This document shows positions 1-64,000 of a DNA stretch of 64,000 nucleotides, piece by piece (positions within the stretch are counted from its first letter, which is position 1; every line of letters begins with the position of its first letter). Location of the stretch: the sequence record OP380604.1; one strand, written 5' to 3'. A model generated the notes under the pieces. It saw only the letters and a program-made list of their open reading frames with translations, was not told the origin of the DNA and ran no database searches. A program made the position numbers and the translations under genes.

Positions 1-135
1 CTACAGTGGGCTAGTCCGAACTGTGATGTTACCCGAGATAGTCATATGAAAACTGATCGTGGTAACTGGTATCGAATCGAACTGAATTTTGAACGTGGTG
101 AGATTGAGTTATCACCTACCGTACTACGTTACTAA
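1..135 (+). CDS. 3' end of a hypothetical protein (partial, runs off the window start)
   Basis: Frame 1 is open from base 1 to TAA at 133-135 (LQWASPN...SPTVLRY*). Confidence 0.5.
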   Translation, partial: LQWASPNCDVTRDSHMKTDRGNWYRIELNFERGEIELSPTVLRY

Positions 136-269
136 TCGAAGATTGCGGCGTTAGCCGCTAACTCGTTGAATAGTAAGAAGAAGACAATTTAGATTCTCAT
201 ATAAGATATATAAGAGATTTTATTTTGTCTTTTTGTAACATCTAGCTCGCTACGCTCGCAATCTTCGAT
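135..269. repeat. Dispersed nested-palindrome element, copy A
   Basis: 13-bp terminal inverted repeat ATCGAAGATTGCG (135-147) / CGCAATCTTCGAT (257-269) encloses an AT-rich imperfect hairpin AAGACAA...TTGTCTT. The core is similar to copies at about 23290 and 47950. Confidence 0.85.
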
Positions 270-278
270 GAAAAAAGT

Positions 279-307
279 ATTGACATCTGATTTAAGAAGA
301 GTATTAT
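279..307 (+). promoter_or_regulatory. T4-type early (sigma70) promoter
   Basis: ATTGAC-17 bp-TATTAT, followed by GAGGA and ATG at 333. Confidence 0.7.
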
Positions 308-332
308 GGCGTTATCAACTTGAGGACACACT

Positions 333-506
333 ATGAACTACCTGAAACGTCTTATGAATCGTATGAAGTACAAGCCGATGATCAAAATCAATGCTTATGC
401 TATGCAGATCCATACCGCTTCTGGTGCTTCTGTGTGTACTCCTGACGGTATTGCTATTAAGCAGCGTATCGAACGGCTTAAACGTGAAATGAGAATGAAT
501 AAATGA
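333..506 (+). CDS. Small early hypothetical protein (57 aa, not in ORF track)
   Basis: SD GAGGA, ATG 333, MNYLKRLMNRMKYKPM...EMRMNK*. The stop overlaps the next ATG (ATGA). Confidence 0.65.
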   Translation: MNYLKRLMNRMKYKPMIKINAYAMQIHTASGASVCTPDGIAIKQRIERLKREMRMNK

Positions 507-1060
507 TTTGTAAAATTGTTAATCCAAAACGTCTTAACGTTGGTGATGTTATCGACTTCGGGCGGTATCAACTGCTGACCATCGACAAGATCGAAGGTAA
601 GAAAGTTTACTTGACTGACGGTGAAAGCGGTGAAAAAATAGAAATGGAATTCTATCAACTGAGTTCCAAGTCATATCGTTACACAGGACATAACTCAGAA
701 CGAGGCTACACGGTTTCTGGTAGCGGTATGAACTCTCGCTATGGCATGAGTCTTGGTATGCTGTATGATTACGGCGTAAAGCAGCCAATCGCTGCTGGCG
801 AAGAGATTGATTATTGCGTTGAGTCTACCTATTACAAGGGCACAGTCGTTGCGGTGGGCTCGTTTGCAATCAACAAAGCTCAGATTATTTTCAATCCAAG
901 TCGCGGCGAGAAAAACGCGGTTGTGGTGAAAAACGAAGACGGCAAAGAGCGCGTTATTATCGGAACCGGTCAGACTCTTTACTTTGTAGAGCCCGACGAA
1001 AAGGGTAATATGTTTATCAACAATACTCATATCTGTGTAGTCAATCAATATCGGGGTTAA
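503..1060 (+). CDS. Hypothetical protein (beta-rich)
   Basis: 185-aa ORF translationally coupled within the early operon. Confidence 0.7.
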   Translation: MICKIVNPKRLNVGDVIDFGRYQLLTIDKIEGKKVYLTDGESGEKIEMEFYQLSSKSYRYTGHNSERGYTVSGSGMNSRYGMSLGMLYDYGVKQPIAAGEEIDYCVESTYYKGTVVAVGSFAINKAQIIFNPSRGEKNAVVVKNEDGKERVIIGTGQTLYFVEPDEKGNMFINNTHICVVNQYRG

Positions 1061-1061
1061 T

Positions 1062-1583
1062 ATGTTTCGTTATTCAGAAGAAAAGAAAAAAGTTGAAATC
1101 GGTAGTCTGATTCGAGTGAAGGGATTACAAGGTGTCTTAACAGAAGTTACCGATAACACAATCAAAATCACGATTGCTGAGATCGCTTATTCCGAGTTTG
1201 TGTTTGAAAACGGGCGCTGGCATAATGCGAAAGATCCGATCAATAATCGTATGCACCTGCTACATTTGTCCGATTACACAATCAAAAACGGCGAGCTTTT
1301 CTATACCAATCGCAGTGAAATTGGTGTCGGTAGTTATGTTGATGAAATGAAAGTTGTTGCCGAAACCGGAATCACTCTGGTATGGGATAAAACTGGCTCT
1401 AAAGTCGAGAGTGTGCGAATTGGTATCATAGAACAAGATCCTTGTTTGATTTTGATTGACAACAAAGGCATGGCACACTATGCTATCGCTGTTGAAGATG
1501 GTGATTATGAAGCCGTTCAACTCTACTCTACCAATTGTGGTAAGCTGGAACACATCATCGATCTGCCATGGAGATATGATTAA
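1062..1583 (+). CDS. Hypothetical protein
   Basis: 173-aa ORF tightly packed in the operon. Confidence 0.7.
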   Translation: MFRYSEEKKKVEIGSLIRVKGLQGVLTEVTDNTIKITIAEIAYSEFVFENGRWHNAKDPINNRMHLLHLSDYTIKNGELFYTNRSEIGVGSYVDEMKVVAETGITLVWDKTGSKVESVRIGIIEQDPCLILIDNKGMAHYAIAVEDGDYEAVQLYSTNCGKLEHIIDLPWRYD

Positions 1584-2173
1584 TGTTTGTAATTGAACAA
1601 ATAACAAAGCCAGAGGATCAATACCGAGAGCTGTGTATTGGTGATTATACTATCATCAAAAGTAAACGCTGTCGGCTTGTTGAGTTTGATCCGAAAGCAA
1701 AAGTGGCCACGTTTCTCATGACAATCGGTGATATGGATGTCACTGCTAAGTTTCATCATCTGACCCGTGATAACTGGATCAATAATGAGTATTCGAGTCC
1801 AATCAATCTAATATTGAAAGATGATAAGATCTGGGTCGGCATCGATGCAAAACGACAAAAAGAAATTGCAATTGGACGAAATTTCCCACTTCGGATTATG
1901 AGCCAAGAAAACGGTATTCCTCCCAGTCGTATTGTTACTCGATTTATGGGCTTTGTTCAGGGATTCATGGAACAAGGTGGACTCATTAGTTATACGTCGT
2001 TTACCAATAACCCATCATCGAATGCAATGTTGTTTATGAGTCAGACTGGGCTAATTTATGCTTATGACAAAAACGGCAATTGGTATATGCACAAAGACGG
2101 TAAAATGGTGAAATCAAACATCAAATATATCGAAACGCATCAAGTCCTGAAATGGGTAGATAACCACCTGTAA
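1583..2173 (+). CDS. Hypothetical protein
   Basis: 196-aa ORF with TAATG overlap. Confidence 0.7.
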   Translation: MFVIEQITKPEDQYRELCIGDYTIIKSKRCRLVEFDPKAKVATFLMTIGDMDVTAKFHHLTRDNWINNEYSSPINLILKDDKIWVGIDAKRQKEIAIGRNFPLRIMSQENGIPPSRIVTRFMGFVQGFMEQGGLISYTSFTNNPSSNAMLFMSQTGLIYAYDKNGNWYMHKDGKMVKSNIKYIETHQVLKWVDNHL

Positions 2174-2175
2174 CA

Positions 2176-2214
2176 GCTAAATAGAGTCATATCACCTAAT
2201 TGGAATGACTCTAT
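2176..2214 (+). promoter_or_regulatory. Late promoter plus RBS-occluding hairpin of gene 49
   Basis: GCTAAATA (2176-2183) overlaps the left arm of a 10-bp inverted repeat ATAGAGTCAT (2181-2190) / ATGACTCTAT (2205-2214) ending 1 nt before the ATG. This matches the known T4 gene 49 layout. Confidence 0.75.
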
Positions 2215-2215
2215 C

Positions 2216-2701
2216 ATGTTGCTTACTCCCAAAACATATGACTCCGCAAAAGAAAAACTGTATCATGAACAAAACGGAATTTGTCCGATTTGCAAACGCG
2301 AACTAGACAAAGAGATTAACAAAAATCATCTTGATCATGATCATGAACTTGACGGTCCGAATGCCGGTCGTGTTCGTGGACTCCTTTGTAATCTATGTAA
2401 CGGATCGGAGGGACGAACTCGCCACGAGTTTATGCGCTCTGGATTAGCAGGACGTGGTATCGATTACATCGAGTATCTGGAAGCGTTGTTGGCTTATCTG
2501 AAAAAAGATAGCAGCAAAAACGACATACACCCGAAACTTGTGCCTGATACTAAAAAGCGATTCGCTCGCCAAGATAAGCCAGCGATGATCGCGGAACTCC
2601 AACGCTACGGATTCGCGTATAACGACGGAATGACTAAAGCCGAACTCTGTAAAGTGTTCAACAAAGAATTTCCGAAAATGATGAAAAAACTTCATAACTG
2701 A
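2216..2701 (+). CDS. 49: Recombination endonuclease VII (Holliday junction resolvase)
   Basis: CPIC...LDHDH...VRGLLCNLCN Zn/His-Me motifs; size and C-terminal helical domain as in T4 gp49. Confidence 0.95.
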   Translation: MLLTPKTYDSAKEKLYHEQNGICPICKRELDKEINKNHLDHDHELDGPNAGRVRGLLCNLCNGSEGRTRHEFMRSGLAGRGIDYIEYLEALLAYLKKDSSKNDIHPKLVPDTKKRFARQDKPAMIAELQRYGFAYNDGMTKAELCKVFNKEFPKMMKKLHN

Positions 2702-2702
2702 T

Positions 2703-2736
2703 ATTGACACCTAAGCCAGTCTCACGTAGACTGGCT
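2703..2736 (+). promoter_or_regulatory. Early promoter with inverted repeat across -10
   Basis: TTGACA-17-TAGACT; IR AGCCAGTCT / AGACTGGCT. Confidence 0.7.
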
Positions 2737-2759
2737 TTATTGTTTTAGAGGATAATATC

Positions 2760-2930
2760 ATGACGCTAGATGAAGCATTTGAAATCAGAGAAAAGATTAA
2801 CGCTATGCTCAAGAGCAAAGACAAAACCGAACGATCTATCGCTCTTGTAATGGAAGGTGTTCTCCGCGGTGAATATCTTAGTATTGAAGACGCAAAAGAA
2901 GATATCAAATTTCTTTCCGAAACTAATTGA
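2760..2930 (+). CDS. Small early hypothetical protein (56 aa, not in ORF track)
   Basis: SD GAGGA, MTLDEAFEIREKINAML...KFLSETN*. Confidence 0.7.
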   Translation: MTLDEAFEIREKINAMLKSKDKTERSIALVMEGVLRGEYLSIEDAKEDIKFLSETN

Positions 2931-2983
2931 CAACGAGCGCGAACGTGATAAGATGTTCGCATCAAACAAACGAGGAATATATC

Positions 2984-3838
2984 ATGAACGAACTGCGAAC
3001 CCGCATCATCAACGACCCGATGATTTCCGAAGCTGTTAAGCATTACGTCAAGAACAAAGACCGTTTTGACGTAACAAAAGCCAAACTGGACGATGTAATC
3101 TGCGGTCGTATCACCCGCGAAGAATGCAAGGTCGGTCTGTGCTATGTGACCGGTTCGAGAGCTGGTGGTATTGATTTGTGTAGTCTTGGCACACTAGACG
3201 ACTATAAATTCTATAGTGGATATGAAGGTCACTGCATTATCATTGGTAATCCAGACGAAATGGAAGATCCGCTGAAAGAAGCAATTCGACAGTATCACGA
3301 AGAAGATGAAGTTGGCAACGACGAATACTGGGCTGCGCGTCTGGAGTTAGCTCGCCACTGGTTGCGTTATATTCTGAAACTTCAATCGGAGTATTGCGAT
3401 GCGGTGGAACGTCAAGCTAAAATGAACGATTTGATCCGTCATTATGTAAGCAATCGTTCTGCGTGGGAAGAATCTCGTCAAATTCTGCGCGATGTAATCG
3501 GCGGTAAAATCACTCGCAAACAGATCAGCGAAGGTCTGTGTGAACTGATCAAAGTCAAGCTGAATGATGAATATATTCTTCAAGACTACAAATATTGGAG
3601 TGGTTGGAAAGGTTATATCATCCTGCTTGAAACCGATGCAGTCAAGAACTTTATGCCGGATCCTCGCGCAAAGAACTTTACAATCGATGATCATAAACGC
3701 CGTCAAGCAATCGAACAATTCAAAGCGGAACATCACGGTTTGATGAAATACGATACCGCATACTATGAAGCTCGTTTGGAACTGGCTCGTCATTGGCTTA
3801 AAGTCATTGAAAATGTGATGGCTATCGCTAAAAACTAA
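2984..3838 (+). CDS. Hypothetical protein with two tandem RLELARHWL domains
   Basis: True start is probably ATG 2984 after GAGGA; the ORF-track start at 2927 is the TTG of a promoter -35 box. Internal duplication of about 140 aa. Confidence 0.8.
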   Translation: MNELRTRIINDPMISEAVKHYVKNKDRFDVTKAKLDDVICGRITREECKVGLCYVTGSRAGGIDLCSLGTLDDYKFYSGYEGHCIIIGNPDEMEDPLKEAIRQYHEEDEVGNDEYWAARLELARHWLRYILKLQSEYCDAVERQAKMNDLIRHYVSNRSAWEESRQILRDVIGGKITRKQISEGLCELIKVKLNDEYILQDYKYWSGWKGYIILLETDAVKNFMPDPRAKNFTIDDHKRRQAIEQFKAEHHGLMKYDTAYYEARLELARHWLKVIENVMAIAKN

Positions 3839-3871
3839 TTGACACCTAATGCCAGTAGCGTATACTGGCAT
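3838..3871 (+). promoter_or_regulatory. Early promoter with inverted repeat across -10
   Basis: ATTGAC-17-TATACT; IR ATGCCAGTA / TACTGGCAT; near-duplicate of the 2703 promoter. Confidence 0.7.
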
Positions 3872-3894
3872 TATCTTATAGAGAGGGTTATATC

Positions 3895-4362
3895 ATGTTT
3901 ACTGCGCTGCGAGCAAAAATCAAATCCGTTTTCATGAGCAAGAACGAGCGTCTGAAACTGAAATTTCTGGACGACTCTAGTCTGACAAAGTATTATGATT
4001 TGCTGAAACTTCGAATCGAAAAGCCAGATCGATACGCCGAAGCAATGAAAAAACTGTATAGTATTACAGACAGAACGTTTTCACGGAAGACAATTGCATG
4101 TGGCATCTGCTATCATGTTGGATTTGAAGTGGCTAGTATTCTGCGAGTTGATTCGCTTATGACTATGTATCCACACTGGGACAAAGAAACATGTAACGAC
4201 TTGTTTCTGATTGACATCAAAGACGGTAGTAGTCCTCAAATGCAGTATGCAGAAGAACGTTATTATCGGAACAATTCGAAATACTATGAAGCGAGGCTGG
4301 AACTGGCTCGCCATTGGCTTAACGTGATGACGTTCGTTGATAATCATTACAATCAAAAGTAA
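3895..4362 (+). CDS. Hypothetical protein, third RLELARHWL domain paralog
   Basis: Ends YYEARLELARHWL like both halves of 2984-3838. Confidence 0.8.
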   Translation: MFTALRAKIKSVFMSKNERLKLKFLDDSSLTKYYDLLKLRIEKPDRYAEAMKKLYSITDRTFSRKTIACGICYHVGFEVASILRVDSLMTMYPHWDKETCNDLFLIDIKDGSSPQMQYAEERYYRNNSKYYEARLELARHWLNVMTFVDNHYNQK

Positions 4363-4364
4363 AT

Positions 4365-4392
4365 AAAAGATCCCGTTAAGTCGGGATTTTTT
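4365..4392 (+). terminator. Rho-independent terminator
   Basis: AAAAGATCCCG-ttaagt-CGGGATTTTTT. Confidence 0.75.
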
Positions 4393-4413
4393 AAAAGTTT
4401 AAAGATGTAACTT

Positions 4414-4442
4414 GTTTACATCAACCGTGATTGTTGTATAAT
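4414..4442 (+). promoter_or_regulatory. T4 consensus early promoter for nrdA
   Basis: GTTTAC-17-TATAAT, a perfect T4 early consensus. Confidence 0.85.
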
Positions 4443-4479
4443 GTAACTCTCCTCCAACACATAACACAACGGAGCTTTA

Positions 4480-6714
4480 ATGCTGGTAAGAAAATCAAGT
4501 GGTATAACTGAGAATTTTGATTCCAACAAGCTGTTGAAAATTCTTGGGTTCGCCACTGCTGGAACTCGAATCGATTCAAACGAAATCATGAGTGGTATTA
4601 TGCCTTCAATCACTGACGGCATGAGTACAAAAGACATTCAAAAGCTGGCAATCAAGTTTGCAGCGGATAGAATCTCTATTGAACAATCTGATTATCAATA
4701 TGTTTCCGCTCGTCTGCAAATGTACGCTATTCGCAAAGACGTTTATAATCAGTTTGATCCGATTCATCTGAAACGGCACACTCTGGACTTGGTACAAGAC
4801 GGCATCTATGATAAAGATCTTGTCTCTAAGTGGACAGACGAAGAATTTAATGAGCTGAATGCCTATATCAAGCATGAACGCGATTTTAATCTGGCTTATG
4901 CTGGTGTAATGCAATTCAAAGAAAAGTATTTGGCGAAAGATCGCAGTACCGGCGAATTGTACGAAACCCCGCAAATGTTGTATATGCTTGTTGCAATGTG
5001 CTTGCACCAAGACGAAAAAGCAGATAGAATCTCTAAAGTTAAAAACTTTTATGACGTAACTTCTTTGGGCAAACTGAGTCTGCCTACACCTATTCTTGCA
5101 GGTGTTCGTACTCCGACTCGTCAGTTTAGCTCATGCGTCAAGATTGAATGTGGTGATGAACTCGATAGCATTAACGCTACCGCAAGTTCAATCGTTGACT
5201 ATATCAGCAAACGAGCTGGTATCGGTATCAACGGTGGTGCTATTCGTGCCGAAGGCTCTCGCATTCGAAGTGGTGAAGTTCGTCACACTGGTATTATTCC
5301 TTTCTGGAAACATTTCCAGACTGCGGTAAAAAGTTGCTCACAGGGTGGTGTTCGCGGCGGTGCTGCTACACTTTACTACCCAATGTGGCATCTTGAAGTT
5401 GAAAAAATCCTTGTGCTGAAAAACAACAAGGGCGTGGAAGAAAATCGAATTCGTCAGCTTGACTACGGTATCCAAATCAACAAGCTGTTTTTCGAGCGTC
5501 TGAAAAATGACGACTATATCACGCTCTTTAGCCCAGACGTTCAAAACGGCGAGCTTTACGATCTGTTCTATCGCGATCCGGTGAAGTTCAAAGAAATGTA
5601 CGAAATGCTGGAAAACGAGCCTTGGTGTCGTAAGAAGCGTATCAAAGCTTCCGAGTTGTTCAATCTGTTCGCACAAGAAAGAACTGGCACCGGTCGCATC
5701 TATCCGATGTTCGTTGATAACGTTAACAGTGCTACTCCGTACAAAGAGCCGATTCGTATGGGTAATCTGTGTATCGAAATCGCTCTGCCGACTTATCCCG
5801 TTCATCGTGACGGTACCGGAGAGGTGGCGCTTTGCACCTTAGCAGCATATAATCTCGGTGCAATTGAGGGATATGAAGACTTCCTAAACGTTGCTCGCGC
5901 TGCTGTTCGCGCACTGGATAACTTGCTTGACTATCAGGATTATCCCGTTGTTCAAGCACTGGCAGCTAAGAAGCGTCGCGCATTGGGTATTGGTGTAACA
6001 AACTTTGCTTATTTCCTGGCGAAGAATTTTGTTAACTACTCTAGCGGCAATGCAAACAAGCTTGTTCACCGCACCATGGAAATGATGCAGTTTGCGAACT
6101 TGGTAGCGTCTATGGAGCTGGCGAAAGAACGCGGTGCAAACGAGTGGCATCATAAGACAAAATGGGCTGATGGCCTGCTGCCGATTGACTGGTATAACAA
6201 AAACGTTGATAATATCGTTCCGAATGATCTGAAAATGGATTGGGAATGGCTACGTTCTGAGATCAAAAAGCACGGATTGCGAAACGACACTCTAAGCGCA
6301 TTTATGCCCTGCGAGAGTAGTTCACAGATCACCAACAGCACAAACGGTATTGAGCCACCACGCGGTCTAGTGAGTACCAAGCAATCGAAAGATGGTGTCT
6401 TTAATCAGCTAGTGCCTGAGGTAGACATGCTTGGTAGCGAGTATGAAACAGCTTGGCAGATGACCAAACACGGCATGAAGGGTTACTTAGACATTGTAGC
6501 TATCATGCAGAAGTTTGTGGATCAAATGATTAGTGCGAATACTTATTATGATCCTGCTGTGTATCCGGGTGAGAAGATCCCGATGAAGGTTGTTCTGAAA
6601 GATATTTCAAGAGCACAGAAACACGGCGTTAAGTCTCTGTATTACTCAAACACTCGCGACGGTGCAGACGGCACAGAAGATACTTCTTCCGACTGCGAGA
6701 CGTGCAAGGTCTAA
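4480..6714 (+). CDS. nrdA: Class Ia ribonucleotide reductase alpha subunit
   Basis: N-terminal ATP cone, PTPILAGVRTPTRQFSSC, NLCIEI catalytic motif, C-terminal CETC; no intron or intein. Confidence 0.97.
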   Translation: MLVRKSSGITENFDSNKLLKILGFATAGTRIDSNEIMSGIMPSITDGMSTKDIQKLAIKFAADRISIEQSDYQYVSARLQMYAIRKDVYNQFDPIHLKRHTLDLVQDGIYDKDLVSKWTDEEFNELNAYIKHERDFNLAYAGVMQFKEKYLAKDRSTGELYETPQMLYMLVAMCLHQDEKADRISKVKNFYDVTSLGKLSLPTPILAGVRTPTRQFSSCVKIECGDELDSINATASSIVDYISKRAGIGINGGAIRAEGSRIRSGEVRHTGIIPFWKHFQTAVKSCSQGGVRGGAATLYYPMWHLEVEKILVLKNNKGVEENRIRQLDYGIQINKLFFERLKNDDYITLFSPDVQNGELYDLFYRDPVKFKEMYEMLENEPWCRKKRIKASELFNLFAQERTGTGRIYPMFVDNVNSATPYKEPIRMGNLCIEIALPTYPVHRDGTGEVALCTLAAYNLGAIEGYEDFLNVARAAVRALDNLLDYQDYPVVQALAAKKRRALGIGVTNFAYFLAKNFVNYSSGNANKLVHRTMEMMQFANLVASMELAKERGANEWHHKTKWADGLLPIDWYNKNVDNIVPNDLKMDWEWLRSEIKKHGLRNDTLSAFMPCESSSQITNSTNGIEPPRGLVSTKQSKDGVFNQLVPEVDMLGSEYETAWQMTKHGMKGYLDIVAIMQKFVDQMISANTYYDPAVYPGEKIPMKVVLKDISRAQKHGVKSLYYSNTRDGADGTEDTSSDCETCKV

Positions 6715-6762
6715 TATCAAGTCTATCACTAGGGGCTTCGGCCCCTATAACAAGGAATAAAA

Positions 6763-7893
6763 ATGGATACCGTATTTAATAAAAATGTAGTTGATCACAT
6801 GAAAGCGCCACTGTTCTTGGGCGAAGCTATGGGATTGGCTCGATATGAAACAGTAAAACACCCAGCGATTGATAAGCTTACCGAGAAACAGTTGAGCTTT
6901 TTCTGGCGTCCCGAAGAAGTGGATTTGTCCAAAGATGCAATCGACTACAATCAACTGAGTGAAGCCGAACAGCATGTTTTCACCCAGAATCTGAAATATC
7001 AAAGTCTGCTTGACTCCGTGCAGGGTCGCGCACCTAACTTGGTATTCTTGCCAATCGTGTCCGATGTTGCGCTTGAGACTTGGATCACTACTTGGAGTTT
7101 TAGTGAGACAATTCATAGCCGTTCTTATACTCACATCATGCGGAATATCTATGTTGATCCGTCTGCTGTGTTTGATAAGATTCTGCTTGACAGTAAGATC
7201 ATGGCACGTGCCACTTCTGTAACTCAGTATTACGATAACTTGATCAAAGAGTTGAAAACATACGATCTGGTATCACAGCCGGTATTCTCTCCGGAGTTGC
7301 GAATTGCACAACTGACCAAGGTCAAAGAAGCGTTGTATCTTGCAATGCACGCCGTAAACGCTTTGGAAGCAATTCGTTTTTATGTTAGCTTTGCTTGCAC
7401 CTTCTCGTTCGCTGAACGAGGTATCATGGAAGGCAATGCTAAGATCATGCGTCTGATTGCGCGGGATGAACAGCTTCACCTGAAAGGCACCCAGTATCTG
7501 ATCCGTGCTTGGCAGAATGCAGAAGATGATTCCGAAATGTACGAGATTGCTAAACGTCTCGAACACAAAGCGGTACAAATCTTCTTGGAAGTTGCTGAAC
7601 AAGAGAAAGACTGGGCAAGAGACTTGCTTGGTAATGTGACTATTCCTGGCCTGAGTCTATCTAGCATGTTGGATTACATCGATTATCTGACTGTAAGCCG
7701 TATGCGCTCTGCTGGTCTTCCTGCACCGGAAGAACTGAATACCAGTATGAAACACCCTCTGCCATGGATTCGCAAGTGGCTGAATAGTGATTCCGTTCAA
7801 GTCGCTGCCCAAGAGGCTGAGTTGTCTAGCTATCTGATTGGACAAGTTGATTCAACTCTCGATGATAGTTTCTTTGAAGAACTAGAAGTTTAA
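6763..7893 (+). CDS. nrdB: Class Ia ribonucleotide reductase beta subunit
   Basis: FFWRPEE, SETIHSRSY, EAIRFYVSFAC and RDEQLH di-iron ligands; uninterrupted. Confidence 0.97.
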   Translation: MDTVFNKNVVDHMKAPLFLGEAMGLARYETVKHPAIDKLTEKQLSFFWRPEEVDLSKDAIDYNQLSEAEQHVFTQNLKYQSLLDSVQGRAPNLVFLPIVSDVALETWITTWSFSETIHSRSYTHIMRNIYVDPSAVFDKILLDSKIMARATSVTQYYDNLIKELKTYDLVSQPVFSPELRIAQLTKVKEALYLAMHAVNALEAIRFYVSFACTFSFAERGIMEGNAKIMRLIARDEQLHLKGTQYLIRAWQNAEDDSEMYEIAKRLEHKAVQIFLEVAEQEKDWARDLLGNVTIPGLSLSSMLDYIDYLTVSRMRSAGLPAPEELNTSMKHPLPWIRKWLNSDSVQVAAQEAELSSYLIGQVDSTLDDSFFEELEV

Positions 7894-7896
7894 CAG

Positions 7897-7920
7897 AATC
7901 CGCCTTCGGGCGGATTTTTT
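7897..7920 (+). terminator. Terminator with CUUCGG tetraloop
   Basis: AATCCGCC-TTCG-GGCGGATT followed by a T-run. Confidence 0.85.
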
Positions 7921-7990
7921 ATTTCCAAAAAGTGTTGACACTTGGTATCGTTCTGCTAATATGGACACATCTAAACAAGAGGAACAAATC

Positions 7991-8254
7991 ATGAAATACC
8001 AAATTCGAGTTTTCAAGAACGAACAAACTAAGCAAGCTTATGTTGCTGCAAACGGAGAGGCTATGGCGTCAGAAAACAAAGATTTCGCGCACCGTATGTT
8101 TGGTATGGTGTTCTATGATATGAACACATCTGAATTTGACTCTGATATCATGAACATAGAAGCAAAGAGCAAGTTCGGTGCTTTCTGTGCTGCTCGTTCG
8201 ATTGTTCGTAAACAAGGTTTTAAACTCATTACTCAATGCGAGGATCTGAAATGA
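7991..8254 (+). CDS. Early hypothetical protein
   Basis: Start at 7991 after GAGGA; promoter GTTGAC-17-TAATAT upstream at 7934-7962. Confidence 0.75.
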   Translation: MKYQIRVFKNEQTKQAYVAANGEAMASENKDFAHRMFGMVFYDMNTSEFDSDIMNIEAKSKFGAFCAARSIVRKQGFKLITQCEDLK

Positions 8255-8337
8255 AAGGCTTTACTCTGATTGAACTGATTGTTGTTGTTGCAATCCTGGG
8301 AATTTTGTTCAGCGTTGTTGCTCCTGCAATTTTCTAA
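8251..8337 (+). CDS. Mini type IV prepilin (leader plus N-terminal assembly helix only, 28 aa)
   Basis: MKG|FTLIELIVVVAILGILFSVVAPAIF*. Exact N-methylation motif (G-1, F1, E5) with the conserved G14 and P22; SD GAGGA at 8240-8244; ATGA coupling to the upstream gene. Confidence 0.85.
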   Translation: MKGFTLIELIVVVAILGILFSVVAPAIF

Positions 8338-8399
8338 AAGTAGTTGACACACCGGGCCATCATGATAAGATGGCCATATCGACAAGAGAGGAATACATC

Positions 8400-8684
8400 A
8401 TGATCAAAGTTGCTTGTTTTATCTCCCCGAAAGCTGGTTGTGTCTGGATTACTTCCATGGTGAATTACACAAAGCTTTCACCGGAAGATGCATTGAAACG
8501 CGCCAAACGTCGAGAAGCAAGCAGCCATGGTCAGGTAGATATCTATTTGAGTCAAGTTTTGGAGTTCAATGATGTTTATTGTACAATCAATGAATACCAA
8601 GACGTAGAATCTGTGATTCGTGCTGTTGATGCTGCTGGATATCGTATTATTGGTTTCCCAGCAAAAAAAGTGATTGACAGATAG
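8400..8684 (+). CDS. Early hypothetical protein
   Basis: Start at 8400 after GAGGA; own promoter GTTGAC-17-TAAGAT with IR GGCCATC / GATGGCC. Confidence 0.75.
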   Translation: MIKVACFISPKAGCVWITSMVNYTKLSPEDALKRAKRREASSHGQVDIYLSQVLEFNDVYCTINEYQDVESVIRAVDAAGYRIIGFPAKKVIDR

Positions 8685-8731
8685 GACATCCGTGATAGGA
8701 TGTCCACATTAACGAACAAGAGGAAGATGAC

Positions 8732-9127
8732 ATGAAACAAGATACCATCGTTGTAATTCCAAGTCGCGAAATGGACGGTGCTACTGGTTGTCTAAGTTTC
8801 GAGCGTATGCTGAAAGAGAAGAAAGCACAGGGCTTTATTGGCGCGGTTGATCGTTTAGCAACTATCAACCACATTGCTATCGTTGACAAAGGCAACAAAG
8901 CTTATTTCGCTGATATCATCGAGATTTACAGTGGCACAGATGCCGAAAAGCAACTGAACACAAACGACATTTATTTTGACAACGTGCGTCCGATTCCACT
9001 CTCTGCTTTGAAAGAGGCTGGTATCAACGTCAACTCCGGACGTTGCTCGATTCGTTATGCCGCACTGGCTAACATCGTTGCAAATCTGAAAAAAGAAGAT
9101 ACCGAGTTACTTTCTTTGTTCGGCTAA
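8732..9127 (+). CDS. Early hypothetical protein
   Basis: Own promoter ATTGAC-17-TAGGAT with IR GGACATCC / GGATGTCC; SD GAGGA. Confidence 0.75.
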   Translation: MKQDTIVVIPSREMDGATGCLSFERMLKEKKAQGFIGAVDRLATINHIAIVDKGNKAYFADIIEIYSGTDAEKQLNTNDIYFDNVRPIPLSALKEAGINVNSGRCSIRYAALANIVANLKKEDTELLSLFG

Positions 9128-9160
9128 GTTTATTACCGACATAAATAGTATTACTATAAG

Positions 9161-9188
9161 AACGAGTCGAAAGACTCGTTTTTCTTTT
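9161..9188 (+). terminator. Terminator
   Basis: AACGAGTC-GAAA-GACTCGTT followed by a T-run. Confidence 0.75.
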
Positions 9189-9213
9189 CCTACACACTCA
9201 CAACGGAAACAAA

Positions 9214-11328
9214 ATGCAAGTACAAAAACGCGACGGTCGAATCGTTGATTTTGATCGTTCTTTTATTGAAACCGCAATCTCCAACTCCCTCAAGTCAATC
9301 GGCATCAATGATATGACTTTCCCTCAACACGCTACCGAGGCTGTTGTTCGTAAGCTCATTGGACGCTCTACAGTAACGATTGAAGAAATCCAGCATACTG
9401 TAGAAGATACCCTAATGAGATCTCGCTATCCTGCTGTGGCTCGCGCTTATATCGAATATCGATATGATCGTGATGTTGCCCGCGATCTTAACTCTGACAT
9501 GACAAAGCGTATTATGGGCCTGATGCGTCAATCCGACGAATCAATCATGAACGAAAACGCCAACAAAGACGCTAAGGTAATCCCTACTCAACGCGATCTG
9601 GTAGCTGGTATTGTTAGCAAGCATTTTGCAAAGCATTATCTGCCTGTCGAAGTCATGCAAGCACATGAAATGGGTTGGATTCATTTCCACGATCTTGACT
9701 ATTCACCGTTCTTCCCGATGTTTAACTGCCAGCTCATTGATGTTAAAGGCATGTTAGAACGTGGATTCCGTATGGGTAATGCACAGATTGAAACTCCGAA
9801 AAGCATTTCTACCGCTGCTGCTGTAGTCGCTCAGATTATTGCACAAGTGGCAAGTCACATTTATGGCGGTAACACAATCAATCGCATTGACGAAGTGCTG
9901 GCACCGTATGTTAAAATGACTCACGAAAAGCATTTGGACGAAGCCCGCTATTGGAAGATTCCAGACGCGAAAGAATATGCTATTGCAAAGACTCGCAAAG
10001 CTGTGTATGATGCAATGCAGGGTCTCGAATACGAAGTGAATACTCTTCACTCCGCAAACGGCCAAACCCCGTTCTGCACATTCGGATTTGGTCTAGGTGA
10101 AAGCTGGGAAGCCGAACTGATTCAAGAAGCGATCTTGAAAGTTCGATTGGCTGGACTCGGCAAAGAGGGTATCACTCCTGTATTCCCGAAACTTGTGTTT
10201 GCTCTGAAAGACGGACACAACTTAAAGCCGACTGACCCGCTTTATCGAATCAAGCAACTGGCACTGGAGTGCGCTTCTAAGCGTATGTATCCAGATATCC
10301 TGAGTTATGATAAAGTTGTTGAAATCACAGGTAGCTTTAAATTCCCTATGGGATGCCGTAGTTTCTTGCATCGTTGGGAAGACGAAAACGGTAATGAAGT
10401 TCACGACGGTAGAAATAATCTCGGTGTTGTGACTCTGAATCTGCCGCGTATTGCTCTTGACTCAAACGGAAATCATATGCGTTTCTGGGAGATTCTGGAA
10501 GAGCGCATGGAAGTAGTTAAGCAAGCACTATTGGCACGTGTTGATCGTCTGCGTGGTGTTAAAGCCAGTGTGGCTCCGATTCTTTACGTCGAAGGCGCTT
10601 GTGGTGTACGTCTGAATCCAGATGATGATATCATGAAAGCGTTTGATAACGGTCGCGCTTCCGTGAGTATTGGATATATCGGTCTGCATGAAGTCACCGA
10701 AATTATGATGCGTGGTATCGATGAACACATCATGGAAAATCAATCAAAACAAGTATTTGCTGTTTCTGTTCTTCAACGAATGAAAGAGCTGGCAGATGCA
10801 TGGAAAGAACAAACTGGACTCGCTTTTAGTTTGTACGGCACTCCGTCCGAAAGTCTGTGCTATCGTTTCGCCAAGATTGATCGCGAAATGTATCCAGAAA
10901 ATAAAGTGTTCGATAAAGATTTTTACACAAACAGCTTTCACCTCGACGTTCGTCATAATACTAATCCGTATGACAAGATCGATTTTGAAAAGCAATTTAT
11001 TCCTCTGAGTACAGGCGGATTTATTTCATACGGTGAATATCCGAATATGAAAGATAATCTGAAAGCGCTGGAAGACGTTTGGGATTATGCTTATCTGAAC
11101 ACACCGTATTACGGAACAAATACTCCGGTTGATGTTTGCTTTGAATGTGGCTATCATGGCGAATTCACTGCTACTTCCAAAGGGTACGAATGTCCGAAAT
11201 GCGGCAATCACGACGGCAAGAAAATGAACGTTATTCGTCGTGTTTGTGGTTATCTGGGAGAAGTAAATGCTCGTCCATTCAACCACGGGAAACAACAAGA
11301 AGTTATGTTGCGGTGTAAACATTTGTGA
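9214..11328 (+). CDS. nrdD: Anaerobic (class III) ribonucleotide reductase with N-terminal ATP cone
   Basis: MQVQKRDGR ATP cone, MGCRSFL catalytic Cys, CFEC/CPKC Zn site and RVCGYL glycyl-radical loop. Confidence 0.97.
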   Translation: MQVQKRDGRIVDFDRSFIETAISNSLKSIGINDMTFPQHATEAVVRKLIGRSTVTIEEIQHTVEDTLMRSRYPAVARAYIEYRYDRDVARDLNSDMTKRIMGLMRQSDESIMNENANKDAKVIPTQRDLVAGIVSKHFAKHYLPVEVMQAHEMGWIHFHDLDYSPFFPMFNCQLIDVKGMLERGFRMGNAQIETPKSISTAAAVVAQIIAQVASHIYGGNTINRIDEVLAPYVKMTHEKHLDEARYWKIPDAKEYAIAKTRKAVYDAMQGLEYEVNTLHSANGQTPFCTFGFGLGESWEAELIQEAILKVRLAGLGKEGITPVFPKLVFALKDGHNLKPTDPLYRIKQLALECASKRMYPDILSYDKVVEITGSFKFPMGCRSFLHRWEDENGNEVHDGRNNLGVVTLNLPRIALDSNGNHMRFWEILEERMEVVKQALLARVDRLRGVKASVAPILYVEGACGVRLNPDDDIMKAFDNGRASVSIGYIGLHEVTEIMMRGIDEHIMENQSKQVFAVSVLQRMKELADAWKEQTGLAFSLYGTPSESLCYRFAKIDREMYPENKVFDKDFYTNSFHLDVRHNTNPYDKIDFEKQFIPLSTGGFISYGEYPNMKDNLKALEDVWDYAYLNTPYYGTNTPVDVCFECGYHGEFTATSKGYECPKCGNHDGKKMNVIRRVCGYLGEVNARPFNHGKQQEVMLRCKHL

Positions 11329-11368
11329 TTAAAGGGGCGAAAGCCCCTTTTCTTATTAAGGAAAATAT

Positions 11369-11848
11369 ATGAAGATCTTGGATTATAAGTCGTTAGATGT
11401 ATTAAACGGAACTGGTACTCGCGCAAGTATTTGGCTTGCTGGATGTAGTCACCAATGCAAAGGTTGTTTTAGCAAGAGCACATGGAAGTGGGACGGCAAG
11501 ACGGAAGAAGAAATAGGTCTGCGGAAGCTCGTGGAACGCGATATGAACGATTCCCGTATCAAACGCGATGGGATATCACTACTTGGTGGTGATCCGTTCT
11601 ATGAACGCAACCTAGACGCTTTGGTAGATTTCTTAAAGTGGTTCCGTGCTGAGTTCCCGAATAAAACAGTTTGGCTATGGACTGGATATACTCGCGAAGA
11701 ATGTTTACTGGAACCACGAAAAAATGTTATAGTTACGTCACTGATAGACGTTTTGGTTGACGGGAAATTCGTTGAAGAACTCAAAGATATTGATCTAAAG
11801 TTTCGCGGATCCTCCAATCAGAGAATTATCTATCTCTCAAACACCTAA
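11369..11848 (+). CDS. nrdG: Anaerobic RNR activating enzyme (radical SAM)
   Basis: CSHQCKGC motif, LLGGDP, C-terminal FRGSSNQR. Confidence 0.95.
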   Translation: MKILDYKSLDVLNGTGTRASIWLAGCSHQCKGCFSKSTWKWDGKTEEEIGLRKLVERDMNDSRIKRDGISLLGGDPFYERNLDALVDFLKWFRAEFPNKTVWLWTGYTREECLLEPRKNVIVTSLIDVLVDGKFVEELKDIDLKFRGSSNQRIIYLSNT

Positions 11849-11873
11849 ACACATACACAAAGGTAAATAATAA

Positions 11874-12146
11874 ATGATTGAGCTTTACGGATTTGACCCC
11901 CTCGAACTTGAATGCAAACCATGCCTGAATGCCAAGCGTCTGCTTGATACCAGAATGGTGGATTACGTTTTTCTGCCTATCGCAAAAATCAGTAAGACGG
12001 AAGAGCACAAAGTTAACAAAGCAGATCTGACTCGTCGCGCAAAAGAGCACGGTGTTACCGTTACTTCTATGCCGCAAGCATTCATCGACGGACAATATAT
12101 CGGTGGCTTTGAAGAACTGAAAGCCTGGGTAAACGAAAACGCATGA
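11874..12146 (+). CDS. nrdC: Glutaredoxin (T4 NrdC-like)
   Basis: YGFD...CKPCLNAKRLL...MPQAF..G.YIGGFEEL resembles T4 NrdC. Confidence 0.8.
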   Translation: MIELYGFDPLELECKPCLNAKRLLDTRMVDYVFLPIAKISKTEEHKVNKADLTRRAKEHGVTVTSMPQAFIDGQYIGGFEELKAWVNENA

Positions 12147-12427
12147 AAATAGAAATCTACGGCATACCGGAAGACTTATTCAAATGTCCAGGGTGTATTG
12201 CTGCCGTTGATTTCTGTCGCTCATATGGGCTCGATTATACATTCATTCCGGTTATAGTTCGAGATTCAAATCAAATAGGGTTTGCATATAACAGACCCGC
12301 TATTGAAGAATGTCGAATTAGAGCAGGCAAAGATACCTCTCCTCGGCAATATCCACAGATATTCGTTGACGATAAGTGGATAGGAAGTTTTGAGACTTTC
12401 AAGCAAAAATACGGGGAGCAGGTATGA
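12143..12427 (+). CDS. nrdH: Glutaredoxin (NrdH-like)
   Basis: MKIEIYGIPE...KCPGC...YPQIF resembles T4-family NrdH. Confidence 0.8.
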   Translation: MKIEIYGIPEDLFKCPGCIAAVDFCRSYGLDYTFIPVIVRDSNQIGFAYNRPAIEECRIRAGKDTSPRQYPQIFVDDKWIGSFETFKQKYGEQV

Positions 12428-12924
12428 CTGAATCGGACGTACAAAAAGCAATAGGACGAACACCTGAATTTCAGAAACGATATGATCTGATTGTCCCAAA
12501 TTGTTACACTCTATATGACAACGAAGCAGATTTATTTTGCTTGCGTCCGAGTGGCTTGTGTGATGAAATAGAGATCAAGGTAAGTAAAGCAGATTTCAAA
12601 GCCGATGCTAAGAAGTCTGTTCGCATATTTGAAAAATTAGAGAAACCCACACTGTATCGAACGCATAAGATGACTCGCAAGACGAAACGAGAAGCGTTGG
12701 AAGCCGGAGATATGTCAAACTATTTCTGGTATGCAGTACCCGAAGGACTCATTTCGCCAGATGACGTTCCAACATGGGCAGGGCTGATCTACATTCGTCC
12801 CGACGGCTGGGCTAAAGTAGTCAAAAGCGCGAAACGTTTGCACAAACAACCGTTACATCCCGCTGAATGCTACAAGACAGCACGAAAGATGAACTATAAG
12901 TATTGGAACAAGGTTCTGGCGTAA
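12424..12924 (+). CDS. MmcB-like PD-(D/E)XK nuclease
   Basis: EADLFCL...EIEIKVSKADFKAD...NYFWYAVPEGL...WAGLI pattern. Confidence 0.7.
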   Translation: MTESDVQKAIGRTPEFQKRYDLIVPNCYTLYDNEADLFCLRPSGLCDEIEIKVSKADFKADAKKSVRIFEKLEKPTLYRTHKMTRKTKREALEAGDMSNYFWYAVPEGLISPDDVPTWAGLIYIRPDGWAKVVKSAKRLHKQPLHPAECYKTARKMNYKYWNKVLA

Positions 12925-12999
12925 GTCAGAACCTTTTTTGTTGACTAAAGTCCTGTTCTATGCAAGAATAGTGCTTATACAGTAACGAGAGGTGAATAA

Positions 13000-13248
13000 A
13001 TGAACGTCGTTTTTGGAAATGTCTGCAATACAAGAATCGTTGAAGCTGTTGAAGCTCGCAAGAAAACTGGATTCGCTTGTGACCCAGCTTGGCTAGACGA
13101 ACAGGTAGAGTGGATGCATGATGCGGTTACAAAAGTCGTAGAAGATACTCCATGGATGAAGAAAGCTCTCCGCGAACATCTGGTTGCTTTTATTCTCCGC
13201 GAGTACGATACTATTGCTTTTGGTGTAGATAATGGCATTAAACGTTGA
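13000..13248 (+). CDS. Hypothetical protein
   Basis: SD GAGGT, 82 aa, overlaps the next gene. Confidence 0.65.
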   Translation: MNVVFGNVCNTRIVEAVEARKKTGFACDPAWLDEQVEWMHDAVTKVVEDTPWMKKALREHLVAFILREYDTIAFGVDNGIKR

Positions 13249-14671
13249 GATTCTACAGGCAGTTCCGGCTGCTGGTAAGACAAAAGCAATTCTGACTCAT
13301 GTTAGAAAGAATAAAAAGCCTTGTGTGATTGCGTCAATTAGTTGTCAACTATCACAACAAAGCTATGACTTCTATAACAACTTGGGAGGAGAAAATGATA
13401 GTATTATCATCGACTCGGATCATGTTAGTAGAAGCAAAAGCGTGGCTGAGGTAATCAAAGAAAGTGCTGGCAATTATCGAGTGTTGTTTATTACTCACGC
13501 CGCATTGTTGACATATCCAGATTATGAAGATCTGAGTGGTCACGAATTGTATATTGACGAAGTACCTGATTTTGTGCAGTTGAATCAATTAAAGTTCACG
13601 GACAACCTTGACTTTATTGGAAAATACTGTAAGATCGAAGACGGTAGAATGACGCTGGATGAAGATCATAGAGAAAAACTAAACAAGATAGCAACAGACG
13701 GTCTATATGGTCATGATGTTGTTTCTAGCTCCGTTTTCTCGTTGGCTCGCTCGTTGTTGCAGGGGATTCCCGTTATCGTCAAAGATAATGTGGTATATTT
13801 CATCGATGATAGCACAACTCAAAAGTGGAACAAGTTCGATAAGATCACAATCGCTTGTGCTAACTTTAGAGAAACGTTTACCGGCGTTGTACTCAAAGAC
13901 TTTTGTGGCTGGAAGTTTAAAACAAGTCCGCTAATGAAGAAGCTGGATTTCATTCAGTATCCGAACTCAAATCGAGTTGAGATTATTCCCGTTTATGACG
14001 GCATATGGTCTAGATATGCGGCAGATAAGGACGTCAACGGTGAAAGCGTTTATAACAAAGTCAAGGACGTTGTTTACGACTTGGTTGGAATAAGCCCATT
14101 CATCTATACAACGAACAGCTATAGAGCGGCACTGAAAGTAGGGCACAGAGTAGCGTATAATCCACATGGACTTAATAGTTACATGAGCCATACGACTGCG
14201 GTAGCGTTATTCAGTTATAACCCAATGCCATGGCAAATAGAGTTGCTTAAATGCTTGTCGAGTTGCCATAATATGGACACAAACAAACTAATCGACGCTT
14301 ATCTGGTATCGAAATATCTTGAGCCTGTGTTCCAGCTGTGTTTGCGAACTGATATTCGAAATCAGCATTCGAAATGGAAAGTGACGCTAATCGTTCCAGA
14401 TATGCGAGCCGCTGAATATCTGAAATCGAGATATCTACCAGAGGCAAAGATTGATACCGATCATATGGTGAGTGGTCCAGAACGCAAAGAGCGTAAGAAA
14501 GAAACTACACCAAGAAAGAAGAAAGTCACGTTTGGCACCATGTTTGAATTATCAAAAGAAGAACAAGGAAAGTTCTATCGCTGGTGCAGAAAATTGGATT
14601 TTAAGCTTGACATTATACAACCGGAGCATGTTAAAATGGTCCGAGATTGGGTTTCTACAATTCGTCCTTAG
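13232..14671 (+). CDS. Helicase-like P-loop NTPase
   Basis: Walker A variant AVPAAGKT, Walker B LYIDE, C-terminal QLCLRTDIR resembling SF2 motif VI, basic tail. Confidence 0.6.
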   Translation: MALNVEILQAVPAAGKTKAILTHVRKNKKPCVIASISCQLSQQSYDFYNNLGGENDSIIIDSDHVSRSKSVAEVIKESAGNYRVLFITHAALLTYPDYEDLSGHELYIDEVPDFVQLNQLKFTDNLDFIGKYCKIEDGRMTLDEDHREKLNKIATDGLYGHDVVSSSVFSLARSLLQGIPVIVKDNVVYFIDDSTTQKWNKFDKITIACANFRETFTGVVLKDFCGWKFKTSPLMKKLDFIQYPNSNRVEIIPVYDGIWSRYAADKDVNGESVYNKVKDVVYDLVGISPFIYTTNSYRAALKVGHRVAYNPHGLNSYMSHTTAVALFSYNPMPWQIELLKCLSSCHNMDTNKLIDAYLVSKYLEPVFQLCLRTDIRNQHSKWKVTLIVPDMRAAEYLKSRYLPEAKIDTDHMVSGPERKERKKETTPRKKKVTFGTMFELSKEEQGKFYRWCRKLDFKLDIIQPEHVKMVRDWVSTIRP

Positions 14672-14733
14672 TTTATAACATCAACTTTTCATAGTATACT
14701 TCTCTTGTAAACAAACGAGGGAAGTATACCTTT

Positions 14734-15255
14734 ATGGCAAATTATGTTGATAACGAGGAACTTTACCAGGCATTTGTCGCTTGGAAAGAGAAGTTAAAAG
14801 AAAACCCAAATGAAAGAATGCCCGAATTTATCGGGGGAGCGATCATGAAGATCGCAGAAGGATTTACGCATCATTGGCGATTTAATCGCTATACCGACAC
14901 ATGGAAAGAAGCAATGGTAGGTGCGGCAATCGATGTATGCTTGCGATATTGCAAGAACTTTGATACCCAGCGTTATAGTAATCCACATGCATATATTAGT
15001 ATGATCTGTGCCAGAGCCTTTTTCAATCGAATCAAATTCATGAAACAGGAAGAAGCGGCTAAATACAAATATTTCTTGGAACATGTTCACGACGGCGAAG
15101 ACGAAGACATGGCCAAACTTGTGGATGTTGCCTTCTATAATGACATGATGACGAAAGCGAATGAGTTTGAGGCTAATAGAAAGATTAAGCCCAAGAAACC
15201 CAAGCAACTCGGCGGACTGTCATTCCTTGAGGATGATGAAGATGACAGCGAATAA
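14734..15255 (+). CDS. 55: Late transcription sigma factor gp55
   Basis: NYVDNEELY...IGGAIMKIAEG...NFD..RYSNPHAYISMIC..AF..RI and acidic C-terminal tail. Confidence 0.95.
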   Translation: MANYVDNEELYQAFVAWKEKLKENPNERMPEFIGGAIMKIAEGFTHHWRFNRYTDTWKEAMVGAAIDVCLRYCKNFDTQRYSNPHAYISMICARAFFNRIKFMKQEEAAKYKYFLEHVHDGEDEDMAKLVDVAFYNDMMTKANEFEANRKIKPKKPKQLGGLSFLEDDEDDSE

Positions 15256-15472
15256 TATCTCATTATCCATAAATCCCATCGACTTATTAATTGAGTCAAA
15301 CTATGAACTAGATCTAGTTCCCTATATGCTAAATTTAAAATTGCTCGAATCTGGAATCCCGGTGATTATTGATCCTCTTTCTATTCGTTCTAACCGTATG
15401 GTATTAAAGCATGGTGAATTATCTGTTGTAGATAACGGTTTGACTATCACTTACACATGGAAAAATAAATGA
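15242..15472 (+). CDS. a-gt.5-like conserved hypothetical protein
   Basis: VPYMLNLKL..SGIPVIIDPL resembles T4 a-gt.5; syntenic after 55; start probably ATG 15242. Confidence 0.6.
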   Translation: MTANNISLSINPIDLLIESNYELDLVPYMLNLKLLESGIPVIIDPLSIRSNRMVLKHGELSVVDNGLTITYTWKNK

Positions 15473-15864
15473 CTGAAACACAACTTGAATCTGTAATTGC
15501 CGAAGATCAACGCGAAATCGAAGAAGCGAAAGAGCGTGAACAAGCCGCGATTAAATCTATGGTAGAAAAGAAGAGTAAGAAATATCTTGCCAAGAATCGG
15601 AAAGAGATTGAACGTCTGAGATTACACGCGGAAGAATGTCTGCATGTATGTAACAAAGACGGGTATATCTACGCAATCGAGAAACTCCGTGTTCTGACTT
15701 TGCAAAAGCCTATTACCAGAGACGTTCTGGAATCGCTCTGGATGAGTTCCAAACAGCGTTATGACGAGCTAGTAATGGAAGCATATCAGAAAGTAAAAGA
15801 AAGCAAGCCAGAAGCTGCCAGCGAGACTGAGAAAGTTTCACTGACACCAGTGTGTTCTGTCTAA
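15469..15864 (+). CDS. a-gt.4-like conserved hypothetical protein
   Basis: KNRKEIERLRLHAE...YIYAIEKLR resembles T4 a-gt.4; syntenic. Confidence 0.7.
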   Translation: MTETQLESVIAEDQREIEEAKEREQAAIKSMVEKKSKKYLAKNRKEIERLRLHAEECLHVCNKDGYIYAIEKLRVLTLQKPITRDVLESLWMSSKQRYDELVMEAYQKVKESKPEAASETEKVSLTPVCSV

Positions 15865-15866
15865 AT

Positions 15867-15890
15867 AAAAGGGAGCTTCGGCTCCCTTTT
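15867..15890 (+). terminator. Terminator (CUUCGG)
   Basis: AAAAGGGAGC-TTCG-GCTCCCTTTT. Confidence 0.85.
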
Positions 15891-15896
15891 TGTTTT

Positions 15897-15904
15897 GCTA
15901 AATA
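15897..15904 (+). promoter_or_regulatory. gp55-type late promoter
   Basis: GCTAAATA right after the terminator; the same 8-mer precedes gene 49 and both long fibre genes. Confidence 0.65.
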
Positions 15905-15927
15905 ACATAAAACATAGGAGATTTAAA

Positions 15928-16215
15928 ATGGCACAGACAATCCCAAACGTGATTGTTGGTAAAGCATGGATTTCTCTGAACGCTGCTACTGGTATTCCTG
16001 TTGGCACTCAGTTTAAAATCCAAAATTTACACCCACGAGTTGCTGGTATTTTGGCAGAGGGTACTAAGCCTGCTAACGGTTCCAGAGACGGAGAAATGAT
16101 TAACGGTAGAGTTTATTTTGGCTCGCAGGTAATCGCTGCCGCTGGTAGTTTAGAAGTATGGATTCGCTCGGAAGATGATGTTTCGAGAATCGAAATTAGC
16201 GTAGCCACGGTTTAA
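15928..16215 (+). CDS. Small putative virion protein (95 aa)
   Basis: SD GGAG and ATG 15928; late promoter upstream; beta-rich. Confidence 0.65.
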   Translation: MAQTIPNVIVGKAWISLNAATGIPVGTQFKIQNLHPRVAGILAEGTKPANGSRDGEMINGRVYFGSQVIAAAGSLEVWIRSEDDVSRIEISVATV

Positions 16216-16226
16216 GGAGATAACAA

Positions 16227-18533
16227 ATGCCATTTATTGTAATGGGAGGTGGTTCTGGCGGATCTGGCGGATCATTGGTAATCCCAAATGATTTGCGATT
16301 CGCTTCGGTTGCTGAACGAGATACATTTTTCACTAATAACGCAAGTCGTTTAGTTGATGATGTTATTGTTCTGGTAACAACAGGACCGGGACAATATCAA
16401 TTGTTCCAATATAAGAAAAATGAAACTGCTTGGAAAGAAATTACTGCCGCTATTGTTGGTGCTAAAGGCGATAAGGGTAAAGACGCATTAAACGTCAAAG
16501 CACAGTATTCGGTTGACGGAACAACTTGGGTGGATGCTGCCACTAATACTACCAAGTATATTAGAACGTCGATTGACGACGGCACAACTTGGACTCCTGC
16601 ATTCAAGATTGTTTCCGATGAAGTAGTGTATCAGTATTCTCCGAACGGAACAGATCAATGGGCAGATAGTTTTGATGTTGCACAGCACAAATATGCCAGA
16701 CTGTCGATTGATGAAGGTAAGACTTGGAACGCTTCATTCAAAATTTCTGCCGATGAAATTGTATATCAATACGGAGAATCTGAAATTGGTCCTTGGAGTC
16801 TTGAGTTCAATAAAGACTTGCGTCCTTGGGGTCGTATTAGTATCGATAGCGGAAAGAATTTCAGCGCTCCTTTTAGATTCGTTGCACAAGACGGATTAAG
16901 CTTTATCGCTCAATATTCGGCGTCTGAGTTGGGTCCTTGGACTTCATTCTTCGTTGACGGTGTTCATGAATATGTTCGTTTCAGTAATGATAATCAGAAT
17001 ACTTGGACACCAGCTCAACGATTCAAAGCGGTTCCGTTTGGTGTAAACCAAGACGATAGAAATATTATTGACTTGGGTGGACACAAGATTATTTCTAATA
17101 ACGAGAATATCGCGTTTAGAAATATTTTTACAGGTGATAACTTCTATCCGGTGTGGCAGGGTATCTCAAACGACGGCTCAGCCATTTATCGTGCCGCTGA
17201 GGTAATGTTTTCGGAGCGAGTAAACAGACAACCGTTTAACGGTGATAAGGGAGCAACGTCTGTTCCGTATAATTTCACACGCGCATATCCAACACGCATG
17301 GCAATTCTCCGAATGGCATTTGTTCCGACGGAAGACTTTGTTGGGGATATTAAGTTCCAGTTGTGGTCTCAGGGTGGACTTGTTCTGATTTATTCACAGA
17401 CAATGAAAAACGCGGAACTCGTAAACGGAAGAGAATTTGTTATTAGCTATCAGGGTAATTTGTTTGTTCAACCCGGAAACATCCTTAACGTTCGAGTCGT
17501 GAAAGCAGACGGTACTCCTGTTCAAGCGTTAGCTGGTTCTACTGTTGCAACTGAGCCATGGCGAGTCGTTGATTATATGCCTATGGAACCAGTTCGTCTT
17601 ATCAACGAGAAAGACGGCAAAGATGTTGCGCGTATGCTTGAGACTTTACAGGGTGCCGAGCGTCTGAGTATTAACTCGTTGAAAGACGTTGATCAAATTA
17701 AAGTTGGATCACTGAGAGGTGATATTGACTTTAACCGAGATCTATCCCAATTTGTTCCGTCTACTAAAAACGATTACTGGAAATCGACTCGCGAAATCAA
17801 TTACGGTGGATTAGCATTCAAAATTGGCGACAAGCTGATTGCGATGCGAAATATTGCCGCAAACGAAACGATTACGACTTTGGTAGATCCAAATACTTTC
17901 TATTTGGAAAGAAACTTGGCGAACGTAGCGAAACCAGCTGAGTTGGGTCTAGTGATGCCTGGAAGAAACACACTCGTTAGCGCAACCGGTGAGCTTTATG
18001 TTCGTCCGGCTACCGCTGAAAACGACGGTGCTGTTAAACTTGGTGTTCCTGGCGGCGCGGCTAAGTTGGGAGAAGACGGTAAAGTTAGCGTGGAACAGCT
18101 TCCACCGATTGATACACTACGCCGTGTTAGTGTGAATGACGAAGCAGCGCGTCTAGCTCTTCCTGTTGCCAATCGCTTTACAATCGCTATCCAGATTGAT
18201 ACACAGGATCAGTGGTATCTTGATGCATTCTTGTTACCTAGTATCAAAGCAAACTGGGTATATGGTGGATCTGTTGCTGCTAACGTTTCGTCGTTCAATA
18301 ACAGAAACGGTAACGTTCTTCCGCAAGCCGGCGACTATACTGCCGATATGGTAGGAGCTCTAGCTAAACCAGCAACGAATGACGGCAAGCGTCGCGTTGT
18401 TGTCGGTGATAAACTCGTTGAAGAAGCAATTAAGCAGGATGAAATTCTGGATACAGCAACAAATATCACGTATGTGTTAAAAATTGAAGCTGGTGTTCCA
18501 TATCTCGATCCAACAAATAGCGAAGATGTTTAA
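16227..18533 (+). CDS. Putative fibre/appendage protein with collagen-like triplets and Asp-box repeats
   Basis: GAKGDKGKD; four SxDxGxTW-like repeats; C-terminal VNDEAARLAL...VSSFNNRNGNV motif typical of phage fibres. Confidence 0.65.
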   Translation: MPFIVMGGGSGGSGGSLVIPNDLRFASVAERDTFFTNNASRLVDDVIVLVTTGPGQYQLFQYKKNETAWKEITAAIVGAKGDKGKDALNVKAQYSVDGTTWVDAATNTTKYIRTSIDDGTTWTPAFKIVSDEVVYQYSPNGTDQWADSFDVAQHKYARLSIDEGKTWNASFKISADEIVYQYGESEIGPWSLEFNKDLRPWGRISIDSGKNFSAPFRFVAQDGLSFIAQYSASELGPWTSFFVDGVHEYVRFSNDNQNTWTPAQRFKAVPFGVNQDDRNIIDLGGHKIISNNENIAFRNIFTGDNFYPVWQGISNDGSAIYRAAEVMFSERVNRQPFNGDKGATSVPYNFTRAYPTRMAILRMAFVPTEDFVGDIKFQLWSQGGLVLIYSQTMKNAELVNGREFVISYQGNLFVQPGNILNVRVVKADGTPVQALAGSTVATEPWRVVDYMPMEPVRLINEKDGKDVARMLETLQGAERLSINSLKDVDQIKVGSLRGDIDFNRDLSQFVPSTKNDYWKSTREINYGGLAFKIGDKLIAMRNIAANETITTLVDPNTFYLERNLANVAKPAELGLVMPGRNTLVSATGELYVRPATAENDGAVKLGVPGGAAKLGEDGKVSVEQLPPIDTLRRVSVNDEAARLALPVANRFTIAIQIDTQDQWYLDAFLLPSIKANWVYGGSVAANVSSFNNRNGNVLPQAGDYTADMVGALAKPATNDGKRRVVVGDKLVEEAIKQDEILDTATNITYVLKIEAGVPYLDPTNSEDV

Positions 18534-18540
18534 TAAATAT

Positions 18541-18569
18541 AGCCACCTTCGGGTGGCTTTTTATAAATA
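18541..18569 (+). promoter_or_regulatory. Terminator plus T4 consensus late promoter
   Basis: AGCCACC-TTCG-GGTGGCTTTT, then TATAAATA at 18562-18569. Confidence 0.8.
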
Positions 18570-18593
18570 AATCAGAATTACCAAGGAGTTCAT

Positions 18594-20471
18594 ATGTCAA
18601 GAATAAATCTGGTAACCCACCCAGAAAAAACTACTGAACCCAAAGTGTGGGTTGACGGTAAGTGGGATAATGTATCGAATACAAAAATCGTTCAAGCGCA
18701 AGCTAACGGAAAAATAAATAAGGATTTATTGCCGGAGGATGTCGGAGGAGTTGTCGCTCCTAGATGGGATCCGGCAGTTATGTATCAAGAAGGGGATTTG
18801 GTTTACCACAACCACAAAGTTTATCGATCTTTTGGACAAAATCAGGGGGGATTTCTCGAAGTAATAGATGACCCAAACACACCAGAAGACGTTAAAGCTA
18901 GAGTTGGGTTCACTCTGGTTTCAGACGATGGAACATCATACGCAACTACGTGGACACAATGGCAACAGTCCGGTAAATTCTTTAAAGAAGGTCAGCTATT
19001 CGAACACTTCGGTGCTTTATATCGAGCAAAACAGGCTGGAATAAATCAAGAAATATCCAATCCTCTGTATTTTGATAAGATATCTGGATATGTTCCTCCT
19101 AGAACATGGAATTCAAACTTTTCGTTTGCACAGGGAGAACTAGCACAATATCAGGGAACGATGGTACAGGCAAACGGAACAATAAACGGAGGAACACAAT
19201 TTAGATGGGGAACATCAGGAACATCTTTTAGGCCACTGTTGAGTTCGAATAACTATCCCTTGCGATGGATTGGCGTTGCAGATTCAACAACAAGTTATTC
19301 CGTTGGCGATGTTGTTGCTCAATCTAACGTCTCGTATATTCTTTATGTGTGTACTTCTCCTGGAACATTCTCATTAGTAAACGGACTTCCTGACTCGGAG
19401 AAATGGGCACCTCTAATTGAGAGTAAGCCTGTCATTGTCCAAGCGAAAGCTCCTCCGGTTCAAGTAATAAACGCCCGCAACTGGGATTTTAATGTAGCGT
19501 ATTCTATTAACGACATTGTGACGTATAACGGAGTTGTTGTTCGTTGTAAAAATCCAGTTGGTCAGAGCGTGCAATTTTCTTATTCTAACTTCGAAGAAGT
19601 TGGTGCCAATGCATTCGTAAAGGCTAAAAACTGGGAAGCAAATAGACCATACGATTTAGGAACAATTTGTTTCCAAAACGGCGAAATGTATATGGCAAAT
19701 AGCAACTTGGCAGCAACCGGTTCATTTAACGTTGGATTTACCGGAGCGACTTGGAAAAGAATAAGTCCCGATCCTGCTCCAATTATTCCAGACTGGACAA
19801 GCACAGTTTTTTATTTCGCAGGATCCACGGTCCGTTATAACGGAGAAACATACCTTGCTAGATCAAATATTTCCTCAGGAACTGCTTGGAACTTTGCAAA
19901 CTGGCAGCGGATTTCGGACACACGAGTATTCGGAGATATGAAACAAGGTTTTATGACTTCGAATCACGACGGCTGGTATTTGTGTAACGGTGCTGCTATT
20001 ACTACTCTACCGACAAACGCTAGAGCGAGAGCCAGTTCGTTAGGATTCACAAGTACATTGCCGGATATGCGGGATCGTGTTCCTGTTGGTGTGGGATCTA
20101 CTCACGCGCTAAGAGTTGCATATGGAAGCAACTTCATTGCACAGAACAACTTGCCTAATGTCACGGTATCTTTCAGCGGAAGCGGTAGCGGCACAACTGG
20201 AGGCGCATCGAGTACAGCGCAAGTTCTAGGCCTTTCTAATAACCCTATTGTTTATTTTACGGATAACGGTGGTAGTTGGAGTGGAACAGGATATCGTGTT
20301 CCTAACTTCTCTAGCTATGCTAACTTCTACAGTTACAGCACAAGTCACACTCATAGCTTTAGTGTGAGTGTTAGCGGATCAACTAGCTCTATTAACGGTG
20401 GCGTTAGTCAACAACGTTTCGAACAACCTGGACTGGGTGTTAACTTCTTCATCTATCTAGGTCTTGATTAA
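18594..20471 (+). CDS. Fibre/adhesin with about 7 CBM5/12-like repeats and a C-terminal tail-collar domain
   Basis: Repeats such as WDFNVAYSINDIVTYNG and WTSTVFYFAGSTVRYNGETY; collar motif GDMKQG...GWYLCNG...LPDMRDRVPVG. Confidence 0.7.
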   Translation: MSRINLVTHPEKTTEPKVWVDGKWDNVSNTKIVQAQANGKINKDLLPEDVGGVVAPRWDPAVMYQEGDLVYHNHKVYRSFGQNQGGFLEVIDDPNTPEDVKARVGFTLVSDDGTSYATTWTQWQQSGKFFKEGQLFEHFGALYRAKQAGINQEISNPLYFDKISGYVPPRTWNSNFSFAQGELAQYQGTMVQANGTINGGTQFRWGTSGTSFRPLLSSNNYPLRWIGVADSTTSYSVGDVVAQSNVSYILYVCTSPGTFSLVNGLPDSEKWAPLIESKPVIVQAKAPPVQVINARNWDFNVAYSINDIVTYNGVVVRCKNPVGQSVQFSYSNFEEVGANAFVKAKNWEANRPYDLGTICFQNGEMYMANSNLAATGSFNVGFTGATWKRISPDPAPIIPDWTSTVFYFAGSTVRYNGETYLARSNISSGTAWNFANWQRISDTRVFGDMKQGFMTSNHDGWYLCNGAAITTLPTNARARASSLGFTSTLPDMRDRVPVGVGSTHALRVAYGSNFIAQNNLPNVTVSFSGSGSGTTGGASSTAQVLGLSNNPIVYFTDNGGSWSGTGYRVPNFSSYANFYSYSTSHTHSFSVSVSGSTSSINGGVSQQRFEQPGLGVNFFIYLGLD

Positions 20472-20475
20472 AATA

Positions 20476-20512
20476 AGGCACCTTCGGGTGCCTTTCTTAT
20501 ATCTTATAAATA
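20476..20512 (+). promoter_or_regulatory. Terminator plus T4 consensus late promoter
   Basis: AGGCACC-TTCG-GGTGCCT, then TATAAATA at 20505-20512. Confidence 0.8.
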
Positions 20513-20536
20513 AAGAAAACACTAAGGAGAATTATA

Positions 20537-22597
20537 ATGTCAAGAATAAATCTTGTCACATATCCTGTAAAAGATAATAATCCAAAAGTATGGCACGACG
20601 GTCAGTGGAAAAACGCTAAAGACGTTGATGTTGTTCTTTTGAATGGCGGCGAATTAGATCCAACTATTCTTCCTAGAGAAGCAAGAGTTGCAAACGCTCC
20701 TACTCATAGTCCAGACTTATCTTGGCACTCAGGAGATGTTGTTTATAGAAATGATAAACTGTATCGTGCAAATAGCGATATTCCGGAGGGAGTTGCGTTT
20801 AAAGAAGGCGACTTAGCACAACAGTGGAAACCAGTTTCAATCACAGATCAGATTCCAAATGTTCCAGAATTCAATGTATATAATCCGGGATTAGATAAGC
20901 AAATCAAAGCGGGAGAGCTATTCTTTGATAACGGTATTCTGTATCGCGCAAAGTTGAACTCTATTGGAGTCCAAGTAAATTCACCAAACTATTTTGATAA
21001 ACTGGGTGGATTTGTAATGCCTCCTGCTTTTACTACAAGCAAAACTCATTTATCCGGTGAGATTGTGAAACTGCATGGGTATTATGTCGCTGCAAATAGC
21101 GATATTCCAGCTGGAACTTCATTTGCATGGGGTTTGCCAACTCAACTCAATACATGGAGACCGGTAATTTATAACGGATTCTTACAATATAACTGGAGAG
21201 GCGTTGTTTCTTCGACATCCACATACGCTTATGGAGATGTTGTGTCCGTCACCGATAGATCTATTGCTCTTTATGTTTGTATTGCTGTGAGTGCAAACGG
21301 ATTTTCCGTAGAAACAACACCGGATTCGTCTTGGACTCTTTTGGTAAATGATACTCCTCTTATTCTGAGTCAGTATTCCAAGAAAACGGACGATGTGGTT
21401 GTAAACGATTGGGCCGTATCTCATTTGTACGCTAAAGGAACAATTGTTAAGTATACCGATGGAAAATATTATTCAGCAAACGCAGTTATACCTCCAAATA
21501 CACCATGGGCTCCTGGATTGTGGACAGAAATAGTTGATACGTCTGGATTCGCAACAAAAACGGAAGTTGAATTGATTTCAGATCAAATGAGTCTAAAACA
21601 GAATATTATTAACGGTGCTGCATCCACTATTACACTCGGCAACTTGGCAACAAACTCTGTTGTAATTACGGACGCTAACGGAAAAATAGCAGCGAATAGT
21701 AACGTGAGTGCAACAGAAGTAAGTTATTTGGACGGAGTTACATCTAATATTCAAACTCAGTTGAACGGAAAACAAAACACTATTAACGGCGCGGCTTCAA
21801 CAATAACCACTGCTAACTTGGCAACAAACTCAGTTGTTATAACTGATGGCAACGGAAAAATTGCGGTGAATAGTAATATTAGCGGAACGGAAGTAAGTTA
21901 TCTGGACGGAGTTACATCTAATATTCAAACTCAGTTGAATAATAAGATGGACAAAACTCACGTTACAATTGGATATGATCTAGTTCAGTCTGCACAACCA
22001 AGAGCGGTGTTTAGGGATAAATTCCTAACTTCCGGTCCATCAAACACAACAGTTTCGTGGCAAAACGTTCCTTGGATTTATGCAAACATAGATCAAGCAG
22101 AAAGAAGTCTACCATACTGGATCCAACAACTTGCTACTTTCTTTAAGAACTTCGAAAACGATAATCAGTTTGATCAGTTGATTGGTGGAATACCAGCTAA
22201 CTTTAGTATTCCTTTTGGATCATGGGGTGTTGCTCCTAGTGGTTCGACCGATATGGACAACGCGATTTTGTCGGCTTCTGGTAACTACGGGGCTGAGGTA
22301 TTTGAGTTTATTGTTGGAAGAAGTCCGTCTGGGAACGAGATATACACGTTCCAATTTACATTTGCGTTACAGACATCTGGACCAAGTGACGCGAGCGGTG
22401 CTATGTATCCGTTCAGAATGATATATCAGACAGGGAGAAACCAATCAACACACAACTGGTCCGGAACCGTAGTCGGTGCTATCGCATCGTCTGTTCCTCG
22501 TTGCACTGCAAGACCTTCCAGCTTTACGACTGGCACATATAACGCATCTTCTTTCCCGTTGATGTATGAGCCAATCACACTAGAGATTAGTAAGTAA
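20537..22597 (+). CDS. Second fibre/adhesin paralog with CBM-like repeats and a variable tip
   Basis: N-terminus MSRINLVT.P...PKVW.DG.W.N shared with 18594-20471; EVSYLDGVTSNIQTQLN fibre repeats. Confidence 0.7.
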   Translation: MSRINLVTYPVKDNNPKVWHDGQWKNAKDVDVVLLNGGELDPTILPREARVANAPTHSPDLSWHSGDVVYRNDKLYRANSDIPEGVAFKEGDLAQQWKPVSITDQIPNVPEFNVYNPGLDKQIKAGELFFDNGILYRAKLNSIGVQVNSPNYFDKLGGFVMPPAFTTSKTHLSGEIVKLHGYYVAANSDIPAGTSFAWGLPTQLNTWRPVIYNGFLQYNWRGVVSSTSTYAYGDVVSVTDRSIALYVCIAVSANGFSVETTPDSSWTLLVNDTPLILSQYSKKTDDVVVNDWAVSHLYAKGTIVKYTDGKYYSANAVIPPNTPWAPGLWTEIVDTSGFATKTEVELISDQMSLKQNIINGAASTITLGNLATNSVVITDANGKIAANSNVSATEVSYLDGVTSNIQTQLNGKQNTINGAASTITTANLATNSVVITDGNGKIAVNSNISGTEVSYLDGVTSNIQTQLNNKMDKTHVTIGYDLVQSAQPRAVFRDKFLTSGPSNTTVSWQNVPWIYANIDQAERSLPYWIQQLATFFKNFENDNQFDQLIGGIPANFSIPFGSWGVAPSGSTDMDNAILSASGNYGAEVFEFIVGRSPSGNEIYTFQFTFALQTSGPSDASGAMYPFRMIYQTGRNQSTHNWSGTVVGAIASSVPRCTARPSSFTTGTYNASSFPLMYEPITLEISK
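21597..21944 (+). repeat. 174-bp (58-aa) tandem duplication within the fibre gene
   Basis: GAAGTAAGTTAT.TGGACGGAGTTACATCTAATATTCAAACTCAGTTGAA starts at 21716 and at 21890. Confidence 0.85.
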
Positions 22598-22598
22598 T

Positions 22599-22622
22599 AA
22601 AGCCACCTTCGGGTGGCTTTTG
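22599..22622 (+). terminator. Terminator (CUUCGG)
   Basis: AAAGCCACC-TTCG-GGTGGCTTTT. Confidence 0.85.
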
Positions 22623-22679
22623 TTTACTATTCAAATAAAGTGTGCCATAATTAGGTTATGAAAAACTAAAAGAGGTATC

Positions 22680-23243
22680 ATGAGAGTAATAATGCTATTA
22701 GGTATTCCTGGCGCAGGAAAAACTACCTATATGTATTCGCTTGTAGATAAATTCAATCCGGATGCAAGAAATAAAATAGATTGTCCTTCTCCAAAAGGAG
22801 CAACGGTTAGTTATACCAAGTTCAACGATAAGATTTGTGCCATAGGAGCATATGATCGAAATAAGAAATGTAGGAGTTCAAATCATACATATCATTGTTT
22901 CGAAACAACTCCTGCCGTGCAATTTTATAGTGCATTGCAATATTCTTTAGAACAACTCGAATCTATGGGATATGAGTATGTTATTTTGGACGGCCATAAG
23001 CCTGTCATAGAGTATAAGCGACTTAAATACGATTTTGTGTTGGTAGAGTTTCCTATCGATGAAGCATTAGCAAGACAGAGATATGAGAATCGGTGCGGAA
23101 AAGATTACGACGCTATGGGAACAAAGTATCAGGAAAAGATCAAGGAAGTTCTTTCTCTTGACAAAGAGCGGTGGACGAAAGAAGAGTTGGAACAATACAT
23201 CGAACAAACTGGATACATCAAAGCTAAGACGCTTGACATTTGA
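22680..23243 (+). CDS. P-loop nucleotide/DNA kinase-like protein
   Basis: LLGIPGAGKTT Walker A at the N-terminus, VILDG Walker B-like, LARQRYENR lid-like motif. Confidence 0.6.
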   Translation: MRVIMLLGIPGAGKTTYMYSLVDKFNPDARNKIDCPSPKGATVSYTKFNDKICAIGAYDRNKKCRSSNHTYHCFETTPAVQFYSALQYSLEQLESMGYEYVILDGHKPVIEYKRLKYDFVLVEFPIDEALARQRYENRCGKDYDAMGTKYQEKIKEVLSLDKERWTKEELEQYIEQTGYIKAKTLDI

Positions 23244-23286
23244 GCCACCTCCGGGTGGCTTTTTCATATGGTAGTGGCTTGTCCAC

Positions 23287-23380
23287 TGCGAAGCTAACTC
23301 ATTGATTACCTTAAGGAAGACAAAATAGATTCTCATTAAAGATCTATAAGAGATTTTGTTTTGTCTCGCTACGCTCGAAG
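23287..23380. repeat. Dispersed nested-palindrome element, copy B (arms degenerate)
   Basis: GCTAACTCATTGATTACCTTAAGGAAGACAAAATAGATTCTCATTAAAG...ATAAGAGATTTTGTTTTGTCTCGCTACGCTCG. Near-identical to the reverse complement of copy C and similar to copy A. Confidence 0.85.
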
Positions 23381-23449
23381 TGCTGCGCACATGTTGACTA
23401 CTCACTGAACTTGATGTATCATGGCTATACTTATTCACGAGGAAATAAT

Positions 23450-24478
23450 ATGAAACTTATCATTGAAGGCGATAAGCATGTTGGAACTCAAAAAGATAGT
23501 TCATACATGCAAAACGCTATCTATCTGGGTTCCAAATTTCTGTGCGATTATGCCAAGAAACACGGTATCAAAACGCTGATTCAAACTGGCGACTGGTTTG
23601 ACGTTCGTGCTGGTCTCTCACAAGAGACGATGAAGTTCCAACGCGAAGTGCTTAGTCCGATGTATCAGGATGCGTTTACAGACGAGTATATCATTATCGG
23701 CAACCACGATATGCATCTTAAAGACAAGATCATGCCGAACAGTGTTACCGAAATGTTTCATGACGTACCTGGTATCCATATCATCGACAAGCCGACCACC
23801 GTTGCGTTTGGTGATACTCTCTGGGATCTGTATCCGTGGAAGTGTGCCGAAAACAAAGAAGCAATCGAGAAATACGCCGCCGAGACGGATTCCGAATACT
23901 GCGTTGGACACTGGGAGCTTGACGGATTCGAGTTCTACAAGGGCATTCCGTCTACTGGCGAGGCGATTGACTTCTTGAGCAACTACAAGCAAGTTATCAG
24001 TGGCCACTATCACACATCAAGCCGTAAGGGCAATGTATTGTATACCGGTACGCCGTATACCCTGACTATGGGCGATTGCAACGAGATTCGCGGATTCTGG
24101 GTATTCGATACTGATACTAAAGAACTGGAATTCGTCGCTAACCCAGATATCTGGCATCTGCGAATCGATTACAAGAAAGATTTTGATCCAAAAGTCATTG
24201 ACAAATGCAAGGACAAGATCGTAGAATTGGTAATCTATGAGTTCGATGACAAACTTGATGCCGTCATGGCGCAATTCGAAAACGTGTGCTATGAGTTCCG
24301 TCATAAACAGGTGTATAGCTTCTCTTCCGATGTTGAAGATATTACCGAAACGAAAAAAGTTATCGAGCAAATGAAAGACTATGTTACTGGACTGGCACTT
24401 GACGACGACGATAAAAAGTCCGTTGGTGGCTATGTTCAGGAGCTTTATGCAGTTGCAAACTCCGGTAAGGGAGCATAA
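23450..24478 (+). CDS. 47: Recombination nuclease gp47 (Mre11/SbcD-like)
   Basis: GDKH, TGDWFD, IGNHD and SGHYH metallophosphoesterase motifs; start at 23450 after GAGGA; promoter TTGACT-17-TATCAT. Confidence 0.95.
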   Translation: MKLIIEGDKHVGTQKDSSYMQNAIYLGSKFLCDYAKKHGIKTLIQTGDWFDVRAGLSQETMKFQREVLSPMYQDAFTDEYIIIGNHDMHLKDKIMPNSVTEMFHDVPGIHIIDKPTTVAFGDTLWDLYPWKCAENKEAIEKYAAETDSEYCVGHWELDGFEFYKGIPSTGEAIDFLSNYKQVISGHYHTSSRKGNVLYTGTPYTLTMGDCNEIRGFWVFDTDTKELEFVANPDIWHLRIDYKKDFDPKVIDKCKDKIVELVIYEFDDKLDAVMAQFENVCYEFRHKQVYSFSSDVEDITETKKVIEQMKDYVTGLALDDDDKKSVGGYVQELYAVANSGKGA

Positions 24479-26796
24479 TGGATATTTCATTTCACTGGGT
24501 AAAATACCAGAATATTATGTCAGTTGGCGCGAAGGCAATTCGCGTCACTCTTGACGAACACAAGAAAACGCTTGTCACTGGCACTAACGGCGCGGGTAAG
24601 TCTACTTTCATCGAAGCACTTACTTTCCTGCTTTATGGCAAAGCGTTTCGTGATGTAACAAAAGCGCAACTGGTGAACTCTCAGAACAAGAAAGGTCTCC
24701 ATGTTGAAGGTGAATTGAGTGTTGGTAAAGATCGCTATCATATCGAGCGCGGTATCAAGCCCAACATTCTGAAAATCACCAAGAACGGCGAGCCGCTGAA
24801 AGAAGTTGCAAGCGCGACGGAATACCAATCGTATTTTGAAAACGAGTTGCTTGGTATCAGTTACGACAGTTTCAAGCAGATCATCGTTCTTGGCACTGCT
24901 GGATATAAGCCGTTCATGGAACTGCCTGCTGGTAAGCGTCGCGAACTCGTTGAAGATCTTCTGGATGTTTCCGTTATAGGCGACATGGACAAGATCAACA
25001 AAGGGATCATCAAAGAGAAGAAGGGCGAGCTTGAACTTTTGCGCGTAAAACTAGCTTCCGCGGAAAGCGAACAGCAAACTGCCGAAGCGTCGATTGCAGC
25101 ACAACAAAAACAGACTGATAACATGATCGCTATGTTCACCACTAACTTCCGTTCGTTGGTAGATCAGGCGAAAGCGTTTAAAGAAAGTGTTGCCAAAAAT
25201 AAAAATGAGCTTGAATCTCTGGTAGAGCCAGTGTATATTGAGCAGGACGATTCACAAGAAGTTGAAGACAAACGCGCTAATCTGAATTCTCAGATTGATG
25301 AACTCCAATCTTCCCACAAAGAAGAGTTGGACGAGATTCAATCCAAGATTGCTATGTTGCGTTTGGATCAGCCTCATGAATGTGCATTGGATCATGACGA
25401 AATGATGTTGCGCGATTCTAAGCCAACTCAAGAAGATCTGATTGTCAAGACTGCCGCTGTTCCTATTCCCGAGGAACCGGTGTACGTGGAAGCGTCTGAG
25501 CCGACTGTGGTGAACGTTCGCGAAGAACTGAAACTAGCTAATCAGCTAAAGATGGCATTCGAACTGGATAAGCGCCAGCTCGTTGGACGTCGAGAATTTT
25601 TTGAGAAAGGTGGTGAGTGTCCAACTTGCGGCACCGATTGCTCTACGCATTCTCATGATCGCATTGCCGAAATCGATAACGAAATCGCTAGTTTTGATGT
25701 TAAAATTTCTGAGCAAGAACAGATTATTTCCGATCTGACTGCACAGGAACAGCAATACGAAATTGATCTCAAATCATATCGGTCAACTGTTGACGAAAAC
25801 GAGCGTAAACGCCGTGAGTACGAAAAGCAGACGGCAGATTATGCCTATCAGTGTCGTACTATCAGCGAACAGCACGAAGCCGAGATCCGTCGAATTGATC
25901 GAGAGATCGAGGAAATGCGCCTGAGTCACGCAAATCAGGTAATCGAGTATGATCGCAATATGCGCAAACTCGAAGACGAAAAACGTTTGGCTATTGACAG
26001 TTTCAAAGACAACAAAGCCGAACTGGAAGATCGTCTGTCTCAGTTGGAAGACGAAGTTGAACGTTTGAAGTCGGAACGTGTTGCAAAACACAATCTGGCT
26101 GTTGCACAATACAAAGCGAATGTGGAAGCGTTGAGAGCCAGTATCGCTACTGGTACCGAGTCCTATGAGACTACCGCAGAAAACGCAAGAAACTTGAAAA
26201 AACAGATTGACGACTTGAAAGCTACCGAGTATGATCGTTCTCAAGTTGATGCAGCACTTAAACGAGCTAATGAGTTAAAGGAAGAGATCGCTAAGATTGT
26301 TCTTGAACTCCATCACCGTTCGATTGTTGCTGATATGCTGAAAGACAACGGCGTGAAAGCGCACATTGTTAAGCGGTATATCCCTGTGTTTAACAAGAAG
26401 ATCAATGAGTATTTGAAAGCATTGGGTGCCGACTATGTGTTTGCGCTTGATGAAGGATTCAACGAATCTATCAAATCTCGTGGTAGAGAAGATTTTTGTT
26501 ATGCTTCCTTCTCAGAAGGCGAGAAAGCGAGAATCAACCTCAGTTTGTTGTTTACATGGCGCGATGTTAGCAGTATGATTAGTGGAGTTAATATCAACCT
26601 GCTATGCATGGACGAAGTGTTCGACGGATCCTGTGATGAAATGGGTATCGTTGGAATCAACAAAATGCTGGATAGTATGAAGTCCAACATAATTGTTATC
26701 TCGCATCGTAAAGACGCTATGGATGACAGTTTCAATCGCCACATTCGTATGCATAAGCAAGGTCGCTTTACTACGATGGTGGAGAATGTTCGATAA
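24478..26796 (+). CDS. 46: Recombination ATPase gp46 (Rad50/SbcC-like), long coiled coil
   Basis: GTNGAGKS Walker A, CPTC zinc hook, FSEGEKARI signature, MDEVFDG Walker B. Confidence 0.95.
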   Translation: MDISFHWVKYQNIMSVGAKAIRVTLDEHKKTLVTGTNGAGKSTFIEALTFLLYGKAFRDVTKAQLVNSQNKKGLHVEGELSVGKDRYHIERGIKPNILKITKNGEPLKEVASATEYQSYFENELLGISYDSFKQIIVLGTAGYKPFMELPAGKRRELVEDLLDVSVIGDMDKINKGIIKEKKGELELLRVKLASAESEQQTAEASIAAQQKQTDNMIAMFTTNFRSLVDQAKAFKESVAKNKNELESLVEPVYIEQDDSQEVEDKRANLNSQIDELQSSHKEELDEIQSKIAMLRLDQPHECALDHDEMMLRDSKPTQEDLIVKTAAVPIPEEPVYVEASEPTVVNVREELKLANQLKMAFELDKRQLVGRREFFEKGGECPTCGTDCSTHSHDRIAEIDNEIASFDVKISEQEQIISDLTAQEQQYEIDLKSYRSTVDENERKRREYEKQTADYAYQCRTISEQHEAEIRRIDREIEEMRLSHANQVIEYDRNMRKLEDEKRLAIDSFKDNKAELEDRLSQLEDEVERLKSERVAKHNLAVAQYKANVEALRASIATGTESYETTAENARNLKKQIDDLKATEYDRSQVDAALKRANELKEEIAKIVLELHHRSIVADMLKDNGVKAHIVKRYIPVFNKKINEYLKALGADYVFALDEGFNESIKSRGREDFCYASFSEGEKARINLSLLFTWRDVSSMISGVNINLLCMDEVFDGSCDEMGIVGINKMLDSMKSNIIVISHRKDAMDDSFNRHIRMHKQGRFTTMVENVR

Positions 26797-26962
26797 CATA
26801 CAAGACGTGTACCCAGATGTGGAATTCTGGGTACTATCAAACAAAGGGATTGACCACGAGATCAAAGTCACGTATAATCAGTTGGTAGCCAGATTTGGCG
26901 AAGAACAATTGACACGTATTATCAACAACTTTGATCCTCATTGGATAGCATGGAAGCTATGA
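26786..26962 (+). CDS. Small conserved protein (45.2-like by synteny)
   Basis: GGAG and ATG 26786, 58 aa, located between 46 and rpbA. Confidence 0.55.
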   Translation: MFDNIQDVYPDVEFWVLSNKGIDHEIKVTYNQLVARFGEEQLTRIINNFDPHWIAWKL

Positions 26963-27129
26963 TAGACCGAATAATACTGACAATAATGTTTCCGATTATT
27001 TGTCTATTAGCACTTTACTTTTGGATCAAGTCGTGTATAATGCACGACAACAGAGACAAGAAACAAAAACACTTGTCTCGTTCTATGAAACGTTACATTA
27101 CATACCTGATTGGAGTACGAAATGATTGA
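26959..27129 (+). CDS. Small membrane protein
   Basis: N-terminal hydrophobic helix IILTIMFPIICLLALYFWI. Confidence 0.5.
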   Translation: MIDRIILTIMFPIICLLALYFWIKSCIMHDNRDKKQKHLSRSMKRYITYLIGVRND

Positions 27130-27418
27130 TTTTATCCCTGGTGATTCCCTGAAAACTCTGAGCGCGGCTTTCTTCTATCAGAATCTGGCTCGTAAAAACT
27201 GGGTCCGACTCATGTCTCAGGAAGACTATGACCGCCTGCAATGTCTGGAACGTGATGTTCGTTTTGAGATTTACAAAGAATTTGACGATGATGTAATCGA
27301 AACTGCGATTCGTCTGAGTCAGAAGTTCCGTACCGAAAATCTGAACTGCAAACGCGAGTTCGAAGAATTTTTCCCTGATGCTGCTGCTCTTGTTTACTCC
27401 GAGTGGAAAGCAGCGTAA
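27122..27418 (+). CDS. rpbA: RNA polymerase-binding protein RpbA-like
   Basis: QNLARKNWVRLMS...RFEIYKEFD aligns by eye with T4 RpbA QNKIRRAWVLSLS...HAYYEAID; immediately upstream of 45. Confidence 0.6.
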   Translation: MIDFIPGDSLKTLSAAFFYQNLARKNWVRLMSQEDYDRLQCLERDVRFEIYKEFDDDVIETAIRLSQKFRTENLNCKREFEEFFPDAAALVYSEWKAA

Positions 27419-27454
27419 TATACCTATCTAACTGAATTGAACTGAGGAAATAAA

Positions 27455-28132
27455 ATGCAACTGAGCAAAGAAACCGTAGAAATCCTGTCTAACTTCGCAA
27501 AAATCAACCCGTCTGTGGTACTGAAACCTGGTACTTTTGTCAACACCAAGAGCGTGAACAACGTTCTGTATGCCGAAAGCACCATCAAAGATACCGTAGA
27601 TAGTGAGCTGCGAATCTACAGTCTCGGTGAATTCTTGGGTGTTGCTGCGATGGTTGGTCTGCCTGCTGATGTTACCGAAGACGGTGAATATATCACTATC
27701 AAGAATGCATCCGGTGGCAAAGCTATGGCAAAAATCAAAATGGCAGAAGCCGGTACTATCGCACATCCGAAGAAAGCACTGACCATGCCAACTGCTTCCG
27801 TTGTGTTCGAGATTACTGCCGAGCAACTGAAACAAATCGACAAATCTGCCTCTACTATGTCCCTGGTAGATCTGCACTTTGTCAACGACGGTCGTAAGAT
27901 TATCGCTCGTCTGACCGGCGGTGAAAGCAACTCCAACAGCTTTGAGATTGCTATTGCTGATGACTTCGAAGGCGACGACGCTACTTTTGATTTCATCGTT
28001 GCGATTGGTAACATGAAGATGATCGACGGCAAATATACCGTGATGATCGCAAAAGAAGGCGCAATCTGCTTCAAGGGTGCAACTGCAAGCTATATCATTG
28101 CAATTGACTCCAAATCCAAGTACACTGCTTAA
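27455..28132 (+). CDS. 45: Sliding clamp gp45
   Basis: MQLSKETVEILSNFAKINPSVVLKPG..., IYSLGEFL; synteny. Confidence 0.95.
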   Translation: MQLSKETVEILSNFAKINPSVVLKPGTFVNTKSVNNVLYAESTIKDTVDSELRIYSLGEFLGVAAMVGLPADVTEDGEYITIKNASGGKAMAKIKMAEAGTIAHPKKALTMPTASVVFEITAEQLKQIDKSASTMSLVDLHFVNDGRKIIARLTGGESNSNSFEIAIADDFEGDDATFDFIVAIGNMKMIDGKYTVMIAKEGAICFKGATASYIIAIDSKSKYTA

Positions 28133-28224
28133 TAACTGTCGGGGAGGGCAACCTCCCCACTTTAGAATAGTTTTGAATGCTAGTTATTCCAAACTGTTTT
28201 ACCCATGCACTGAGAGACATATAA

Positions 28225-29190
28225 ATGACTGTGACTATCACCGATCCAAAAGAGTTTATGTGGGAACAAAAGTACCGTCCTGCATTGATTTCCGAATGTA
28301 TTCTTCCGTCTGCTGATATCGAACGTTTCAAAGGTATCGTTGCGACTGGCAGAATCCCTCATATCCTGCTGTTCTCCAAAAGCCCAGGTACTGGCAAAAC
28401 TACCATGGCGCGTGTTCTTTGTAACGAGATCGATGCCGAAGTTATGTTTATCTCTGGTGGTAAACTGCGTATCGATGACTTGCGCAACGACCTTACCGCA
28501 TTCGCGTCTACCATGACTCGCAAGCCGGGTGGCAAAGTTATCATCATCGATGAAGGCGATAACAAGGGCATGAAAGCCGTTCACGAAGAACTCCGTTCTT
28601 GGATGGAAGCGTTTAGCTCGAACTGTTCTGTTATCATGACTTGCAACAACGTAGAAGCTATCCCTGGTCCTCTGAAATCTCGATTCCGTCAGATTGAATT
28701 CGGTAATCCTACCGCAGACGACAAGCTCCGCATGATGAAAGAAATGATCGTACGGTGCGAAACTATTTGCGAAATGGAAGGCGTTGTAGTAGAATCTCGT
28801 AAAGCTATCGCTGCTCTTGTGAAACAAAACTTCCCTGATCTGCGTGGCACTATCACAATGCTTGATAGTTATGCAAAATCCGGTAAGATCGATGAAGGTG
28901 TTTTGACTAAAGCGACGCAAGCAACCGAAGACATGAACGACGTTGTTACTATGCTCAAGTCTAAAAAGCTCGGTGATGTTCGTTCGCTTGTTCCTAAGTT
29001 TACCGTTGATTATGATAGCTTTATCACCAAACTGTATGAGCGTCTTTTCGTTGAAGTTAAACCGACTTCTCTGCGTGTGATGATCAAGCTTATTGCTGAA
29101 AATCAGAAATACGCTAACGGTATTCCGAACATGGAAATTCATCTGTTTGATCTACTTGCTGATCTCAGTATGGAAATGGAGTGGAAATAA
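28225..29190 (+). CDS. 44: Clamp loader large subunit gp44
   Basis: WEQKYRP, SPGTGKTT, IIDE and LKSRF AAA+ motifs. Confidence 0.96.
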   Translation: MTVTITDPKEFMWEQKYRPALISECILPSADIERFKGIVATGRIPHILLFSKSPGTGKTTMARVLCNEIDAEVMFISGGKLRIDDLRNDLTAFASTMTRKPGGKVIIIDEGDNKGMKAVHEELRSWMEAFSSNCSVIMTCNNVEAIPGPLKSRFRQIEFGNPTADDKLRMMKEMIVRCETICEMEGVVVESRKAIAALVKQNFPDLRGTITMLDSYAKSGKIDEGVLTKATQATEDMNDVVTMLKSKKLGDVRSLVPKFTVDYDSFITKLYERLFVEVKPTSLRVMIKLIAENQKYANGIPNMEIHLFDLLADLSMEMEWK

Positions 29191-29191
29191 A

Positions 29192-29773
29192 ATGTCTCTC
29201 GCCTGTTTTATGGACGAAGAAGATTTAAACGAGCATGAGATTGCATGGCGTTCCAGGGATTGGAACGCTGTAAAAGAGCTTGCCAAGCAGTTTAAGGTAC
29301 CGGCTGAACAATCCCTGTTCGAAATAATCGATAACGTTACACAGAAGCGGGGACACGGCACAGTTGATCGATTCTCTGATTACGATCAACATGCAATAAA
29401 CAATGCTCTGTCCCAGCATGTTACCATGAGTGGTTATGCTTCTGAACTGAATTCTATGGAAGGGTTTATTAGCGATCAGATGCATTACGATTACCTGTAT
29501 TTTACTGTTCGGAAGTGTAGTCTACCGAAAGTAAAGTTCGCTAAACTCACGGACGATTGGGAACAAAGAGTATTCGAATACCTTGTTTCTGATTATTACG
29601 AGGTCTCGATTCCACGAGCCAGAGAATATATTGATTATTTTTCTGATGAACAAATCAAACGGTTAAAGAAAATGTTTTCTCCTACCGTTAATGACGTCAA
29701 CGCCCGTTGCTTGACTGTTATCCCAACTAAAACTGAGCGCGAAAAAATTCAACGCGCTATCCGATCTTGGTAA
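29192..29773 (+). CDS. 62: Clamp loader small subunit gp62
   Basis: INNALSQH, HYDYLYFTVRK; start at ATG 29192; synteny 44-62-regA. Confidence 0.9.
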   Translation: MSLACFMDEEDLNEHEIAWRSRDWNAVKELAKQFKVPAEQSLFEIIDNVTQKRGHGTVDRFSDYDQHAINNALSQHVTMSGYASELNSMEGFISDQMHYDYLYFTVRKCSLPKVKFAKLTDDWEQRVFEYLVSDYYEVSIPRAREYIDYFSDEQIKRLKKMFSPTVNDVNARCLTVIPTKTEREKIQRAIRSW

Positions 29774-29782
29774 AAGGACATA

Positions 29783-30151
29783 ATGAAAATGATGCTACAA
29801 ATTCAACTGAAAAAAGACGAAGACTTCCTGAAAATCCGCGAAACTCTGACCCGTATCGGTATCGCGAACAACGTAGAAAAGCGACTGTATCAAAGCTGTC
29901 ACATTCTTCAAAAACAAGGCAAGTATTACATCGTTCACTTCAAGGAACTGCTCCAGCTCGACGGCCGTCAAGTGGAAATCAGCCAAGAAGATATCGACCG
30001 TCGTAACGATATCGCGGTGTTGCTGAAAGAATGGGGAATGTGTGATATCGTGAGTGAGCACAACGCACCAGGCAACAACTTCTTCCGCGTGATCTCTCAC
30101 AAAGAGAAAGCTAACTGGACTCTGGTACACAAATACAAGTTCGGCTCTTAA
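29783..30151 (+). CDS. regA: Translational repressor RegA
   Basis: DFLKIRETLTRIGIAN...LYQSCHILQKQG.YYIVHFKEL. Confidence 0.96.
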   Translation: MKMMLQIQLKKDEDFLKIRETLTRIGIANNVEKRLYQSCHILQKQGKYYIVHFKELLQLDGRQVEISQEDIDRRNDIAVLLKEWGMCDIVSEHNAPGNNFFRVISHKEKANWTLVHKYKFGS

Positions 30152-30159
30152 TACAAACG

Positions 30160-30194
30160 GCGCTCTTGACAACACTCAAGAGCGCATTTATAAT
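30160..30194 (+). promoter_or_regulatory. Consensus sigma70 promoter for gene 43 embedded in a 10-bp inverted repeat
   Basis: TTGACA-17-TATAAT; IR GCGCTCTTGA / TCAAGAGCGC. Confidence 0.85.
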
Positions 30195-30221
30195 CAACTT
30201 TCATTTTGTGAGAGGTTTATT

Positions 30222-30338
30222 ATGAATGTTTCACCTAAGATGCGACCCCTGAAAGGCGCACTGACAAGAGGTAGTAAGTTTGTTTTATACCAACGTATGT
30301 ATTCAAGGCAATACTGTTCTGGAACGTTATGTCGATGA
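30222..30338 (+). CDS. Putative leader ORF (38 aa) overlapping the gene 43 start out of frame
   Basis: SD GAGAGGT and ATG downstream of the promoter; MNVSPKMRPLKGALTRG...GTLCR*. Confidence 0.4.
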   Translation: MNVSPKMRPLKGALTRGSKFVLYQRMYSRQYCSGTLCR

Positions 30339-33039
30339 TAACGGTATCAGTCGAAGTCGAAAAGTTAACTTTGGCCCAACGCTGTACAAGCATAGCAACA
30401 ACGGCGAGTTGAAAGACATTTACGGAAAGCCAGCTACGGCAGTTGAGTTCGATAGCATTGGCGATGCCAGACGCTGGATGAAAGATATGCGAGACATTAA
30501 TCGCGAGCCACTTGGCATGGACGATTTTGTTCTCCAATATCTGTATCACACCTATAGCGGTCCAGTTTCGTTCAAGTATGAGCAAATTGATATTGCGTTT
30601 GTGGATATCGAGGTCCCGACTGACGGACCATTCCCCGAACCTCATATCTGTGACTGGGAAATTGACGGCATCTGCCACTACAGCACAAAACGCAAACGGT
30701 ATTCACTGTTTACTACTCGTCCGTGGGACAAGGCCAAATCGATTCTTGATAAAGACGACAAGGGTAACGCTGTTGATATCTTAGAGCGTGTGGATTACGT
30801 GTTCTGTGAGTCTGAGCGCGAGCTTTTGATCCGGTATCTCAAGTTCTTTAGAGACAACACCCCGGATGTTTTCTCCGGTTGGAACTCTGAAATGTTCGAC
30901 TTGCGTTATATCGTAAACCGGTATCGTAAAGTTCTTGGTGATGTATATGCGAACAAGCTTAGTCCTTGGGAACAAATCATCGAGCGTACTGTTTTCAAAG
31001 ACGACGACGAAGGTGAAGAAGCCGAAGAGATCGTGACGTATGAATTGCTTGGCATTGCTTGTCTCGATTACATGGCAGCTTACAAGAAATTCACGTTTAA
31101 GACTCGTCCGACTTACAAGTTGGATTACATCGGTCAGATTGAACTCGGCATGAAAAAGCTGGATCTTACCGAGAAAACATACTTGGCATTCAGTCAGAAA
31201 AACCCACAGAAATATATCGACTATCTTATCCGAGACGTTGATTTGTTGGTTAAACTTGACGCTCGTTTGTCTTTGATGGCGCTGATTACCAGCGTAAGTT
31301 ATTACGCAAAGATCAACTATAACAACACCTTTAGTCCTTTGAAGACTTGGGACGCGATCATTCATAACAGTCTGATTGAACAGGGTATTGTTGTGCCAGA
31401 AAACAAGCGTACTTCTAAAGTCAAGTATGCGGGCGCGTTTGTTAAAGACCCAGTTACGGCGTTTTATCGCTGGATTCTGAGTTTCGACTTAACATCCCTG
31501 TATCCACACTTGATCATGGGTTGGAACATTAGCCCAGAGACTATTGTTGATTGCTATGATGTTCCTCGCATTTTCGTGAAAGACCGCATGGTGCCAGATA
31601 TCGTTGGCATGGGACTTGTTGACAAGAAATTCCAAGTTCCAAATGATGATATGTCATTCGCTGCTAACGGGATGCGTTACACCAGAAAGAAACGTGGTAT
31701 TATCCCGACTGAAATCGAAAAAGTGTTCTTGCAGCGTAAAGCCGCGAAGAATGCCGAGTTTACAGCGGATAAGATTGCGACAATCGCTTGGGATACAATC
31801 GTTGACCGCAAAGATAATAATATCGCAGATACCAATATTGAGTTCGACGCACACGGCATTGATCTCTCTATTAAGGGAGAAGCGTTTGATAATTTCGTCG
31901 CGAATCTGAAAACGTTCAACAACGAATCTCTACATGGCATCGTTGATTACTGCCGATTCATGGAGAAACTCGAAAACGTTAACCAACAAGCACGTAAGGT
32001 ACTTATCAACTCACTTTATGGTGCATTGGGCAACGAACACTTCCGTTATTATGACGTTCGAAATGCAGAAGCGATTACCATGAGTGGTCAATTTGCGATT
32101 CGTTGGATCATGCGGAAGATGAATGAATACATGAATGCGCTGTGTCAGACTAAAGACGTGGATTATGTCGTTTACGGCGATACTGACTCCATTTATCTGA
32201 CGTTTGAAAAGTTCGTTAATCTCATGGCAGCGAAGAAGGGTATTCAAGTCGGTGACATTGAAACTATTCGTTGGGTAGATTTCCTTGCTAAGTTTGCCAA
32301 AGAGAAATGTGAGCCGTATATCGATCAAAGCTATCGCGAACTCGCAGAATATGTCCAGTGTTATGATCACAAGCTGTTCATGGACCGAGAAATCATCGCT
32401 GATACTGCTTTCTGGACTGCTAAAAAGCGGTACGCTGCTAACGTGTGGGACTCAGAAGGTAAGCGCAAGCTTGACGAACACGGTAACGTTGTTCCGAAGT
32501 TGAAGATCATGGGCATTGAAACTCAACGTTCTAGCACACCGGTATTCGCTGGTAAATCGCTGGAGAAGAGTATCAAGCTGATCCTGACTAAGGGTGAGAA
32601 GGCAATGCAAGACTACGTTAAGGAAGTCAAGGCCGAGTATCCCAAGCGCGATTATCGAGAGATTGCGGCAGTATCGAGTGCAAACAACATCGAAAAGAAT
32701 CACAACAACTGGGTACCGGTTAAAGGTTGTCCGGGTCACATCAAGGGAGCACTCGCTTACAACAAAGTGGCAGAGCAGCGAAACCTTGACATGATTCGAA
32801 GCGGCGAGAAAATCCAGATCGTGATGTTGAAAGAGCCGAATCATATTCATTCTCCGGTACTTGCTTTCCCGAGTGGTGACAAGATTCCAGATGAATTTAA
32901 TCTTGATTTGTCTAAATATCTCGATTTCATGGGCATGTATCAAAAGCATTACCTGAAACCACTCGAAAATATCTGTAATGCGATTGGCTGGGAAACTGAG
33001 AAAGTATCCAGTCTGTCTGATCTTTTCGGTGATATGTAG
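30280..33039 (+). CDS. 43: Family B DNA polymerase gp43 (single chain, TTG start)
   Basis: DIEV exonuclease motif, SFDLTSLYP, NSLYG, YGDTDS; SD GAGG precedes the TTG. Confidence 0.98.
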   Translation: MFYTNVCIQGNTVLERYVDDNGISRSRKVNFGPTLYKHSNNGELKDIYGKPATAVEFDSIGDARRWMKDMRDINREPLGMDDFVLQYLYHTYSGPVSFKYEQIDIAFVDIEVPTDGPFPEPHICDWEIDGICHYSTKRKRYSLFTTRPWDKAKSILDKDDKGNAVDILERVDYVFCESERELLIRYLKFFRDNTPDVFSGWNSEMFDLRYIVNRYRKVLGDVYANKLSPWEQIIERTVFKDDDEGEEAEEIVTYELLGIACLDYMAAYKKFTFKTRPTYKLDYIGQIELGMKKLDLTEKTYLAFSQKNPQKYIDYLIRDVDLLVKLDARLSLMALITSVSYYAKINYNNTFSPLKTWDAIIHNSLIEQGIVVPENKRTSKVKYAGAFVKDPVTAFYRWILSFDLTSLYPHLIMGWNISPETIVDCYDVPRIFVKDRMVPDIVGMGLVDKKFQVPNDDMSFAANGMRYTRKKRGIIPTEIEKVFLQRKAAKNAEFTADKIATIAWDTIVDRKDNNIADTNIEFDAHGIDLSIKGEAFDNFVANLKTFNNESLHGIVDYCRFMEKLENVNQQARKVLINSLYGALGNEHFRYYDVRNAEAITMSGQFAIRWIMRKMNEYMNALCQTKDVDYVVYGDTDSIYLTFEKFVNLMAAKKGIQVGDIETIRWVDFLAKFAKEKCEPYIDQSYRELAEYVQCYDHKLFMDREIIADTAFWTAKKRYAANVWDSEGKRKLDEHGNVVPKLKIMGIETQRSSTPVFAGKSLEKSIKLILTKGEKAMQDYVKEVKAEYPKRDYREIAAVSSANNIEKNHNNWVPVKGCPGHIKGALAYNKVAEQRNLDMIRSGEKIQIVMLKEPNHIHSPVLAFPSGDKIPDEFNLDLSKYLDFMGMYQKHYLKPLENICNAIGWETEKVSSLSDLFGDM

Positions 33040-33098
33040 TTTATAAACATTCGGGGCTATGAGATAATAGCCCCATATCAGTGAGGTGAGAGAATACA

Positions 33099-33185
33099 AT
33101 GATTAGTATGAAATCTAAAATCGTAACAAGAGGCAAAACTGAAAAATGGCGAAAGGTATTAAAACTGCGAAAACTGGTAACTTAG
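33099..33185 (+). CDS. Putative leader ORF (28 aa) overlapping the uvsX start out of frame
   Basis: GAGGTGAG upstream; MISMKSKIVTRGKTEKWRKVLKLRKLVT*. Confidence 0.4.
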   Translation: MISMKSKIVTRGKTEKWRKVLKLRKLVT

Positions 33186-34381
33186 GCAATCTGATGTCCA
33201 AACTGGCAGGCACATCAAGTAATAAAATGAGTGCCGTGCTGGCAGAAAGTAAATTCTTCAATGATAAGGACAGTGTTCGAACCCGTGTTCCTCTGCTGAA
33301 CTTGGCAATGAGTGGTGAACTTGACGGTGGATTGGCACCTGGCTTGACTGTACTGGCTGGTCCTTCTAAGCACTTCAAATCAAACCTGTCTCTGGTATTC
33401 GTTGCTGCTTATATGCGCAAATATCCAGACGCGGTATGTATTTTCTTTGACAACGAATTCGGCTCGACTCCTGGTTATTTCGCATCGCAGGGTGTAGATA
33501 TCTCCCGTGTTATTCATTGTCCGTTTAAGAACATCGAAGAACTGAAATTCGATATCGTTAAGAAGCTGGAAGCAATTGAGCGCGGTGATCGTGTTATTGT
33601 GTTCATTGACTCGATTGGTAACGCTGCATCCAAGAAAGAGATTGACGACGCGATTGACGAAAAATCTGTGTCTGATATGACCCGAGCAAAACAGATCAAA
33701 TCTCTGACTCGAATCATGACTCCTTACTTGACTGTTAATGATATTCCTGCGATCATGGTTGCACATACCTACGATACCCAAGAAATGTACTCCAAGAAAG
33801 TTGTTTCCGGTGGTACTGGTATCACTTACTCCGCTGATACCGTTATCATTATCGGTCGTCAACAAGAGAAAGACGGCAAAGAGCTGCTGGGTTATAACTT
33901 TGTTCTGAACATGGAGAAATCCCGTTTCGTCAAAGAGCAATCTAAATTGCCGCTTGAAGTAACTTTCCAAGGTGGTATCAATACTTATTCTGGTATGCTT
34001 GATATTGCACTTGATGTTGGCTTTGTTGTTAAACCTTCGAACGGTTGGTTTAGTCGTGCATTCTTGGACGAAGAAACCGGCGAGCTGATTGAAGAAGAAC
34101 GCAAGTGGCGCCGTGCAGATACCAACTGTCTTGAATTCTGGAAGCCTTTGTTTGCTCATGAGCCGTTTAAACGAGCTTGCTCCGATGCATACAAACTGAA
34201 ATCCGTTGCAGTCAAAGACGAAGTTTTTGATGAAGTTGATGAACTGTTTAGTGGTGAAGCTGAACTGCCTGTTAATATGGGACGCAAGCTTGAAACCGCG
34301 GATCAAGACGAACTCGATCAACTGGAAGAAGTGGACGTAGAAGGCTCCGATGCCGACGAACTGTTCGCTAATCTGGACTAA
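33146..34381 (+). CDS. uvsX: RecA-like recombinase UvsX
   Basis: LAGPSKHFKS, FIDSIGN, VSGGTG, KSRFVKE; acidic tail. Confidence 0.97.
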   Translation: MAKGIKTAKTGNLGNLMSKLAGTSSNKMSAVLAESKFFNDKDSVRTRVPLLNLAMSGELDGGLAPGLTVLAGPSKHFKSNLSLVFVAAYMRKYPDAVCIFFDNEFGSTPGYFASQGVDISRVIHCPFKNIEELKFDIVKKLEAIERGDRVIVFIDSIGNAASKKEIDDAIDEKSVSDMTRAKQIKSLTRIMTPYLTVNDIPAIMVAHTYDTQEMYSKKVVSGGTGITYSADTVIIIGRQQEKDGKELLGYNFVLNMEKSRFVKEQSKLPLEVTFQGGINTYSGMLDIALDVGFVVKPSNGWFSRAFLDEETGELIEEERKWRRADTNCLEFWKPLFAHEPFKRACSDAYKLKSVAVKDEVFDEVDELFSGEAELPVNMGRKLETADQDELDQLEEVDVEGSDADELFANLD

Positions 34382-34386
34382 AAACA

Positions 34387-34408
34387 AAAGAGGGCTTCGG
34401 CCCTCTTT
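34387..34408 (+). terminator. Terminator (CUUCGG)
   Basis: AAAGAGGGC-TTCG-GCCCTCTTT. Confidence 0.8.
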
Positions 34409-34459
34409 ACTTTTATGTAAGACTCTGATAATCTGGTACTATCTTATCAAGGAGAGATT

Positions 34460-35185
34460 ATGAAAATCGATCTGCAAAAAGTTCACACCGCTGTGTTCGC
34501 TAACGGTGAGCGTAGAGACGGCAAGCTTATCGATCTCGTCAAGTCCACAAATCGACTGTGGAAATTCGGGACGCATTTACACGTTGGTACTTACTCCAAG
34601 TTTTACCACGAAATTCGCGACGGCATCGATAAAAACGGATTTCACGTTCATGACGGATATCGTTTGACTGGGCTTGTGTATCGTAAAGAAAATTTTGCTG
34701 GACGAGAAAGCTGGTTTGATATTTTCAAAGGGTTTTCTACCTGCGCTGGTATCATTCTCGGTGACATGGACAGAGTGATTGATCCTGTTCTGATCTTGCG
34801 TGAATACGACAAACAAGTTAAGCCAAAGACTCGTCAGTGGAATGATCGTGGCGCTCGTAAACATGCTTATGGTAGCCGAAATCGTCACATTTTCGGTAAA
34901 ATGTTTGCCTATATCGAGTCAAAGCGCAAACAAGATACCAGCTATAGTGATTATGAGCGAGAGCTGGATATGGAGTATTACGACGACGGTATCTATGATC
35001 AGTGTCTTGAGCCGTGGTGTGATGTTCATGTTCCTCAGATTCGCCGTAACAGTCTCGTTGATGCTTTCATGCATCGAGAGCGTTGGTGGGACAATGCAGG
35101 TCGATCTGTTGAAAAGAGCTGGAAATATCAGAGCAAACGGAGACACCAATGGAAGCCCAAGAAAGAAATTATCGAGACGTACTAG
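34460..35185 (+). CDS. Hypothetical protein with basic C-terminal SWKYQSKRRHQWK motif
   Basis: SD AAGGAG; own promoter; inserted between uvsX and 40. Confidence 0.75.
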   Translation: MKIDLQKVHTAVFANGERRDGKLIDLVKSTNRLWKFGTHLHVGTYSKFYHEIRDGIDKNGFHVHDGYRLTGLVYRKENFAGRESWFDIFKGFSTCAGIILGDMDRVIDPVLILREYDKQVKPKTRQWNDRGARKHAYGSRNRHIFGKMFAYIESKRKQDTSYSDYERELDMEYYDDGIYDQCLEPWCDVHVPQIRRNSLVDAFMHRERWWDNAGRSVEKSWKYQSKRRHQWKPKKEIIETY

Positions 35186-35466
35186 AAGACGCATTAAAAG
35201 CAGTTAAGCAAGAGCTTGTTATTCTTGTTGACGGCAATCCGTTCATCGTGTATATTCACGATCTAACGTATATTAACGGACAAGTTCACATCGACTGGTC
35301 CACTCCCCATAGTGAAGAAGAGATAATGAAAGATGAATTATTCAAACATGTTCAAGCCGCTATACAAGCGCAAATCAAAGAAGGTAGTGAATGTCAATCG
35401 AACAATCTATTCTCACGAATCTCCTTGTTTCTGAGGAATACTTTCGTCAAGTCTTCCCGTTCTTAA
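35149..35466 (+). CDS. 40: Head vertex assembly chaperone gp40
   Basis: VKQELVI...IVYI...DW...ELFKHVQAAI resembles T4 gp40; overlaps 41. Confidence 0.8.
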   Translation: MEAQERNYRDVLEDALKAVKQELVILVDGNPFIVYIHDLTYINGQVHIDWSTPHSEEEIMKDELFKHVQAAIQAQIKEGSECQSNNLFSRISLFLRNTFVKSSRS

Positions 35467-36848
35467 AATCGGAGTATTTTCCGAGAGGACCGATTCGAAT
35501 CATTTTCGAATTGATTCAAAAGCATTATAACGAATACAAGACTATTCCGACTCATAACGCGCTGGTGATTGCGCTGGAGAAACGAACCGGCATCGCACAA
35601 GTTGAGTTTGACGAAGCGTATGCTGGTATCGCTGAACTCACTGGTGTGCCGGAAGATCTCGCTTGGCTGCTTTCTGAAACCGAGAAGTATTGTCAAGAAA
35701 GAGCGATGCACAATGCTTTATCGGAAGCAATTCGAATTCAAGAGAATCACGCTAAACCTCTTGATGAACGAGATAAACGAATTGCCGACATCGGTGCTAT
35801 TCCCGATTTGATGAAAAACGCTCTTGCTGTTGCGTTTAATATTGCAATCGGCCACGATTACTTTGATGATGTTGAATCGCGATTCCAAAGTTATCGGATG
35901 AAAGCTAAAAAGATTCCGTTTACAACTCGCATTCTGAATACAATCACCAAAGGTGGTGTCGAGCGTAAAACACTGAACTTGATCCTCGCCGGTGTTAACG
36001 TCGGTAAGTCTCTGGGTCTGTGTCACTTGGCTTGTGAGTATCTGTTACAAGGTTATAACGTGCTTTACGTGTCCATGGAAATGGGCGAAGAAGTATGCGG
36101 TAAACGTATCGATGCCAACTTGCTTGATGTTAGCTTGGATGATATCGATGATGGCTTGATCTCTGAGTCTGATTTTATGCGTCGATTCGGCGCACTGAAA
36201 CAGAAAAACTGCGGTAAGCTTGTTGTCAAGCAATTCCCAACCGGTGCGGCTAACGTCAACCACTTGAACAACTTGATGGCAGATTTGCAGATCAAGAAAG
36301 GTTTCAAGCCAGATATCGTTATCGTGGATTATCTCGGTATCATGTGCTCCAAGCGTATGACTGCTTATTCCGAGAATAGCTATACGCTTGTTAAAGCAAT
36401 CGCCGAGGAACTGCGTGGCTTTGCTGTGGAGCATAACGTTGTTGTGTGGTCCGCTGCTCAAACTACTCGTGGTGGCTGGGATAGTTCTGATATCAGTATG
36501 TCAGACATTGCTGAATCTGCTGGTCTTGCTGCTACTGCTGACTTTATTCTTGCTGCTATGGAAACAGACGAACTAGCCGAAATCGGCCAACAATTGATGA
36601 AGCAGATCAAATCCCGTTATGGCGATAAGAACAAGTTTTCACGCTTCAATCTTTGTGTTGATAAGAGCAAGCAGCGTTGGTCCGAGCCGGAAGGTAATTT
36701 CGGTGGTAATCTGAATGATGCAAATGATCGTATGCAAGCGACACACAAGGAAAATGTTGCGAAAGCCAAAGATATGAGCACTCGGAATAAAATGGAACAA
36801 CTTGCTGCGATGAATGATGCAAGCGACGCGGTTGATTGGGGGATTTAA
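35391..36848 (+). CDS. 41: Replicative helicase gp41 (DnaB family)
   Basis: AGVNVGKS, VSMEM, IVDYLGI, AESAGL, KSRYGD. Confidence 0.97.
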   Translation: MSIEQSILTNLLVSEEYFRQVFPFLKSEYFPRGPIRIIFELIQKHYNEYKTIPTHNALVIALEKRTGIAQVEFDEAYAGIAELTGVPEDLAWLLSETEKYCQERAMHNALSEAIRIQENHAKPLDERDKRIADIGAIPDLMKNALAVAFNIAIGHDYFDDVESRFQSYRMKAKKIPFTTRILNTITKGGVERKTLNLILAGVNVGKSLGLCHLACEYLLQGYNVLYVSMEMGEEVCGKRIDANLLDVSLDDIDDGLISESDFMRRFGALKQKNCGKLVVKQFPTGAANVNHLNNLMADLQIKKGFKPDIVIVDYLGIMCSKRMTAYSENSYTLVKAIAEELRGFAVEHNVVVWSAAQTTRGGWDSSDISMSDIAESAGLAATADFILAAMETDELAEIGQQLMKQIKSRYGDKNKFSRFNLCVDKSKQRWSEPEGNFGGNLNDANDRMQATHKENVAKAKDMSTRNKMEQLAAMNDASDAVDWGI

Positions 36849-36881
36849 TCCCCTTTTCATAAATAAGAGTTTGGAGGTGTT

Positions 36882-37349
36882 ATGAGTGCAAAGACGATTA
36901 TGGATGCGGTTTACGCATACCGTTTAGCTACTCTATTAGGGAAATCTTTCTCTAAGTGGGAAGCGCATAAGCTAGGTATCATTGACGATCAAGGCAACGT
37001 GTTGCGACGTCCTGAGACTCCCAGAGAAAAATCGCATTATACCAAGTTTCATAGCATGGTAAGAAGTCTGAAACAGACAATTCAGCGATTTAGTGGTGGG
37101 TTTGGGACGACTGCATTGGCAGTGAAGATGGGGTGGAACGCCGTTATCAAAGAATATGGCGAGCCGGATCTATCTCGGATGCCGCTAGTTGAGTGTGAAG
37201 AAGATAGCGATTTGCACAAGCTGATCGAAATGGTCTCCGGTGATTGTGGTGGCGATGCTACTAAGATCGCAACTGGCGAGAAAAGTGGTTCTGTTACAGA
37301 TATGAGCGCTGGACAGACGAAAAAGATTGATAAGAAAAAGAAAAGCTGA
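36882..37349 (+). CDS. Conserved T4-like protein (often annotated 61.1), late promoter upstream
   Basis: AYRL..LL.K.F..WEA.KLGIID..G..L...YT.FH..V..LK family; CATAAATA at 36858-36865. Confidence 0.7.
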   Translation: MSAKTIMDAVYAYRLATLLGKSFSKWEAHKLGIIDDQGNVLRRPETPREKSHYTKFHSMVRSLKQTIQRFSGGFGTTALAVKMGWNAVIKEYGEPDLSRMPLVECEEDSDLHKLIEMVSGDCGGDATKIATGEKSGSVTDMSAGQTKKIDKKKKS

Positions 37350-37390
37350 TACAATGCCCCTTAATTGGGGCATTTTTGTTTGGAGAAACT

Positions 37391-38425
37391 ATGCTTTATC
37401 TACAACGTCATATGGCGCACCAGATCGCGTTTGTGTTGCCGATGTTTTCTGATCACAGTCGAGCGCACGAAATCAAGTACAATTTCCGTTGTCATATTTG
37501 CGGCGACTCGCAGAAAGACAAGTATAAATCGCGTGGCTGGTTTTATGAGCGCGACGGTCAAGTTTGGTACGGTTGTTTCAACTGCGGCAAACAGTTGCCG
37601 TTTTCGCTCTATCTCCAGATGTATCACGAAGAATTATACCGTGAGTACATCAAAGAGAAGTACAAAGATAACGAGCGTCCAAAGCGCCAGGAAGTCAATC
37701 TAAATCTTGGTTCAAAACTTGAGAAAAAAGAGCAAAAAGTTGTTTCCGATCTCCCTTTTTGTGTTAAACTATCCGAACTGAGAGAAGATCATCCAGTTGT
37801 TCGATACATGATTGATCGATGTATACCGAAAGATAAACTGAAACTGTTTTATTTCACCGACAACTGGAAAGCTCTGAGCAATCACATTAAGCCAGAGACG
37901 TATAAGGTCGTTGATCGTGAATACCGACTTGTTATTCCTATTCACAATCAAGACGGAACTGTTAGCTGTATTCAGGGACGCGCATTGGGTAATGTTGACA
38001 AGAATCAACGATATCTGACTGTTAAGCCCGATGATCAAGCTAATAAAATTTATGGACTTGAACGTGTTGACGGCAGTAAAACTGTCTTTTACTTTGAAGG
38101 TCCGATTGACAGTGTTTTTATTCCAAACTCTCTAGCTATCGTCGGTGGCTCCATGCATCTAAACGACGCTCCATTCAAGAGCAAGCGCGTATGGGTGCTA
38201 GACAACGAGCCGAGATCGAAAGAGACGGTAGAGCGGTTGGAGAAGCTTATCGACGCTGGCGAGAAAGTGGTTGTGTGGTACGAATGTCCTTGGAAGTCGA
38301 AAGACATTAACGACATGATCAAAAACGAAGGCGCTACTGCCGAACAAATTGAACAGTATTTAAAGCAGAATATCGTTTCTGGTTTAAGTGCTAAACGTAG
38401 ACTATCCGAATGGAGAAAAATCTGA
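37391..38425 (+). CDS. 61: DNA primase gp61
   Basis: FRCHICGDSQ...CFNC Zn finger, EGPIDS, LDNEPR, KDIND TOPRIM motifs; ATG 37391 after GGAG. Confidence 0.96.
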   Translation: MLYLQRHMAHQIAFVLPMFSDHSRAHEIKYNFRCHICGDSQKDKYKSRGWFYERDGQVWYGCFNCGKQLPFSLYLQMYHEELYREYIKEKYKDNERPKRQEVNLNLGSKLEKKEQKVVSDLPFCVKLSELREDHPVVRYMIDRCIPKDKLKLFYFTDNWKALSNHIKPETYKVVDREYRLVIPIHNQDGTVSCIQGRALGNVDKNQRYLTVKPDDQANKIYGLERVDGSKTVFYFEGPIDSVFIPNSLAIVGGSMHLNDAPFKSKRVWVLDNEPRSKETVERLEKLIDAGEKVVVWYECPWKSKDINDMIKNEGATAEQIEQYLKQNIVSGLSAKRRLSEWRKI

Positions 38426-38911
38426 ATGAATGTTATTCCTGTAATCCGACTGCCTCATTATCTGCCTGAGTGGGAACTGCCCGCTTTCAAATCTGCCGAA
38501 GCCGCTGGTATCGATCTGCGAGCCGCTATCGGTGAAACTGTAGTTCTGAAACCGGGCGAAGATATCGTGATCCCGTCTGGCCTGAAAATGGATATTGGTG
38601 CTCTGCAACTCGCAAATGTGTTTCTCGATATCGGTGTTTATGGCTGCATTCTGCCGCGCTCCGGTCTGGGATTCAAGCATTATGTCCGTCTCGCTAATAC
38701 CGCTGGTGTTATCGACTCTGACTATCACGGCGAGATCATGATCAAGCTGCGTAACGAAGGAACTGACGATCTGGCTATCGTGCCGGGTGATCGTGTTGTG
38801 CAGATGGTATTTCATCTGTATGTTAAGGGATTCGAGCTAAAAGAAGTTTCTGAATTTTCACGTAACACCGAACGCGGCGAATCTGGATTCGGGAGTTCTG
38901 GCGTTAAATGA
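38426..38911 (+). CDS. dut: Trimeric dUTPase
   Basis: AAGIDL, PRSGLG, GVIDSDYHGEI, GDRVVQ, RGESGFGSSG. Confidence 0.96.
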   Translation: MNVIPVIRLPHYLPEWELPAFKSAEAAGIDLRAAIGETVVLKPGEDIVIPSGLKMDIGALQLANVFLDIGVYGCILPRSGLGFKHYVRLANTAGVIDSDYHGEIMIKLRNEGTDDLAIVPGDRVVQMVFHLYVKGFELKEVSEFSRNTERGESGFGSSGVK

Positions 38912-39588
38912 TTCAAGTTCCAGAGTACGATGATTATATCATCGACATGGAGACATTTAGCAATAAAGCGAACGCAACAGTTATTGATCTAGCTGCTATC
39001 GTTTATCGGGAGGATATTCAGAATCCTCCCAGCTTTCAAGAACTTGTGTCCCGTGGCATCAAGATCAAATTTGACTTGAAATCCCAGTCAAATCGACATA
39101 AAATGAAATCCACAATCGAGTGGTGGAAGAATCAGAGTCCAGATGCTAAAAAGAACTTGAAACCCAGCTTGGATGATGTTAATATCAACGTCGGCATGGA
39201 AAAGTTCTTTGACTATATCAGACGTCCTGGTTTCAAAGTTGACTATTGGAAATCACTCGCGTGGTGTCGTGGTAATAGTTTTGACTTTACGATATTCGAG
39301 GATATGCTTTCCGAATATCTCGAACAAGATGATACGATTTTTGAACAACCTGTTAACTTCTCTCGCCAACGCGATATTAGAACAGCAATTGAACAAAACT
39401 TGTGTTCAAGAATGCAAACTATTTGCCCACTTCCGAAAGGAACACTTGACGGATTCGTGAAACATGATAGTATTCACGACGCCGCAAAAGATGTTCTCAT
39501 GTTGATCTACTCTAAGCGTTATGCTTGGGGACTAGAAGAAATGCCAACTGGCGACAATGTAGACCCACATTCTATTTTAAGAGGCTAA
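38908..39588 (+). CDS. dexA: Exonuclease A (DEDD) DexA
   Basis: IIDMET, WCRGNSFDF, RDIRT, HDSIHDAAKD. Confidence 0.9.
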   Translation: MIQVPEYDDYIIDMETFSNKANATVIDLAAIVYREDIQNPPSFQELVSRGIKIKFDLKSQSNRHKMKSTIEWWKNQSPDAKKNLKPSLDDVNINVGMEKFFDYIRRPGFKVDYWKSLAWCRGNSFDFTIFEDMLSEYLEQDDTIFEQPVNFSRQRDIRTAIEQNLCSRMQTICPLPKGTLDGFVKHDSIHDAAKDVLMLIYSKRYAWGLEEMPTGDNVDPHSILRG

Positions 39589-39590
39589 AG

Positions 39591-39773
39591 ATGAAAATCA
39601 ACGAAGTACGTTATAATGAAATCCTGGCTACCGTCGAAGGCGCATTTGAGCATACTTCGTATGGCTTCGGCGAAATGACCACTGTAATTTACGACAAAGA
39701 CGGCAAAGCGTTGGCAGAACGAATCGTTACCGATGCTGGCACCGAATACACTGAATACAACGAGGAACTGTAA
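39591..39773 (+). CDS. Hypothetical protein
   Basis: GAGG and ATG 39591; 60 aa. Confidence 0.6.
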   Translation: MKINEVRYNEILATVEGAFEHTSYGFGEMTTVIYDKDGKALAERIVTDAGTEYTEYNEEL

Positions 39774-39976
39774 TGGAAGAAAGAATTTTTACTGAGTTCG
39801 AACAAAAACAAATCGACACTCTGGATCGCACTGTGTACAACCTGATCGAAAGTTCACGCGAAGTTATCTTCCGTGCGATCATGGATCTGCGTGTTCCGTC
39901 TGATATCGATATCGAATCTCGGGTAGACGGTATCATTGCCAGCTACAAACGTGCATACGCTTTTATTAAGGGTTAA
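39773..39976 (+). CDS. Hypothetical protein
   Basis: 67 aa, TAATG coupling. Confidence 0.6.
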   Translation: MEERIFTEFEQKQIDTLDRTVYNLIESSREVIFRAIMDLRVPSDIDIESRVDGIIASYKRAYAFIKG

Positions 39977-39978
39977 AA

Positions 39979-40479
39979 ATGTTTCCACTTGATGTTCGTC
40001 TTGCTCCTGTGAATCGCATCGATTGTGAGCGAGAATTTCAGAAAGCATACAACTGGGAAAATCTGAACGAAGAACAGCGTTTCATTGTTCGCGGTGGCTG
40101 CTGGAATACTTGGGTAATGGGCTGGAATGCCGCTCAAAATCTCAAGTCAGTTGACCCCATCGCCAAAGTGTTGGAAACGTCTCAGATTGCAGATGTACAA
40201 CGTAGCCAACACTATGTACTGGGCAAGTGTACGGAAGAGCTTGGTGAAGCGGCTACCGTGATTAACAAGCCACATAAGCAACACCCAGAGCCACTGCATT
40301 GTGAGATCGCAGATCTGATTATCAGCGGCGTCGACCTTGTTTACGTTGAGTTGTACGAGCGACTTTCAAAAGAACTAGGTACCAAGGTAGATGAAGCACT
40401 TGTTGCCGACAAAGCGCGTGAAATGATCGTTAATGCTATTATCAGCAAAAACGAAAAGTGGAAGAAACAGGTAATCTAA
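39979..40479 (+). CDS. MazG-like nucleotide pyrophosphohydrolase with N-terminal extension
   Basis: KCTEELGEAA...EIADL all-alpha NTP-PPase motif. Confidence 0.7.
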   Translation: MFPLDVRLAPVNRIDCEREFQKAYNWENLNEEQRFIVRGGCWNTWVMGWNAAQNLKSVDPIAKVLETSQIADVQRSQHYVLGKCTEELGEAATVINKPHKQHPEPLHCEIADLIISGVDLVYVELYERLSKELGTKVDEALVADKAREMIVNAIISKNEKWKKQVI

Positions 40480-40480
40480 C

Positions 40481-40509
40481 GTTTACCTAATCGATTTTTT
40501 GTGTATAAT
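40481..40509 (+). promoter_or_regulatory. T4 consensus early promoter for topoisomerase
   Basis: GTTTAC-17-TATAAT. Confidence 0.85.
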
Positions 40510-40544
40510 GTGGAGTCTAAGTGCTCCACATATAAGAGGTATAA

Positions 40545-42386
40545 ATGTCACAAGAGTTTAAAGTTTTATCCGACAAAGAACACTGCCTTATCAATACGGA
40601 CATGTACATCGGGAGTACGAGCCTAGAGGTTCACGATGTTCTTGTAGATGGCAAGTTTGTTCCGATTGGTTATATTCCAGGTCTAGTCAAGATCACGGAT
40701 GAAGTAATCGATAACTGTGTGGATGAAGCAATTCGGACTAACTTCGAACATGCCAATCAAATCGAAGTGTCTATTAAAGACAATCAGGTATCAGTGAAAG
40801 ATAACGGTCGTGGTTTGCCCCAGGGTATGGTAGTCACTCCGGAAGGCGTTGAAGTACCGTTGCCACTTGCGGCTTGGACTCGCGCTCGCGCTGGCTCTAA
40901 CTTCTCCGCAGATCGCAAGACTATCGGTAAAAACGGTGTTGGATCCGCGTTAACTAACTTTTTCTCTGATAGTTTCGTTGGTGAAACCGGTAACGGCACA
41001 AATACCGTAACTGTACGTTGCACAAACAACGCGGATGAAGTAAGTTACACAACTAAAGCGGGTAAATTCAAGGGCACGACTGTAACGTTTGTTCCTGATT
41101 TCACCAGATTTGGTGTGTTCCAGCTTGATGAAGATTTCGAGCAAGTTATTCAGTCCAGACTGTTGACTCTTGCTGTAAACTTCCCGCAGATTACTTTCAA
41201 GTATAACGGCAAGAAAGTTGAAGGTAAGTTCAACAAATTCGCTGCACAATTTGGTGATGTTGTAAGCCACAACGATGAAAACGTTAGCTTGTTCTTTGCG
41301 ACTTCCGAAGAATACAGACAACTGAGCTTTGTTAACGGTGTTCACACAAAGCAGGGTGGTAATCACGTTTATGGCGTGTTGGACTCTCTGAGCGACGAAC
41401 TGATTCCGATGATCAAGCGTCAGCACAAGATCGAAATCAATAAGGCTCGTATCAAAGAATGCTTGCTTATTGGCTTGTTTATTCGTAATCTGGTAGCGCC
41501 GAAGTATGACGGTCAGACAAAAGAGCGACTGAGTTCTCCATGGGCACAGATTCGCGATCATATGAATCTGGATTATAAGGCTCTTGCTCGCAAGATTCTG
41601 AAAACTCCAGAAGTGATTGACCCGATTATTGCGTCTGCGCTGGCAAAGAAAGAAGCGGCAGATAAAGCCGCGGCAACTAAAGCCCAGAAGAAAGCAAAGA
41701 AAGCAAACGTAGCTAAACACGTTGCAGCGGCTGGTCTAGGTAGAGTTAAAACTATGTTGTTCCTTGCAGAAGGTGATTCGGCGATTGGTCCGTTCACTCG
41801 ATTCCGCAACGAAGAAACACAAGGCTCGTATCCCCTGCGTGGTAAGATGCTGAACGTATGGAATTTGCCTGATCATGAAGTGTTGAAAAACAAAGAGATT
41901 GCAGATCTACTTGGTATTCTCAACGTAGAACTCCGTTCGAAAGAAGCGCCCGCATATAGCGAAATTGCTATCATGACAGACGCGGATCAAGACGGTAAGG
42001 GTTCTATCGCTATGTTGGCTATTGCGTTTTTCTACAAGTATTGGCCACATTGGTTTGATCAGGGACGAATTTATATCGTTCGAACTCCTGAGTATATCAG
42101 CACAAACGGCAAAAAGACTGATTGGAGTTATTCTCGCGACGAGTTTAGAGCTAAGAAGTTCGACGGCAAGTGGACGCATCGACACATCAAGGGTCTTGGC
42201 TCGTTGACTGTTGAAGGCGATGATTGCGAATACAAACAATGTATTGAAAATCTCGTGTTGGAACAAGTCGTTATCGATGATCAAACTGCCGAAATGCTGG
42301 AAATGTTGTTCGGTGATGATGAACACAAGCGCAAACAGTGGCTTGGTTTCGATGATGATATCATTATTGAAGAGGAAGAGGGTTGA
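40545..42386 (+). CDS. 39: Type II topoisomerase large subunit (fused gp39+gp60)
   Basis: GHKL motifs EVIDN, DNGRG and GKNGVG plus TOPRIM motifs EGDSA, PLRGK, MTDADQDG and KGLGS in one ORF. Confidence 0.96.
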   Translation: MSQEFKVLSDKEHCLINTDMYIGSTSLEVHDVLVDGKFVPIGYIPGLVKITDEVIDNCVDEAIRTNFEHANQIEVSIKDNQVSVKDNGRGLPQGMVVTPEGVEVPLPLAAWTRARAGSNFSADRKTIGKNGVGSALTNFFSDSFVGETGNGTNTVTVRCTNNADEVSYTTKAGKFKGTTVTFVPDFTRFGVFQLDEDFEQVIQSRLLTLAVNFPQITFKYNGKKVEGKFNKFAAQFGDVVSHNDENVSLFFATSEEYRQLSFVNGVHTKQGGNHVYGVLDSLSDELIPMIKRQHKIEINKARIKECLLIGLFIRNLVAPKYDGQTKERLSSPWAQIRDHMNLDYKALARKILKTPEVIDPIIASALAKKEAADKAAATKAQKKAKKANVAKHVAAAGLGRVKTMLFLAEGDSAIGPFTRFRNEETQGSYPLRGKMLNVWNLPDHEVLKNKEIADLLGILNVELRSKEAPAYSEIAIMTDADQDGKGSIAMLAIAFFYKYWPHWFDQGRIYIVRTPEYISTNGKKTDWSYSRDEFRAKKFDGKWTHRHIKGLGSLTVEGDDCEYKQCIENLVLEQVVIDDQTAEMLEMLFGDDEHKRKQWLGFDDDIIIEEEEG

Positions 42387-42438
42387 CACCCTCTTTTTCA
42401 AAGTGTAGAATCATTCCATGCTTTGAAAAGGAGAGCGT

Positions 42439-42927
42439 ATGTTACTTGAAATTGAACGTAAGTATCTGGTAAATCAGGAAGTAGTAATCGAAGATGAACC
42501 GATTCGTAGGATAGAGATTGAGCAGTTTTATCTTGGTAAGCTGCGATTCCGTAAGCAACACCATGGCATTTCTACCTACTTCTGGAATATGAAGTTCGGT
42601 AAAGGTATGAGTAAGATTGAACTGGAAACACGTATTCCCAAGTTCATCTATGAGTTTGCCAAACGTCGTGCTCCGGTTGGTGGCGTGTTGAAAAAACAAC
42701 GTAGCGTCTATCAGCATGGTAAGCATAAGATCGAAATGGACGAGTTCCAGAGCTATCCCTATGAAGGGTTTAAGATTGCTGAGATTGAACTTGCCCACGA
42801 AAATGAAGAAATTCTCCCGCTTCCTAAGTGGATTGGACTTGAAGTAACGGGCGACAAGCGTTATAATAACCGTCGTATGGCTAAGAAAGCTTCTAAAAAG
42901 GTGTTGAATCAACAATGGGTAATCTGA
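42439..42927 (+). CDS. CYTH / triphosphate tunnel metalloenzyme
   Basis: N-terminal EIERKYLV (ExExK), K.R, EMDEF, AEIEL and W.G.EVTGD.RY.N. Confidence 0.85.
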   Translation: MLLEIERKYLVNQEVVIEDEPIRRIEIEQFYLGKLRFRKQHHGISTYFWNMKFGKGMSKIELETRIPKFIYEFAKRRAPVGGVLKKQRSVYQHGKHKIEMDEFQSYPYEGFKIAEIELAHENEEILPLPKWIGLEVTGDKRYNNRRMAKKASKKVLNQQWVI

Positions 42928-43226
42928 CTAAGAATTTGGGCGATATCTCTAAGAAAATCAGTCCGTGCATTAAAATCGGCAAGATGACTTTTCTCCGTGA
43001 GAAGTTTATCAAGTTCATCGATGTAAAGTTCGGTGAATGGGAAATGTATTGTGAAGAACACGAAATCAAAGTTCTGCATACCGTGAAAAAAGAAGTCAAG
43101 AAGTTCCGCGAATCTCTGAAAGAGACTAGCGAGATTACCCATAAAACCGCTAATCTGAATTTGATCTTCGGTTACGAAGTTGATCTGGAAGAGCTGGGCG
43201 AACGTTGGTTTGACGAGTATCTGTAA
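42915..43226 (+). CDS. Hypothetical protein
   Basis: 103-aa ORF overlapping the CYTH stop. Confidence 0.6.
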   Translation: MGNLTKNLGDISKKISPCIKIGKMTFLREKFIKFIDVKFGEWEMYCEEHEIKVLHTVKKEVKKFRESLKETSEITHKTANLNLIFGYEVDLEELGERWFDEYL

Positions 43227-43323
43227 AAACAGTTTGACTCTGTGAATCAATCCTGATAATCTGTTTTCAAATAAACCGGTGGCTGGTGTCAGCCACTTTC
43301 TGATGTTATGTGAGGAATATATT

Positions 43324-43410
43324 ATGTCAACAATGAGAGTAAACAATGAAAATCCATCAAGAACAAACCGAGATTTACGGAAGCGCGGCAGATCAAAGCT
43401 CTGGCTTTAA
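43324..43410 (+). CDS. Putative leader ORF (28 aa) overlapping the rIIA start out of frame
   Basis: GAGGA-7 nt-ATG downstream of promoter TTGACT-17-TAATCT; MSTMRVNNENPSRTNRDLRKRGRSKLWL*. Confidence 0.4.
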   Translation: MSTMRVNNENPSRTNRDLRKRGRSKLWL

Positions 43411-45544
43411 GATTCTGGCGAGTGCAAAAGCATTCAAGATTCTGTCCAGCTCTTTGTACAAATACAAGCAACGTGCGATCATTCGTGAACTATGTTGCAA
43501 CGCCGTAGATGGCCACATCGCTCTGAAACGAACTGGCGTAGAAGTTAGCAAGACTTTCGACGTCACTCTGCCGAGCATGTTGAATCAACAATTCAGCGTC
43601 CGTGATTACGGTATTGGTCTGAGTGAGGAAGATGTTACCGGACTTTACTGCACTTACTTTGCAAGTACCAAGTCCAACAGCAACGACGAAATTGGTGGTT
43701 TCGGTCTGGGATGTAAATCTCCGTTTGCATACACTGATACTTTCACCGTTACTTCTTGGTTCGGTGGAAAGAAAATGATTTTCAGCGCATTCATGAAAAA
43801 CGGCGAGCCGAATATCATGAAAATGTATGAGGAAGATTCTTCCGAACACACTGGCGTTGAAGTTACTGTTCCCGTGTCTAACGACATGAATACTTGGGAA
43901 GCAGAAGCCAAGCGCGTATTCTGTTCGTTTGGTGAGTATCGTCCTCGTTTCATTGGCAAGCCGATCACTGTAAACTACCTTGAGTTTGACAAAGACGGTA
44001 TTTGTAAGATTGACGGCAATTACTACTCACAACACGGCAACGGTGTATTCGCTGTTATGGGTGGTGTAGTGTATCCGATTCCGGCTGAATACTGGAACAA
44101 CACCATGATTGGGTTGTATGCCGCTCGTAAGACCTATTATGTTCGCTTTGAAATTGGCGAACTGGATATGACTCCGAGCCGTGAAGAACTATCATTGGAT
44201 CCGGACACCATCGCGTCAATCAATAAGCGGATGAAACTTTTGAACAAAGTTCACGAGGTAGAGATTGACGACGCATTCAAAAAATGCAAAGATATTCGTG
44301 AGCTGCATTCACACATGATGGGAAGATTCCCAAGCGAAGTGTGGCAACGTATGATTCAAAAGCGTGTGTTTCGCAAGAAAACTATCGAGCAGTGGAAAGC
44401 ACAACTGAGTTCATATACTCGTCCTAATGCGGATGTTCCTATCGTTCGTGCGAGTGTCGGTGCGGGTACCGTTCGCAAAGTTAAACAGCGTTGGTCAAAC
44501 GGCGTAGATATTAGCTTTGGCTCAAGTTTCCGTCCGGTGATCATCAACGATCTGAAAACTGGTGCTGCCGAAGTTATGTACGGACTTGATCGTCTGAACA
44601 AATTCCGAGTTGAAGGTGCATTCGTTTTTGATGTATTCTCCAACGTAAAAGTTGACGAGAAAGATCCGAAAAGCACTACCGTTGGTAAAGCGAATCGCGA
44701 AAACATGGTAGAGTACCTGAAATATTTCCCGACTCGAATGAAAGACGGTAAAGTCATTCTGTTGTCTAAAGTACGTGCGGAAGTTCTGAAAGAAATGAAG
44801 GACAAAGGCTTTATTCAGCCTAAGAAGCGTACCGGTAAGGCAACTAACGTTGTAAAATACGAGAACGGCGTTACATCCGAAGTCCAGATGTATGTCGAAG
44901 ATATCGATGATCTGAAAGATGTTATCTGGTGTGCCCATGAATATGGATATCTCAAGATTGCAACTCCGACGATCACTACCGAGACTCTGAAAAACGGCAA
45001 GACTCGCGAAAAGTACGATAACTGGAAAACTGTTACCACGTTCAATGATCGAATCATTAAAACTTGGTCTAAACTGGAAGGTAAAACTGTTTATGTTTTC
45101 AAGTCCCAACACTGGGCACGGGCAGATAAAAACAAGAATATCGAGCAGTTTAACGAGTCCATGGTTACCGATTATGTCGTGGATCAGATGGACAAAGTCA
45201 CTATGGATCACTTCGGCGTTACTGTGAATGAGCGTTGGATCAACCGTTTGGCATCTAACCCAATCACTAAGCCGTTGACTGACGATCTGTGTGGTCATAA
45301 TGGTCAACGTAGCGATATCGGTGAATTCCTGCTGTTGGTTCGTGATTCTCGTTCCGACTTGAAAGACGCCAAACAACGCACTCTTAACGAAGTGGTATCC
45401 AAACTCGTTAAGGAAGCAACTGACCGCGCTTATGCGAAAGTTCGCGAATTTGAGAAGAATAACCCTCTGATCATTGGGTATCTCAATCAGATCTATGACC
45501 TGAAAGATGCAATCGCTAAAAACATCGTAGAAGTCGCAAAATAA
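43346..45544 (+). CDS. rIIA: RIIA protein (N-terminal GHKL/HATPase domain)
   Basis: F.ILSSSLY..K.RAIIREL..NA.D.H, VRDYGIG, STK..SN..IGGFGLG.KSPF.Y. Confidence 0.95.
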   Translation: MKIHQEQTEIYGSAADQSSGFKILASAKAFKILSSSLYKYKQRAIIRELCCNAVDGHIALKRTGVEVSKTFDVTLPSMLNQQFSVRDYGIGLSEEDVTGLYCTYFASTKSNSNDEIGGFGLGCKSPFAYTDTFTVTSWFGGKKMIFSAFMKNGEPNIMKMYEEDSSEHTGVEVTVPVSNDMNTWEAEAKRVFCSFGEYRPRFIGKPITVNYLEFDKDGICKIDGNYYSQHGNGVFAVMGGVVYPIPAEYWNNTMIGLYAARKTYYVRFEIGELDMTPSREELSLDPDTIASINKRMKLLNKVHEVEIDDAFKKCKDIRELHSHMMGRFPSEVWQRMIQKRVFRKKTIEQWKAQLSSYTRPNADVPIVRASVGAGTVRKVKQRWSNGVDISFGSSFRPVIINDLKTGAAEVMYGLDRLNKFRVEGAFVFDVFSNVKVDEKDPKSTTVGKANRENMVEYLKYFPTRMKDGKVILLSKVRAEVLKEMKDKGFIQPKKRTGKATNVVKYENGVTSEVQMYVEDIDDLKDVIWCAHEYGYLKIATPTITTETLKNGKTREKYDNWKTVTTFNDRIIKTWSKLEGKTVYVFKSQHWARADKNKNIEQFNESMVTDYVVDQMDKVTMDHFGVTVNERWINRLASNPITKPLTDDLCGHNGQRSDIGEFLLLVRDSRSDLKDAKQRTLNEVVSKLVKEATDRAYAKVREFEKNNPLIIGYLNQIYDLKDAIAKNIVEVAK

Positions 45545-45667
45545 TAGTTGACATGGCGCTATCGACATGAGACAATAGCGCCATGTTGTTGAGAAAGAGA
45601 TAATGTTTATTATGAAACCAAAAAGCGTTAAACTAATCAAACCTGACAAATGAAGGAAACTGTAAAA

Positions 45668-46984
45668 ATGGCTAAACTGACTGAACAACAAAAAGCACGT
45701 ATTCTGGCTGGCACTCTGGGTCGTGTCGTACTCGCTCGCGAACTGGGTATCAAAGAATCCGAAGCTCGCAAAATGATCGAACTCGTTAAAGCTGAGGCCG
45801 AACGAGAAGCAAAACAGAAAACCGGTGGTGTGACTGAGGCAATGCGCCAAGAAATCGTCGCTGGTAAACTGGGTCGTGTGGCTCTGTCCAAGAAACTGGG
45901 CATCAAAGAGCACGAAGCGCGTAAGATCATTGAAGCAATTCGTTCCGAAAAGCCGAAAACTGCTGATGTTCAAAAGCCTGTTGCAAAAGTCGCACCGGTT
46001 GCACCGAAAGCAGAAGTAGAGAAGAAAGAGGATCATCTGGGTGCTCGATTTCGTGAAACCGACAAGCGAGCAGACGAGCGAGACGCCAAAATCGTTGAAC
46101 TCTATTCAACCGGAGAGTACAAGTCACAAAAGACTGTTGCCGCGCTGGTTGGTTGCTCTGAAAGCACTGTTGGCGAAGTTCTGAAACGTGCTGGTGTAAA
46201 AGCTCGCCGTCCGGGGTCTCCTGCTGCTAAAGTTGAGCCGAAAGTTGAAGCTCCGAAAGAACTCAAGTGGTTCGCTTCTACCAAGTTCATCAACATCATG
46301 GCAGACGGCAAGACTTTCACCGCTGATAGCAGCCACGAAAGCTTCCGCAAGGCGCTGGATCTGTGTATCGCTGGTGATGTTCTGAAAGCTCTGGGACTGA
46401 TCAACGTTGCTAAGGGTGTTAGCTCTTATGCTGGTACCAATATCGAGATCAAAAACGATACTGTGTATTTCAAAGGCATGGAAGTTGGCAACTCTGTTGT
46501 TGAACGTATCATCCAGTCCATGCACGAAGGCAAGCCGTTCGAAAAGTGGGTACGTTTCCTTGAGAAGCTGCTGGCTAACCCGAACAAGCGAGTTGTTGGT
46601 GAACTGTTCAAGTTCCTGGAAGCAAAAGATATCGTCGTAAACGATAAAGGTGATGTTGTTGCTTACCGTCGTGTTCGTAACGACTACAAAGATTTCCACT
46701 CTGGGACTGTACTCTACAAAGTCGGCACAGAAGTCAAGATGGATCGATCTAAGTGTGACGAAAGTTCCGCAACCTGTTCTCGTGGTCTGCACCTGTGTAG
46801 CAAAGGATATCTGCCTCACTTTCACGGCGGTAGCGGGAAGATTCTGGAATGTACTGTTAGCCCAACTGACATTGTATCTATTCCGGCTGACTACGGCTCC
46901 TCTAAGATGCGTACTTGTAAGATGTTCGTTCTCCGAGAAATGACCGAAGCACAAGTAAAAGCACTGATTGGAAACAAGAACTAA
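45668..46984 (+). CDS. rIIB: RIIB protein with duplicated N-terminal HTH-like repeats
   Basis: C-terminal NP...V.ELF.FL...I...G...AY..VR.DY.D.HSG...C.RGLH domain; likely start at ATG 45668 after AAGGA (45650 is possible). Confidence 0.9.
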   Translation: MAKLTEQQKARILAGTLGRVVLARELGIKESEARKMIELVKAEAEREAKQKTGGVTEAMRQEIVAGKLGRVALSKKLGIKEHEARKIIEAIRSEKPKTADVQKPVAKVAPVAPKAEVEKKEDHLGARFRETDKRADERDAKIVELYSTGEYKSQKTVAALVGCSESTVGEVLKRAGVKARRPGSPAAKVEPKVEAPKELKWFASTKFINIMADGKTFTADSSHESFRKALDLCIAGDVLKALGLINVAKGVSSYAGTNIEIKNDTVYFKGMEVGNSVVERIIQSMHEGKPFEKWVRFLEKLLANPNKRVVGELFKFLEAKDIVVNDKGDVVAYRRVRNDYKDFHSGTVLYKVGTEVKMDRSKCDESSATCSRGLHLCSKGYLPHFHGGSGKILECTVSPTDIVSIPADYGSSKMRTCKMFVLREMTEAQVKALIGNKN

Positions 46985-46989
46985 TCACT

Positions 46990-47015
46990 AAAAGCCACCT
47001 TCGGGTGGCTTTTTT
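46990..47015 (+). terminator. Terminator (CUUCGG)
   Basis: AAAAGCCACC-TTCG-GGTGGCTTTTTT. Confidence 0.85.
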
Positions 47016-47086
47016 ATTTCCAAAATTGCTTGCTAACTAAATCCAATCCAGTATACTAAGTTCACACCAACAAGAGGTATAAAGTA

Positions 47087-47644
47087 ATGAAAAAGTTCAA
47101 TGACTGCATCGAAGTAGAATCCGGCGCTCGTGGCAAATCCGACGCGGCTTTCGTATGCTTCTACTGTGATAAAGTGCAGCCGTATATCAACTCCACGGAC
47201 CCTTCTTTCCCAGAAGACAAGAAACACGTTTGGGCTCATAAAATTCTGCTGAACGTTCGCTGGGATTCTCGCTTTGGCTTCCCCGGTGGTATGGTAGATG
47301 AAGGTGAGACTTTGATTGAAGCAGCGGTGCGTGAGTGCAAAGAAGAAATCGGATACACTGTTAATCCTGATCATCTTCTGCATCTTTGCACTCACAAGAT
47401 CCCAGAAAGCGGTATGCATTGCCACCTGTACATGTGTCGCGTTCCTGAGGAAGAGCTGTACACTATGCAGCGACTCGCTATGGATGCTTGCCATAGTCGG
47501 ATTGAAGCGTTTGGCAACGCGGTGGCTCATTTGACTCCTCCTACCGTAAAGCAAATGAAACATGCAAACTGTGCCCGTACTGTAAAAGCAGAACTCATGG
47601 AAGTATTTGATTTCCTGGGCGTTGACTATGACTGGAGCAACTGA
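47087..47644 (+). CDS. Nudix hydrolase, NUDT16-like subfamily
   Basis: Nudix box GGMVDEGETLIEAAVRECKEEIG preceded by ILLNVRWDSRFGFPGG. Confidence 0.85.
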   Translation: MKKFNDCIEVESGARGKSDAAFVCFYCDKVQPYINSTDPSFPEDKKHVWAHKILLNVRWDSRFGFPGGMVDEGETLIEAAVRECKEEIGYTVNPDHLLHLCTHKIPESGMHCHLYMCRVPEEELYTMQRLAMDACHSRIEAFGNAVAHLTPPTVKQMKHANCARTVKAELMEVFDFLGVDYDWSN

Positions 47645-47645
47645 T

Positions 47646-47861
47646 ATGAAAATCACTGTTCCACATATGTACGATCTGATCCGAGCGTCTATTCAACAAA
47701 CAAATGATAGCTATCGTTTCGGACAAGCGTTGTTCAATAATCTGCCACAAGAACTAGCAGATTCAATTCGTGGTACCGATAAAGACTTCTTTTATTGGGA
47801 CAATAAGCGTCAACAAGAGATCATTCAATACTGTTATGATCATATGACGCTTCCAAAGTAA
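47646..47861 (+). CDS. Hypothetical protein
   Basis: Start probably ATG 47646; YRFGQALFNNL small phage family. Confidence 0.6.
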   Translation: MKITVPHMYDLIRASIQQTNDSYRFGQALFNNLPQELADSIRGTDKDFFYWDNKRQQEIIQYCYDHMTLPK

Positions 47862-47871
47862 TAGGAAAGCG

Positions 47872-47933
47872 TTGGAGCGATTCTGTATGATATAGCAATA
47901 CAATGTTATAGCTATCATATGGGATCGCTCCAA
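47872..47933 (+). other. Long imperfect hairpin (candidate structured RNA)
   Basis: TTGGAGCGAT / ATCGCTCCAA outer stem continued by G-U pairs and TATGAT / ATCATA. Confidence 0.55.
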
Positions 47934-47951
47934 ATCATTTCCAAGTAGATT

Positions 47952-48087
47952 GTCGAAGACTGCGGCATAGCCGCTAGTTAATTGAGAAAGACAAAATAAA
48001 ATCTCTTATAATACTTTAATGAGAATCTATTTTGTCTTCCTTAAGGTAATCAATAAGTTAGCTCACTACGTTCGCAATCTTGCGATC
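47952..48087. repeat. Dispersed nested-palindrome element, copy C (inverted)
   Basis: Arms GTCGAAGACTGCG / CGCAATCTTGCGAT; core AAGACAAAATA...TATTTTGTCTT; the reverse complement matches copy B. Confidence 0.85.
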
Positions 48088-48191
48088 ATCGATTTCTGGA
48101 GCCGATTAGTTAATAGTCAATTCGATTGCCTATTGACACTATCATTCAACTATGTAATACTGGTACCACTTCTTAACAAAAGGTAAATGAA

Positions 48192-48704
48192 ATGAAAACT
48201 AAAATGTATATCGGTAATCTTGGTAGTCGTTATACCTACATCGGTTCACTGTTTCCGAACAAAGAGGGTATCATTGAGTTCAAGAATTGCCAAAATGAAA
48301 AAATTGGCAGTGTGAATCACGATCTGACTACTCCAGGTTTCTATCTGATTGGCGTTTCTGCTGAGTCAACTCTTACTCTTGAGATCGCTACCGTGAACCA
48401 CGTCGGTATTCAGAAACGTAAGTCCGGTTTCAAAGAAATCCTGTCTCGACTGAACAATCCTCGTACCGAACAAAACAAAGCTCTGGGAGATTTTCTGTGT
48501 AAACGTGCTACCGATATCTTCAATAATCAACGTCTGATTCGTGCTTTGCGTGAGGTTAACGCTCGCCATCGTGTATACTTCATGACTTATGCGCAAATGC
48601 GAGATCTACTGGGAATCGAAGAATACAGCGCCAAAAACAACGGACTGGCTATGATTACCGAGCTGCGCACCAAATATGAATTCTTCGGCCGTCAGAAATC
48701 CTAG
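48192..48704 (+). CDS. ndd: Nucleoid disruption protein Ndd-like
   Basis: DLTTPGFYL...HVGIQKRKSGFKEILS resembles T4 Ndd DILSKPGFYF...YVGNQRSKQGFSAVLS; syntenic between rIIB and 52. Confidence 0.7.
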   Translation: MKTKMYIGNLGSRYTYIGSLFPNKEGIIEFKNCQNEKIGSVNHDLTTPGFYLIGVSAESTLTLEIATVNHVGIQKRKSGFKEILSRLNNPRTEQNKALGDFLCKRATDIFNNQRLIRALREVNARHRVYFMTYAQMRDLLGIEEYSAKNNGLAMITELRTKYEFFGRQKS

Positions 48705-48762
48705 TGTTGACTATTTCAGGCAGTTGTGTATAATGGCATAACTGTTTGAAAAGAGGTAAAGA

Positions 48763-50079
48763 ATGCAAGTAACAAAACGTGGAATCTCAAGTCTGGTAAA
48801 CAATGAAGCTAAAGAATTTGCAATGTACACAATCGAGGAACGCGCTCTTCCGTCTATGATTGACGGGTTGAAGCCAGTTCAACGATATGTGCTCTTTAGC
48901 GTATTGAAAAACGCCGGACGTGAGTTCAAGAAAAATGCCGCGATTGCTGGTGTTATTTCTGAATACGGATACAATCACGGCGAAATGGCTGCGATGGATG
49001 CCGCTTGTTTGATGGCTTCTACTTGGAACAACAACTTCCCTGTTATTCAGGGTCGTGGTAACTTCGGTTGTCGTGCTGTTCAAGAAGGCGCCGCGGCTCG
49101 TTACATCTTCTGTAGCAAACACGAAAAATTCGAATCTATGTTCAAGGACATGGAGTTGCTGGAAGAATCTACTGCCGACGGCTCTATTCTACCGCGTTAT
49201 TATCTGCCGATTCTGCCAACTGTATTGCTTAACGGTGTTAGCGGTATCGCTACCGGCTTTGCCACAAAGATCATGCCGCATAACGTTCAAAGTGTTGCAA
49301 AATGTGTTGAACAAGTGCTAAAATCTGGCAAGTGCGACGAACCCGAGATTCAATTTCCTAAATTCTTCGGTAAGATTCTGCCGATTGAAGGTGAAACTCA
49401 GTCTTGGAAAGTAGAAGGCGATTATGAGCTTAGTGGCAAAACTAAGTTGATTATCAATGAATTGCCTCCGAAGTATGATCGTTTGAAGTACGTCACACAC
49501 CTCAACAAACTTGTTGAAACTGACAAGATTGTGGGTTATGATGAATCCAAGATGAAAGATCGAGAGTTTTGCTTTAAGGTAACACTCAAGCGTGATTTTG
49601 ATGTTAGCCACGAAAACATCATCAAGGTGTTTAAGCTATCTCAGAACGTGAGTCAATATATCCGTGTTATCGATGAAAACGGCAATTTGAAGCCGTACGA
49701 TAAGGCATCCGATCTGATTGTTGATTTCGTGAATTTTAGATTTAATGTCTTGCAAAAGCGAATCGACAATGCTATCATTGCCACACGTGAGAAACTTGAT
49801 TTCGCACAAGCAAAGGTAGATTTCATCAAGCTAGTTCTGGCTGATAAGATTGTTTTCAATCGTCAGACTCGGAAACAGGTAATCGAACAGATCAATGCTT
49901 TCGATAATCTGAAAACCTATGCAGATCAACTGGTACAAATGAATCTGTACCATATGACCGAGGACGAAGTATCCAAGCTTGAAAAGCAAGTTGTGGAGCT
50001 TCAAAAAGAACATGACTTCTGGAAGACAACTACTCCCAAGAAGCAATACCAATCTGATATTAAGGAATTTTTGAAATGA
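48763..50079 (+). CDS. 52: Type II topoisomerase medium subunit gp52
   Basis: RALPSMIDGLKPVQR, YNHGE, GRGNFG and AARY catalytic Tyr; promoter GTTGAC-17-TATAAT at 48706-48734. Confidence 0.96.
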   Translation: MQVTKRGISSLVNNEAKEFAMYTIEERALPSMIDGLKPVQRYVLFSVLKNAGREFKKNAAIAGVISEYGYNHGEMAAMDAACLMASTWNNNFPVIQGRGNFGCRAVQEGAAARYIFCSKHEKFESMFKDMELLEESTADGSILPRYYLPILPTVLLNGVSGIATGFATKIMPHNVQSVAKCVEQVLKSGKCDEPEIQFPKFFGKILPIEGETQSWKVEGDYELSGKTKLIINELPPKYDRLKYVTHLNKLVETDKIVGYDESKMKDREFCFKVTLKRDFDVSHENIIKVFKLSQNVSQYIRVIDENGNLKPYDKASDLIVDFVNFRFNVLQKRIDNAIIATREKLDFAQAKVDFIKLVLADKIVFNRQTRKQVIEQINAFDNLKTYADQLVQMNLYHMTEDEVSKLEKQVVELQKEHDFWKTTTPKKQYQSDIKEFLK

Positions 50080-50354
50080 GTATTATTGCATTTTTTCTGA
50101 AAGCCAAGAAACGTGTTACCCGTCACCTGAACGGCGACGATGAACTGAATATCGGTCCTCGTGCCCTGACTGATATTGTTGGTCAACTGGAACAAAACGT
50201 GGTAGAGCTGCGTGAGCGTCAAGCTGCCGATATTGCTCAAGTTGAACAACTGGACAAGGATATCGCTGTTATCCAGAAGCGTCAAGCTAACAAGCGTCAA
50301 GATGCAGAACGCGCCGGTCGTATCGCTGACAAGTTCGCGGAGCTACTGAAATAA
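50076..50354 (+). CDS. Coiled-coil hypothetical protein
   Basis: 92 aa, ATGA coupling. Confidence 0.65.
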   Translation: MSIIAFFLKAKKRVTRHLNGDDELNIGPRALTDIVGQLEQNVVELRERQAADIAQVEQLDKDIAVIQKRQANKRQDAERAGRIADKFAELLK

Positions 50355-50776
50355 TGTTGCTTGCCACTCGATTGAATCGTGCTATGAAACAAGAGCGAAT
50401 CGAGTGGCAATCATTGTGCCGTGGGTTTGGTGTGTTTGGCATAGTGATTGTCGCTTGTAACGTCCTCGCTATGTTCGTAGACGGTAAGACTGCTTGGGTA
50501 CTGGGATTCAAAATCTGGTGTTCGCTATTCATGTTAGCGACGTTCATCAAATCATATCAGATTGAGTCCAAACGATATCTGATTGGAAACAAGTTCAAGC
50601 ATATTCTGATTTTCGATTATCTCTGCCGTCTGTCCGACGCGAAAGAGATCTCGGATGAAGTTGCCGACAAGTTTGACAGAATGACTCCGCAGGAACGTGA
50701 AGAAATAAATAAGAAACTGAATATTCAGCTATTGCTTTCTTATTTGATTGCTGCTACAATCTTTTTATCGTTTTAA
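50354..50776 (+). CDS. Membrane protein
   Basis: Two N-terminal hydrophobic helices and a C-terminal hydrophobic segment. Confidence 0.6.
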   Translation: MLLATRLNRAMKQERIEWQSLCRGFGVFGIVIVACNVLAMFVDGKTAWVLGFKIWCSLFMLATFIKSYQIESKRYLIGNKFKHILIFDYLCRLSDAKEISDEVADKFDRMTPQEREEINKKLNIQLLLSYLIAATIFLSF

Positions 50777-50788
50777 GAGGAACAAGAA

Positions 50789-50905
50789 ATGAATAACTTT
50801 GTTGCCAAACATGCTCGTGAGTTCAACAAAGCCACCGTTATGGTTGATCGCAAGAAAGAAGCCAAACGTGGCAAAGTGAAACACAAAAACAAATTCGATT
50901 ATTGA
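50789..50905 (+). CDS. Small basic conserved phage protein (38 aa, not in ORF track)
   Basis: GAGGA and ATG; MNNFVAKHAREFNKATVMVDRKKEAKRGKVKHKNKFDY*. Confidence 0.65.
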   Translation: MNNFVAKHAREFNKATVMVDRKKEAKRGKVKHKNKFDY

Positions 50906-50925
50906 TTGGATTGTGAGGTGAAGAA

Positions 50926-51279
50926 ATGAATATGGTAAAAATGAAACGATACTATGCTTTCAGAGCGAATAAAGTCTTCGCCGTTAACTCTTATAGACTC
51001 CCGTTGCGAGTAGCGATGATTGCCGATTTCATCTTTGAACAGGATGATTTCGGCACGCTACTCAGTCAAAAGAATCGAGCTTACAAAAAAGGTCATATCT
51101 ATGAAAATATGACTGCCGTGATCCGACACCTTGAGCGACAGGGACATTATTTTAACATCGAAGACGGCATTCCTCTTGTTAGCGAAACCGAATTAGAGGG
51201 AAAGCTTTTAGATGCCGCAAATGATTATTGTAACCGGGGCTGTTGTTCAAGGGCTTGCTCCGAACTGGGAAGATTCTGA
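50926..51279 (+). CDS. Hypothetical protein
   Basis: SD GAGGTG; 117 aa. Confidence 0.6.
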   Translation: MNMVKMKRYYAFRANKVFAVNSYRLPLRVAMIADFIFEQDDFGTLLSQKNRAYKKGHIYENMTAVIRHLERQGHYFNIEDGIPLVSETELEGKLLDAANDYCNRGCCSRACSELGRF

Positions 51280-51472
51280 CGTAAAAACTACGGTTGATAT
51301 TAACCTAGAAGATTATCAAATGACTGAGGTAGAGGTAACACTTTATCGTGATCACAAGAATGTAGTAACATCAAGCCTAGTCGTGCTAAATGATGGACAC
51401 CAAATTAGATTTAAGGGTAATGCGCTTTTCAACGCCGATATTACCTTGCGCGAAGTGGGTTATGAAGTATGA
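51212..51472 (+). CDS. Hypothetical protein
   Basis: Couples to asiA by ATGA; exact start uncertain. Confidence 0.5.
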   Translation: MPQMIIVTGAVVQGLAPNWEDSDVKTTVDINLEDYQMTEVEVTLYRDHKNVVTSSLVVLNDGHQIRFKGNALFNADITLREVGYEV

Positions 51473-51762
51473 ATGCCAAATTAGAACTAATTAAGGATAT
51501 CGTTGCTACCGTTTCTCTTATCATCAAACTTGAGGTAGACGGTGAAATCCTTGACACACAACAAAATCTGATCGACTTTTTGAATGAAGCTGGGTTCCGC
51601 ACTGTTCGAGGACTAGAATTCACCAAAATGAGTTTCAGACAGATGATAGGTAGACTCACACCGGAAGAACGTATGGAAGTTCTTTCTGAGTTCTCGGCAC
51701 AAGAGCATTATGAAATGCTGAACGCAATGCTGGGTCCTCGCAGTGACGTAGACTATGCATAA
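51469..51762 (+). CDS. asiA: Anti-sigma70 factor AsiA
   Basis: DIVATVSLIIK...N.IDFLNE.G...G...T..SFR.....LT.EE aligns with T4 AsiA; last early gene before the convergent late block, as in T4. Confidence 0.85.
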   Translation: MNAKLELIKDIVATVSLIIKLEVDGEILDTQQNLIDFLNEAGFRTVRGLEFTKMSFRQMIGRLTPEERMEVLSEFSAQEHYEMLNAMLGPRSDVDYA

Positions 51763-51766
51763 AAAT

Positions 51767-51789
51767 AAAGGGAGCCAACGGCTCCCTTT
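51767..51789. terminator. Bidirectional terminator between convergent early and late blocks
   Basis: AAAGGGAGCC-AAC-GGCTCCCTTT. Confidence 0.8.
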
Positions 51790-51791
51790 TC

Positions 51792-52106
51792 TTATTTCTG
51801 ACTTTCAATAACAGCCTGCAATTTATTGATCGACACATTTAAATTATTAAGTGTCTCGTTCATCTTCTCCGTTACTTCGGTAGTCTTTTCTTGTTGCTTT
51901 TGTAGATATTCCAGTTTGGTGTCTTGAGTTACGTTAATGCTATCGCTTTGACTAACCCTTTGTTCCACTCTGTCCATTCTATCAATAACTTTGTTTATCG
52001 CTTCTTCTGCCGAGCCAATACGATATCCACCAATGAAGACTCCACCAACTACGGTGCCTATCGCGATCCAATCGCTTAGGCTTAACTTGGAAGTAATCAT
52101 ATTCAA
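51792..52106 (-). CDS. Single-TM coiled-coil lysis-cassette protein (holin- or spanin-like)
   Basis: N-terminal TM helix followed by a coiled coil; directly downstream of the endolysin, at the T4 t position. Confidence 0.5.
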   Translation of the reverse strand: MNMITSKLSLSDWIAIGTVVGGVFIGGYRIGSAEEAINKVIDRMDRVEQRVSQSDSINVTQDTKLEYLQKQQEKTTEVTEKMNETLNNLNVSINKLQAVIESQK

Positions 52107-52615
52107 AAGCCATATGGAGCATAAGACCCCAGTTTCAAAACGCTGGCAACTCGTTTGGCGCGATTTGGAGTTTGTCTAGCCCATGCACTATCAAGTGCGT
52201 TTCTATAAGCGCCGTCCCAGTCTTTCGCTTTCAAACAACGAAGCATTCCCGGGAACTTCGATACGCCAACAGCTCCCATTTGAAATACCATGTTTTCGAT
52301 TGCAGTCTGACGCACCGTATCAAGACTAACATAAACGTCAGCCAAAGTCGGTAGGCTCATGATACCGCGCTTTAAAACGGATAGATCGCGCTCGAACAAA
52401 GCAAGCACTTCCGCGCCGGTGATCTTACCGTCTTTAACTACTCTTCCAATATGGGAACTCAATTCGCGATTGATTTCTCCCATATCTTTTGTTCTTTTCT
52501 TTAGAATAAGGTGTCCGATTCCAATTGTTGGGTAACCTTCTGTATCCCAATATACAGTCTCTTTATATCCCTCATCCTGTTTTAACATCTGTGCAAGCAT
52601 TTTAGCCTCCGTCAA
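52103..52615 (-). CDS. e: T4-type lysozyme (GH24 endolysin)
   Basis: DEG...Y.DTEGYPTIGIGHLI catalytic E/D/T; NMVFQMG; S.WARQTPNRAKRV. Confidence 0.93.
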   Translation of the reverse strand: MTEAKMLAQMLKQDEGYKETVYWDTEGYPTIGIGHLILKKRTKDMGEINRELSSHIGRVVKDGKITGAEVLALFERDLSVLKRGIMSLPTLADVYVSLDTVRQTAIENMVFQMGAVGVSKFPGMLRCLKAKDWDGAYRNALDSAWARQTPNRAKRVASVLKLGSYAPYGF

Positions 52616-53126
52616 TAGGATTCAGTGTAAATACAAACTTTTTACGCTCTTGCCATGTTCCTGCCGTTGCAATGCCAATAATCTTCCAACCGAATCTGAA
52701 ATAAAACTGTTGTCCGAATATACTCGGCTTTCTCACAAAGAATTGAAAATGACCGTCGGGTTGGGTAATGAAATACCACCCGAATCCGTGCTCTTTCCCG
52801 TTTGTATAACCCAATGAGCCCTTCCAATCGAAATCTTTAGATTTAGGCTGATAAGCTAAAACGGACCAAGCAAATCCATATGCAGGGTTTCTAATAAGCC
52901 ATAGCACTCTCTGAACATATCTAGGATATCCAGTACAACGTTCCACATGGCCGCTATCACCGTCTAATGGAGCATCTGGTGTTTGATACCAGCTCAACCA
53001 GTTAGGCAGTGTTTCTTTATTTAGTGCGAATAACGGAAGAACCGGTGATAAGATCCAGCACGTTAGGCACATAAACAAATGAATAGGAAGCAAAGTCCAG
53101 AATTGAAACATTCTTAAAGCTAACAT
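52602..53126 (-). CDS. Conserved phage membrane-associated protein upstream of the endolysin
   Basis: Hydrophobic N-terminus, LP.WLSWYQTPD.PLDGD...WLIRNPAYGF family. Confidence 0.6.
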   Translation of the reverse strand: MLALRMFQFWTLLPIHLFMCLTCWILSPVLPLFALNKETLPNWLSWYQTPDAPLDGDSGHVERCTGYPRYVQRVLWLIRNPAYGFAWSVLAYQPKSKDFDWKGSLGYTNGKEHGFGWYFITQPDGHFQFFVRKPSIFGQQFYFRFGWKIIGIATAGTWQERKKFVFTLNPIDGG

Positions 53127-53145
53127 ATTATCTCCTTTAAAAGAA

Positions 53146-53165
53146 AAGGGAGCCGAAGCTCCCTT
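53146..53165 (-). terminator. Terminator after fibre gene
   Basis: AAGGGAGC-TTCG-GCTCCCTT followed by a T-run on the minus strand. Confidence 0.8.
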
Positions 53166-53170
53166 ATTAT

Positions 53171-56100
53171 TTAGTTAACAGTTTGTAGGTTGTAACCAAT
53201 TACAAATCTCATGCGAGAGTTTTCTTTGTATGTTACGAATGTTTGGTTGTCTCCAGCAAAACGTCCGTACCACTCAATTCCACCCGCGCCACCAGAAATA
53301 TCATAGTTTACACCAATTGCTTGCATATACTCTAGGTCATAACGTGTAAATGTTTTTGATGTAAAACATTCATTATTATCCCAAGCGGCAACGAACAAGA
53401 TCATATCAAAGTTTGTCCATGGCTGATTCAAAGCAAAGTTACCTGCGTTTAAATCTCCTGACCACAATGTAACTGCACCTCTCGCTCTAATATTCAAGTG
53501 ATTATGACCACCGGCAGGAGGTGGGTTACTTGCAGAATAAACCCTGTTACCGGAATCATATACGCCAGCAGGAGCTTTAAAGTTGCCGCTAATATCAAAA
53601 TAATAGATCGCTTGTGTATTAGCTGTTCCAGCTTCCGCAGATCCAACACGAATAACACCTTGTCCCCAAGTGTTACCTTGACGAAGTACACCTAGATCAA
53701 CATCAGTTGTATATCCAGCTCCGGTTGCATATCCTCTACTACGAACAAGTGGATAATAATCACTCGCTCCTGGAATTGCTCCGTAATCTACATGAAACGG
53801 AGCAATCGTTGTATATTGCGCTGCATATGCATGTCCATATGCATTAGACCACGTAGCTCCATTAAGTTTAATAGTTGAAGTATTAATGGTCGCAATTCGA
53901 GCCGCTTCGCCAAACGCACCGTTAGAAGTGCCGATATTCAAATCGCCTGTAGTATGATCCACCCACATAATACGACCGTGTTTTCCGGGAACATGGAATT
54001 CAAGAACAGGATTACCGCCGGTTCGTATCTGGAACTGCCCGCTATTGACGTAAGTTTTTGGATTCAAATCGATATTATTTGCACCAAATCCAGCAATAGC
54101 CCTTGACATATCTGGAGTCTGTCCGTGTGAAATAACAATACCAGAATCCGGAGCTATCTTGCTGATATGATACCAAGCTTTGCTATTATCATTTCTAAAC
54201 ATAGCACTAGCACCGGCGTCAAATATAGCGGCACCGGATTGTCCGGCTTTAAGCGACATTTGGTTATTTGTGTTGATTTGAATTCCTTGGTCAACTGCCC
54301 ATGGAGATCCACCCATTCCCAAATATACCGATTCTGGCTTATCTCCACCACCGTAGAATCCAACTCCACCTGCAATAACCGAAGGGTCTGTGCCAGTGAC
54401 CAATGCCAAACCACGAGCCCAACCACCAACAAATCCACTAGGTCTAACGTAATATTGCGACAATCCATTTCTACTGTTTATCTCGAATCCATGAACAGCA
54501 GTAACAGTTTTGTTGTTATTGAACTCAAGAGCGCGATAAGCATAATCAACACTAATATATGGCAACTTATCCGTGCCCGCGCTGATTTCCATTGCCAGTT
54601 GCCGTCCGTTACTATCAACACCCACTGTATTACCAACAAACCATTTACCGATAACTTTGCCGTCTGCTTGGAAACTGGTAATATTACTCATATTTCCAAT
54701 GCCTCCCGGACGTATTTGAACCGAAGCTTGATCTGTTGTATTGGTACCACCGCCGATAATAGTTCTACCGTCTGCACCAACAAACATACCCTGACTAGCA
54801 TTTCTCGCAGAAACAAATCCAGCGTCGTCGTTTGATGTAAACTGTTTAGCGTTTACTGTTCCAAGTGCAGATACTCCGCCAAGTTGATTCAAACTAAAGA
54901 TTGATGTTTCGCCGTTGTTGCCATGGTTTATTCTCAATAAGTTACCGTCAACGAACATATGATAACGGGTACCAGCGCCATCTTGCATACTGATAGAGCC
55001 TTTGTTGTTTACCTGAATAGCATTTTTGATACTAGCAGCAACAAGAGTTCCGTTCATTGTATCCCCTGCTTTAGCAACGTTCTTTGCGTCGATTGCATCG
55101 GCATAGTCTTTACGAACAAGGGCATTTGGCAAATTAACTTGCGGTGTTGTTGATACCGGTTTACGAATTTCAGTATTTCCGTTTTCGTTCGCTCTTAACA
55201 CCATGTCCGGTTCGGTAATACCAGTTGTATTTTCGTGAATTCGGAATGTTTTACCGTCAGCGGCAAAACTCCAACGCTTATCTCCGTTATCAGTTTCAAC
55301 GAAATGAATCTGGGGTGCGTTGTTTTTAATAGTCAACGACCCTGTCATTTCGTCTCCGGCGCGACTTACGAGATTCAGATCGTCATTAGTTGGCTTATTG
55401 CCAGAACTATAGATCTTTTCTCTTGTGACGATATCGGTAACAGTTAATCCTGTTGCGTCGCTAATCAGAATAGGATCTTCGCCGTAAACATATCCGTCAA
55501 TATAAACATAGTTCGAGCTTGCTGTTCCTCTATACAATGCAATATATTCAACACCGTCTGTATGAGTGTGATAAACAAGTTTTGAATTTGCATAGGAACT
55601 AGCGTAATGAATCTCAACGTCCTGTTGTGTATAAGCACTAACTGCCGAAATATCGATATAGTTGGCTTGTAGATTAGAAACGGTTGAACCTCGTTCAAAT
55701 GTAATACGGCCAACGAATCCACGTTTTGACAATGCCTTATCTTTATATCTGGGAGCAAACAGAATTAACATAGGCTTAGCGTCTGCCTGATATCCAAGAC
55801 GCTCCATAGTACGTTTAGCGGCCCCGTCTCCGGTATCTAACGATTTTCTCCAAGGACCCCATTCCATTTTACCGTCATTACGAGTTCTTGTGTAAGATGT
55901 TCCGTTTACTTTGTTTGTTGCAATCTGAGTTACAAAAGTATTTCCGTCTTTATCTGCACCAGTAACAATCATTGTGCCGTAATCAAAGGGAGGAGGATTA
56001 ACGGACCCAGTAGCCCTTGCTAGATATAAGTTATAAAAGCCAGAACTCTCATATTCGTCAAAGTTAATAGGACCCCTCAGCATTTTAGACTTGCCTTCAA

Positions 56101-57247
56101 GACCAACTCGATCTTTAATACTAGCCCATGGAATAAATCCGTCGGTATCAACAAGAACTCTACCGTTACCAGCATTCCACTTCATTGCTTGATGTAGAAC
56201 AACGTTTTTGGTAGTATATACTTCCGATGTAGTATTATAACCCAAATACAAATCACCACTAGCGGCACTTAATGTAACGTTGCCGTTATTGTGATCTCTA
56301 AAAATCGAATACTCTTTGCTGTTATAGAGAGAGTTAATACCGCCAACGCCTTCCAGTTTGATAATACCGTTGTTCTTCATGTTGCCACCGCTTCGACTCA
56401 ATGCGTCGGCTGGTAAATCATCAAGCTTAACTTTATCGCTCGTACTCATTGAACCCGCTGCGGTACGAGTGGCAGCCGTGATTGCCAGCGTTGGAGTCAC
56501 ACCACCTGTAGTAGTAAGTGGGGCAGTTGTCGCAATGCTTTGGACAGCGGTACCAACTTTGGTATCGACGTATTTCTTGTTCGCTGCGTGTGTGTCGGCA
56601 GTCGGTTGATCTTGAATGACAGGCAAATCGGTGAAAGTCTTAGTTCCAGCGATATTCTGATTTCCAGTGATCTTTACGTTTTGCGCGTCTAGTGTATTGA
56701 TTCTGGTATTAGCAGTAGCCAAATCCGCAGTCAATTTATCAGTCGTTGTTTCCGCAAATTGCATTGCGCGATCAACTTCTTTGTCCACGTAATCTTTACG
56801 AGTTGCGTGTGCAGCGGAAGATGGTGTTGTTGCTTGAATACTAACTTGACCTCCACCGAAATCGGTATAGTTTGCCAAGTTGTTTGTGTAAATTCGGAAG
56901 TTACCGGCGTCGTTAGTTAGAACTTGAATACCAGCGCGAGCACTTCCGTTTTTACGACGACTTGCAAGCAGCCAGTGTGCGCCAGATGTATTATCAATCT
57001 GTTGTTGGAAAGCTGCGTTTGCGCTCCCGCCTTGCCATGCAGTATCAACACCAGCGGCGATAACTTGTGCCGTCGTATCTACTATTCCTTTTAATGACAT
57101 CGCGCCATTAATAGTTTGACCGCCTTTCGAGCTAATCAAATCGAACTCTTTATAAAATAGGCTATCATCAAGAGGGTTTAGCTCAAGAATGCCTTGGTGC
57201 CAGATTAGATTTCCGCCAATCTGAGATCCTAATTTCAGATCTGCCAT
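53171..57247 (-). CDS. 37: Distal long tail fibre B (gp36-like N-terminus fused to gp37-like body, self-contained tip)
   Basis: MADLKLGSQIGGNLIWHQG resembles the T4 gp36 start; TRKDYVD motifs, pyocin-knob-like block, gp37-type APF...YYPLV segment; no C-terminal chaperone. Confidence 0.8.
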   Translation of the reverse strand: MADLKLGSQIGGNLIWHQGILELNPLDDSLFYKEFDLISSKGGQTINGAMSLKGIVDTTAQVIAAGVDTAWQGGSANAAFQQQIDNTSGAHWLLASRRKNGSARAGIQVLTNDAGNFRIYTNNLANYTDFGGGQVSIQATTPSSAAHATRKDYVDKEVDRAMQFAETTTDKLTADLATANTRINTLDAQNVKITGNQNIAGTKTFTDLPVIQDQPTADTHAANKKYVDTKVGTAVQSIATTAPLTTTGGVTPTLAITAATRTAAGSMSTSDKVKLDDLPADALSRSGGNMKNNGIIKLEGVGGINSLYNSKEYSIFRDHNNGNVTLSAASGDLYLGYNTTSEVYTTKNVVLHQAMKWNAGNGRVLVDTDGFIPWASIKDRVGLEGKSKMLRGPINFDEYESSGFYNLYLARATGSVNPPPFDYGTMIVTGADKDGNTFVTQIATNKVNGTSYTRTRNDGKMEWGPWRKSLDTGDGAAKRTMERLGYQADAKPMLILFAPRYKDKALSKRGFVGRITFERGSTVSNLQANYIDISAVSAYTQQDVEIHYASSYANSKLVYHTHTDGVEYIALYRGTASSNYVYIDGYVYGEDPILISDATGLTVTDIVTREKIYSSGNKPTNDDLNLVSRAGDEMTGSLTIKNNAPQIHFVETDNGDKRWSFAADGKTFRIHENTTGITEPDMVLRANENGNTEIRKPVSTTPQVNLPNALVRKDYADAIDAKNVAKAGDTMNGTLVAASIKNAIQVNNKGSISMQDGAGTRYHMFVDGNLLRINHGNNGETSIFSLNQLGGVSALGTVNAKQFTSNDDAGFVSARNASQGMFVGADGRTIIGGGTNTTDQASVQIRPGGIGNMSNITSFQADGKVIGKWFVGNTVGVDSNGRQLAMEISAGTDKLPYISVDYAYRALEFNNNKTVTAVHGFEINSRNGLSQYYVRPSGFVGGWARGLALVTGTDPSVIAGGVGFYGGGDKPESVYLGMGGSPWAVDQGIQINTNNQMSLKAGQSGAAIFDAGASAMFRNDNSKAWYHISKIAPDSGIVISHGQTPDMSRAIAGFGANNIDLNPKTYVNSGQFQIRTGGNPVLEFHVPGKHGRIMWVDHTTGDLNIGTSNGAFGEAARIATINTSTIKLNGATWSNAYGHAYAAQYTTIAPFHVDYGAIPGASDYYPLVRSRGYATGAGYTTDVDLGVLRQGNTWGQGVIRVGSAEAGTANTQAIYYFDISGNFKAPAGVYDSGNRVYSASNPPPAGGHNHLNIRARGAVTLWSGDLNAGNFALNQPWTNFDMILFVAAWDNNECFTSKTFTRYDLEYMQAIGVNYDISGGAGGIEWYGRFAGDNQTFVTYKENSRMRFVIGYNLQTVN

Positions 57248-57273
57248 TATAGACTCCTCTCAGTTTATAGCTG

Positions 57274-57309
57274 TATTTAGCAAAAAGAAAAGGGAGCCGA
57301 AGCTCCCTT
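57274..57309 (-). promoter_or_regulatory. Terminator plus late promoter for fibre B
   Basis: CUUCGG hairpin, then GCTAAATA (57281-57274) and an SD on the minus strand. Confidence 0.7.
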
Positions 57310-57310
57310 A

Positions 57311-57763
57311 TTATCCAGTAAAAGTCCAATCGTATCGTTTTTGCGGTGAAAATGGCGCGTTACCAAAAGTAACAGTTGCACTACCACCAGAACTCCACGC
57401 TTTTCTAATCGTAACGCCAGCTAAACTCATTCGTTGCCACGTATTCGCTGCAATACCATCGAGCGCAATAGCACCAGATGTCGTAATGTAAATCCATGGG
57501 TCACCTGATATAATAGCATATTGAGCAGTAGAACCGTATGGTCCACCGTGCTTGATAATAGTATTCGTGCCATCAAACCAGAAATTAACTGGGATAAAAT
57601 TAAAAAGTCTAGGAGCTTCAATTAGATTCAGATATCGTTTATCAACAAGTTCGCTAATCATACCAGCAGCCGGCAATCCAGCTTGAGTTCTCATATTTGA
57701 ACCCCATCCGTTTGCTCTGAACTCCGCATTCGCGGTACTCATCATGAAAGGTAATGCTACCAT
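57311..57763 (-). CDS. Putative gp38-type adhesin or fibre tip protein (short)
   Basis: Directly downstream of the chaperone-bearing fibre; N-terminus weakly like the T2-type gp38 attachment domain. Confidence 0.45.
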   Translation of the reverse strand: MVALPFMMSTANAEFRANGWGSNMRTQAGLPAAGMISELVDKRYLNLIEAPRLFNFIPVNFWFDGTNTIIKHGGPYGSTAQYAIISGDPWIYITTSGAIALDGIAANTWQRMSLAGVTIRKAWSSGGSATVTFGNAPFSPQKRYDWTFTG

Positions 57764-57793
57764 AATAATAACGGGGATTTCTCCCCGTCCTCC

Positions 57794-60700
57794 TTATTTA
57801 AGTTTAGATTTAAGTTCTTCAATTTCGGCTTTAAGTTCTTTGATTGCTTCTACCAACAGCGCGTTAACGCCAGAGTTAGAAACTGTCAAGAATTCTTCGC
57901 CAGCGGTATTTTTAAAGCTACCAACTGCTTCCGGTAATACTTTTTGCAGATGTTGAGCGATAATACCAGCTTCACGCTTATCACAGCCAAACTTGTCAAA
58001 TGTTTGTCCACTCAGAGTGCAAACTTTATCAACTGCATTCAAAATCGGTTGGAAATTAGATTTCAATCGAATATCAGAACGAATCTGAACATCGTTGAAA
58101 CTACCGTTTCGACTGAATTGAACATCACCGTTTTCCAAGTTCAACGTCATTGGATGAATGCCGTTAGGACCCGAGTCAAATGTACCGTTGTTTGCGCTAG
58201 GGGACCTCAACACATAGAACAAGTTACTGTTGCAGTGTAAGAATGCTCCCATGTGATCTGTATCTTGCAATACGATAGTTGGAGCGCCGTTGTTGATGTT
58301 CATGTTCCCAGTTATGTTCAACGCACCGAGAGCGGTTAGACCTTTATTCAAATAGAAAGAAGGTCTGTCGGTGTAAATGTGAGCATAGCTAGTATTCTGA
58401 GCACCAATATCAATAGAACCGTTTGTGCTAACGATCTGCAATTGCTTAGAACCACCAACTTGTAAGCGAACATGGAAATCTTCATCTGCTATTTGAGTAT
58501 GGTGGAAATCAATGTATTGTCCAATCTCCATCACACCGTTAGGGCCGACGAATGGGATCTTATTAAGGATGCCATCTTTCGTTCCGGCTTGACCATAGTT
58601 GACTTCATGAGCATTCATTTGTCGTCTCCAACCCGGAGAATAAGCAGAACCATGATTCACGTAGATAAACTGTCCACTGGCGTTATTCTGTGAATTTGGT
58701 GTCAAACTAGAGCCTGTTGTTGTTGGCGTAGTAATACGAATCATGTATTGAGCTTTACCAATTACTTCAACAATACACCCAGCCAAGTGAATGTTACCGT
58801 ATCCAGTATCAGTCAAAACGTTATTACCAGCATAATCCCACGTGGCTTTACCGCACCAATAAACAGTCTTGAATGCTCCCATTGTAGTTAGCATTTCAAT
58901 CATACGAGCTGTGGTAATACCAGTTTCACCAGAAGTTTTACCTGTAGCTTTGTCTGCAAACACGATCTCTTGTCCAGTAACGCTTACGTTATTATACGCA
59001 ACTACGTTACCACCGGCATTAATAGTCTTTGCGACGCTCAAATCGCCAGCCGGCATAGTTATAGCTCTGTCGTTTTCGAATCGAATCGCTTGATAAGTAC
59101 CATCAACGCTAATGTATGGAATCTTATTTGTAGCATCAACTTCCATAGCCAAAATGCGATCATTCTTTTGAACTGCGAGATAACTATCACCAATAACAGC
59201 GCCGGTAACAAGCGATCTATCCGGACTTAATTGCATCAGATACTTGTCGTTCAACTTAACACCAAATCCAGCCGATCCGGTTGAACTACCTCTAACATGA
59301 CCAAATATCATATTATCTTTGTACCACTGTGAGAATACACCACCGATAATGCGAGTTACACCAGTATTGCCTGTGTATTCTGCGGCATCGTTGGTCAAAG
59401 TAAGTTCGTTTGATTCTCTAGCAGCAAGAACAACATCATGCATAAATGTCGTGTTCGCTTTCTTGATGTTTATTAAATCAACAGCCGCTTTGCCACTCGC
59501 TTGAGTTCTAAACTTGAAATACTCATTATCATCGTCACCAACGGTAAAGTGCATGTAACTATCGACATCACCATTTGAATCGTTTTTAAATCCAATTCTA
59601 GCGTAATCTGTATTACGTGACCATTGAAGAATACTGTCATTTGAGAATGTCAAGTTACCAGTCATACTATCGCCAGTCTTATTGACAGCAGCAGCAGGCA
59701 ATCCGTCCAGTTTAGCCTTATCGGCAGCGGACATTGCACCGTCGGCAGAGTTTGTTGCGTTTGTCAGACTAATAACTGGGTTAATTCCACCTGTACTCTT
59801 AACTGCACCTGTAGCCGTAACGCTCTGTACCGCTGTGCCAACTTTGGTGTCTACATAATCCTTACGAGTTAATGCGTTTGCGCTATCGCTCTGTGGCAAG
59901 TTGGTATAAACGCCAGTGCTGCTAACCCAGAATGGAGTCAGGTAAGCACCTCCTGCGTTTTTAACACCACTTAACAACTCAAGTCTATCAGTTGCGATAT
60001 CACCGGTTGTGGATTGACGAATGAAGAATCTGTTATCTCCGTTACGAGCGAACGTAATATAATTCGGACCGTCGTCAGTAGAGTTCAGGGTCAACATACT
60101 ATCGTATGTGCTTTCAATGACAATATTAGCCGTTGATTTCAACGTACCGCTAATTGTATCGCCCTTTTTATTCACAAACTGAACAGAAGATGCCTCGCCG
60201 TATATCTCTTTCCATTCGCTCCACGTGCTTGTTCCTCTACCGCGAATGTATTTCAGACCGGTGAAAGTTGTATATTCTTGTTGAATACCGTATGCGGAAC
60301 GAGAAACGACCAATGAGCCAGCAACGCCAACGGGATAATGTAATGCCGCCGTTGCATTTGCATTGGTATCTTGGTAATAAAAGCCGATCCCAGTGACTGT
60401 ATCCAAGTCAACCGACAATTTAGTTCTAATGTCCGGCATAGATTGTGTATCGTCGGCAGTTGGCTTATTCCATTCTCCGTAAGTTTCTTTGTTATTGAAT
60501 AGAAGCTTACCGTCAAAAGCCCATAACATATCATAATCTGCTTGTGTTGCGGATGATGAATTCTTACCGGTTTTTGGCCAAGCAATACCTTCGCTAGTTG
60601 TATCCGACGGATCGTTGAATACTAACTGATTGATTCCGCCGATAGACCCGTTATTCAATTGAATGCTGTATTTTCCGTAACCCATTGAATCCGGAACTTT

Positions 60701-61858
60701 CATATTCAATAGACCGGTCATTTCATCGCCGTCGCGTGATACCAGATTCAACTCAACGTTTGTTGGCTTATCATTCTCATGATAAATTCTTGAGCTAGGA
60801 GCCCAATCGGTTCTACCATGCTTAAACCAAAGACGTTTATCATCGGTGTCAGATCTTGAACTAGAAAAAATAGACCAAGATGCGTAAGTTGTATCCCAGC
60901 CTTTAACAGTGAAACCAGAAACCCAGTTTGTTGAAACGTCGCTCTTGTTTGTGAAATAAGCCGAAATTGTGCGAGCATCCAGCGCACTTGGCTGAATCAT
61001 TGCCGCTCTTTCGTCTTTAACTCTGATCCAGTGTTTGGCGTCAACCTCTGCTTTCGTATAAGCGTTTAGATCGCCAGGAGTTGGCTTGTTGACAGGACTA
61101 TATACTTCTTTGTCTGTATCAACAAACAAACGCCCTACAGTTGTCATTTTGCCGTTTCTGAGATCGAACCAAATACTGTTCTCTCCGTCGGCAACAACTT
61201 TACTTGTCGCTGTTGTTACGGTAGGACTAAAACCAACACCATACCAAGATTTGATTTGAATATTTGTTTTATCTTTTGCTGCCGCGTCGCCTGTTCCGCC
61301 GAAAACGCCAGTATTATTCGCAACTGAACCACCAGGAAATTTAACTCGGATACCTTGATTGTCATTATGAAAATCAAGGTTACCAGTCATACCGTCACCG
61401 GTTTTATTGACTTTCTTCGCATCTTCTGCCACAACATAATCCCTACGGGTAAAGCTATTAGCTGCACCAGATTGTGGGCTGTTCGTCAATACCGGATATT
61501 GAAACGTTGCGCTATCACCGTTATTCAGAATAAACTGTGGAGCACTGTCAGTTACACCAGTTGAAATTGTATATAGACGATCATTAATAGTTTCGTGCCA
61601 AATTGTAGACGCCGCACCGGAGCGCATTTTACGCAAATAACGCTTAACGCCACCGGGACCGTCACTCATACTCTCGATATCGTATACATCATTCGGTGTA
61701 CCAAACTTGATTGAGCCAAGCATCGTTTGATACCCTTTTGTAGTCATTATTTCCTGATCGCGATAAAATAGTTTATCGTCAACGGGATTTAATTCCAGGA
61801 TTCCTTGGTGCCAGATTAGATTTCCACCAATCTGAGACCCCAATTTAAGATCTGCCAT
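57794..61858 (-). CDS. 37: Distal long tail fibre A (gp36-gp37 fusion) with C-terminal peptidase S74 intramolecular chaperone
   Basis: gp36-like MADLK...WHQG and GGTGD...IKSWYGVGF; C-terminal SDIRLK...GIIAQ...VLPEAV...ALLVEAIKEL. Confidence 0.85.
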   Translation of the reverse strand: MADLKLGSQIGGNLIWHQGILELNPVDDKLFYRDQEIMTTKGYQTMLGSIKFGTPNDVYDIESMSDGPGGVKRYLRKMRSGAASTIWHETINDRLYTISTGVTDSAPQFILNNGDSATFQYPVLTNSPQSGAANSFTRRDYVVAEDAKKVNKTGDGMTGNLDFHNDNQGIRVKFPGGSVANNTGVFGGTGDAAAKDKTNIQIKSWYGVGFSPTVTTATSKVVADGENSIWFDLRNGKMTTVGRLFVDTDKEVYSPVNKPTPGDLNAYTKAEVDAKHWIRVKDERAAMIQPSALDARTISAYFTNKSDVSTNWVSGFTVKGWDTTYASWSIFSSSRSDTDDKRLWFKHGRTDWAPSSRIYHENDKPTNVELNLVSRDGDEMTGLLNMKVPDSMGYGKYSIQLNNGSIGGINQLVFNDPSDTTSEGIAWPKTGKNSSSATQADYDMLWAFDGKLLFNNKETYGEWNKPTADDTQSMPDIRTKLSVDLDTVTGIGFYYQDTNANATAALHYPVGVAGSLVVSRSAYGIQQEYTTFTGLKYIRGRGTSTWSEWKEIYGEASSVQFVNKKGDTISGTLKSTANIVIESTYDSMLTLNSTDDGPNYITFARNGDNRFFIRQSTTGDIATDRLELLSGVKNAGGAYLTPFWVSSTGVYTNLPQSDSANALTRKDYVDTKVGTAVQSVTATGAVKSTGGINPVISLTNATNSADGAMSAADKAKLDGLPAAAVNKTGDSMTGNLTFSNDSILQWSRNTDYARIGFKNDSNGDVDSYMHFTVGDDDNEYFKFRTQASGKAAVDLINIKKANTTFMHDVVLAARESNELTLTNDAAEYTGNTGVTRIIGGVFSQWYKDNMIFGHVRGSSTGSAGFGVKLNDKYLMQLSPDRSLVTGAVIGDSYLAVQKNDRILAMEVDATNKIPYISVDGTYQAIRFENDRAITMPAGDLSVAKTINAGGNVVAYNNVSVTGQEIVFADKATGKTSGETGITTARMIEMLTTMGAFKTVYWCGKATWDYAGNNVLTDTGYGNIHLAGCIVEVIGKAQYMIRITTPTTTGSSLTPNSQNNASGQFIYVNHGSAYSPGWRRQMNAHEVNYGQAGTKDGILNKIPFVGPNGVMEIGQYIDFHHTQIADEDFHVRLQVGGSKQLQIVSTNGSIDIGAQNTSYAHIYTDRPSFYLNKGLTALGALNITGNMNINNGAPTIVLQDTDHMGAFLHCNSNLFYVLRSPSANNGTFDSGPNGIHPMTLNLENGDVQFSRNGSFNDVQIRSDIRLKSNFQPILNAVDKVCTLSGQTFDKFGCDKREAGIIAQHLQKVLPEAVGSFKNTAGEEFLTVSNSGVNALLVEAIKELKAEIEELKSKLK

Positions 61859-61883
61859 TTCTAATCCTCATGTTATTTTCATT

Positions 61884-61928
61884 TATTTAGCGATTTTGAA
61901 ATAAAAAAGCCCTGACCGAAGTCAGGGC
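61884..61928 (-). promoter_or_regulatory. Terminator plus late promoter for fibre A
   Basis: GCCCTGAC-TTCG-GTCAGGGC and a T-run, then GCTAAATA (61891-61884). Confidence 0.7.
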
Positions 61929-61967
61929 AAACCCGCAAGTAGCGGTAAGGGTACCGGGTAGGTACGA

Positions 61968-64000
61968 TTAGATTGAGACCCAAGGTTTTGCATCCAGAAT
62001 ACTAACTCTTGCTCCGGATCCTTTCGGTCTAAAAACAACTTTCTTGGTTGAGTTCAACTCGCTAAACCAAGTTTTAACAGTTTCGTTTTCCGGAATTCCA
62101 TATCCAAACGCATCAACTGATTGATTTGCGTTGAATGTTCCGATTAACTGTTCGTTATTATTGTTGTCGATCTGGTACAACTCAACATCAACGGAATTAA
62201 ATGGTCTTTTATTTCCTACAAATCTCAAGTAGGCAGTATACCCACTCTTATTTATAGTAGTGAAAAGATCCATTTGATGCCCGTCAATAAACCATGAGTC
62301 TTTCATTCTTCCTATTTGGAATTCTTCTCCTTTGGTTCCGTCCCATCCAAATATTCCTTCTTTCGCGTCAATCTCTGCGATTCTCACGTATTTAATTGCA
62401 CCGAGTTCGTTTTCAATAACGGTGAAAGTAGGCTGCACGGTTGAATAATAAGAGAGATCGTAACGTCTGCTATTGCAGAGTTTTGTGCTACTGTCGATAA
62501 GTTCAACGAGATAAATGTCGTTGTTATATCTTAATCCAGTTTCTCTTGCTCCGATAAGTTTGACGTATTCTGTTCCGTCCGGATTCCACGCTCCACTAAC
62601 AGATTTCCCGTTCACATTTAACGTGACGTTATTCCCTGTTACTTTAACAAAGATGTCCAAAACGTCTCCCACTTTAGCTCCGGTTTTCAGCGTTACCCCG
62701 GTATTCAATACTTTTTTGGAGTTATAAGAGAATACACGTATATCGCCAACGCTACCAAACTGATCAATGTTGATTGTACTTGTATCGTACTTATCGCCGC
62801 TGATAATAGGATTAACAGAATCTCGCAATTCACCGACTTTACATTTTACCCTAATAGCCCAGTCTTTTGGATCTGGTTTCCATGCGTTTTCTACTAACAG
62901 ATACCCTTTGTTCGTTGCATTGAACTGCGGTACCCATTGTAGTCTTGCATTTGTTTTCATGACAGGAGATTCTCTTTCGTCCAGCTTATATTCTTTGCCT
63001 TCGGTATTACTAATGATTGCGTGGGTGTATACCTCGCTCACATTAAGTCTACTAACAAAAACAGTCTCATTCGCTTTAGGACTAATTGTGCGAATGTAGA
63101 TTCCGTGATTATCTGTGGTCACGTTATAGCACAACGATCCCCTATTACGACCAGCCGGAAGACGTTTTATAACCGGAGCGTTACCGTCATGGGTATTAGA
63201 GTATCTTAGTTCATATTCCGTTTCTCCGGAAATATCAAAATCGATCCTCAACATCATTCCTTTCTTTGCGTCTATTTTAAGAACTGATCCACTCGGAGTT
63301 GTAGCGGTATTGAACTTATAAGACTTTGTATTCTGCTTCACAGCGGTAGTAAAGAAAGAAAAGTCATTTAGATTCACATTGGAATAAATTGTTCTGGACT
63401 TTCCTAATTCGTCTCTGATATAGTTGTTATATGCATCATAACGACTCACGTTATAATTTTTGTAATAACGATCATCGGCAGATCCGTCAAATGAGAGATC
63501 CCAGATATAGCCTTTGAAATACTCAATATTGTTATATCGAGCGCCAATTCGGTTTACTTGGTTTCCTTCTCTGATATAACCACAAATCAGATAGTCTGTG
63601 TTAGGAACAACTTTCATTCCGTTGGTATACGGCATGCCGTTAATAGTAGATACAACAATAGACCCGCCTACGTTAATAGAGTCCGCGCTATTAATATAGA
63701 TATAGCCGTATTTGTTATCTGTTTCGGTAGACGTTCTTCCTTCTAACACGTATTGGGCTTGTCCGGTTTTCTCATAGTTGAACTTAACTTGAAACTCTCC
63801 CGGGCCTTTCCACATGGGAATATCCGCGCATTGATTGACTCCATTGAATCCAGCGATTTGCTTGTTAATATCGATCCAGTCAACGTTGGTAACGGTTCCG
63901 TTTATTTTTGGCGATGTAACACATTCTATTCTGACTTTCATAGTCTTTGCGTTTTTACCAGCTTCTTCAACAATCCAAGCTCCCGACGTTGGAGACAGTG
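61968..64000 (-). CDS. Large virion protein with LamG/ConA-like domains, probable extended gp35 hinge (5' partial)
   Basis: The frame stays open from 63941 to the window end; it sits in the gene 35 position upstream of the gp36-like fibre; beta-sandwich pattern. Confidence 0.55.
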   Translation of the reverse strand, partial: LSPTSGAWIVEEAGKNAKTMKVRIECVTSPKINGTVTNVDWIDINKQIAGFNGVNQCADIPMWKGPGEFQVKFNYEKTGQAQYVLEGRTSTETDNKYGYIYINSADSINVGGSIVVSTINGMPYTNGMKVVPNTDYLICGYIREGNQVNRIGARYNNIEYFKGYIWDLSFDGSADDRYYKNYNVSRYDAYNNYIRDELGKSRTIYSNVNLNDFSFFTTAVKQNTKSYKFNTATTPSGSVLKIDAKKGMMLRIDFDISGETEYELRYSNTHDGNAPVIKRLPAGRNRGSLCYNVTTDNHGIYIRTISPKANETVFVSRLNVSEVYTHAIISNTEGKEYKLDERESPVMKTNARLQWVPQFNATNKGYLLVENAWKPDPKDWAIRVKCKVGELRDSVNPIISGDKYDTSTINIDQFGSVGDIRVFSYNSKKVLNTGVTLKTGAKVGDVLDIFVKVTGNNVTLNVNGKSVSGAWNPDGTEYVKLIGARETGLRYNNDIYLVELIDSSTKLCNSRRYDLSYYSTVQPTFTVIENELGAIKYVRIAEIDAKEGIFGWDGTKGEEFQIGRMKDSWFIDGHQMDLFTTINKSGYTAYLRFVGNKRPFNSVDVELYQIDNNNNEQLIGTFNANQSVDAFGYGIPENETVKTWFSELNSTKKVVFRPKGSGARVSILDAKPWVSI

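Follow-up and report, generated by a model that had tools for sequence, protein, structure and literature searches.

Composite palindromes at seven fixed intergenic sites in the genomes of Aeh1-like Aeromonas phages

Dispersed repeats and origins in other genomes

The palindromic repeat families of bacteria occur in tens to hundreds of copies at variable sites, and REPs have a cognate RAYT transposase; BIME-1 (or RIP) consists of two inverted REPs around an IHF site, ERIC (IRU) sequences are imperfect palindromes of about 127 bp, and Correia elements and REPINs are further families of this kind. In eukaryotic viruses, the baculovirus homologous regions (hrs) and the palindromic herpesvirus origins oriL and oriS have origin or enhancer roles and binding proteins that are experimentally established. 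REPs themselves are GC-rich imperfect palindromes, 20-40 bp long, that come in inverted pairs; their tag at one end, GTAG or CGTC, is described in PMC3733652. The PeSL of T4-type phages is a small cassette in which a sigma70 promoter is combined with an AT-rich UP region and with a short stem-loop, often rich in G and C runs, that serves as a terminator; PeSLs are abundant in hyperplastic regions, where they flank ORFans that come and go, and are crossover points in the exchange of modules (PMC2839356, PMC4122927). T4 uses at least five to seven dispersed origins, which are without a common motif and are not palindromic repeats; oriF and oriG are composed of a promoter that reads into a downstream DNA-unwinding element, and oriE of iterons (PMC3016281).

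The DNA analysed here, called the window below, is a stretch of 64,000 nt (bases 1-64000, plus strand) of Aeromonas phage avDM12-TAAL (OP380604.1), a T4-type phage of the family Straboviridae, genus Chrysonvirus. Its record is 231 kb long and the first 461 nt are repeated near the record end, so the true genome is about 230.7 kb. A preliminary description, made from the letters of the window, had proposed a nested palindromic element in three copies, with a mobile element, a recombination hot-spot, a replication origin or protein-loading site, and a structured RNA as its possible identities. All three copies (A, B and C) are present where it placed them; a 20-nt core probe (no more than 3 mismatches) matches only these loci, on both strands at A and C because the core is palindromic, and has five matches, compared with none in 100 shuffles. 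A profile search of the whole avDM12 genome found eight copies, all intergenic, at seven sites, and the window thus contains three of the eight members of the set (Table 1).

Table 1. Palindrome copies and adjoining features in the window, followed by the copies and sites of the avDM12 genome
Feature	Position	Strand	Remarks
Copy A, whole composite palindrome	135..269	+	phiAS5-type variant; DNA fold z -5.5
Copy A, left arm: outer inverted repeat and GC mini-hairpin (GCGGC..GCCGC)	135..156	+	
Copy A, one-sided box GCTAAC-N3-TTGA	157..171	+	nearly invariant in 38 copies from five phages
Copy A, core hairpin, AT-rich, about 50 nt, with conserved apical sequence	181..231	+	
Copy A, right arm, pairs with left arm; GCTCGC-TAC-GCTCGC direct repeat	242..269	+	
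Early (sigma70-type) promoter of ORFs downstream of A	280..307	+	outside the repeat unit; 11/12 matches
Canonical intrinsic terminator of upstream gene	23242..23268	+	abuts copy B
Copy B, full core and vestigial arms (mini-hairpins GTGGC..CCAC, GTGC..GCAC)	23270..23392	+	
Copy B, core hairpin	23317..23366	+	
Early promoter of gene 47 (exonuclease subunit)	23394..23422	+	1 nt past copy B; 10/12 matches
Separate palindrome of 62 bp between upstream ORF and copy C	47872..47933	.	
Copy C, long-arm type	47952..48087	-	core antisense to flanking genes; z -4.2/-4.5
Copy C, core hairpin	47988..48038	-	
Copy C, left-flank motif (..TAATC-N4-TCCAGAAA on - strand)	48088..48119	-	present with most copies
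Early promoter of ndd-like gene	48133..48161	+	directed away from copy C; 10/12 matches
Genome copy A	0.2 kb	+	site A, upstream of ORF cluster preceding gene 49
Genome copy B	23.3 kb	+	site B, between a terminator and gene 47
Genome copy C	48.0 kb	-	site C, between nudE plus a small ORF and the ndd-like gene, downstream of rIIA-rIIB
Genome copy D	92.0 kb	-	site D, between pseT.2 and vs.1
Genome copy E	129.4 kb	-	site E, between reverse-oriented ORF after gene 14 and gene 15
Genome copies F1, F2 (tandem)	158.0, 158.2 kb	+	site F, between genes 54 and 26
Genome copy G	188.0 kb	+	site G, between ADP-ribosylglycohydrolase gene and 1200-aa ORF

Anatomy, neighbourhood and distribution of the copies

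Each copy is an AT-centred composite palindrome of 130-190 bp with a near-invariant, very AT-rich core of about 75 bp. Read in the core+ orientation, most copies begin with a left-flank motif ending in TCCAGAAA, followed by a GC-rich left arm of one of three types (two of them with a 5-bp mini-hairpin), the nearly invariant one-sided box, about 12 AT-rich bases, a hairpin of about 50 nt with a stem of roughly 12+3 consensus pairs, a short T-run and, separated from it by 0-60 nt of spacer, the right arm, which is paired with the left one. The hairpin apex, CATTAAAG-NNN-TATAAG, is invariant in 38 copies except for its central triplet. Arm types are combined differently from copy to copy, and outer inverted arms are present in A, C, D, F1 and F2. 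The preliminary description was correct in assigning such arms to A and C and in finding them reduced to vestiges in B, and also in calling the B and C cores near-identical (about 5 of 73 positions differ, three of them in the apical triplet). Compared with C, D and F, copy A has its two arm types exchanged around the core, as if the core had been flipped. Folded as single-stranded DNA, A and C far surpass shuffled sequences (z from -4.2 to -5.5, with none of 200 shuffles as good), which B, when cut at the limits that the preliminary description gave it, does not (z about -1).

At B and C a separate hairpin follows the stop codon of the upstream gene, so the element fills the spacer that precedes the next promoter. 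The 62-bp palindrome next to C is probably the terminator of its upstream ORF and lies outside the repeat family, and short GC-rich terminators of the ordinary kind are found at other gene boundaries in the window. A terminator scan finds none in A and C, and at B only the separate upstream one, so the element itself is not a standard intrinsic terminator; weaker terminator-like features are present on both of its strands. A sigma70-like promoter follows each of the three window copies, as first described, and it is only the position of such promoter-like matches that is consistent, their number per region not being above chance. The right arm of sense copies ends 0-12 nt ahead of the next promoter, which is of the early type at A, B and F2 and is the late motif CTAAATA, the late-promoter consensus of this clade (PMC1524935), at E (gene 15) and G; antisense copies have the promoter just past the left motif. 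The core of copy B is fully conserved, although this copy could not accommodate its own promoter. Two promoter candidates within the element were discarded: one inside the core, TTGATT-18-TAGATT, has only 8 of 12 matches and its last T is lost in PX29, and the left-flank motif is neither sigma70-like nor a CTAAATA late motif, having a -10-like TAnnnT in about half of the motif-bearing copies without a proper -35. The proteins encoded next to the copies (Pfam, PHROG and PDB searches) include a NUDIX hydrolase, an Ndd-like protein, a spanin, a baseplate protein, an ADP-ribosylglycohydrolase and a weakly endonuclease-like ORF. None of these has a clear link to the element, and no transposase or clear DNA-binding match was found among them. 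A tRNA/tmRNA scan of the window found none.

BLAST searches found the palindrome family in 13 phage records (about ten phages), all of Aeh1-like Aeromonas phages. In IMG/VR it is present only in Ah1, Aeh1 and phiAS5, and a looser core pattern there adds one Aeh1 copy and six chance matches in unrelated contigs. The core pattern has no matches in 185,579 bacterial and archaeal species genomes and none in JGI metagenomes, and the arm pattern, in which the short-type arm was not included, has 13 isolated chance matches in bacterial genomes, scattered over unrelated bacteria and none in Aeromonas; a mimic of a host REP-type repeat or CRISPR repeat was rejected on these grounds. Rfam gives no matches in the window at the gathering threshold, and in E-value mode, at two loci, only generic hairpin matches far below threshold. 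An earlier description of these Aeromonas phage repeats was not found in a literature search, and the family is a real set of cis-elements that is specific to Aeh1-like phages and apparently undescribed so far. We note that the palindromes break assemblies (one record begins within a copy, and several copies in that record are scarred) and that they draw spurious ORF calls. For a site-by-site comparison 38 copies were compiled from five phages of three genera: avDM12 and phiAS5 (Chrysonvirus), Aeh1 (Cinqassovirus) with its close relative Ah1, and PX29 (Angelvirus); PX29 was used in place of AsFcp_1 as the Angelvirus representative because the AsFcp_1 copies have poly-A/T scars that resemble assembly errors.

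Like PeSLs, the palindromes are repeated intergenic motifs of T4-type phages that include a stem-loop and are found beside early promoters and, at A and B, at mosaic junctions. They are nevertheless distinct from PeSLs, as the preliminary description had held, since the homologous unit does not include the promoter hexamers, which cannot be aligned from one copy to another, and two copies, E and G, abut the CTAAATA late promoter. The architecture is also different, a composite palindrome of 130-190 bp with a conserved AT-rich core and a 50-nt AT-rich hairpin rather than a short stem-loop with G/C runs, as is the distribution, which is limited to 7-8 copies at seven fixed, syntenic sites in three genera, including late-gene regions (gp14/gp15 and gp54/gp26). 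The catalogued identities that the preliminary description had allowed for, a PeSL and a standard terminator, are both set aside. With BIMEs, ERIC sequences, Correia elements and REPINs the palindromes share a size of 100-180 bp, imperfect symmetry, intergenic location in both orientations, and an AT-rich centre that carries an IHF-like consensus and is enclosed by GC-rich hairpin arms; they differ in having only 7-8 copies at fixed sites of a virulent phage, no bacterial relatives and a much longer conserved core. The arms carry 5-bp GC mini-hairpins, and GTAG sits in the loop and not at the 5' end. The outer arms are terminal inverted repeats, which are a trait of MITEs, and a MITE-like mobile element had been suggested. 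That identity was rejected, since the same seven sites are filled in five phages of three genera, copy number is steady, no direct repeat marks a target-site duplication at the arm ends (by eye on the aligned flanks, base by base at C and D), and no transposase or integrase is annotated anywhere in the avDM12 record or was found among the flanking proteins searched, which extends to the whole record an absence already remarked on for the window.

Synteny, conservation and covariation

All seven sites are filled in all five phages examined, with 7-8 copies per genome; the comparison with relatives that had been proposed as a check thus gave a stable copy number, no empty sites and no target duplications. 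The sole difference in occupancy is at site F, which has a tandem pair in three phages and a single copy in phiAS5 and PX29. At sites A and C the phages differ in which way the element lies with respect to the genes, and at C the conserved left-flank motif turns together with the inverted element, so the functional unit of C extends to about position 48119. The filling of the same seven sites across phages gives the copies the appearance of fixed genome signals, not of jumping elements. Gaps between sites are 23-44 kb on the 230.7 kb circle, and the fairly regular spacing seen in the window holds for all seven sites, which are more even than expected by chance (P about 7e-4; for a minimum gap at least as large P = 7.5e-4, and for a standard deviation at most as large P = 6.6e-4, both under a uniform null not restricted to intergenic gaps). 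When the 80-bp regions of the genome are ranked by AT content, seven of the eight avDM12 cores come within the top 19 (GC percentile 0.01-0.11).

At sites B, C, E and G the avDM12 and Aeh1 cores share 95-99% identity; the adjoining 60 bp on each side usually reach 93-100% (one side of G is 60%), and the far flanks 81-91%. The figures at D and F are lower, that of F being mis-anchored on the tandem pair. Copies within one genome resemble each other. The PX29 core paralogues are 86% identical among themselves and 76% identical to the avDM12 copy at the same site, and the nearest neighbour is a copy from the same genome for seven of seven PX29 copies and four of seven phiAS5 copies. Such co-variation of all copies within a genome is what would be expected if one trans-acting factor reads the sites.

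Folding and covariation had been suggested as a further check, and the core stem proves to be maintained by compensatory change: 94% of its cells are paired, compared with 41-54% when the partners are slid, and the observed covariation was reached by none of 500 shuffles, although it represents only about four independent events. Three stem pairs are altered on both sides in the PX29 lineage (C-G to G-C, A-T to G-C and C-G to T-A) and one in copy B of phiAS5; one stem pair is an uncompensated C.C in three phiAS5 copies and T.C in a fourth. On the core+ strand G.T cells (about 7-8 events) outnumber A.C cells (1-3 events) among the non-Watson-Crick positions of the stem. Folding with RNA parameters prefers the core+ strand in all eight avDM12 copies, and the energies of the two strands are about equal with DNA parameters.

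The recombination hot-spot of the preliminary description stands in part. PhiAS5-like sequence (about 82-86% identity) makes up copy A and the ORF upstream of it; Ah1, Aeh1 and PX29 become homologous only from 315-333 onwards, past copy A, and the genes downstream are Ah1-like. Homology between avDM12 and phiAS5 begins exactly at B, following a block without counterpart, and in PX29 the interval from gene 55 to gene 47 is much shorter. The elements A and B, being at breaks in homology, thus coincide with some of the mosaic junctions, and the shuffled arms and the inversions at A and C fit such a role; copies D, E and G, on the other hand, are spanned by uninterrupted homology.

Possible roles of the palindromes

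The reading that we favour, with a probability of roughly one in three (0.35), is that the copies are a fixed set of seven cis-acting DNA sites that act as origin-like or recombination-initiation sites. A role at the level of DNA and on the scale of the genome is favoured, over local punctuation of RNA or selfish spread, by the fixed number of sites, their even spacing and the extremely AT-rich core clamped by GC-rich arms. The conserved unpaired and one-sided positions, the changes shared by the copies of one genome, the indifference to orientation and the placement of the element, at B and C, in the spacer between upstream hairpin and promoter point in the same direction. The origin or protein-loading site named in the preliminary description is consistent with the even spacing, the AT-rich cores and the conserved unpaired positions, and is the best supported of the suggestions made there. 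We propose more tentatively that the sites are sequence-defined replication origins or programmed recombination-initiation sites that are read by a clade-specific factor co-evolving with the core.

Each site has a core of about 75 bp, AT-rich, imperfect in its palindromic symmetry and easily melted, that is clamped between GC-rich inverted arms and has beside it a promoter directed away from the element. We infer that negative supercoiling behind this promoter could open or extrude the core, that a clade-specific factor would then recognise the invariant apical and one-sided box sequences, and that the opened or hairpinned DNA would admit the helicase-loading and recombination machinery of the phage. 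Such sites would be similar to the T4 origins in being several and dispersed and in having promoters near an unwinding-prone segment, the GC percentile of the cores among all 80-bp regions of the genome being that expected of an unwinding element of the oriF/oriG kind. They differ from the T4 origins in their shared palindromic motif, in the clear promoters that read away from them and in their positions, which have no correspondence to the T4 origin landmarks soc, rI.-1 and repEA. The likeness to the hrs, oriL and oriS is in the several copies scattered over a large viral dsDNA genome at intergenic positions that are conserved, the imperfect palindromes with AT-rich centres, the adjacent promoters, the greater similarity of copies within than between genomes and the association with rearrangement. 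There is no sequence relationship, and this functional resemblance to baculovirus homologous regions or palindromic herpesvirus origins would be an analogy of possible working and not membership.

Some observations run against the origin model. The clear promoters point away from the element and a convincing one that reads into it was not found, the G.T-biased stem and the strand preference under RNA parameters hint at a role in RNA or single strands, and gene conversion alone can yield the homogenisation of copies. Nor would a rigid arrangement of protein on DNA, or a full-length cruciform, be expected to tolerate the insertions of 0-60 nt that occur between core and right arm.

The main rival reading, possible but also tentative, is that the element works as punctuation in RNA: the transcribed tail of the upstream operon would form a large hairpin that terminates transcription bidirectionally, is cut by an RNase specific for double strands and/or protects the upstream mRNA, the element then being a conserved and oversized counterpart of a REP/BIME or of a PeSL's stem-loop half. 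The copies whose flanks were examined are all between the 3' end of one gene and the next promoter, their hairpin is kept by compensatory change, 3-5 T residues follow it on the core+ strand, and on the opposite strand the short-type arm gives a GC hairpin followed by TTTCTGG. The G.U-type asymmetry, the better RNA folding of one strand in all eight copies and the tolerance of inversion and of spacer insertions agree with this reading. The structured-RNA features also fit palindromic DNA sites, which show compensatory change alike, and a role in RNA leaves several facts less well accommodated: the terminator scan is negative for A and C, upstream hairpins are already in place (the canonical terminator at B and the terminator-like palindrome at C), most other gene boundaries are served by ordinary short terminators, the element is at only seven of many operon boundaries and evenly spaced, and its loop and one-sided box are invariant across three genera although a hairpin function would not need them. 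Small RNA genes in multiple copies, with the left-flank motif as their promoter, would give the strand asymmetry in favour of the core+ strand a different meaning. The RNA would have a 5' GC hairpin, a single-stranded "seed" (GCUAACUYAUUGAUU) and an AU-rich hairpin with a U-run as terminator, a layout resembling that of sRNAs, and the left motif does move with the element on inversion. That motif is, however, missing from all B copies and from A of avDM12 and phiAS5, in which the cores are conserved, and it is not a recognisable promoter of either the sigma70 or the CTAAATA late type; the U-run is missing in B copies, conservation continues past the putative terminator into a right arm that is paired with the left one, and there is no Rfam match, so that small RNAs are very improbable.

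Two other explanations, like the one we favour, place the function, or the lack of one, in the DNA. The core could be bound by a host nucleoid protein or a clade-specific phage factor at sites that organise genome domains or activate the adjacent promoters, with no origin function. The IHF-like consensus within the one-sided box suggests this, as do the conserved unpaired positions, the homogenisation of copies within genomes and the proximity to both early (A, B, F2) and CTAAATA late (E, G) promoters; the reverse complement of GCTAACTYATTGATT agrees by eye with WATCAANNNNTTR, and the phages have AsiA but no known MotA partner or middle-promoter motif. We consider such an architectural or enhancer site rather unlikely, as copy A of avDM12 and several PX29 copies lack an intact IHF-like match, the promoters of antisense copies are on the opposite side at a different distance, and no candidate binding protein was found, the neighbouring proteins having no clear DNA-binding matches. 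Less likely again is a selfish or neutral palindromic repeat, an ancient and immobile MITE-like element whose copies are kept alike by gene conversion and which is an incidental hot-spot for module shuffling. Its inverted arms, the concerted evolution, the modular arm types common to several copies, the tandem duplication at site F in three phages and the changes of relationship at A (phiAS5-like upstream, Ah1-like downstream) and exactly at B (after the non-homologous block) would all be explained in this way. A repeat of this sort would not be expected to lack empty sites in the five phages compared, target duplications, a transposase and relatives in hosts or metagenomes, to stay at 7-8 copies, to be evenly spaced, or to be better conserved, in its core and near flanks, than the coding DNA next to it (avDM12 compared with Aeh1); useless dispersed repeats would moreover be a liability in a hyper-recombinogenic genome and should be lost.

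The reading of the palindromes as origin-like or recombination-initiation sites bears on a process that is largely obscure in relatives of T4, the start of replication. Origins of such relatives cannot be found by sequence because T4's own origins share no motif (PMC3016281), and the palindrome family supplies seven candidate sites that are directly testable. Should the palindromes instead turn out to punctuate RNA or to be architectural, they would remain an unusually clear example of a set of cis-elements evolving in concert in a virulent phage. If they are origins or starters of recombination, they would be the first sequence signature of such sites in T4-type phages; the T4 superfamily would have its first multi-origin system based on a motif common to the origins, and viruses of prokaryotes a counterpart of the baculovirus homologous regions.

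Mosaic sequence around copies A and B

The window as a whole is mosaic, and its first segment, which carries copy A, is phiAS5-like (~82%) whereas positions 523–2176 are Ah1-like (88% identity) and have no counterpart in phiAS5. The first 461 nt of the window are repeated exactly near the end of the record, at OP380604.1 230717–231177 (33717–34177 of L005, an avDM12 sub-locus with its own numbering), where 13 additional bases follow. Most likely the assembly of a circularly permuted genome overlaps itself here, and for that reason copy A is counted twice in whole-genome searches. Copy B lies at the boundary of a variable region, a block of large ORFs that also includes a PHROG "clamp loader"-family ORF; the last ~6 kb ahead of copy B showed no DNA-level match to phiAS5, and the interval between genes 55 and 47 of PX29 contains only a-gt.4 and a-gt.5.

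Coordinates of features in and around the elements (L-numbers are sub-loci with their own numbering)
Feature	Position	Remarks
phiAS5-like part	window 1–522	upstream ORF end, copy A, promoter, first ORF, second ORF start
Large-ORF block	window ~15900–23243	between gene 55 and copy B; ORFs of 768, 625 and 686 aa
53-bp near-perfect palindrome	window 42386–42438	26-nt arms, 1 nt apart
62-bp palindrome	window 47872–47933	21-nt arms, 86% complementary
Small ORFs overlapping elements	window 48019–48186; Aeh1 L046:550–654 (Aeh1hmmORF04c); phiAS5 134387–134515	
asiA homologue	window 51469–51762	
201-aa ORF	avDM12 129467–130072 (L003:30467–31072)	reverse orientation; inserted between genes 14 and 15
Scarred AsFcp_1 copies (examples)	L033:34920–35130; L035:5215–5420; L035:34565–34760	

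Neighbouring palindromes and the ORF beside copy E

Two other palindromes in the window are not members of the family. The 62-bp palindrome, between the stop codon of an upstream small ORF and copy C, is a separate structure that is kept in Ah1 and Aeh1 and probably serves as the upstream terminator; the 53-bp palindrome, directly 3' of the topoisomerase large-subunit gene, is unrelated to the repeats. The 201-aa ORF beside copy E has conserved counterparts in both phiAS5 and PX29. It shows weak similarity to phage endonuclease/HNH families and a sub-threshold CapR-domain match, and may encode a degenerate homing-endonuclease-like DNA-binding protein.

Elements in assemblies and annotation

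In the "unverified" AsFcp_1 record (MN871440.1) several copies have poly-A or poly-T runs in place of their cores, and the first base of the record falls inside copy A; these features probably reflect sequencing or assembly failure at the hairpins rather than true deletions. The small ORFs that overlap elements, a mechanical ORF call in the window and annotated "hypothetical proteins" in Aeh1 and phiAS5, almost certainly arise from false ORF calling over the repeat.

AsiA and middle promoters

An asiA homologue is also present in the window. Aeh1-type phages have AsiA, lack a MotA homologue and have no recognised middle-promoter motif (PMC1524935), so their AsiA may have another, as yet unrecognised, partner and binding site.

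Follow-up and report, generated by a model that had tools for sequence, protein, structure and literature searches.

The T4-like Aeromonas phage avDM12-TAAL (OP380604.1; Straboviridae, virulent) carries an 87-nt gene, termed mini-pilin here, whose product is, as predicted from its sequence, a bare class III (prepilin) signal peptide: the leader and alpha1-N helix of a type IVa pilin or type II secretion system (T2SS) pseudopilin, without a head. The gene is left unannotated in the phage record, from which a 64-kb stretch of DNA (the window) was analyzed. A sequence-only reading of the window had described an ORF at 8251–8337 with its own Shine-Dalgarno motif (GAGGA) and an ATGA coupling, and both signals were found as described. 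It had also placed E5, G14 and P22, ended the protein at mature residue 25 and put a promoter immediately afterwards; counting from F+1, we confirmed each of these positions, with TTGACA lying 7 nt past the stop codon. The gene and its signals are as follows.

8251–8337, + strand: mini-pilin ORF, 87 nt, 28 aa plus stop (direct reading, HMMs and conservation)
8251–8259, + strand: mini-pilin leader M-K-G (direct reading)
8260–8334, + strand: predicted mature 25-residue alpha1-N segment with F1, E5, G14 and P22 (direct reading)
8240–8244, + strand: Shine-Dalgarno GAGGA, 6 nt 5′ of the mini-pilin ATG (direct reading)

The ORF runs from the start codon ATG (8251–8253) to the stop codon TAA (8335–8337). 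Its 28 codons are MKGFTLIELIVVVAILGILFSVVAPAIF and its translation is MKG/FTLIELIVVVAILGILFSVVAPAIF, where the slash marks the predicted cleavage point. The ATG overlaps the TGA (8252–8254) of the upstream ORF o87, and GAGGA precedes the ATG in all seven T4-like orthologues. An ATG further upstream, at 8236, was considered as the start and rejected: this codon is not conserved, and in Ah1 it is directly followed by a stop, which argues that 8251 is the real start.

Two profile HMMs recognized the mini-pilin above their cut-offs, PF07963 (Pfam N_methyl) with 32.9 bits against 21.2 (E = 4e-8) and TIGR02532 with 35.8 bits against 16.3, so the prepilin HMM check proposed by the sequence-only reading came out positive. 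Against Pfam, with E values up to 1 allowed, N_methyl was the sole match, and no Flp-type family appeared. The class III motif occurs nowhere else in the six frames of the 64-kb window; on the strength of the HMM scores and of this uniqueness, a chance ORF was rejected. The leader ends in Gly-1, and residues F1–A21 of the mature form make up the tract of about 21 mainly hydrophobic residues with E5. The mature 25-mer corresponds to approximately one transmembrane helix (mean Kyte-Doolittle hydropathy 2.62), the positive charge lies at the N-terminus, and the protein contains neither Trp nor Tyr. Because of the stop codon after mature residue 25, alpha1-C and the globular head are absent. Prepilin leaders usually have 6–26 residues (PMC4471445), compared with 3 in the mini-pilin; a 3-residue MKG leader without an upstream in-frame start was found in 37 of 106 full-length cellular or metagenomic pilin-like ORFs among the matches listed. 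At the equivalog level, the best local match was GspG (30.9 bits over 27 of the 28 residues), followed by GspH, PilA and PpdD; GspG outscored the PilA models by only about 6 bits. None of the full-length equivalog cut-offs (GspG, GspH, PilA, PpdD, ComGC and others) was reached, that of GspG being 88.85. In the PDB, the mini-pilin matches N-terminal parts of geopilin, PilA and MshA chains.

Seven Aeromonas T4-like phages of three genera carry orthologues that begin with M-K-G and are 27, 28 or 29 aa long; in each phage, the gene lies between nrdB and nrdD. Neither an orthologue longer than 29 aa from the M-K-G start nor a full-length pilin was found at this locus among the seven phages. Over codons 1–17, the window and phiAS5 differ by 10 synonymous and 2 non-synonymous changes (pS 0.73, pN 0.05), which argues that the mini-pilin is a selected coding gene and not a fresh truncation. 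Length and reading frame are thus kept in divergent relatives whose synonymous sites are near saturation, as a test of length and codon conservation suggested by the sequence-only reading had required. That reading had also named a fresh nonsense truncation of a full-length pilin as one of the outcomes that would overturn it; the stop position is conserved in three genera and the locus holds no full-length orthologue, and we rejected this possibility. Residues M1–L9 (comprising the leader, G-1, F1 and E5), V11, A14 and G17 (G14 of the mature form) are invariant, and the C-terminal third drifts. Judging from this pattern, selection acts on the pilin-specific part of the protein. A regulatory uORF for the downstream gene was likewise rejected; that gene has its own promoter, and it is the peptide sequence itself that is conserved.

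The surroundings of the mini-pilin are mosaic, with repeated promoters between two terminator-like hairpins.

7895–7918, + strand: terminator-like hairpin after nrdB, 10-bp stem with 5 GC pairs and then a T run; upstream boundary of the transcription unit
7935–7962, + strand: promoter P1, TTGACA-16-TAATAT with TG, 10/12 matches; for o87 plus the mini-pilin, inside the repeated cassette 7922–7993
7991–8254, + strand: o87, 87-aa ORF (phrog_23306), whose stop overlaps the mini-pilin start
8344–8371, + strand: promoter P2, TTGACA-16-TAAGAT with TG, beginning 7 nt past the mini-pilin stop; next cassette
8400–8684, + strand: o94, 94-aa ORF (phrog_31756) under a promoter of its own; not present in Ah1 or Aeh1
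8674–8701, + strand: promoter P3, TTGACA-16-TAGGAT with TG; third cassette copy
8732–9127, + strand: o131, 131-aa ORF (phrog_23814), deleted in Ah1 and AsFcp_1 save for the last ~12 codons
9158–9183, + strand: terminator-like hairpin ahead of nrdD, bounding the plastic region downstream

The three copies of the ~72-nt promoter cassette have a mean column identity of 78%. Dyads lie over the −10 elements of P2 (GGCCATC/GATGGCC) and P3, and the terminator hairpin lies 5′ of P1. In T4-type phages, hyperplastic regions bordered by promoter cassettes hold the genes of numerous small early membrane proteins, PeSL-like sequences have been noted in Aeh1, and nrdD has been named as PeSL-associated (PMC2839356). 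PeSL cassettes combine a repeated strong sigma-70-like promoter with a stem-loop, flank small non-essential ORFs and go along with modular shuffling. Judged by their architecture (repeated sigma-70-like promoters, a hairpin and dyads, and mosaic gene content around them), the cassettes described here may be of the PeSL type. From the sigma-70-like promoter matches we infer that the mini-pilin probably belongs to an early operon. Within the region, it is the only ORF retained in 7/7 phages, each of its neighbors having been lost through rearrangement in at least one lineage. In Ah1, a deletion takes out both downstream genes and ends 1–2 nt past the mini-pilin stop. The upstream gene o87 is present in 6/7 phages and missing from PX29; in most lineages, its stop overlaps the mini-pilin start. 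Searches of o87 against Pfam and NCBIfam gave no match, and a word-based search gave one near-identical homologue. Its single-sequence AF2 model (pLDDT 69.6) had no significant fold match in the PDB (best E = 0.48, TM 0.44).

The length of pilin-like ORFs was surveyed with the back-translated mini-pilin motif, comparing viral-contig with cellular-genome ORFs in the motif-defined set. At most 45 mature residues were found in 18/98 viral-contig ORFs and 0/107 cellular ORFs among the matches listed (Fisher p = 7e-7), and 0/108 pilin-like ORFs of a bulk metagenome sample, again among the matches listed, had 48 aa or fewer. Judged by this motif, short pilin-like ORFs are a phage speciality. A global phmmer search with the 33-aa version that begins at the upstream ATG gave 85 matches at E up to 0.001, including proteins of 29–58 aa; these were kept out of the counts, as short metagenomic proteins are indistinguishable from contig-end truncations. 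At least one phmmer match apparently reads through into non-biological sequence.

Unrelated phages (the T5-like AhP_Mru1, PhiW-14 and a 210-kb UViG) carry the motif too, in short ORFs that lie amid different genes. The N-terminus K-G-F-T-L-I-E-L is common to the mini-pilin and a series of phage proteins: AhP_Mru1 CDS0313 (37 aa), PhiW-14 gp120 (44 aa), phrog_10597 of the KPP10/PAK_P3 group (59 aa), KVP40.0030/phrog_13280 (66–67 aa), whose locus in KVP40 is instead next to td, and the cyanophage “pilin” phrog_3433 (121–127 aa). Like the mini-pilin, these are small genes amid unknown ORFs of large virulent phages; unlike it, they keep 10–100 residues past the helix, often with Cys pairs, and reside at other loci. 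P0074 (79 aa) reads ...VVAPAIF before a small head, and the longer relatives match the mini form up to its stop. The 27–29-aa form is the extreme of this length series, and there is no PHROG family of that size. The statement in the sequence-only reading that no T4-like system of this type had been described holds for functional work, in that we found no paper on the function of a phage mini-pilin and no studied function among the phage proteins listed above. It does not hold for annotation, since the longer pilin-like PHROGs families exist and the GenBank records of Aeh1 and PX29 already carry notes on pilin likeness. In PX29, the annotation begins at an ATG further upstream and gives the protein 31 aa.

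We propose that the mini-pilin mimics the pilin alpha1-N helix, enters the host prepilin-peptidase/type IV filament pathway and blocks it, a reading to which we assign roughly an even chance. A strong sigma-70-type promoter would transcribe the mini-pilin with o87, presumably early. The host prepilin peptidase (TapD in Aeromonas) would recognize the product and probably cleave it after Gly-1. The free helix copy would then compete with host pilins or pseudopilins at the assembly platform or the growing filament as a dominant-negative subunit, so that the infected cell would lose type IV pili and/or T2SS pseudopilus function. Candidate target machines are Tap, MSHA/Bfp and the Exe T2SS, and the mimic could titrate the peptidase, block the platform or cap the filament. 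The phage could plausibly gain by excluding competitor phages that depend on pili, or incoming DNA, and by shutting down secretion. The function suggested by the sequence-only reading, namely processing by the host prepilin peptidase, poisoning of type IV pilus or T2SS assembly and exclusion of other phages, would be compatible with the sequence findings.

Earlier work on prepilins has established that no more than the class III motif is needed to insert into the membrane, that Gly-1 is critical for cleavage while shortening of the leader is tolerated in some systems, and that subunits assemble mainly through the hydrophobic alpha1-N tract, with Glu5 needed for homopolymer assembly (PMC4471445). 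Aeromonas has Tap as well as Bfp/MSHA pili, and its T2SS cannot secrete aerolysin and proteases without TapD (PMC3658858). Because TapD serves the T2SS and Aeromonas carries these pili, the host has the targets of the proposed mimic. Other considerations count against it. A 28-residue chain ends inside the ribosome tunnel; the SRP-dependent co-translational route of prepilins is therefore inapplicable, and post-translational insertion would be needed. The mini-pilin is also predicted to have no periplasmic part, and the contacts that need alpha1-C or the head would be missing. We further count the 3-residue leader against the mimic, given the usual length of 6–26 residues. Finally, no T4-like phage is known to use pili as receptors, so self-exclusion is not an evident benefit.

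Alternatively, and in our view unlikely, the mini-pilin could be a generic small membrane peptide in which the class III motif serves only as a compact insertion device and whose target has nothing to do with type IV filaments. It might act in injection or superinfection exclusion, on membrane energetics, or by anchoring or regulating co-translated o87. This would be in keeping with the richness of T4-type phages in small early membrane proteins at cassette-flanked hyperplastic regions (PMC2839356), with the overlap between the o87 stop and the mini-pilin start, and with a mature form that is essentially one transmembrane helix. A generic anchor, however, would require no invariant G-1, F1, T2 and E5, and these residues are kept against a background of saturated synonymous sites and of drift elsewhere in the helix. 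Moreover, PX29 carries the mini-pilin without o87, and AhP_Mru1, PhiW-14 and the 210-kb UViG have the motif in the absence of this gene neighborhood.

The invariant part of the mini-pilin is what the peptidase reads (leader, G-1, F1 and the first hydrophobic turn), which lends some weight to a narrower and rather improbable explanation, that the protein is only a sink for the peptidase. Acting as a competitive substrate or slow-release inhibitor of bifunctional TapD, it would leave all host prepilins and pseudopilins unprocessed; type IV pili and T2SS would fail jointly, unprocessed prepilins might clog membrane-protein biogenesis, and the platform or filament need not be reached. The strong promoter and Shine-Dalgarno motif suggest a high copy number, TapD is common to type IV pili and the T2SS in Aeromonas (PMC3658858), and Synechocystis without prepilin processing is reported to be harmed via unprocessed pilin (PMC8546353). 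Nonetheless, a turnover enzyme is hard to titrate with a cleavable substrate. Glu5 is dispensable for cleavage (PMC4471445) and yet invariant in the mini-pilin, as is G14, pointing to constraints beyond peptidase recognition.

We strongly doubt that the mini-pilin and its 37–127-aa phage relatives are constructive subunits, which would join host pili or pseudopili and remodel rather than block them, for example by altering surface properties, length or dynamics to the benefit of the phage. The functional pili of one archaeon do consist predominantly of full-length pilins encoded by its temperate virus (PMC12426801), the phage relatives range in length and have small Cys-containing heads with which assembly might remain possible, and headless or near-headless pilins polymerize, type IVb prepilins being as short as 44 residues in Caulobacter (PMC4471445) and geopilin being among the PDB matches. 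But 25 mature residues with no alpha1-C and nothing surface-exposed could contribute nothing to the surface of a filament and would leave a gap in it, and a virulent T4-like phage has minutes, not generations, in which to profit. Hardly any weight can be given to a non-functional relic, left over from a longer pilin-like phage gene, neutral or not even translated, and hitch-hiking beside a conserved promoter cassette: the ORF is below gene-caller cut-offs and without annotation in most records, and the residues that P0074 and the longer relatives share up to the mini-form stop suggest an old truncation, but the gap between pS and pN over codons 1–17, the conservation of start, Shine-Dalgarno motif and stop position in three genera, and retention of the gene where rearrangements removed every neighbor in at least one lineage all speak against it.

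If alpha1-N mimicry is the true mechanism, no pilin-type protein smaller than the mini-pilin, reduced to signal plus assembly helix, would be known, and for the first time a virus would be seen to disable type IV filament machines by imitating a subunit instead of attaching to the ATPase or platform. The mini-pilin would also provide a natural minimal probe of how the prepilin peptidase and the assembly platform recognize alpha1-N. Several uncharacterized PHROG families would gain a function as well, namely those of short pilin-like proteins from large Aeromonas, Vibrio, Pseudomonas, Acinetobacter and cyanobacterial phages. More tentatively, the bare or nearly bare class III peptides carried by many unrelated phage lineages (T4-like, T5-like, PhiW-14-like, KPP10-like and jumbo UViGs) might constitute an unrecognized class of host-takeover or exclusion factors, substrate mimics, matured by the host peptidase into dominant-negative alpha1-N helices, that put type IV pili, competence pili and/or T2SS out of action and that gene callers systematically miss owing to the limit that leaves out ORFs of <90 nt. 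In any case, the mini-pilin illustrates how a conserved gene can escape annotation through its small size of 87 nt.

Among known systems, type IVa pilins and T2SS pseudopilins share with the mini-pilin a leader ending in Gly, F1, E5, G14, P22 and a hydrophobic tract of 21 residues; the mini-pilin differs in ending at mature residue 25, in its 3-residue leader and in being a gene of a virulent phage. Flp/Tad pilins and geopilin (PilA-N) are similarly headless or nearly so and consist mainly of the alpha1 helix, but they keep the whole of alpha1 (prepilins of at least 44 aa; geopilin chains of 61–90 aa) and form filaments. Type IVb prepilins are as short as 44 residues in Caulobacter (PMC4471445). 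Flp pilins, moreover, have a different motif and their own peptidase, whereas the motif of the mini-pilin is the G/FTLIE of type IVa pilins and T2SS. PilA1 and PilA2 of the haloarchaeal virus SNJ2 are likewise virus-borne proteins with a class III signal that use the host peptidase and assembly machine (PMC12426801), but they are full-length (PilA1, 154 residues) and form functional pili, and the virus is temperate and its host benefits.

Phage proteins that switch off type IV pili include Aqs1 of DMS3. Tip of D3112 does so by acting on PilB (PMC8764522). Both are soluble, ATPase-targeting proteins, and neither is a membrane peptide or a pilin mimic. PfsE of the filamentous phage Pf4 (PA0721) is an inner-membrane peptide of 30 residues; the mini-pilin, with a fitting size and hydropathy and its positive charge at the N-terminus, may have a similar topology. 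With its N-terminus in the cytoplasm, PfsE binds PilC via YAWGW, and in this way pili are kept from extending and superinfecting phages are excluded (PMC8764522). It comes from Pf inoviruses, has the aromatic YAWGW and lacks a class III motif, and the mini-pilin, which is without YAWGW, is not homologous to it and would act as a substrate mimic. PfsE nevertheless blocks type IV pili through PilC and therefore offers a precedent for the logic of the mimic; by analogy, it is the closest functional counterpart of the mechanism proposed for the mini-pilin.

The window covers bases 1-64000 of Aeromonas phage avDM12-TAAL (OP380604.1; Straboviridae, Chrysonvirus; host A. hydrophila), to which the segment 7900-8720 is 100% identical at unchanged coordinates. 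The record leaves the 87-nt mini-pilin ORF, with the product MKGFTLIELIVVVAILGILFSVVAPAIF, unannotated. An ORF of this size falls under the usual minimum length of gene callers. Its ATG overlaps the TGA that closes o87, the 87-aa ORF just before it, and the next promoter-like site has its −35 hexamer 7 nt past the mini-pilin stop codon. The sequence-only reading had described a separate GAGGA, an ATGA coupling (8251-8254) and a promoter following at once, and all three are present in the nrdB–nrdD region. ARAGORN found no tRNA or tmRNA genes across the whole 64-kb window.

Features of the nrdB–nrdD region
7895-7918, terminator hairpin 3′ of nrdB
7922-7993, 8331-8402 and 8661-8734, three copies of a promoter cassette (~72 nt each, 78% mean column identity)
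7935-7962, promoter P1 (TTGACA, 16 nt, TAATAT, with TG), followed by o87 and the mini-pilin
7991-8254, o87
8240-8244, + strand, Shine-Dalgarno GAGGA of the mini-pilin, with the ATG 6 nt downstream
8251-8337, + strand, mini-pilin ORF
8344, promoter P2, forming a promoter–ORF cassette with the 94-aa ORF o94
8674, promoter P3, forming a promoter–ORF cassette with the 131-aa ORF o131
9158-9183, terminator ahead of nrdD

The mini-pilin scored 32.9 bits against Pfam N_methyl (curated cut-off 21.2) and 35.8 bits against TIGR02532 (curated cut-off 16.3), bearing out the proposed prepilin signature, and a six-frame scan of the 64-kb window identified it as the sole such motif. In class III signal peptides, a hydrophilic leader with Gly as its last residue precedes a mainly hydrophobic stretch of ~21 residues that Glu5 interrupts (PMC4471445). 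These defining sequence features place the mini-pilin in the class III signal family, and it consists of such a signal peptide plus four more residues and nothing further. Its match to equivalog models of full-length pilins and pseudopilins extends over just their first 17-27 positions and reached none of their cut-offs (top, GspG, 30.9 vs 88.85 bits), and in the PDB it aligns with geopilin, PilA and MshA chains at their N-termini only. Because a defining pilin feature was tested for and not found, the mini-pilin does not count structurally as a pilin.

Orthologues, all placed between nrdB and nrdD, have 28 aa in Aeh1, Ah1 and AsFcp_1/2/4, 27 aa in phiAS5 and phiWae14, and 29 aa from the M-K-G start in PX29 (31 aa in its annotation, which starts at an upstream ATG). 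All share the M-K-G start and the upstream GAGGA, and in each a TAA stop lies two to four codons past the proline. Length is thus conserved at 27-29 aa among Aeromonas T4-like relatives, as is the reading frame: over codons 1-17, the window and phiAS5 differ at 10 synonymous and 2 non-synonymous positions (pS 0.73, pN 0.05), the last ten codons being much less constrained. At the level of sequence comparison, this pattern shows purifying selection on the mini-pilin. Together with the residues invariant among seven sequences (M1-L9, V11, A14 and G17, counted from Met), it shows selection on the translated product, chiefly on the leader, the cleavage site, and F1, E5 and G14 of the predicted mature form.

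The mini-pilin is the sole ORF of the nrdB–nrdD region retained in every phage compared. The o87 family is missing in PX29, the o94 family is missing in Ah1 and Aeh1, and of the o131 family a deletion has left just the last ~12 codons in Ah1 and AsFcp_1. The deletion in the latter two phages took o94 and almost all of o131, with its junction 1-2 nt past the mini-pilin stop at a AAAAAGAAGA microhomology (Ah1 locus L002 1936-1975, compared with window 8335-8340 and 9085-9127). In Aeh1, the o87 homologue is 44% identical to that of the window, whereas the mini-pilin is one synonymous base apart; across L003 1283-1629 (Aeh1) and window 7991-8337, the mini-pilin, together with the beginning of the promoter after it, has ~90% DNA identity. 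This contrast marks a sharp mosaic boundary within the overlapping o87/mini-pilin pair. The model of o87 has a β-β-α-β-α fold (pLDDT 69.6, pTM 0.63), for which a PDB search gave no significant match (top, GIY-YIG domain of I-TevI, E = 0.48).

Each cassette comprises AAAAGT, TTGACA, a 16-nt spacer with TG, TAnnAT, an AGAGGAA Shine-Dalgarno and ATG. Promoter-early stem-loop (PeSL) cassettes drive modular shuffling in T4-type hyperplastic regions, with nrdD named as PeSL-associated and PeSL-like sequences mentioned for Aeh1 (PMC2839356). Compared by description, the three cassettes and mosaic gene content of the window are similar, and we attribute the varying neighbours and persisting mini-pilin to this PeSL-like setting. 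Perfect dyads straddle the −10 elements of P2 (7 bp, GGCCATC/GATGGCC, 8354-8375) and P3 (8 bp, GGACATCC/GGATGTCC, 8682-8703); P1 has no equivalent, and the phiAS5 and phiWae14 cassettes carry a similar dyad, GCGACC/GGTCGC, past the mini-pilin stop. These dyads could serve as operators or recombination signals.

A tblastn search with the 28-mer detected pilin-like N-termini in 174 of 50,697 phage records.

Lengths of phage proteins with pilin-like N-termini
27-29 aa, Aeromonas T4-like phages
37 aa, Aeromonas T5-like AhP_Mru1
44 aa, Delftia PhiW-14
59 aa, Pseudomonas KPP10/PAK_P3 group
66-67 aa, Vibrio KVP40 group, adjoining td
82 aa, Vibrio 1.081.O
92 aa, Aeromonas AhFM11
107 aa, Acinetobacter Acibel004
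121-127 aa, cyanophage "pilin"

Six families of this kind exist in PHROGs, none of them mini-sized; five are of unknown function and one (phrog_3433) is labelled "pilin". Whether short forms typify phages was examined with a scan for a single back-translated motif, K-G-F-T-L-I-E-L, counting unique, complete ORFs. Among the matches listed, 18/98 ORFs on viral contigs and 0/107 in cellular genomes have ≤45 mature residues (Fisher p = 7e-7), and 38/98 and 2/107 have ≤80 (p = 2e-12); these motif-defined sets provide a contrast, not a census. Among the metagenome matches listed, 0/108 ORFs starting M-K-G-F-T-L-I-E-L have ≤48 aa. The 37-aa ORF of AhP_Mru1 (Demerecviridae; L012 1501-1614, L021 5207-5094) has this start in an unrelated gene context, with a terminator-like hairpin 3′. 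In a 210-kb IMG/VR UViG (L085 4104-4193), a 29-aa K-G-F-T-L-I-E-L ORF immediately precedes the genes for the large terminase subunit and the portal, a late-gene context unlike that of the Aeromonas phages. The 66-82-aa proteins of KVP40-group Vibrio phages (phrog_13280; KVP40 L005 1492-1692, also L006 and L014) are encoded immediately 5′ of thymidylate synthase and, as in the Aeromonas phages, amid nucleotide-metabolism genes. A 79-aa protein from a global search has the same residues through ...VVAPAIF and then a small head. This protein is consistent with a small phage pilin-like gene having been truncated long ago and retained since.

Constraint on the mini-pilin peaks at residues read by the peptidase and neighbouring subunits. 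T2SS (type II) secretion in Aeromonas needs the prepilin peptidase TapD, and the genus has both Tap and Bfp/MSHA pili (PMC3658858). We propose that TapD matures the peptide, which would then serve at the platform or within the filament as a decoy lacking a head, halting type IV pili, the T2SS pseudopilus or both; we give this mechanism about an even chance. Gly-1 is critical for cleavage, and leader shortening is tolerated in some systems (PMC4471445). The mini-pilin leader has just three residues, although some full-length pilin-like ORFs of cellular origin carry it too. Co-translational SRP targeting would presumably be closed to a 28-mer, and the gain for a T4-like phage is not obvious.

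The class III motif alone inserts in the membrane with the leader cytoplasmic (PMC4471445), and a generic membrane peptide whose motif serves insertion alone is an unlikely but serious alternative. Pure peptidase titration is somewhat less probable: Glu5 is required for homopolymer assembly and dispensable for cleavage (PMC4471445), and we prefer an assembly-level block because Glu5 and G14, neither needed for cleavage, are invariant. Constructive incorporation into host filaments, whose main assembly interface is α1-N (PMC4471445), seems quite improbable. Finally, given the conservation, the selection pattern and the retention in a mosaic region, the ORF is unlikely to be a recent nonsense truncation, to have arisen by chance or to be a neutral relic, and we regard a non-functional relic as scarcely credible.

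The sequence-only reading knew of no described T4-like system of this decoy type. That holds for the literature, where our search found no paper studying the mini-pilin or any short phage relative, but not for annotation: the Aeh1p044 record reads [quoted passage not shown], that of PX29 gp038 "similar to N-terminal part of fimbrial protein", and UniRef names the PX29 protein a prepilin-type domain protein. Annotators had already noted the pilin likeness, and the existence of the ORF is therefore not new. The mini-pilin is shorter than the shortest prepilin named in PMC4471445 (44 residues). Full-length pilins encoded by an archaeal virus build pili (PMC12426801), whereas the mini-pilin has no more than the signal and α1-N. 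PfsE of phage Pf4, a 30-residue inner-membrane peptide, binds PilC and blocks pili (PMC8764522); although unrelated to the mini-pilin in sequence and motif, it illustrates that a peptide this small can do such a job.

What the first reader, a model, noticed from the sequence alone, without database searches (positions are those of the whole stretch)
15897..22622. Late-expressed four-gene fibre/appendage island at the alpha-glucosyltransferase locus
Seen: between a-gt.4 and gene 47, where T4 has alpha-gt, there are four genes (95, 768, 625 and 686 aa) with TAAATA-type late promoters and CUUCGG terminators, embedded in an otherwise early replication block. They carry collagen-like, Asp-box, CBM-like, tail-collar and fibre-repeat motifs. 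Inference: an accessory virion appendage (head or neck fibre, or a branched receptor-binding complex) separate from the canonical 34-38 fibres.
Basis: partly seen in the sequence, partly recalled or inferred. Interest (0 to 1): 0.7.

Follow-up and report, generated by a model that had tools for sequence, protein, structure and literature searches.

The report
Accessory late fibre-gene cassette in phage
A T4-like Aeromonas phage carries, inside its early replication genes, a dispensable four-gene cassette with late promoters that most likely builds extra host-binding fibres; close copies follow the tail-tip gene of phage-like elements in Aeromonas genome contigs.

Summary
The window is Aeromonas phage avDM12-TAAL (T4-like, Straboviridae). 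Four + strand genes (95, 768, 625 and 686 aa) lie between a-gt.4 and a small early gene that precedes gene 47. There are three transcription units, each bounded by a CTTCGG stem-loop terminator. Each starts with a T4-type late promoter: GCTAAATA, the published Aeh1 late consensus, once, and TATAAATA twice.

The proteins look like fibres. ORF2 has a conserved N-terminal anchor domain, Asp-box repeats and a widespread C-terminal module. ORF3 and ORF4 are paralogues with a shared N-terminal region of about 300 aa, rich in CBM5/12-like repeats, and different C-terminal heads. ORF1 is a small beta-sandwich (phrog_4770) that recurs beside ORF2-like genes in unrelated phages.

ORF2 has full-length relatives (61-63% identity) in two Aeromonas genome contigs. 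There it directly follows a lambda-J-like tail-tip gene and is followed by an ORF3/4-type fibre, which is a side-fibre position. The cassette is intact in Aeh1, deleted or decayed in Ah1, phiAS5 and phiWae14, and absent in PX29. ORF1 and ORF2 are under purifying selection.

The best reading is an accessory, horizontally exchanged receptor-binding fibre module. Presence in the virion and the attachment site are unproven. Interest is moderate.

The parts
14734..15255 (+). gp55 late sigma factor gene. It is the trans-acting factor expected to read the island's promoters and is not part of the island.
   Evidence: GenBank annotation. 98.3% aa identity to Aeh1 gp55.
15867..15890 (+). Left boundary terminator after a-gt.4: a stem-loop with a CTTCGG loop followed by a T run.
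15897..15904 (+). Late promoter P1, GCTAAATA (Aeh1-type late consensus), 19 nt before the Shine-Dalgarno sequence and ATG of ORF1.
   Evidence: The same motif precedes this phage's long-tail-fibre genes. The consensus is published (PMC1524935). The Aeh1 counterpart is listed there as Pl:32097.
15928..16215 (+). ORF1, 95 aa: a small beta-sandwich protein of family phrog_4770, proposed partner of the ORF2 N-terminal domain.
   Evidence: PHROG E = 5.7e-25. AlphaFold2 mean pLDDT 84.7, eight strands. No PDB match with E below 0.04. Many uncharacterised phage look-alikes in BFVD with TM up to 0.92. ORF1-like genes lie next to ORF2-like genes in L017 and L018. dN/dS 0.19 against Aeh1.
16227..18533 (+). 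ORF2, 768 aa: proposed proximal or stalk fibre subunit, a mosaic of at least four modules. It is translationally close-coupled to ORF1 (11-nt gap).
   Evidence: 74% identical to Aeh1ORF027c. 61-63% identical over its full length to P0002 and P0003 in Aeromonas contigs. dN/dS 0.10.
16227..16457 (+). ORF2 aa 1-77: a Gly/Ser-rich tip followed by a conserved N-terminal 'anchor' domain.
   Evidence: pLDDT 91-96 for aa 20-75. The domain occurs at the N-terminus of many otherwise different fibre-like proteins. HMM hits: CW02 gp35 'putative tail fiber' E = 4.4e-15 and VP16C orf29C E = 1e-8.
16458..16484 (+). ORF2 aa 78-86: three G-X-Y triplets. This is a vestigial collagen-like linker that is longer in some homologues.
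   Evidence: Low pLDDT for aa 77-88.
16494..17021 (+). ORF2 aa 90-265: array of four to five Asp-box (S-x-D-x-G-x-T-W) repeats spaced about 45 aa apart.
   Evidence: Pfam BNR is sub-threshold.
17064..17666 (+). ORF2 aa 280-480: well-predicted all-beta central domain, shared with VP16C orf29C and Aeromonas phage 1233.
   Evidence: pLDDT 81-98..
18024..18371 (+). ORF2 aa 600-715: widespread conserved C-terminal module (phrog_16348, phrog_17153, phrog_2824 'virion structural protein').
   Evidence: No PDB sequence relative.
18541..18558 (+). Terminator after ORF2. It is the left copy of the identical stem-loop pair that brackets ORF3-ORF4.
18562..18569 (+). Late promoter P2, TATAAATA.
18594..20471 (+). 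ORF3, 625 aa: proposed distal receptor-binding fibre A.
18594..18674 (+). ORF3 aa 1-27: conserved N-terminal docking motif, shared with ORF4, Aeh1 ORF025c and ORF026c, and the fibres of L009 and L010.
   Evidence: Alignment A7, invariant K17 V18 W19 G22 W24. HMM hits occur only in these loci.
18765..19892 (+). ORF3 aa 58-433: array of CBM5/12-like repeats.
   Evidence: Pfam PF02839 E = 3e-17, three stretches. Motif count. Weak PDB hit to a tail spike protein, gp124, 8fqc.
19965..20468 (+). ORF3 aa 458-625: C-terminal head with a weak tail-collar-like signature and a Gly/Ser-rich tail. It is unique to this phage.
   Evidence: Collar E = 0.07. phrog_8469 'tail fiber' E = 8.5e-6. No counterpart in Aeh1.
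20475..20494 (+). Terminator after ORF3.
20505..20512 (+). Late promoter P3, TATAAATA.
20537..22597 (+). ORF4, 686 aa: proposed distal receptor-binding fibre B, a paralogue of ORF3 over its first 306-311 aa (32% identity).
21595..21939 (+). ORF4 tandem repeat of two 58-aa fibre-shaft units (81% identical at the DNA level).
   Evidence: phrog_16122 'virion structural protein'.
21734..22594 (+). ORF4 aa 400-686: C-terminal head, 67% identical to the C-terminus of the 613-aa fibre of the A. salmonicida contig element.
22599..22620 (+). Right boundary terminator, the right copy of the identical stem-loop. The early-type promoter of the next gene follows at 22623-22651.

Best explanation
The island is an accessory, horizontally exchanged receptor-binding fibre cassette. 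It is made late in infection, together with the other virion parts.

Shown by sequence:
- There are three late-type transcription units (ORF1-ORF2, ORF3, ORF4), insulated by terminators.
- The proteins have a modular, fibre-like make-up.
- ORF3 and ORF4 are paralogues.
- The cassette is shared with phage-like elements in Aeromonas contigs, where it follows the J-like tail-tip gene.
- The cassette has been lost in close relatives.
- ORF1 and ORF2 are under purifying selection.

Inferred mechanism: gp55-RNA polymerase transcribes the units late. ORF2 forms an elongated, presumably trimeric stalk whose conserved N-terminal domain anchors it to the particle, probably with the small beta-sandwich ORF1 as partner or adaptor. 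ORF3 and ORF4 use their shared N-terminal motif and region to dock on the same kind of site, most simply on ORF2. They present two different C-terminal heads plus CBM5/12-like repeats that bind surface glycans. This would give the phage extra or alternative ways to adsorb to Aeromonas surfaces, alongside the canonical long and short tail fibres.

The repeated stem-loop and promoter units serve as recombination joints through which fibre genes are gained, lost and swapped.
For: Late wiring:
- The motifs sit 19-21 nt before a Shine-Dalgarno sequence and ATG.
- The same CTAAATA motif precedes this phage's long-tail-fibre genes.
- CTAAATA is the published Aeh1 late consensus, and the Aeh1 island promoters Pl:32097 and Pl:29404 are already listed in that paper's supplement.
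- gp55 and gp45 are encoded nearby.

Fibre nature:
- PHROG 'tail fiber' and 'virion structural protein' hits.
- CBM5/12 at E = 3e-17 in ORF3.
- A tandem shaft repeat in ORF4.
- Pfam Phage_fiber_rpt in 9 of 46 ORF2-family members.
- The ORF2 N-terminal domain heads many different fibre-like proteins, including CW02 gp35, which a published analysis proposes to bind an adaptor in a branched fibre.

Side-fibre synteny:
- P0002 and P0003 are 61-63% identical to ORF2 over its full length. Each follows a 1365-1369-aa J-like gene (PF09327; phrog_31 E = 1e-62) and is followed by an ORF3/4-type fibre. One of these fibres has a head 67% identical to that of ORF4.

Shared docking motif:
- Alignment A7. 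The motif is found only in these phages and elements.

ORF1-ORF2 linkage:
- ORF1-like genes lie next to ORF2-like genes in two unrelated metagenomic phage contexts (three contigs, L017-L019). ORF1-like genes also precede spike-like or fibre-like genes in a podovirus contig and in phage nickie.

Accessory and exchangeable:
- Intact in Aeh1. Deleted in Ah1, whose flanks are 97% identical. Decayed in phiAS5 and phiWae14. Absent in PX29.
- The ORF3-ORF4 block is bracketed by identical stem-loops.
- Flanking proteins are 90-98% identical to Aeh1, but ORF1 and ORF2 only 73%. dS is 2.06 for ORF2 against 0.60 for gp47.
- dN/dS is 0.10-0.19.

Not a duplicate of the canonical fibres:
- No paralogy anywhere in nt 1-172000 of the genome.
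Against: - There is no direct evidence that any of the four proteins is in the virion. No proteomic or imaging study of avDM12-TAAL, Aeh1 or a relative was found.
- Timing is inferred from motifs only.
- No solved structure or curated family places ORF1, ORF2 or the two heads.
- The whole-chain fold search for ORF2 gave only non-specific hits (TM at most 0.16).
- phiAS5 keeps an ORF3/4-type gene without ORF1 and ORF2. If its three frame changes are sequencing errors, that fibre does not need ORF2.
- The Aeromonas contig elements lack ORF1, so ORF1 is not always required.
- In some phages ORF1-like or ORF2-like genes lie next to the capsid gene, so a head location is not excluded.
Confidence: 0.6

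Rival explanations
1. The genes encode independent fibres rather than one complex. ORF2 would be one fibre, and ORF3 and ORF4 would be two further fibres. Each would attach directly to the particle through its own N-terminal domain. ORF1 would be an assembly helper or a small cap.
For: - phiAS5 carries an ORF3/4-type gene at the same locus without ORF1 or ORF2.
- ORF2-like proteins occur in other phages without an ORF3/4-type neighbour.
- Each unit has its own promoter and terminator.
Against: - In every genome with a close ORF2 homologue (avDM12, Aeh1, L009, L010), an ORF3/4-type gene follows directly.
- In the two relatives without ORF2, the ORF3/4-type gene is in pieces or reduced to remnants. 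That pattern fits dependence on ORF2.
Confidence: 0.2
2. The proteins are head or neck decoration fibres (Hoc-like or whisker-like in role) rather than tail or baseplate fibres. They would mediate loose adherence to surfaces or glycans, not primary receptor recognition.
For: - ORF1-like or ORF2-like genes lie just after the major capsid gene in L013, L017 and Aeromonas phage 1233.
- CBM-like and Asp-box repeats suit weak glycan adherence.
- By established knowledge of the T4 map, T4 itself scatters accessory virion genes (hoc, soc) outside the main structural clusters.
Against: - The closest homologues (61-67% identity) follow the J-like tail-tip gene.
- Other contexts are tail-fibre positions: after the T7 gp16-like gene, after the tail-fibre genes in VP16C, and CW02 gp35.
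- PHROG names are mostly 'tail fiber'.
Confidence: 0.1
3. The proteins are late but non-virion. They would be glycan-binding or glycan-degrading factors released at lysis, for example to keep progeny from sticking to debris or to strip capsule, or they would be a passenger cassette with no role in this phage.
For: - Carbohydrate-binding signatures occur with no structural proof of attachment.
- The whole-chain fold search of ORF2 returned glycoside hydrolases and sialidases, though at meaningless TM scores.
- The cassette is repeatedly lost in relatives.
Against: - No catalytic domain was detected by Pfam, NCBIfam or PDB sequence search.
- The elongated repeat architecture, the shared N-terminal docking motifs and the synteny with the tail-tip gene are hallmarks of virion fibres.
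- Purifying selection (dN/dS 0.10-0.19) argues against a functionless passenger.
Confidence: 0.08

Closest known systems
Lambda-type side tail fibres (Stf with Tfa), encoded just after the tail-tip gene J
   Same: In the two Aeromonas contig elements, the ORF2-like and ORF3/4-like genes occupy exactly this position after a J-like gene. Like Stf, the cassette is accessory, is easily lost, and has mosaic receptor-binding ends.
   Different: No sequence or profile similarity to Stf or Tfa was returned by any search. No Tfa-like chaperone gene was recognised. In the window the cassette sits in a T4-like myovirus, far from any tail gene.
Branched multi-receptor-binding assemblies with adaptor subunits (K1-5/SP6 adaptor plus two tailspikes; the CW02 gp55/gp54/gp35 model of Hardies et al., PMC4819975)
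   Same: There are two receptor binders with homologous N-terminal docking regions and different heads, plus separate small and large proteins that could serve as adaptors. The ORF2 N-terminal domain matches CW02 gp35 (HMM E = 4.4e-15), one of the two proteins proposed to bind the CW02 adaptor.
   Different: No complex has been demonstrated here. No similarity to the known adaptor proteins was found. The host virion is a contractile-tail T4-like particle that already has a full fibre set.
T4 long and short tail fibres (gp34-37, gp12) and fibritin (wac)
   Same: Late-expressed, elongated, repeat-built proteins with variable C-terminal heads. They use the same promoter type as this phage's own long-tail-fibre genes.
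   Different: No detectable homology to any of them in this genome. The genes lie outside the structural gene clusters and are absent from close relatives that keep the canonical set.
Hyperplastic regions and promoter/stem-loop (PeSL) cassettes of T4-type genomes (PMC2839356, PMC4122927)
   Same: This is a variable locus between conserved core genes. Near-identical stem-loops next to promoters flank the variable genes, and the ORF3-ORF4 block lies between two identical copies. In relatives, presence or absence follows these units.
   Different: PeSLs pair the stem-loop with an early promoter and mostly carry small genes of unknown function. Here the promoters are late-type and the cargo is 6.7 kb of fibre genes.
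Aeh1 ORF028c-ORF025c (GenBank AY266303)
   Same: An orthologous four-gene island at the same locus, with predicted late promoters and terminators already tabulated in 2006.
   Different: ORF1 and ORF2 are only 73-74% identical. The two distal fibres are 1069 and 964 aa with unrelated C-terminal parts. The genes are annotated only as hypothetical proteins, and no functional discussion was found.

Membership tests
T4-type (gp55-dependent) late transcription unit | TATAAATA-class motif (CTAAATA in the Aeh1 group) immediately upstream of the gene | tested here: met
   GCTAAATA at 15897 and TATAAATA at 18562 and 20505, each 19-21 nt before a Shine-Dalgarno sequence and ATG. The consensus is taken from PMC1524935. 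The same motif precedes this phage's long-tail-fibre genes.
T4-type (gp55-dependent) late transcription unit | The phage encodes the late sigma factor gp55 and the sliding clamp gp45 | tested here: met
   Annotated at 14734-15255 and 27455-28132. gp33 was not looked for.
T4-type (gp55-dependent) late transcription unit | Transcripts start a few bases downstream of the motif and appear late in infection | not testable with these tools
   Needs RNA-seq or 5'-end mapping.
Intrinsic (rho-independent) terminator | G+C-rich stem-loop followed by a T run at the gene's end | tested here: met
   Four sites with a CTTCGG loop. The homologous Aeh1 sites were predicted by TransTerm.
CBM5/12 (PF02839) | Score above the Pfam gathering threshold | tested here: met
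   ORF3 scores 62.8 bits against 26.2, with three stretches. ORF4 scores only 17.3 bits, so the threshold is not met for ORF4.
BNR/Asp-box repeat (PF02012) | Score above the gathering threshold, or repeated S-x-D-x-G-x-T-W motifs | tested here: inconclusive
   Pfam gives 16.9 bits against 27. Four regex matches and one more by eye, spaced about 45 aa apart. A profile of the N-terminal region hits sialidase Asp-box segments at E = 0.001.
Phage tail collar domain (PF07484) | Score above the gathering threshold | tested here: not met
   ORF3 aa 458-497 score 13.6 bits against 24, E = 0.07.
Collagen-like fibre | Long uninterrupted G-X-Y run | tested here: not met
   Only three triplets, at ORF2 aa 78-86. 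Some homologues have longer runs.
Lambda Stf-type side tail fibre | Gene directly downstream of the tail-tip gene J | tested here: not met
   Not the case in the window. It is the case for the closest homologues in L009 and L010.
Lambda Stf-type side tail fibre | Sequence homology to Stf, and a Tfa chaperone gene downstream | tested here: not met
   No such hit in Pfam, PHROGs, NCBIfam or PDB sequence searches.
T4 gp34-37, gp12 and wac fibres | Sequence homology to the phage's own canonical fibre genes | tested here: not met
   tblastn of ORF1-4 pieces against genome nt 1-172000 gave nothing with E below 0.3 outside the island.
Adaptor-based branched receptor-binding complex | Two receptor binders share a docking domain | tested here: met
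   ORF3 and ORF4 are 32% identical over their first 306-311 aa and have a conserved N-terminal motif.
Adaptor-based branched receptor-binding complex | Physical binding of both receptor binders to one adaptor on the virion | not testable with these tools
   Only single-chain structure prediction was available.
PeSL mobile regulatory cassette | Conserved stem-loop adjacent to an early promoter, flanking variable genes | tested here: inconclusive
   The repeated stem-loop criterion is met. The adjacent promoters are late-type, except for the early-like one at 22623-22651 on the right edge.
phrog_4770 (function unknown) | Profile match | tested here: met
   ORF1 E = 5.7e-25 over the whole profile.

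The most novel reading that the evidence does not exclude
The fibre cassette may travel between phage morphotypes together with its own terminator and late-promoter punctuation.

The 42%-GC blocks in the Aeromonas contigs carry Dit-like, J-like, ORF2-like and ORF3/4-like genes. They could be a so far undescribed kind of element whose tail-tip and fibre genes are wired to Aeh1-type, gp55-class late promoters. All five CTAAATA heptamers of L010 lie about 30 nt before a start codon, and four of them sit behind a CTTCGG stem-loop.

Such an element would either encode its own T4-like late transcription system on a non-T4 virion, or be a resident element that is switched on by an infecting T4-like phage.
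Probability: 0.15. Interest if true: 0.75.

Novelty: new variant of a known kind. Interest (0 to 1): 0.45.

Why it matters
- If the proteins are on the virion, Aeh1-type Aeromonas phages carry a second, modular adsorption apparatus that standard T4-based annotation misses. All four genes are labelled 'hypothetical' in every record.
- This would explain part of the variation between otherwise near-identical phages.
- The analysis gives a first functional context to two widespread uncharacterised phage protein families: the phrog_4770 small beta-sandwich and the ORF2-type N-terminal anchor domain.
- It documents the exchange of receptor-binding modules between a contractile-tail phage lineage and J-gene-bearing elements of the same host genus, apparently joined at conserved stem-loop and promoter units.

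Tried and rejected
- PDB sequence searches with each protein, and with profiles of the ORF2 N-terminal and C-terminal modules. These returned only Asp-box and CBM5/12 fragments, or nothing.
- Fold search of the ORF1 model against the PDB. There was no specific match, only generic beta-sandwich, cupin and CBM folds at E of 0.04 or more.
- Fold search of the whole ORF2 model against the PDB. TM was at most 0.16, with hits to beta-propeller and beta-sandwich enzymes. I treat these as non-specific and not as evidence for an enzyme. Domains could not be searched separately.
- NCBIfam gave nothing.
- A search for paralogues of ORF1-4 in the rest of the genome, to infer a docking site by analogy with gp34, gp12, wac, gp9 or gp10. 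None was found in nt 1-172000. The last 59 kb were not fetched.
- I tested whether ORF1 is related to the C-terminus of the J-like protein or occurs in the contig elements. Neither blastp nor the HMM found a hit.
- Scans of IMG/VR and of the species-representative genomes for further ORF2 relatives found only Aeh1 itself, or nothing.
- Literature searches for virion proteomics or imaging of avDM12-TAAL, Aeh1, phiAS5 or Ah1 found nothing.
- I considered compositional foreignness of the island and rejected it. Its GC is 0.37-0.47, like the flanks.
- I rejected the reading of the island as a replacement for alpha-glucosyltransferase function. No transferase signature was found.


Full report
**Identity of the window.** The window is nt 1-64000 of Aeromonas phage avDM12-TAAL (OP380604.1, 231 kb, Straboviridae; host Aeromonas hydrophila), matched at 100% identity. 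The region around the finding is a T4-type early and replication block. It runs nrdD, nrdG, nrdC/H, gp55, a-gt.5-like, a-gt.4, then the island, then a 183-aa P-loop gene, then gp47, gp46, gp45, gp44, gp62 and regA.

**Check of the observation.**
- A stem-loop with a CTTCGG loop and a T run follows a-gt.4, ORF2, ORF3 and ORF4. The core CCACCTTCGGGTGG, allowing up to 2 mismatches, occurs 6 times in the window against 0.15 expected.
- Directly after three of these terminators lies a late-type motif: GCTAAATA (15897) before ORF1, and TATAAATA (18562, 20505) before ORF3 and ORF4. ORF2 follows ORF1 after 11 nt with no promoter of its own, so there are three units.
- The window has only three TATAAATA octamers, and two of them are these.
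- I first noticed that this phage's own long-tail-fibre genes are preceded by the same arrangement of stem-loop, CTAAATA and Shine-Dalgarno sequence. I then found that Nolan et al. 2006 derived CTAAATA as the late consensus of the relative Aeh1 (PMC1524935).
- Their supplement already lists late promoters Pl:32097 and Pl:29404, which lie upstream of Aeh1ORF028c and ORF026c. It also lists terminators between ORF025c, 026c and 027c. The regulatory punctuation of the homologous Aeh1 island was therefore tabulated in 2006 but never discussed.
- The gene after the island has an early-type promoter (TTTACT, 17 nt, CATAAT, at 22623-22651).
- The protein motifs are partly real. CBM5/12 is significant in ORF3. 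Asp-box repeats are present at motif level. The ORF4 tandem repeat is real. 'Tail collar' is sub-threshold, and 'collagen-like' is three triplets.

**What the proteins are: ORF2.** ORF2 is a mosaic.
- A Gly/Ser-rich tip and a well-predicted N-terminal domain (aa 20-75, pLDDT above 90). This domain heads many otherwise different fibre-like proteins.
- A short G-X-Y linker.
- Four to five Asp-box repeats.
- A confident all-beta central domain (aa 280-480), shared with Vibrio phage VP16C orf29C and Aeromonas phage 1233.
- A widespread C-terminal module (aa 600-715), which PHROGs labels 'virion structural protein' or 'minor tail protein'.
- Nine of 46 family members carry Pfam Phage_fiber_rpt.

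**What the proteins are: ORF3 and ORF4.** They are paralogues, 32% identical over their first 306-311 aa. They share a conserved N-terminal motif (invariant K17 V18 W19 G22 W24 in alignment A7) and arrays of CBM5/12-like units, but have unrelated C-terminal heads.

**What the proteins are: ORF1.** It is a 95-aa beta-sandwich (pLDDT 84.7) of phrog_4770. It has no solved relative but many uncharacterised phage look-alikes.

**The most informative result: genomic context of the closest relatives.**
- ORF2 has full-length homologues of 61-63% identity in an A. hydrophila contig and an A. salmonicida contig.
- In both contigs the gene directly follows a 1365-1369-aa J-like tail-tip gene (PF09327; phrog_31 E = 1e-62), which is itself preceded by Dit-like and tail genes. 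It is directly followed by an ORF3/4-type fibre gene.
- The head of the A. salmonicida fibre is 67% identical to the head of ORF4.
- The head of the A. hydrophila fibre is 63-69% identical to the fibre gene of phage phiAS5.
- This is the position of side tail fibres in lambda-like tails. It shows repeated exchange of receptor-binding heads between the T4-like phages and these elements.
- The ORF3/4 N-terminal motif is found only in these phages and elements. Wherever a close ORF2 homologue exists, an ORF3/4-type gene follows it.

**Context of ORF1.** ORF1 is missing from the contig elements. However, ORF1-like genes or domains sit next to ORF2-like genes in two unrelated metagenomic phage contexts (L017, and L018/L019). 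They also lie after the T7 gp16-like gene in a podovirus contig, between the capsid and adaptor genes in another phage, and twice before spike-like genes in Pseudomonas phage nickie. This makes ORF1 a recurrent partner of such fibres, not a T4-specific part.

**Distribution and evolution.**
- Aeh1 has the same four genes (95, 773, 1069 and 964 aa).
- In Ah1, whose flanks are 97% identical, the island is gone. There are two deletions. They leave a frame-disrupted ORF1 remnant (at least one frameshift) fused to the last ~88 codons of ORF2. ORF3 and ORF4 are absent.
- In the window the ORF3-ORF4 block lies exactly between two identical stem-loops. This fits recombination at these repeats, as described for stem-loop and promoter cassettes in T4-type genomes (PMC2839356, PMC4122927).
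- phiAS5 has one ORF3/4-type gene, annotated as four pieces with three frame changes, and no ORF1 or ORF2. This may be decay or sequencing error (my inference).
- phiWae14 has two small remnants. PX29 has nothing.
- A metagenomic contig shows another genotype in which an ORF2 tail abuts the P-loop gene.
- Between avDM12-TAAL and Aeh1 the flanking proteins are 90-98% identical, but ORF1 and ORF2 only 73%. dS is 2.06 for ORF2 against 0.60 for gp47, which indicates older or exchanged alleles. dN/dS of 0.10-0.19 indicates function.
- The phage keeps a complete canonical fibre set. ORF1-4 have no paralogue in nt 1-172000.

**Mechanism.** The sequence shows late-type promoters, insulated units, fibre-like modular proteins, shared docking motifs, synteny with a tail-tip gene, dispensability and purifying selection.

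The following is inferred. ORF2 is a stalk anchored by its N-terminal domain, with ORF1 as partner. ORF3 and ORF4 dock through their common N-terminal region, most simply on ORF2, and present two different glycan- or receptor-binding heads. The result would be an accessory, possibly branched adsorption organelle.

I put 0.6 on 'virion-attached accessory fibres' and clearly less on the specific ORF2-plus-ORF3/4 architecture. The rivals are independent fibres (0.2), head or neck decoration (0.1) and non-virion late glycan-binding proteins or a passenger cassette (0.08). Nothing found bears directly on virion presence.

**Comparison with known systems.** The cassette works like lambda side tail fibres and like adaptor-based branched receptor-binding complexes. 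Hardies et al. proposed such a model for CW02, whose gp35 carries the ORF2-type N-terminal domain. It is not a sequence member of Stf/Tfa, of T4 gp34-37, gp12 or wac, or of any solved family (see the membership table). The locus behaves like a T4 hyperplastic region whose cassette boundaries are stem-loops, but the promoters are late and the cargo is structural.

**Novelty and verdict.** Accessory and mosaic phage fibres are a known kind, and the Aeh1 orthologues and their promoters have long been in databases as 'hypothetical'. Four things are new here:
- the functional reading;
- the ORF1/ORF2 gene-pair family;
- the paralogous two-head arrangement in a T4-like phage;
- the link to J-gene-bearing Aeromonas elements.

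I rate the finding a new variant of a known kind, with interest 0.45.

**An unexplained side observation.** The 42%-GC elements in the Aeromonas contigs abut host DNA of 58-65% GC. They use the same CTAAATA-after-stem-loop punctuation: all five heptamers in L010 lie about 30 nt before a start codon. They also share an Endo VII gene (53-60% identity) and a 119-aa gene with the phage. Only 10 kb upstream could be read, so their nature remains open. They could be prophages, satellites, or assembly joins with a lytic phage.

**Rule compliance.** Broken genes in relatives are described by counts only.

Noticed in passing
L009 1-16100 and L010 1-15400 (Aeromonas genome contigs JBPVIC010000006.1 and JBNXUJ010000008.1): These are 42%-GC phage-like blocks next to 58-65%-GC host genes. 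They hold Dit-like, J-like, ORF2-like and ORF3/4-like genes, and no tape-measure-sized gene is called in the ~4 kb before Dit. All five CTAAATA heptamers of L010 lie about 30 nt upstream of start codons, and four of them sit behind a CTTCGG stem-loop. This is Aeh1-type late-promoter punctuation on a non-T4 tail cluster.
   Followed up: partly
window 2176-2701: An Endo VII-like gene (2216-2701) is preceded by GCTAAATA at 2176. It is 53-60% identical to the Endo VII gene of the Aeromonas contig elements. An ORF at 8735-9067 is about 33% identical to their 119-121-aa gene.
   Followed up: partly
window 7900-7913, 23242-23261, 46995-47008: Further copies of the same stem-loop terminator family (CCACCTTCGGGTGG and near variants) lie outside the island. 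They are possible recombination joints elsewhere in the genome.
   Followed up: no
window 22623-23243: A 183-aa P-loop (kinase-like Walker A) gene with an early-type promoter lies between the island and gene 47. It is 97% identical in Aeh1 and present in Ah1. Its function is unknown.
   Followed up: partly
window 36858-37349: CATAAATA lies 15 nt before the Shine-Dalgarno sequence and ATG of a 155-aa ORF (36882-37349). This is another candidate late promoter inside the early region.
   Followed up: no
window 52103-64000 (- strand), continuing to record nt 69645: The canonical long-tail-fibre cluster has four very large genes (1236, 1318, 1354 and 1358 aa) plus small ones. The 1354-aa and 1358-aa genes carry GCTAAATA behind stem-loops. 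The lone third TATAAATA of the window (62249-62256) lies inside the 1318-aa gene.
   Followed up: partly
Aeh1 record nt 29362-29404 and 32055-32097 (PMC1524935, Additional file 5): The 2006 paper states that late promoters lie only before orthologues of T4 late genes. Yet its own table lists two before the novel ORFs 026c and 028c of the island.
   Followed up: yes
L004 4992-7900 (phiAS5): A single ORF3/4-type fibre gene is annotated as four consecutive pieces with three frame changes. Its distal part is 63-69% identical to the fibre of the A. hydrophila contig element. The interruptions may be real decay or sequencing artefacts (my inference).
   Followed up: partly
record OP380604.1 nt 132211-134430 (outside the window): Two unannotated genes (534 and 201 aa) lie between wac and gp13, and fibritin is unusually long (1035 aa). 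These are further candidates for non-canonical neck structures.
   Followed up: no
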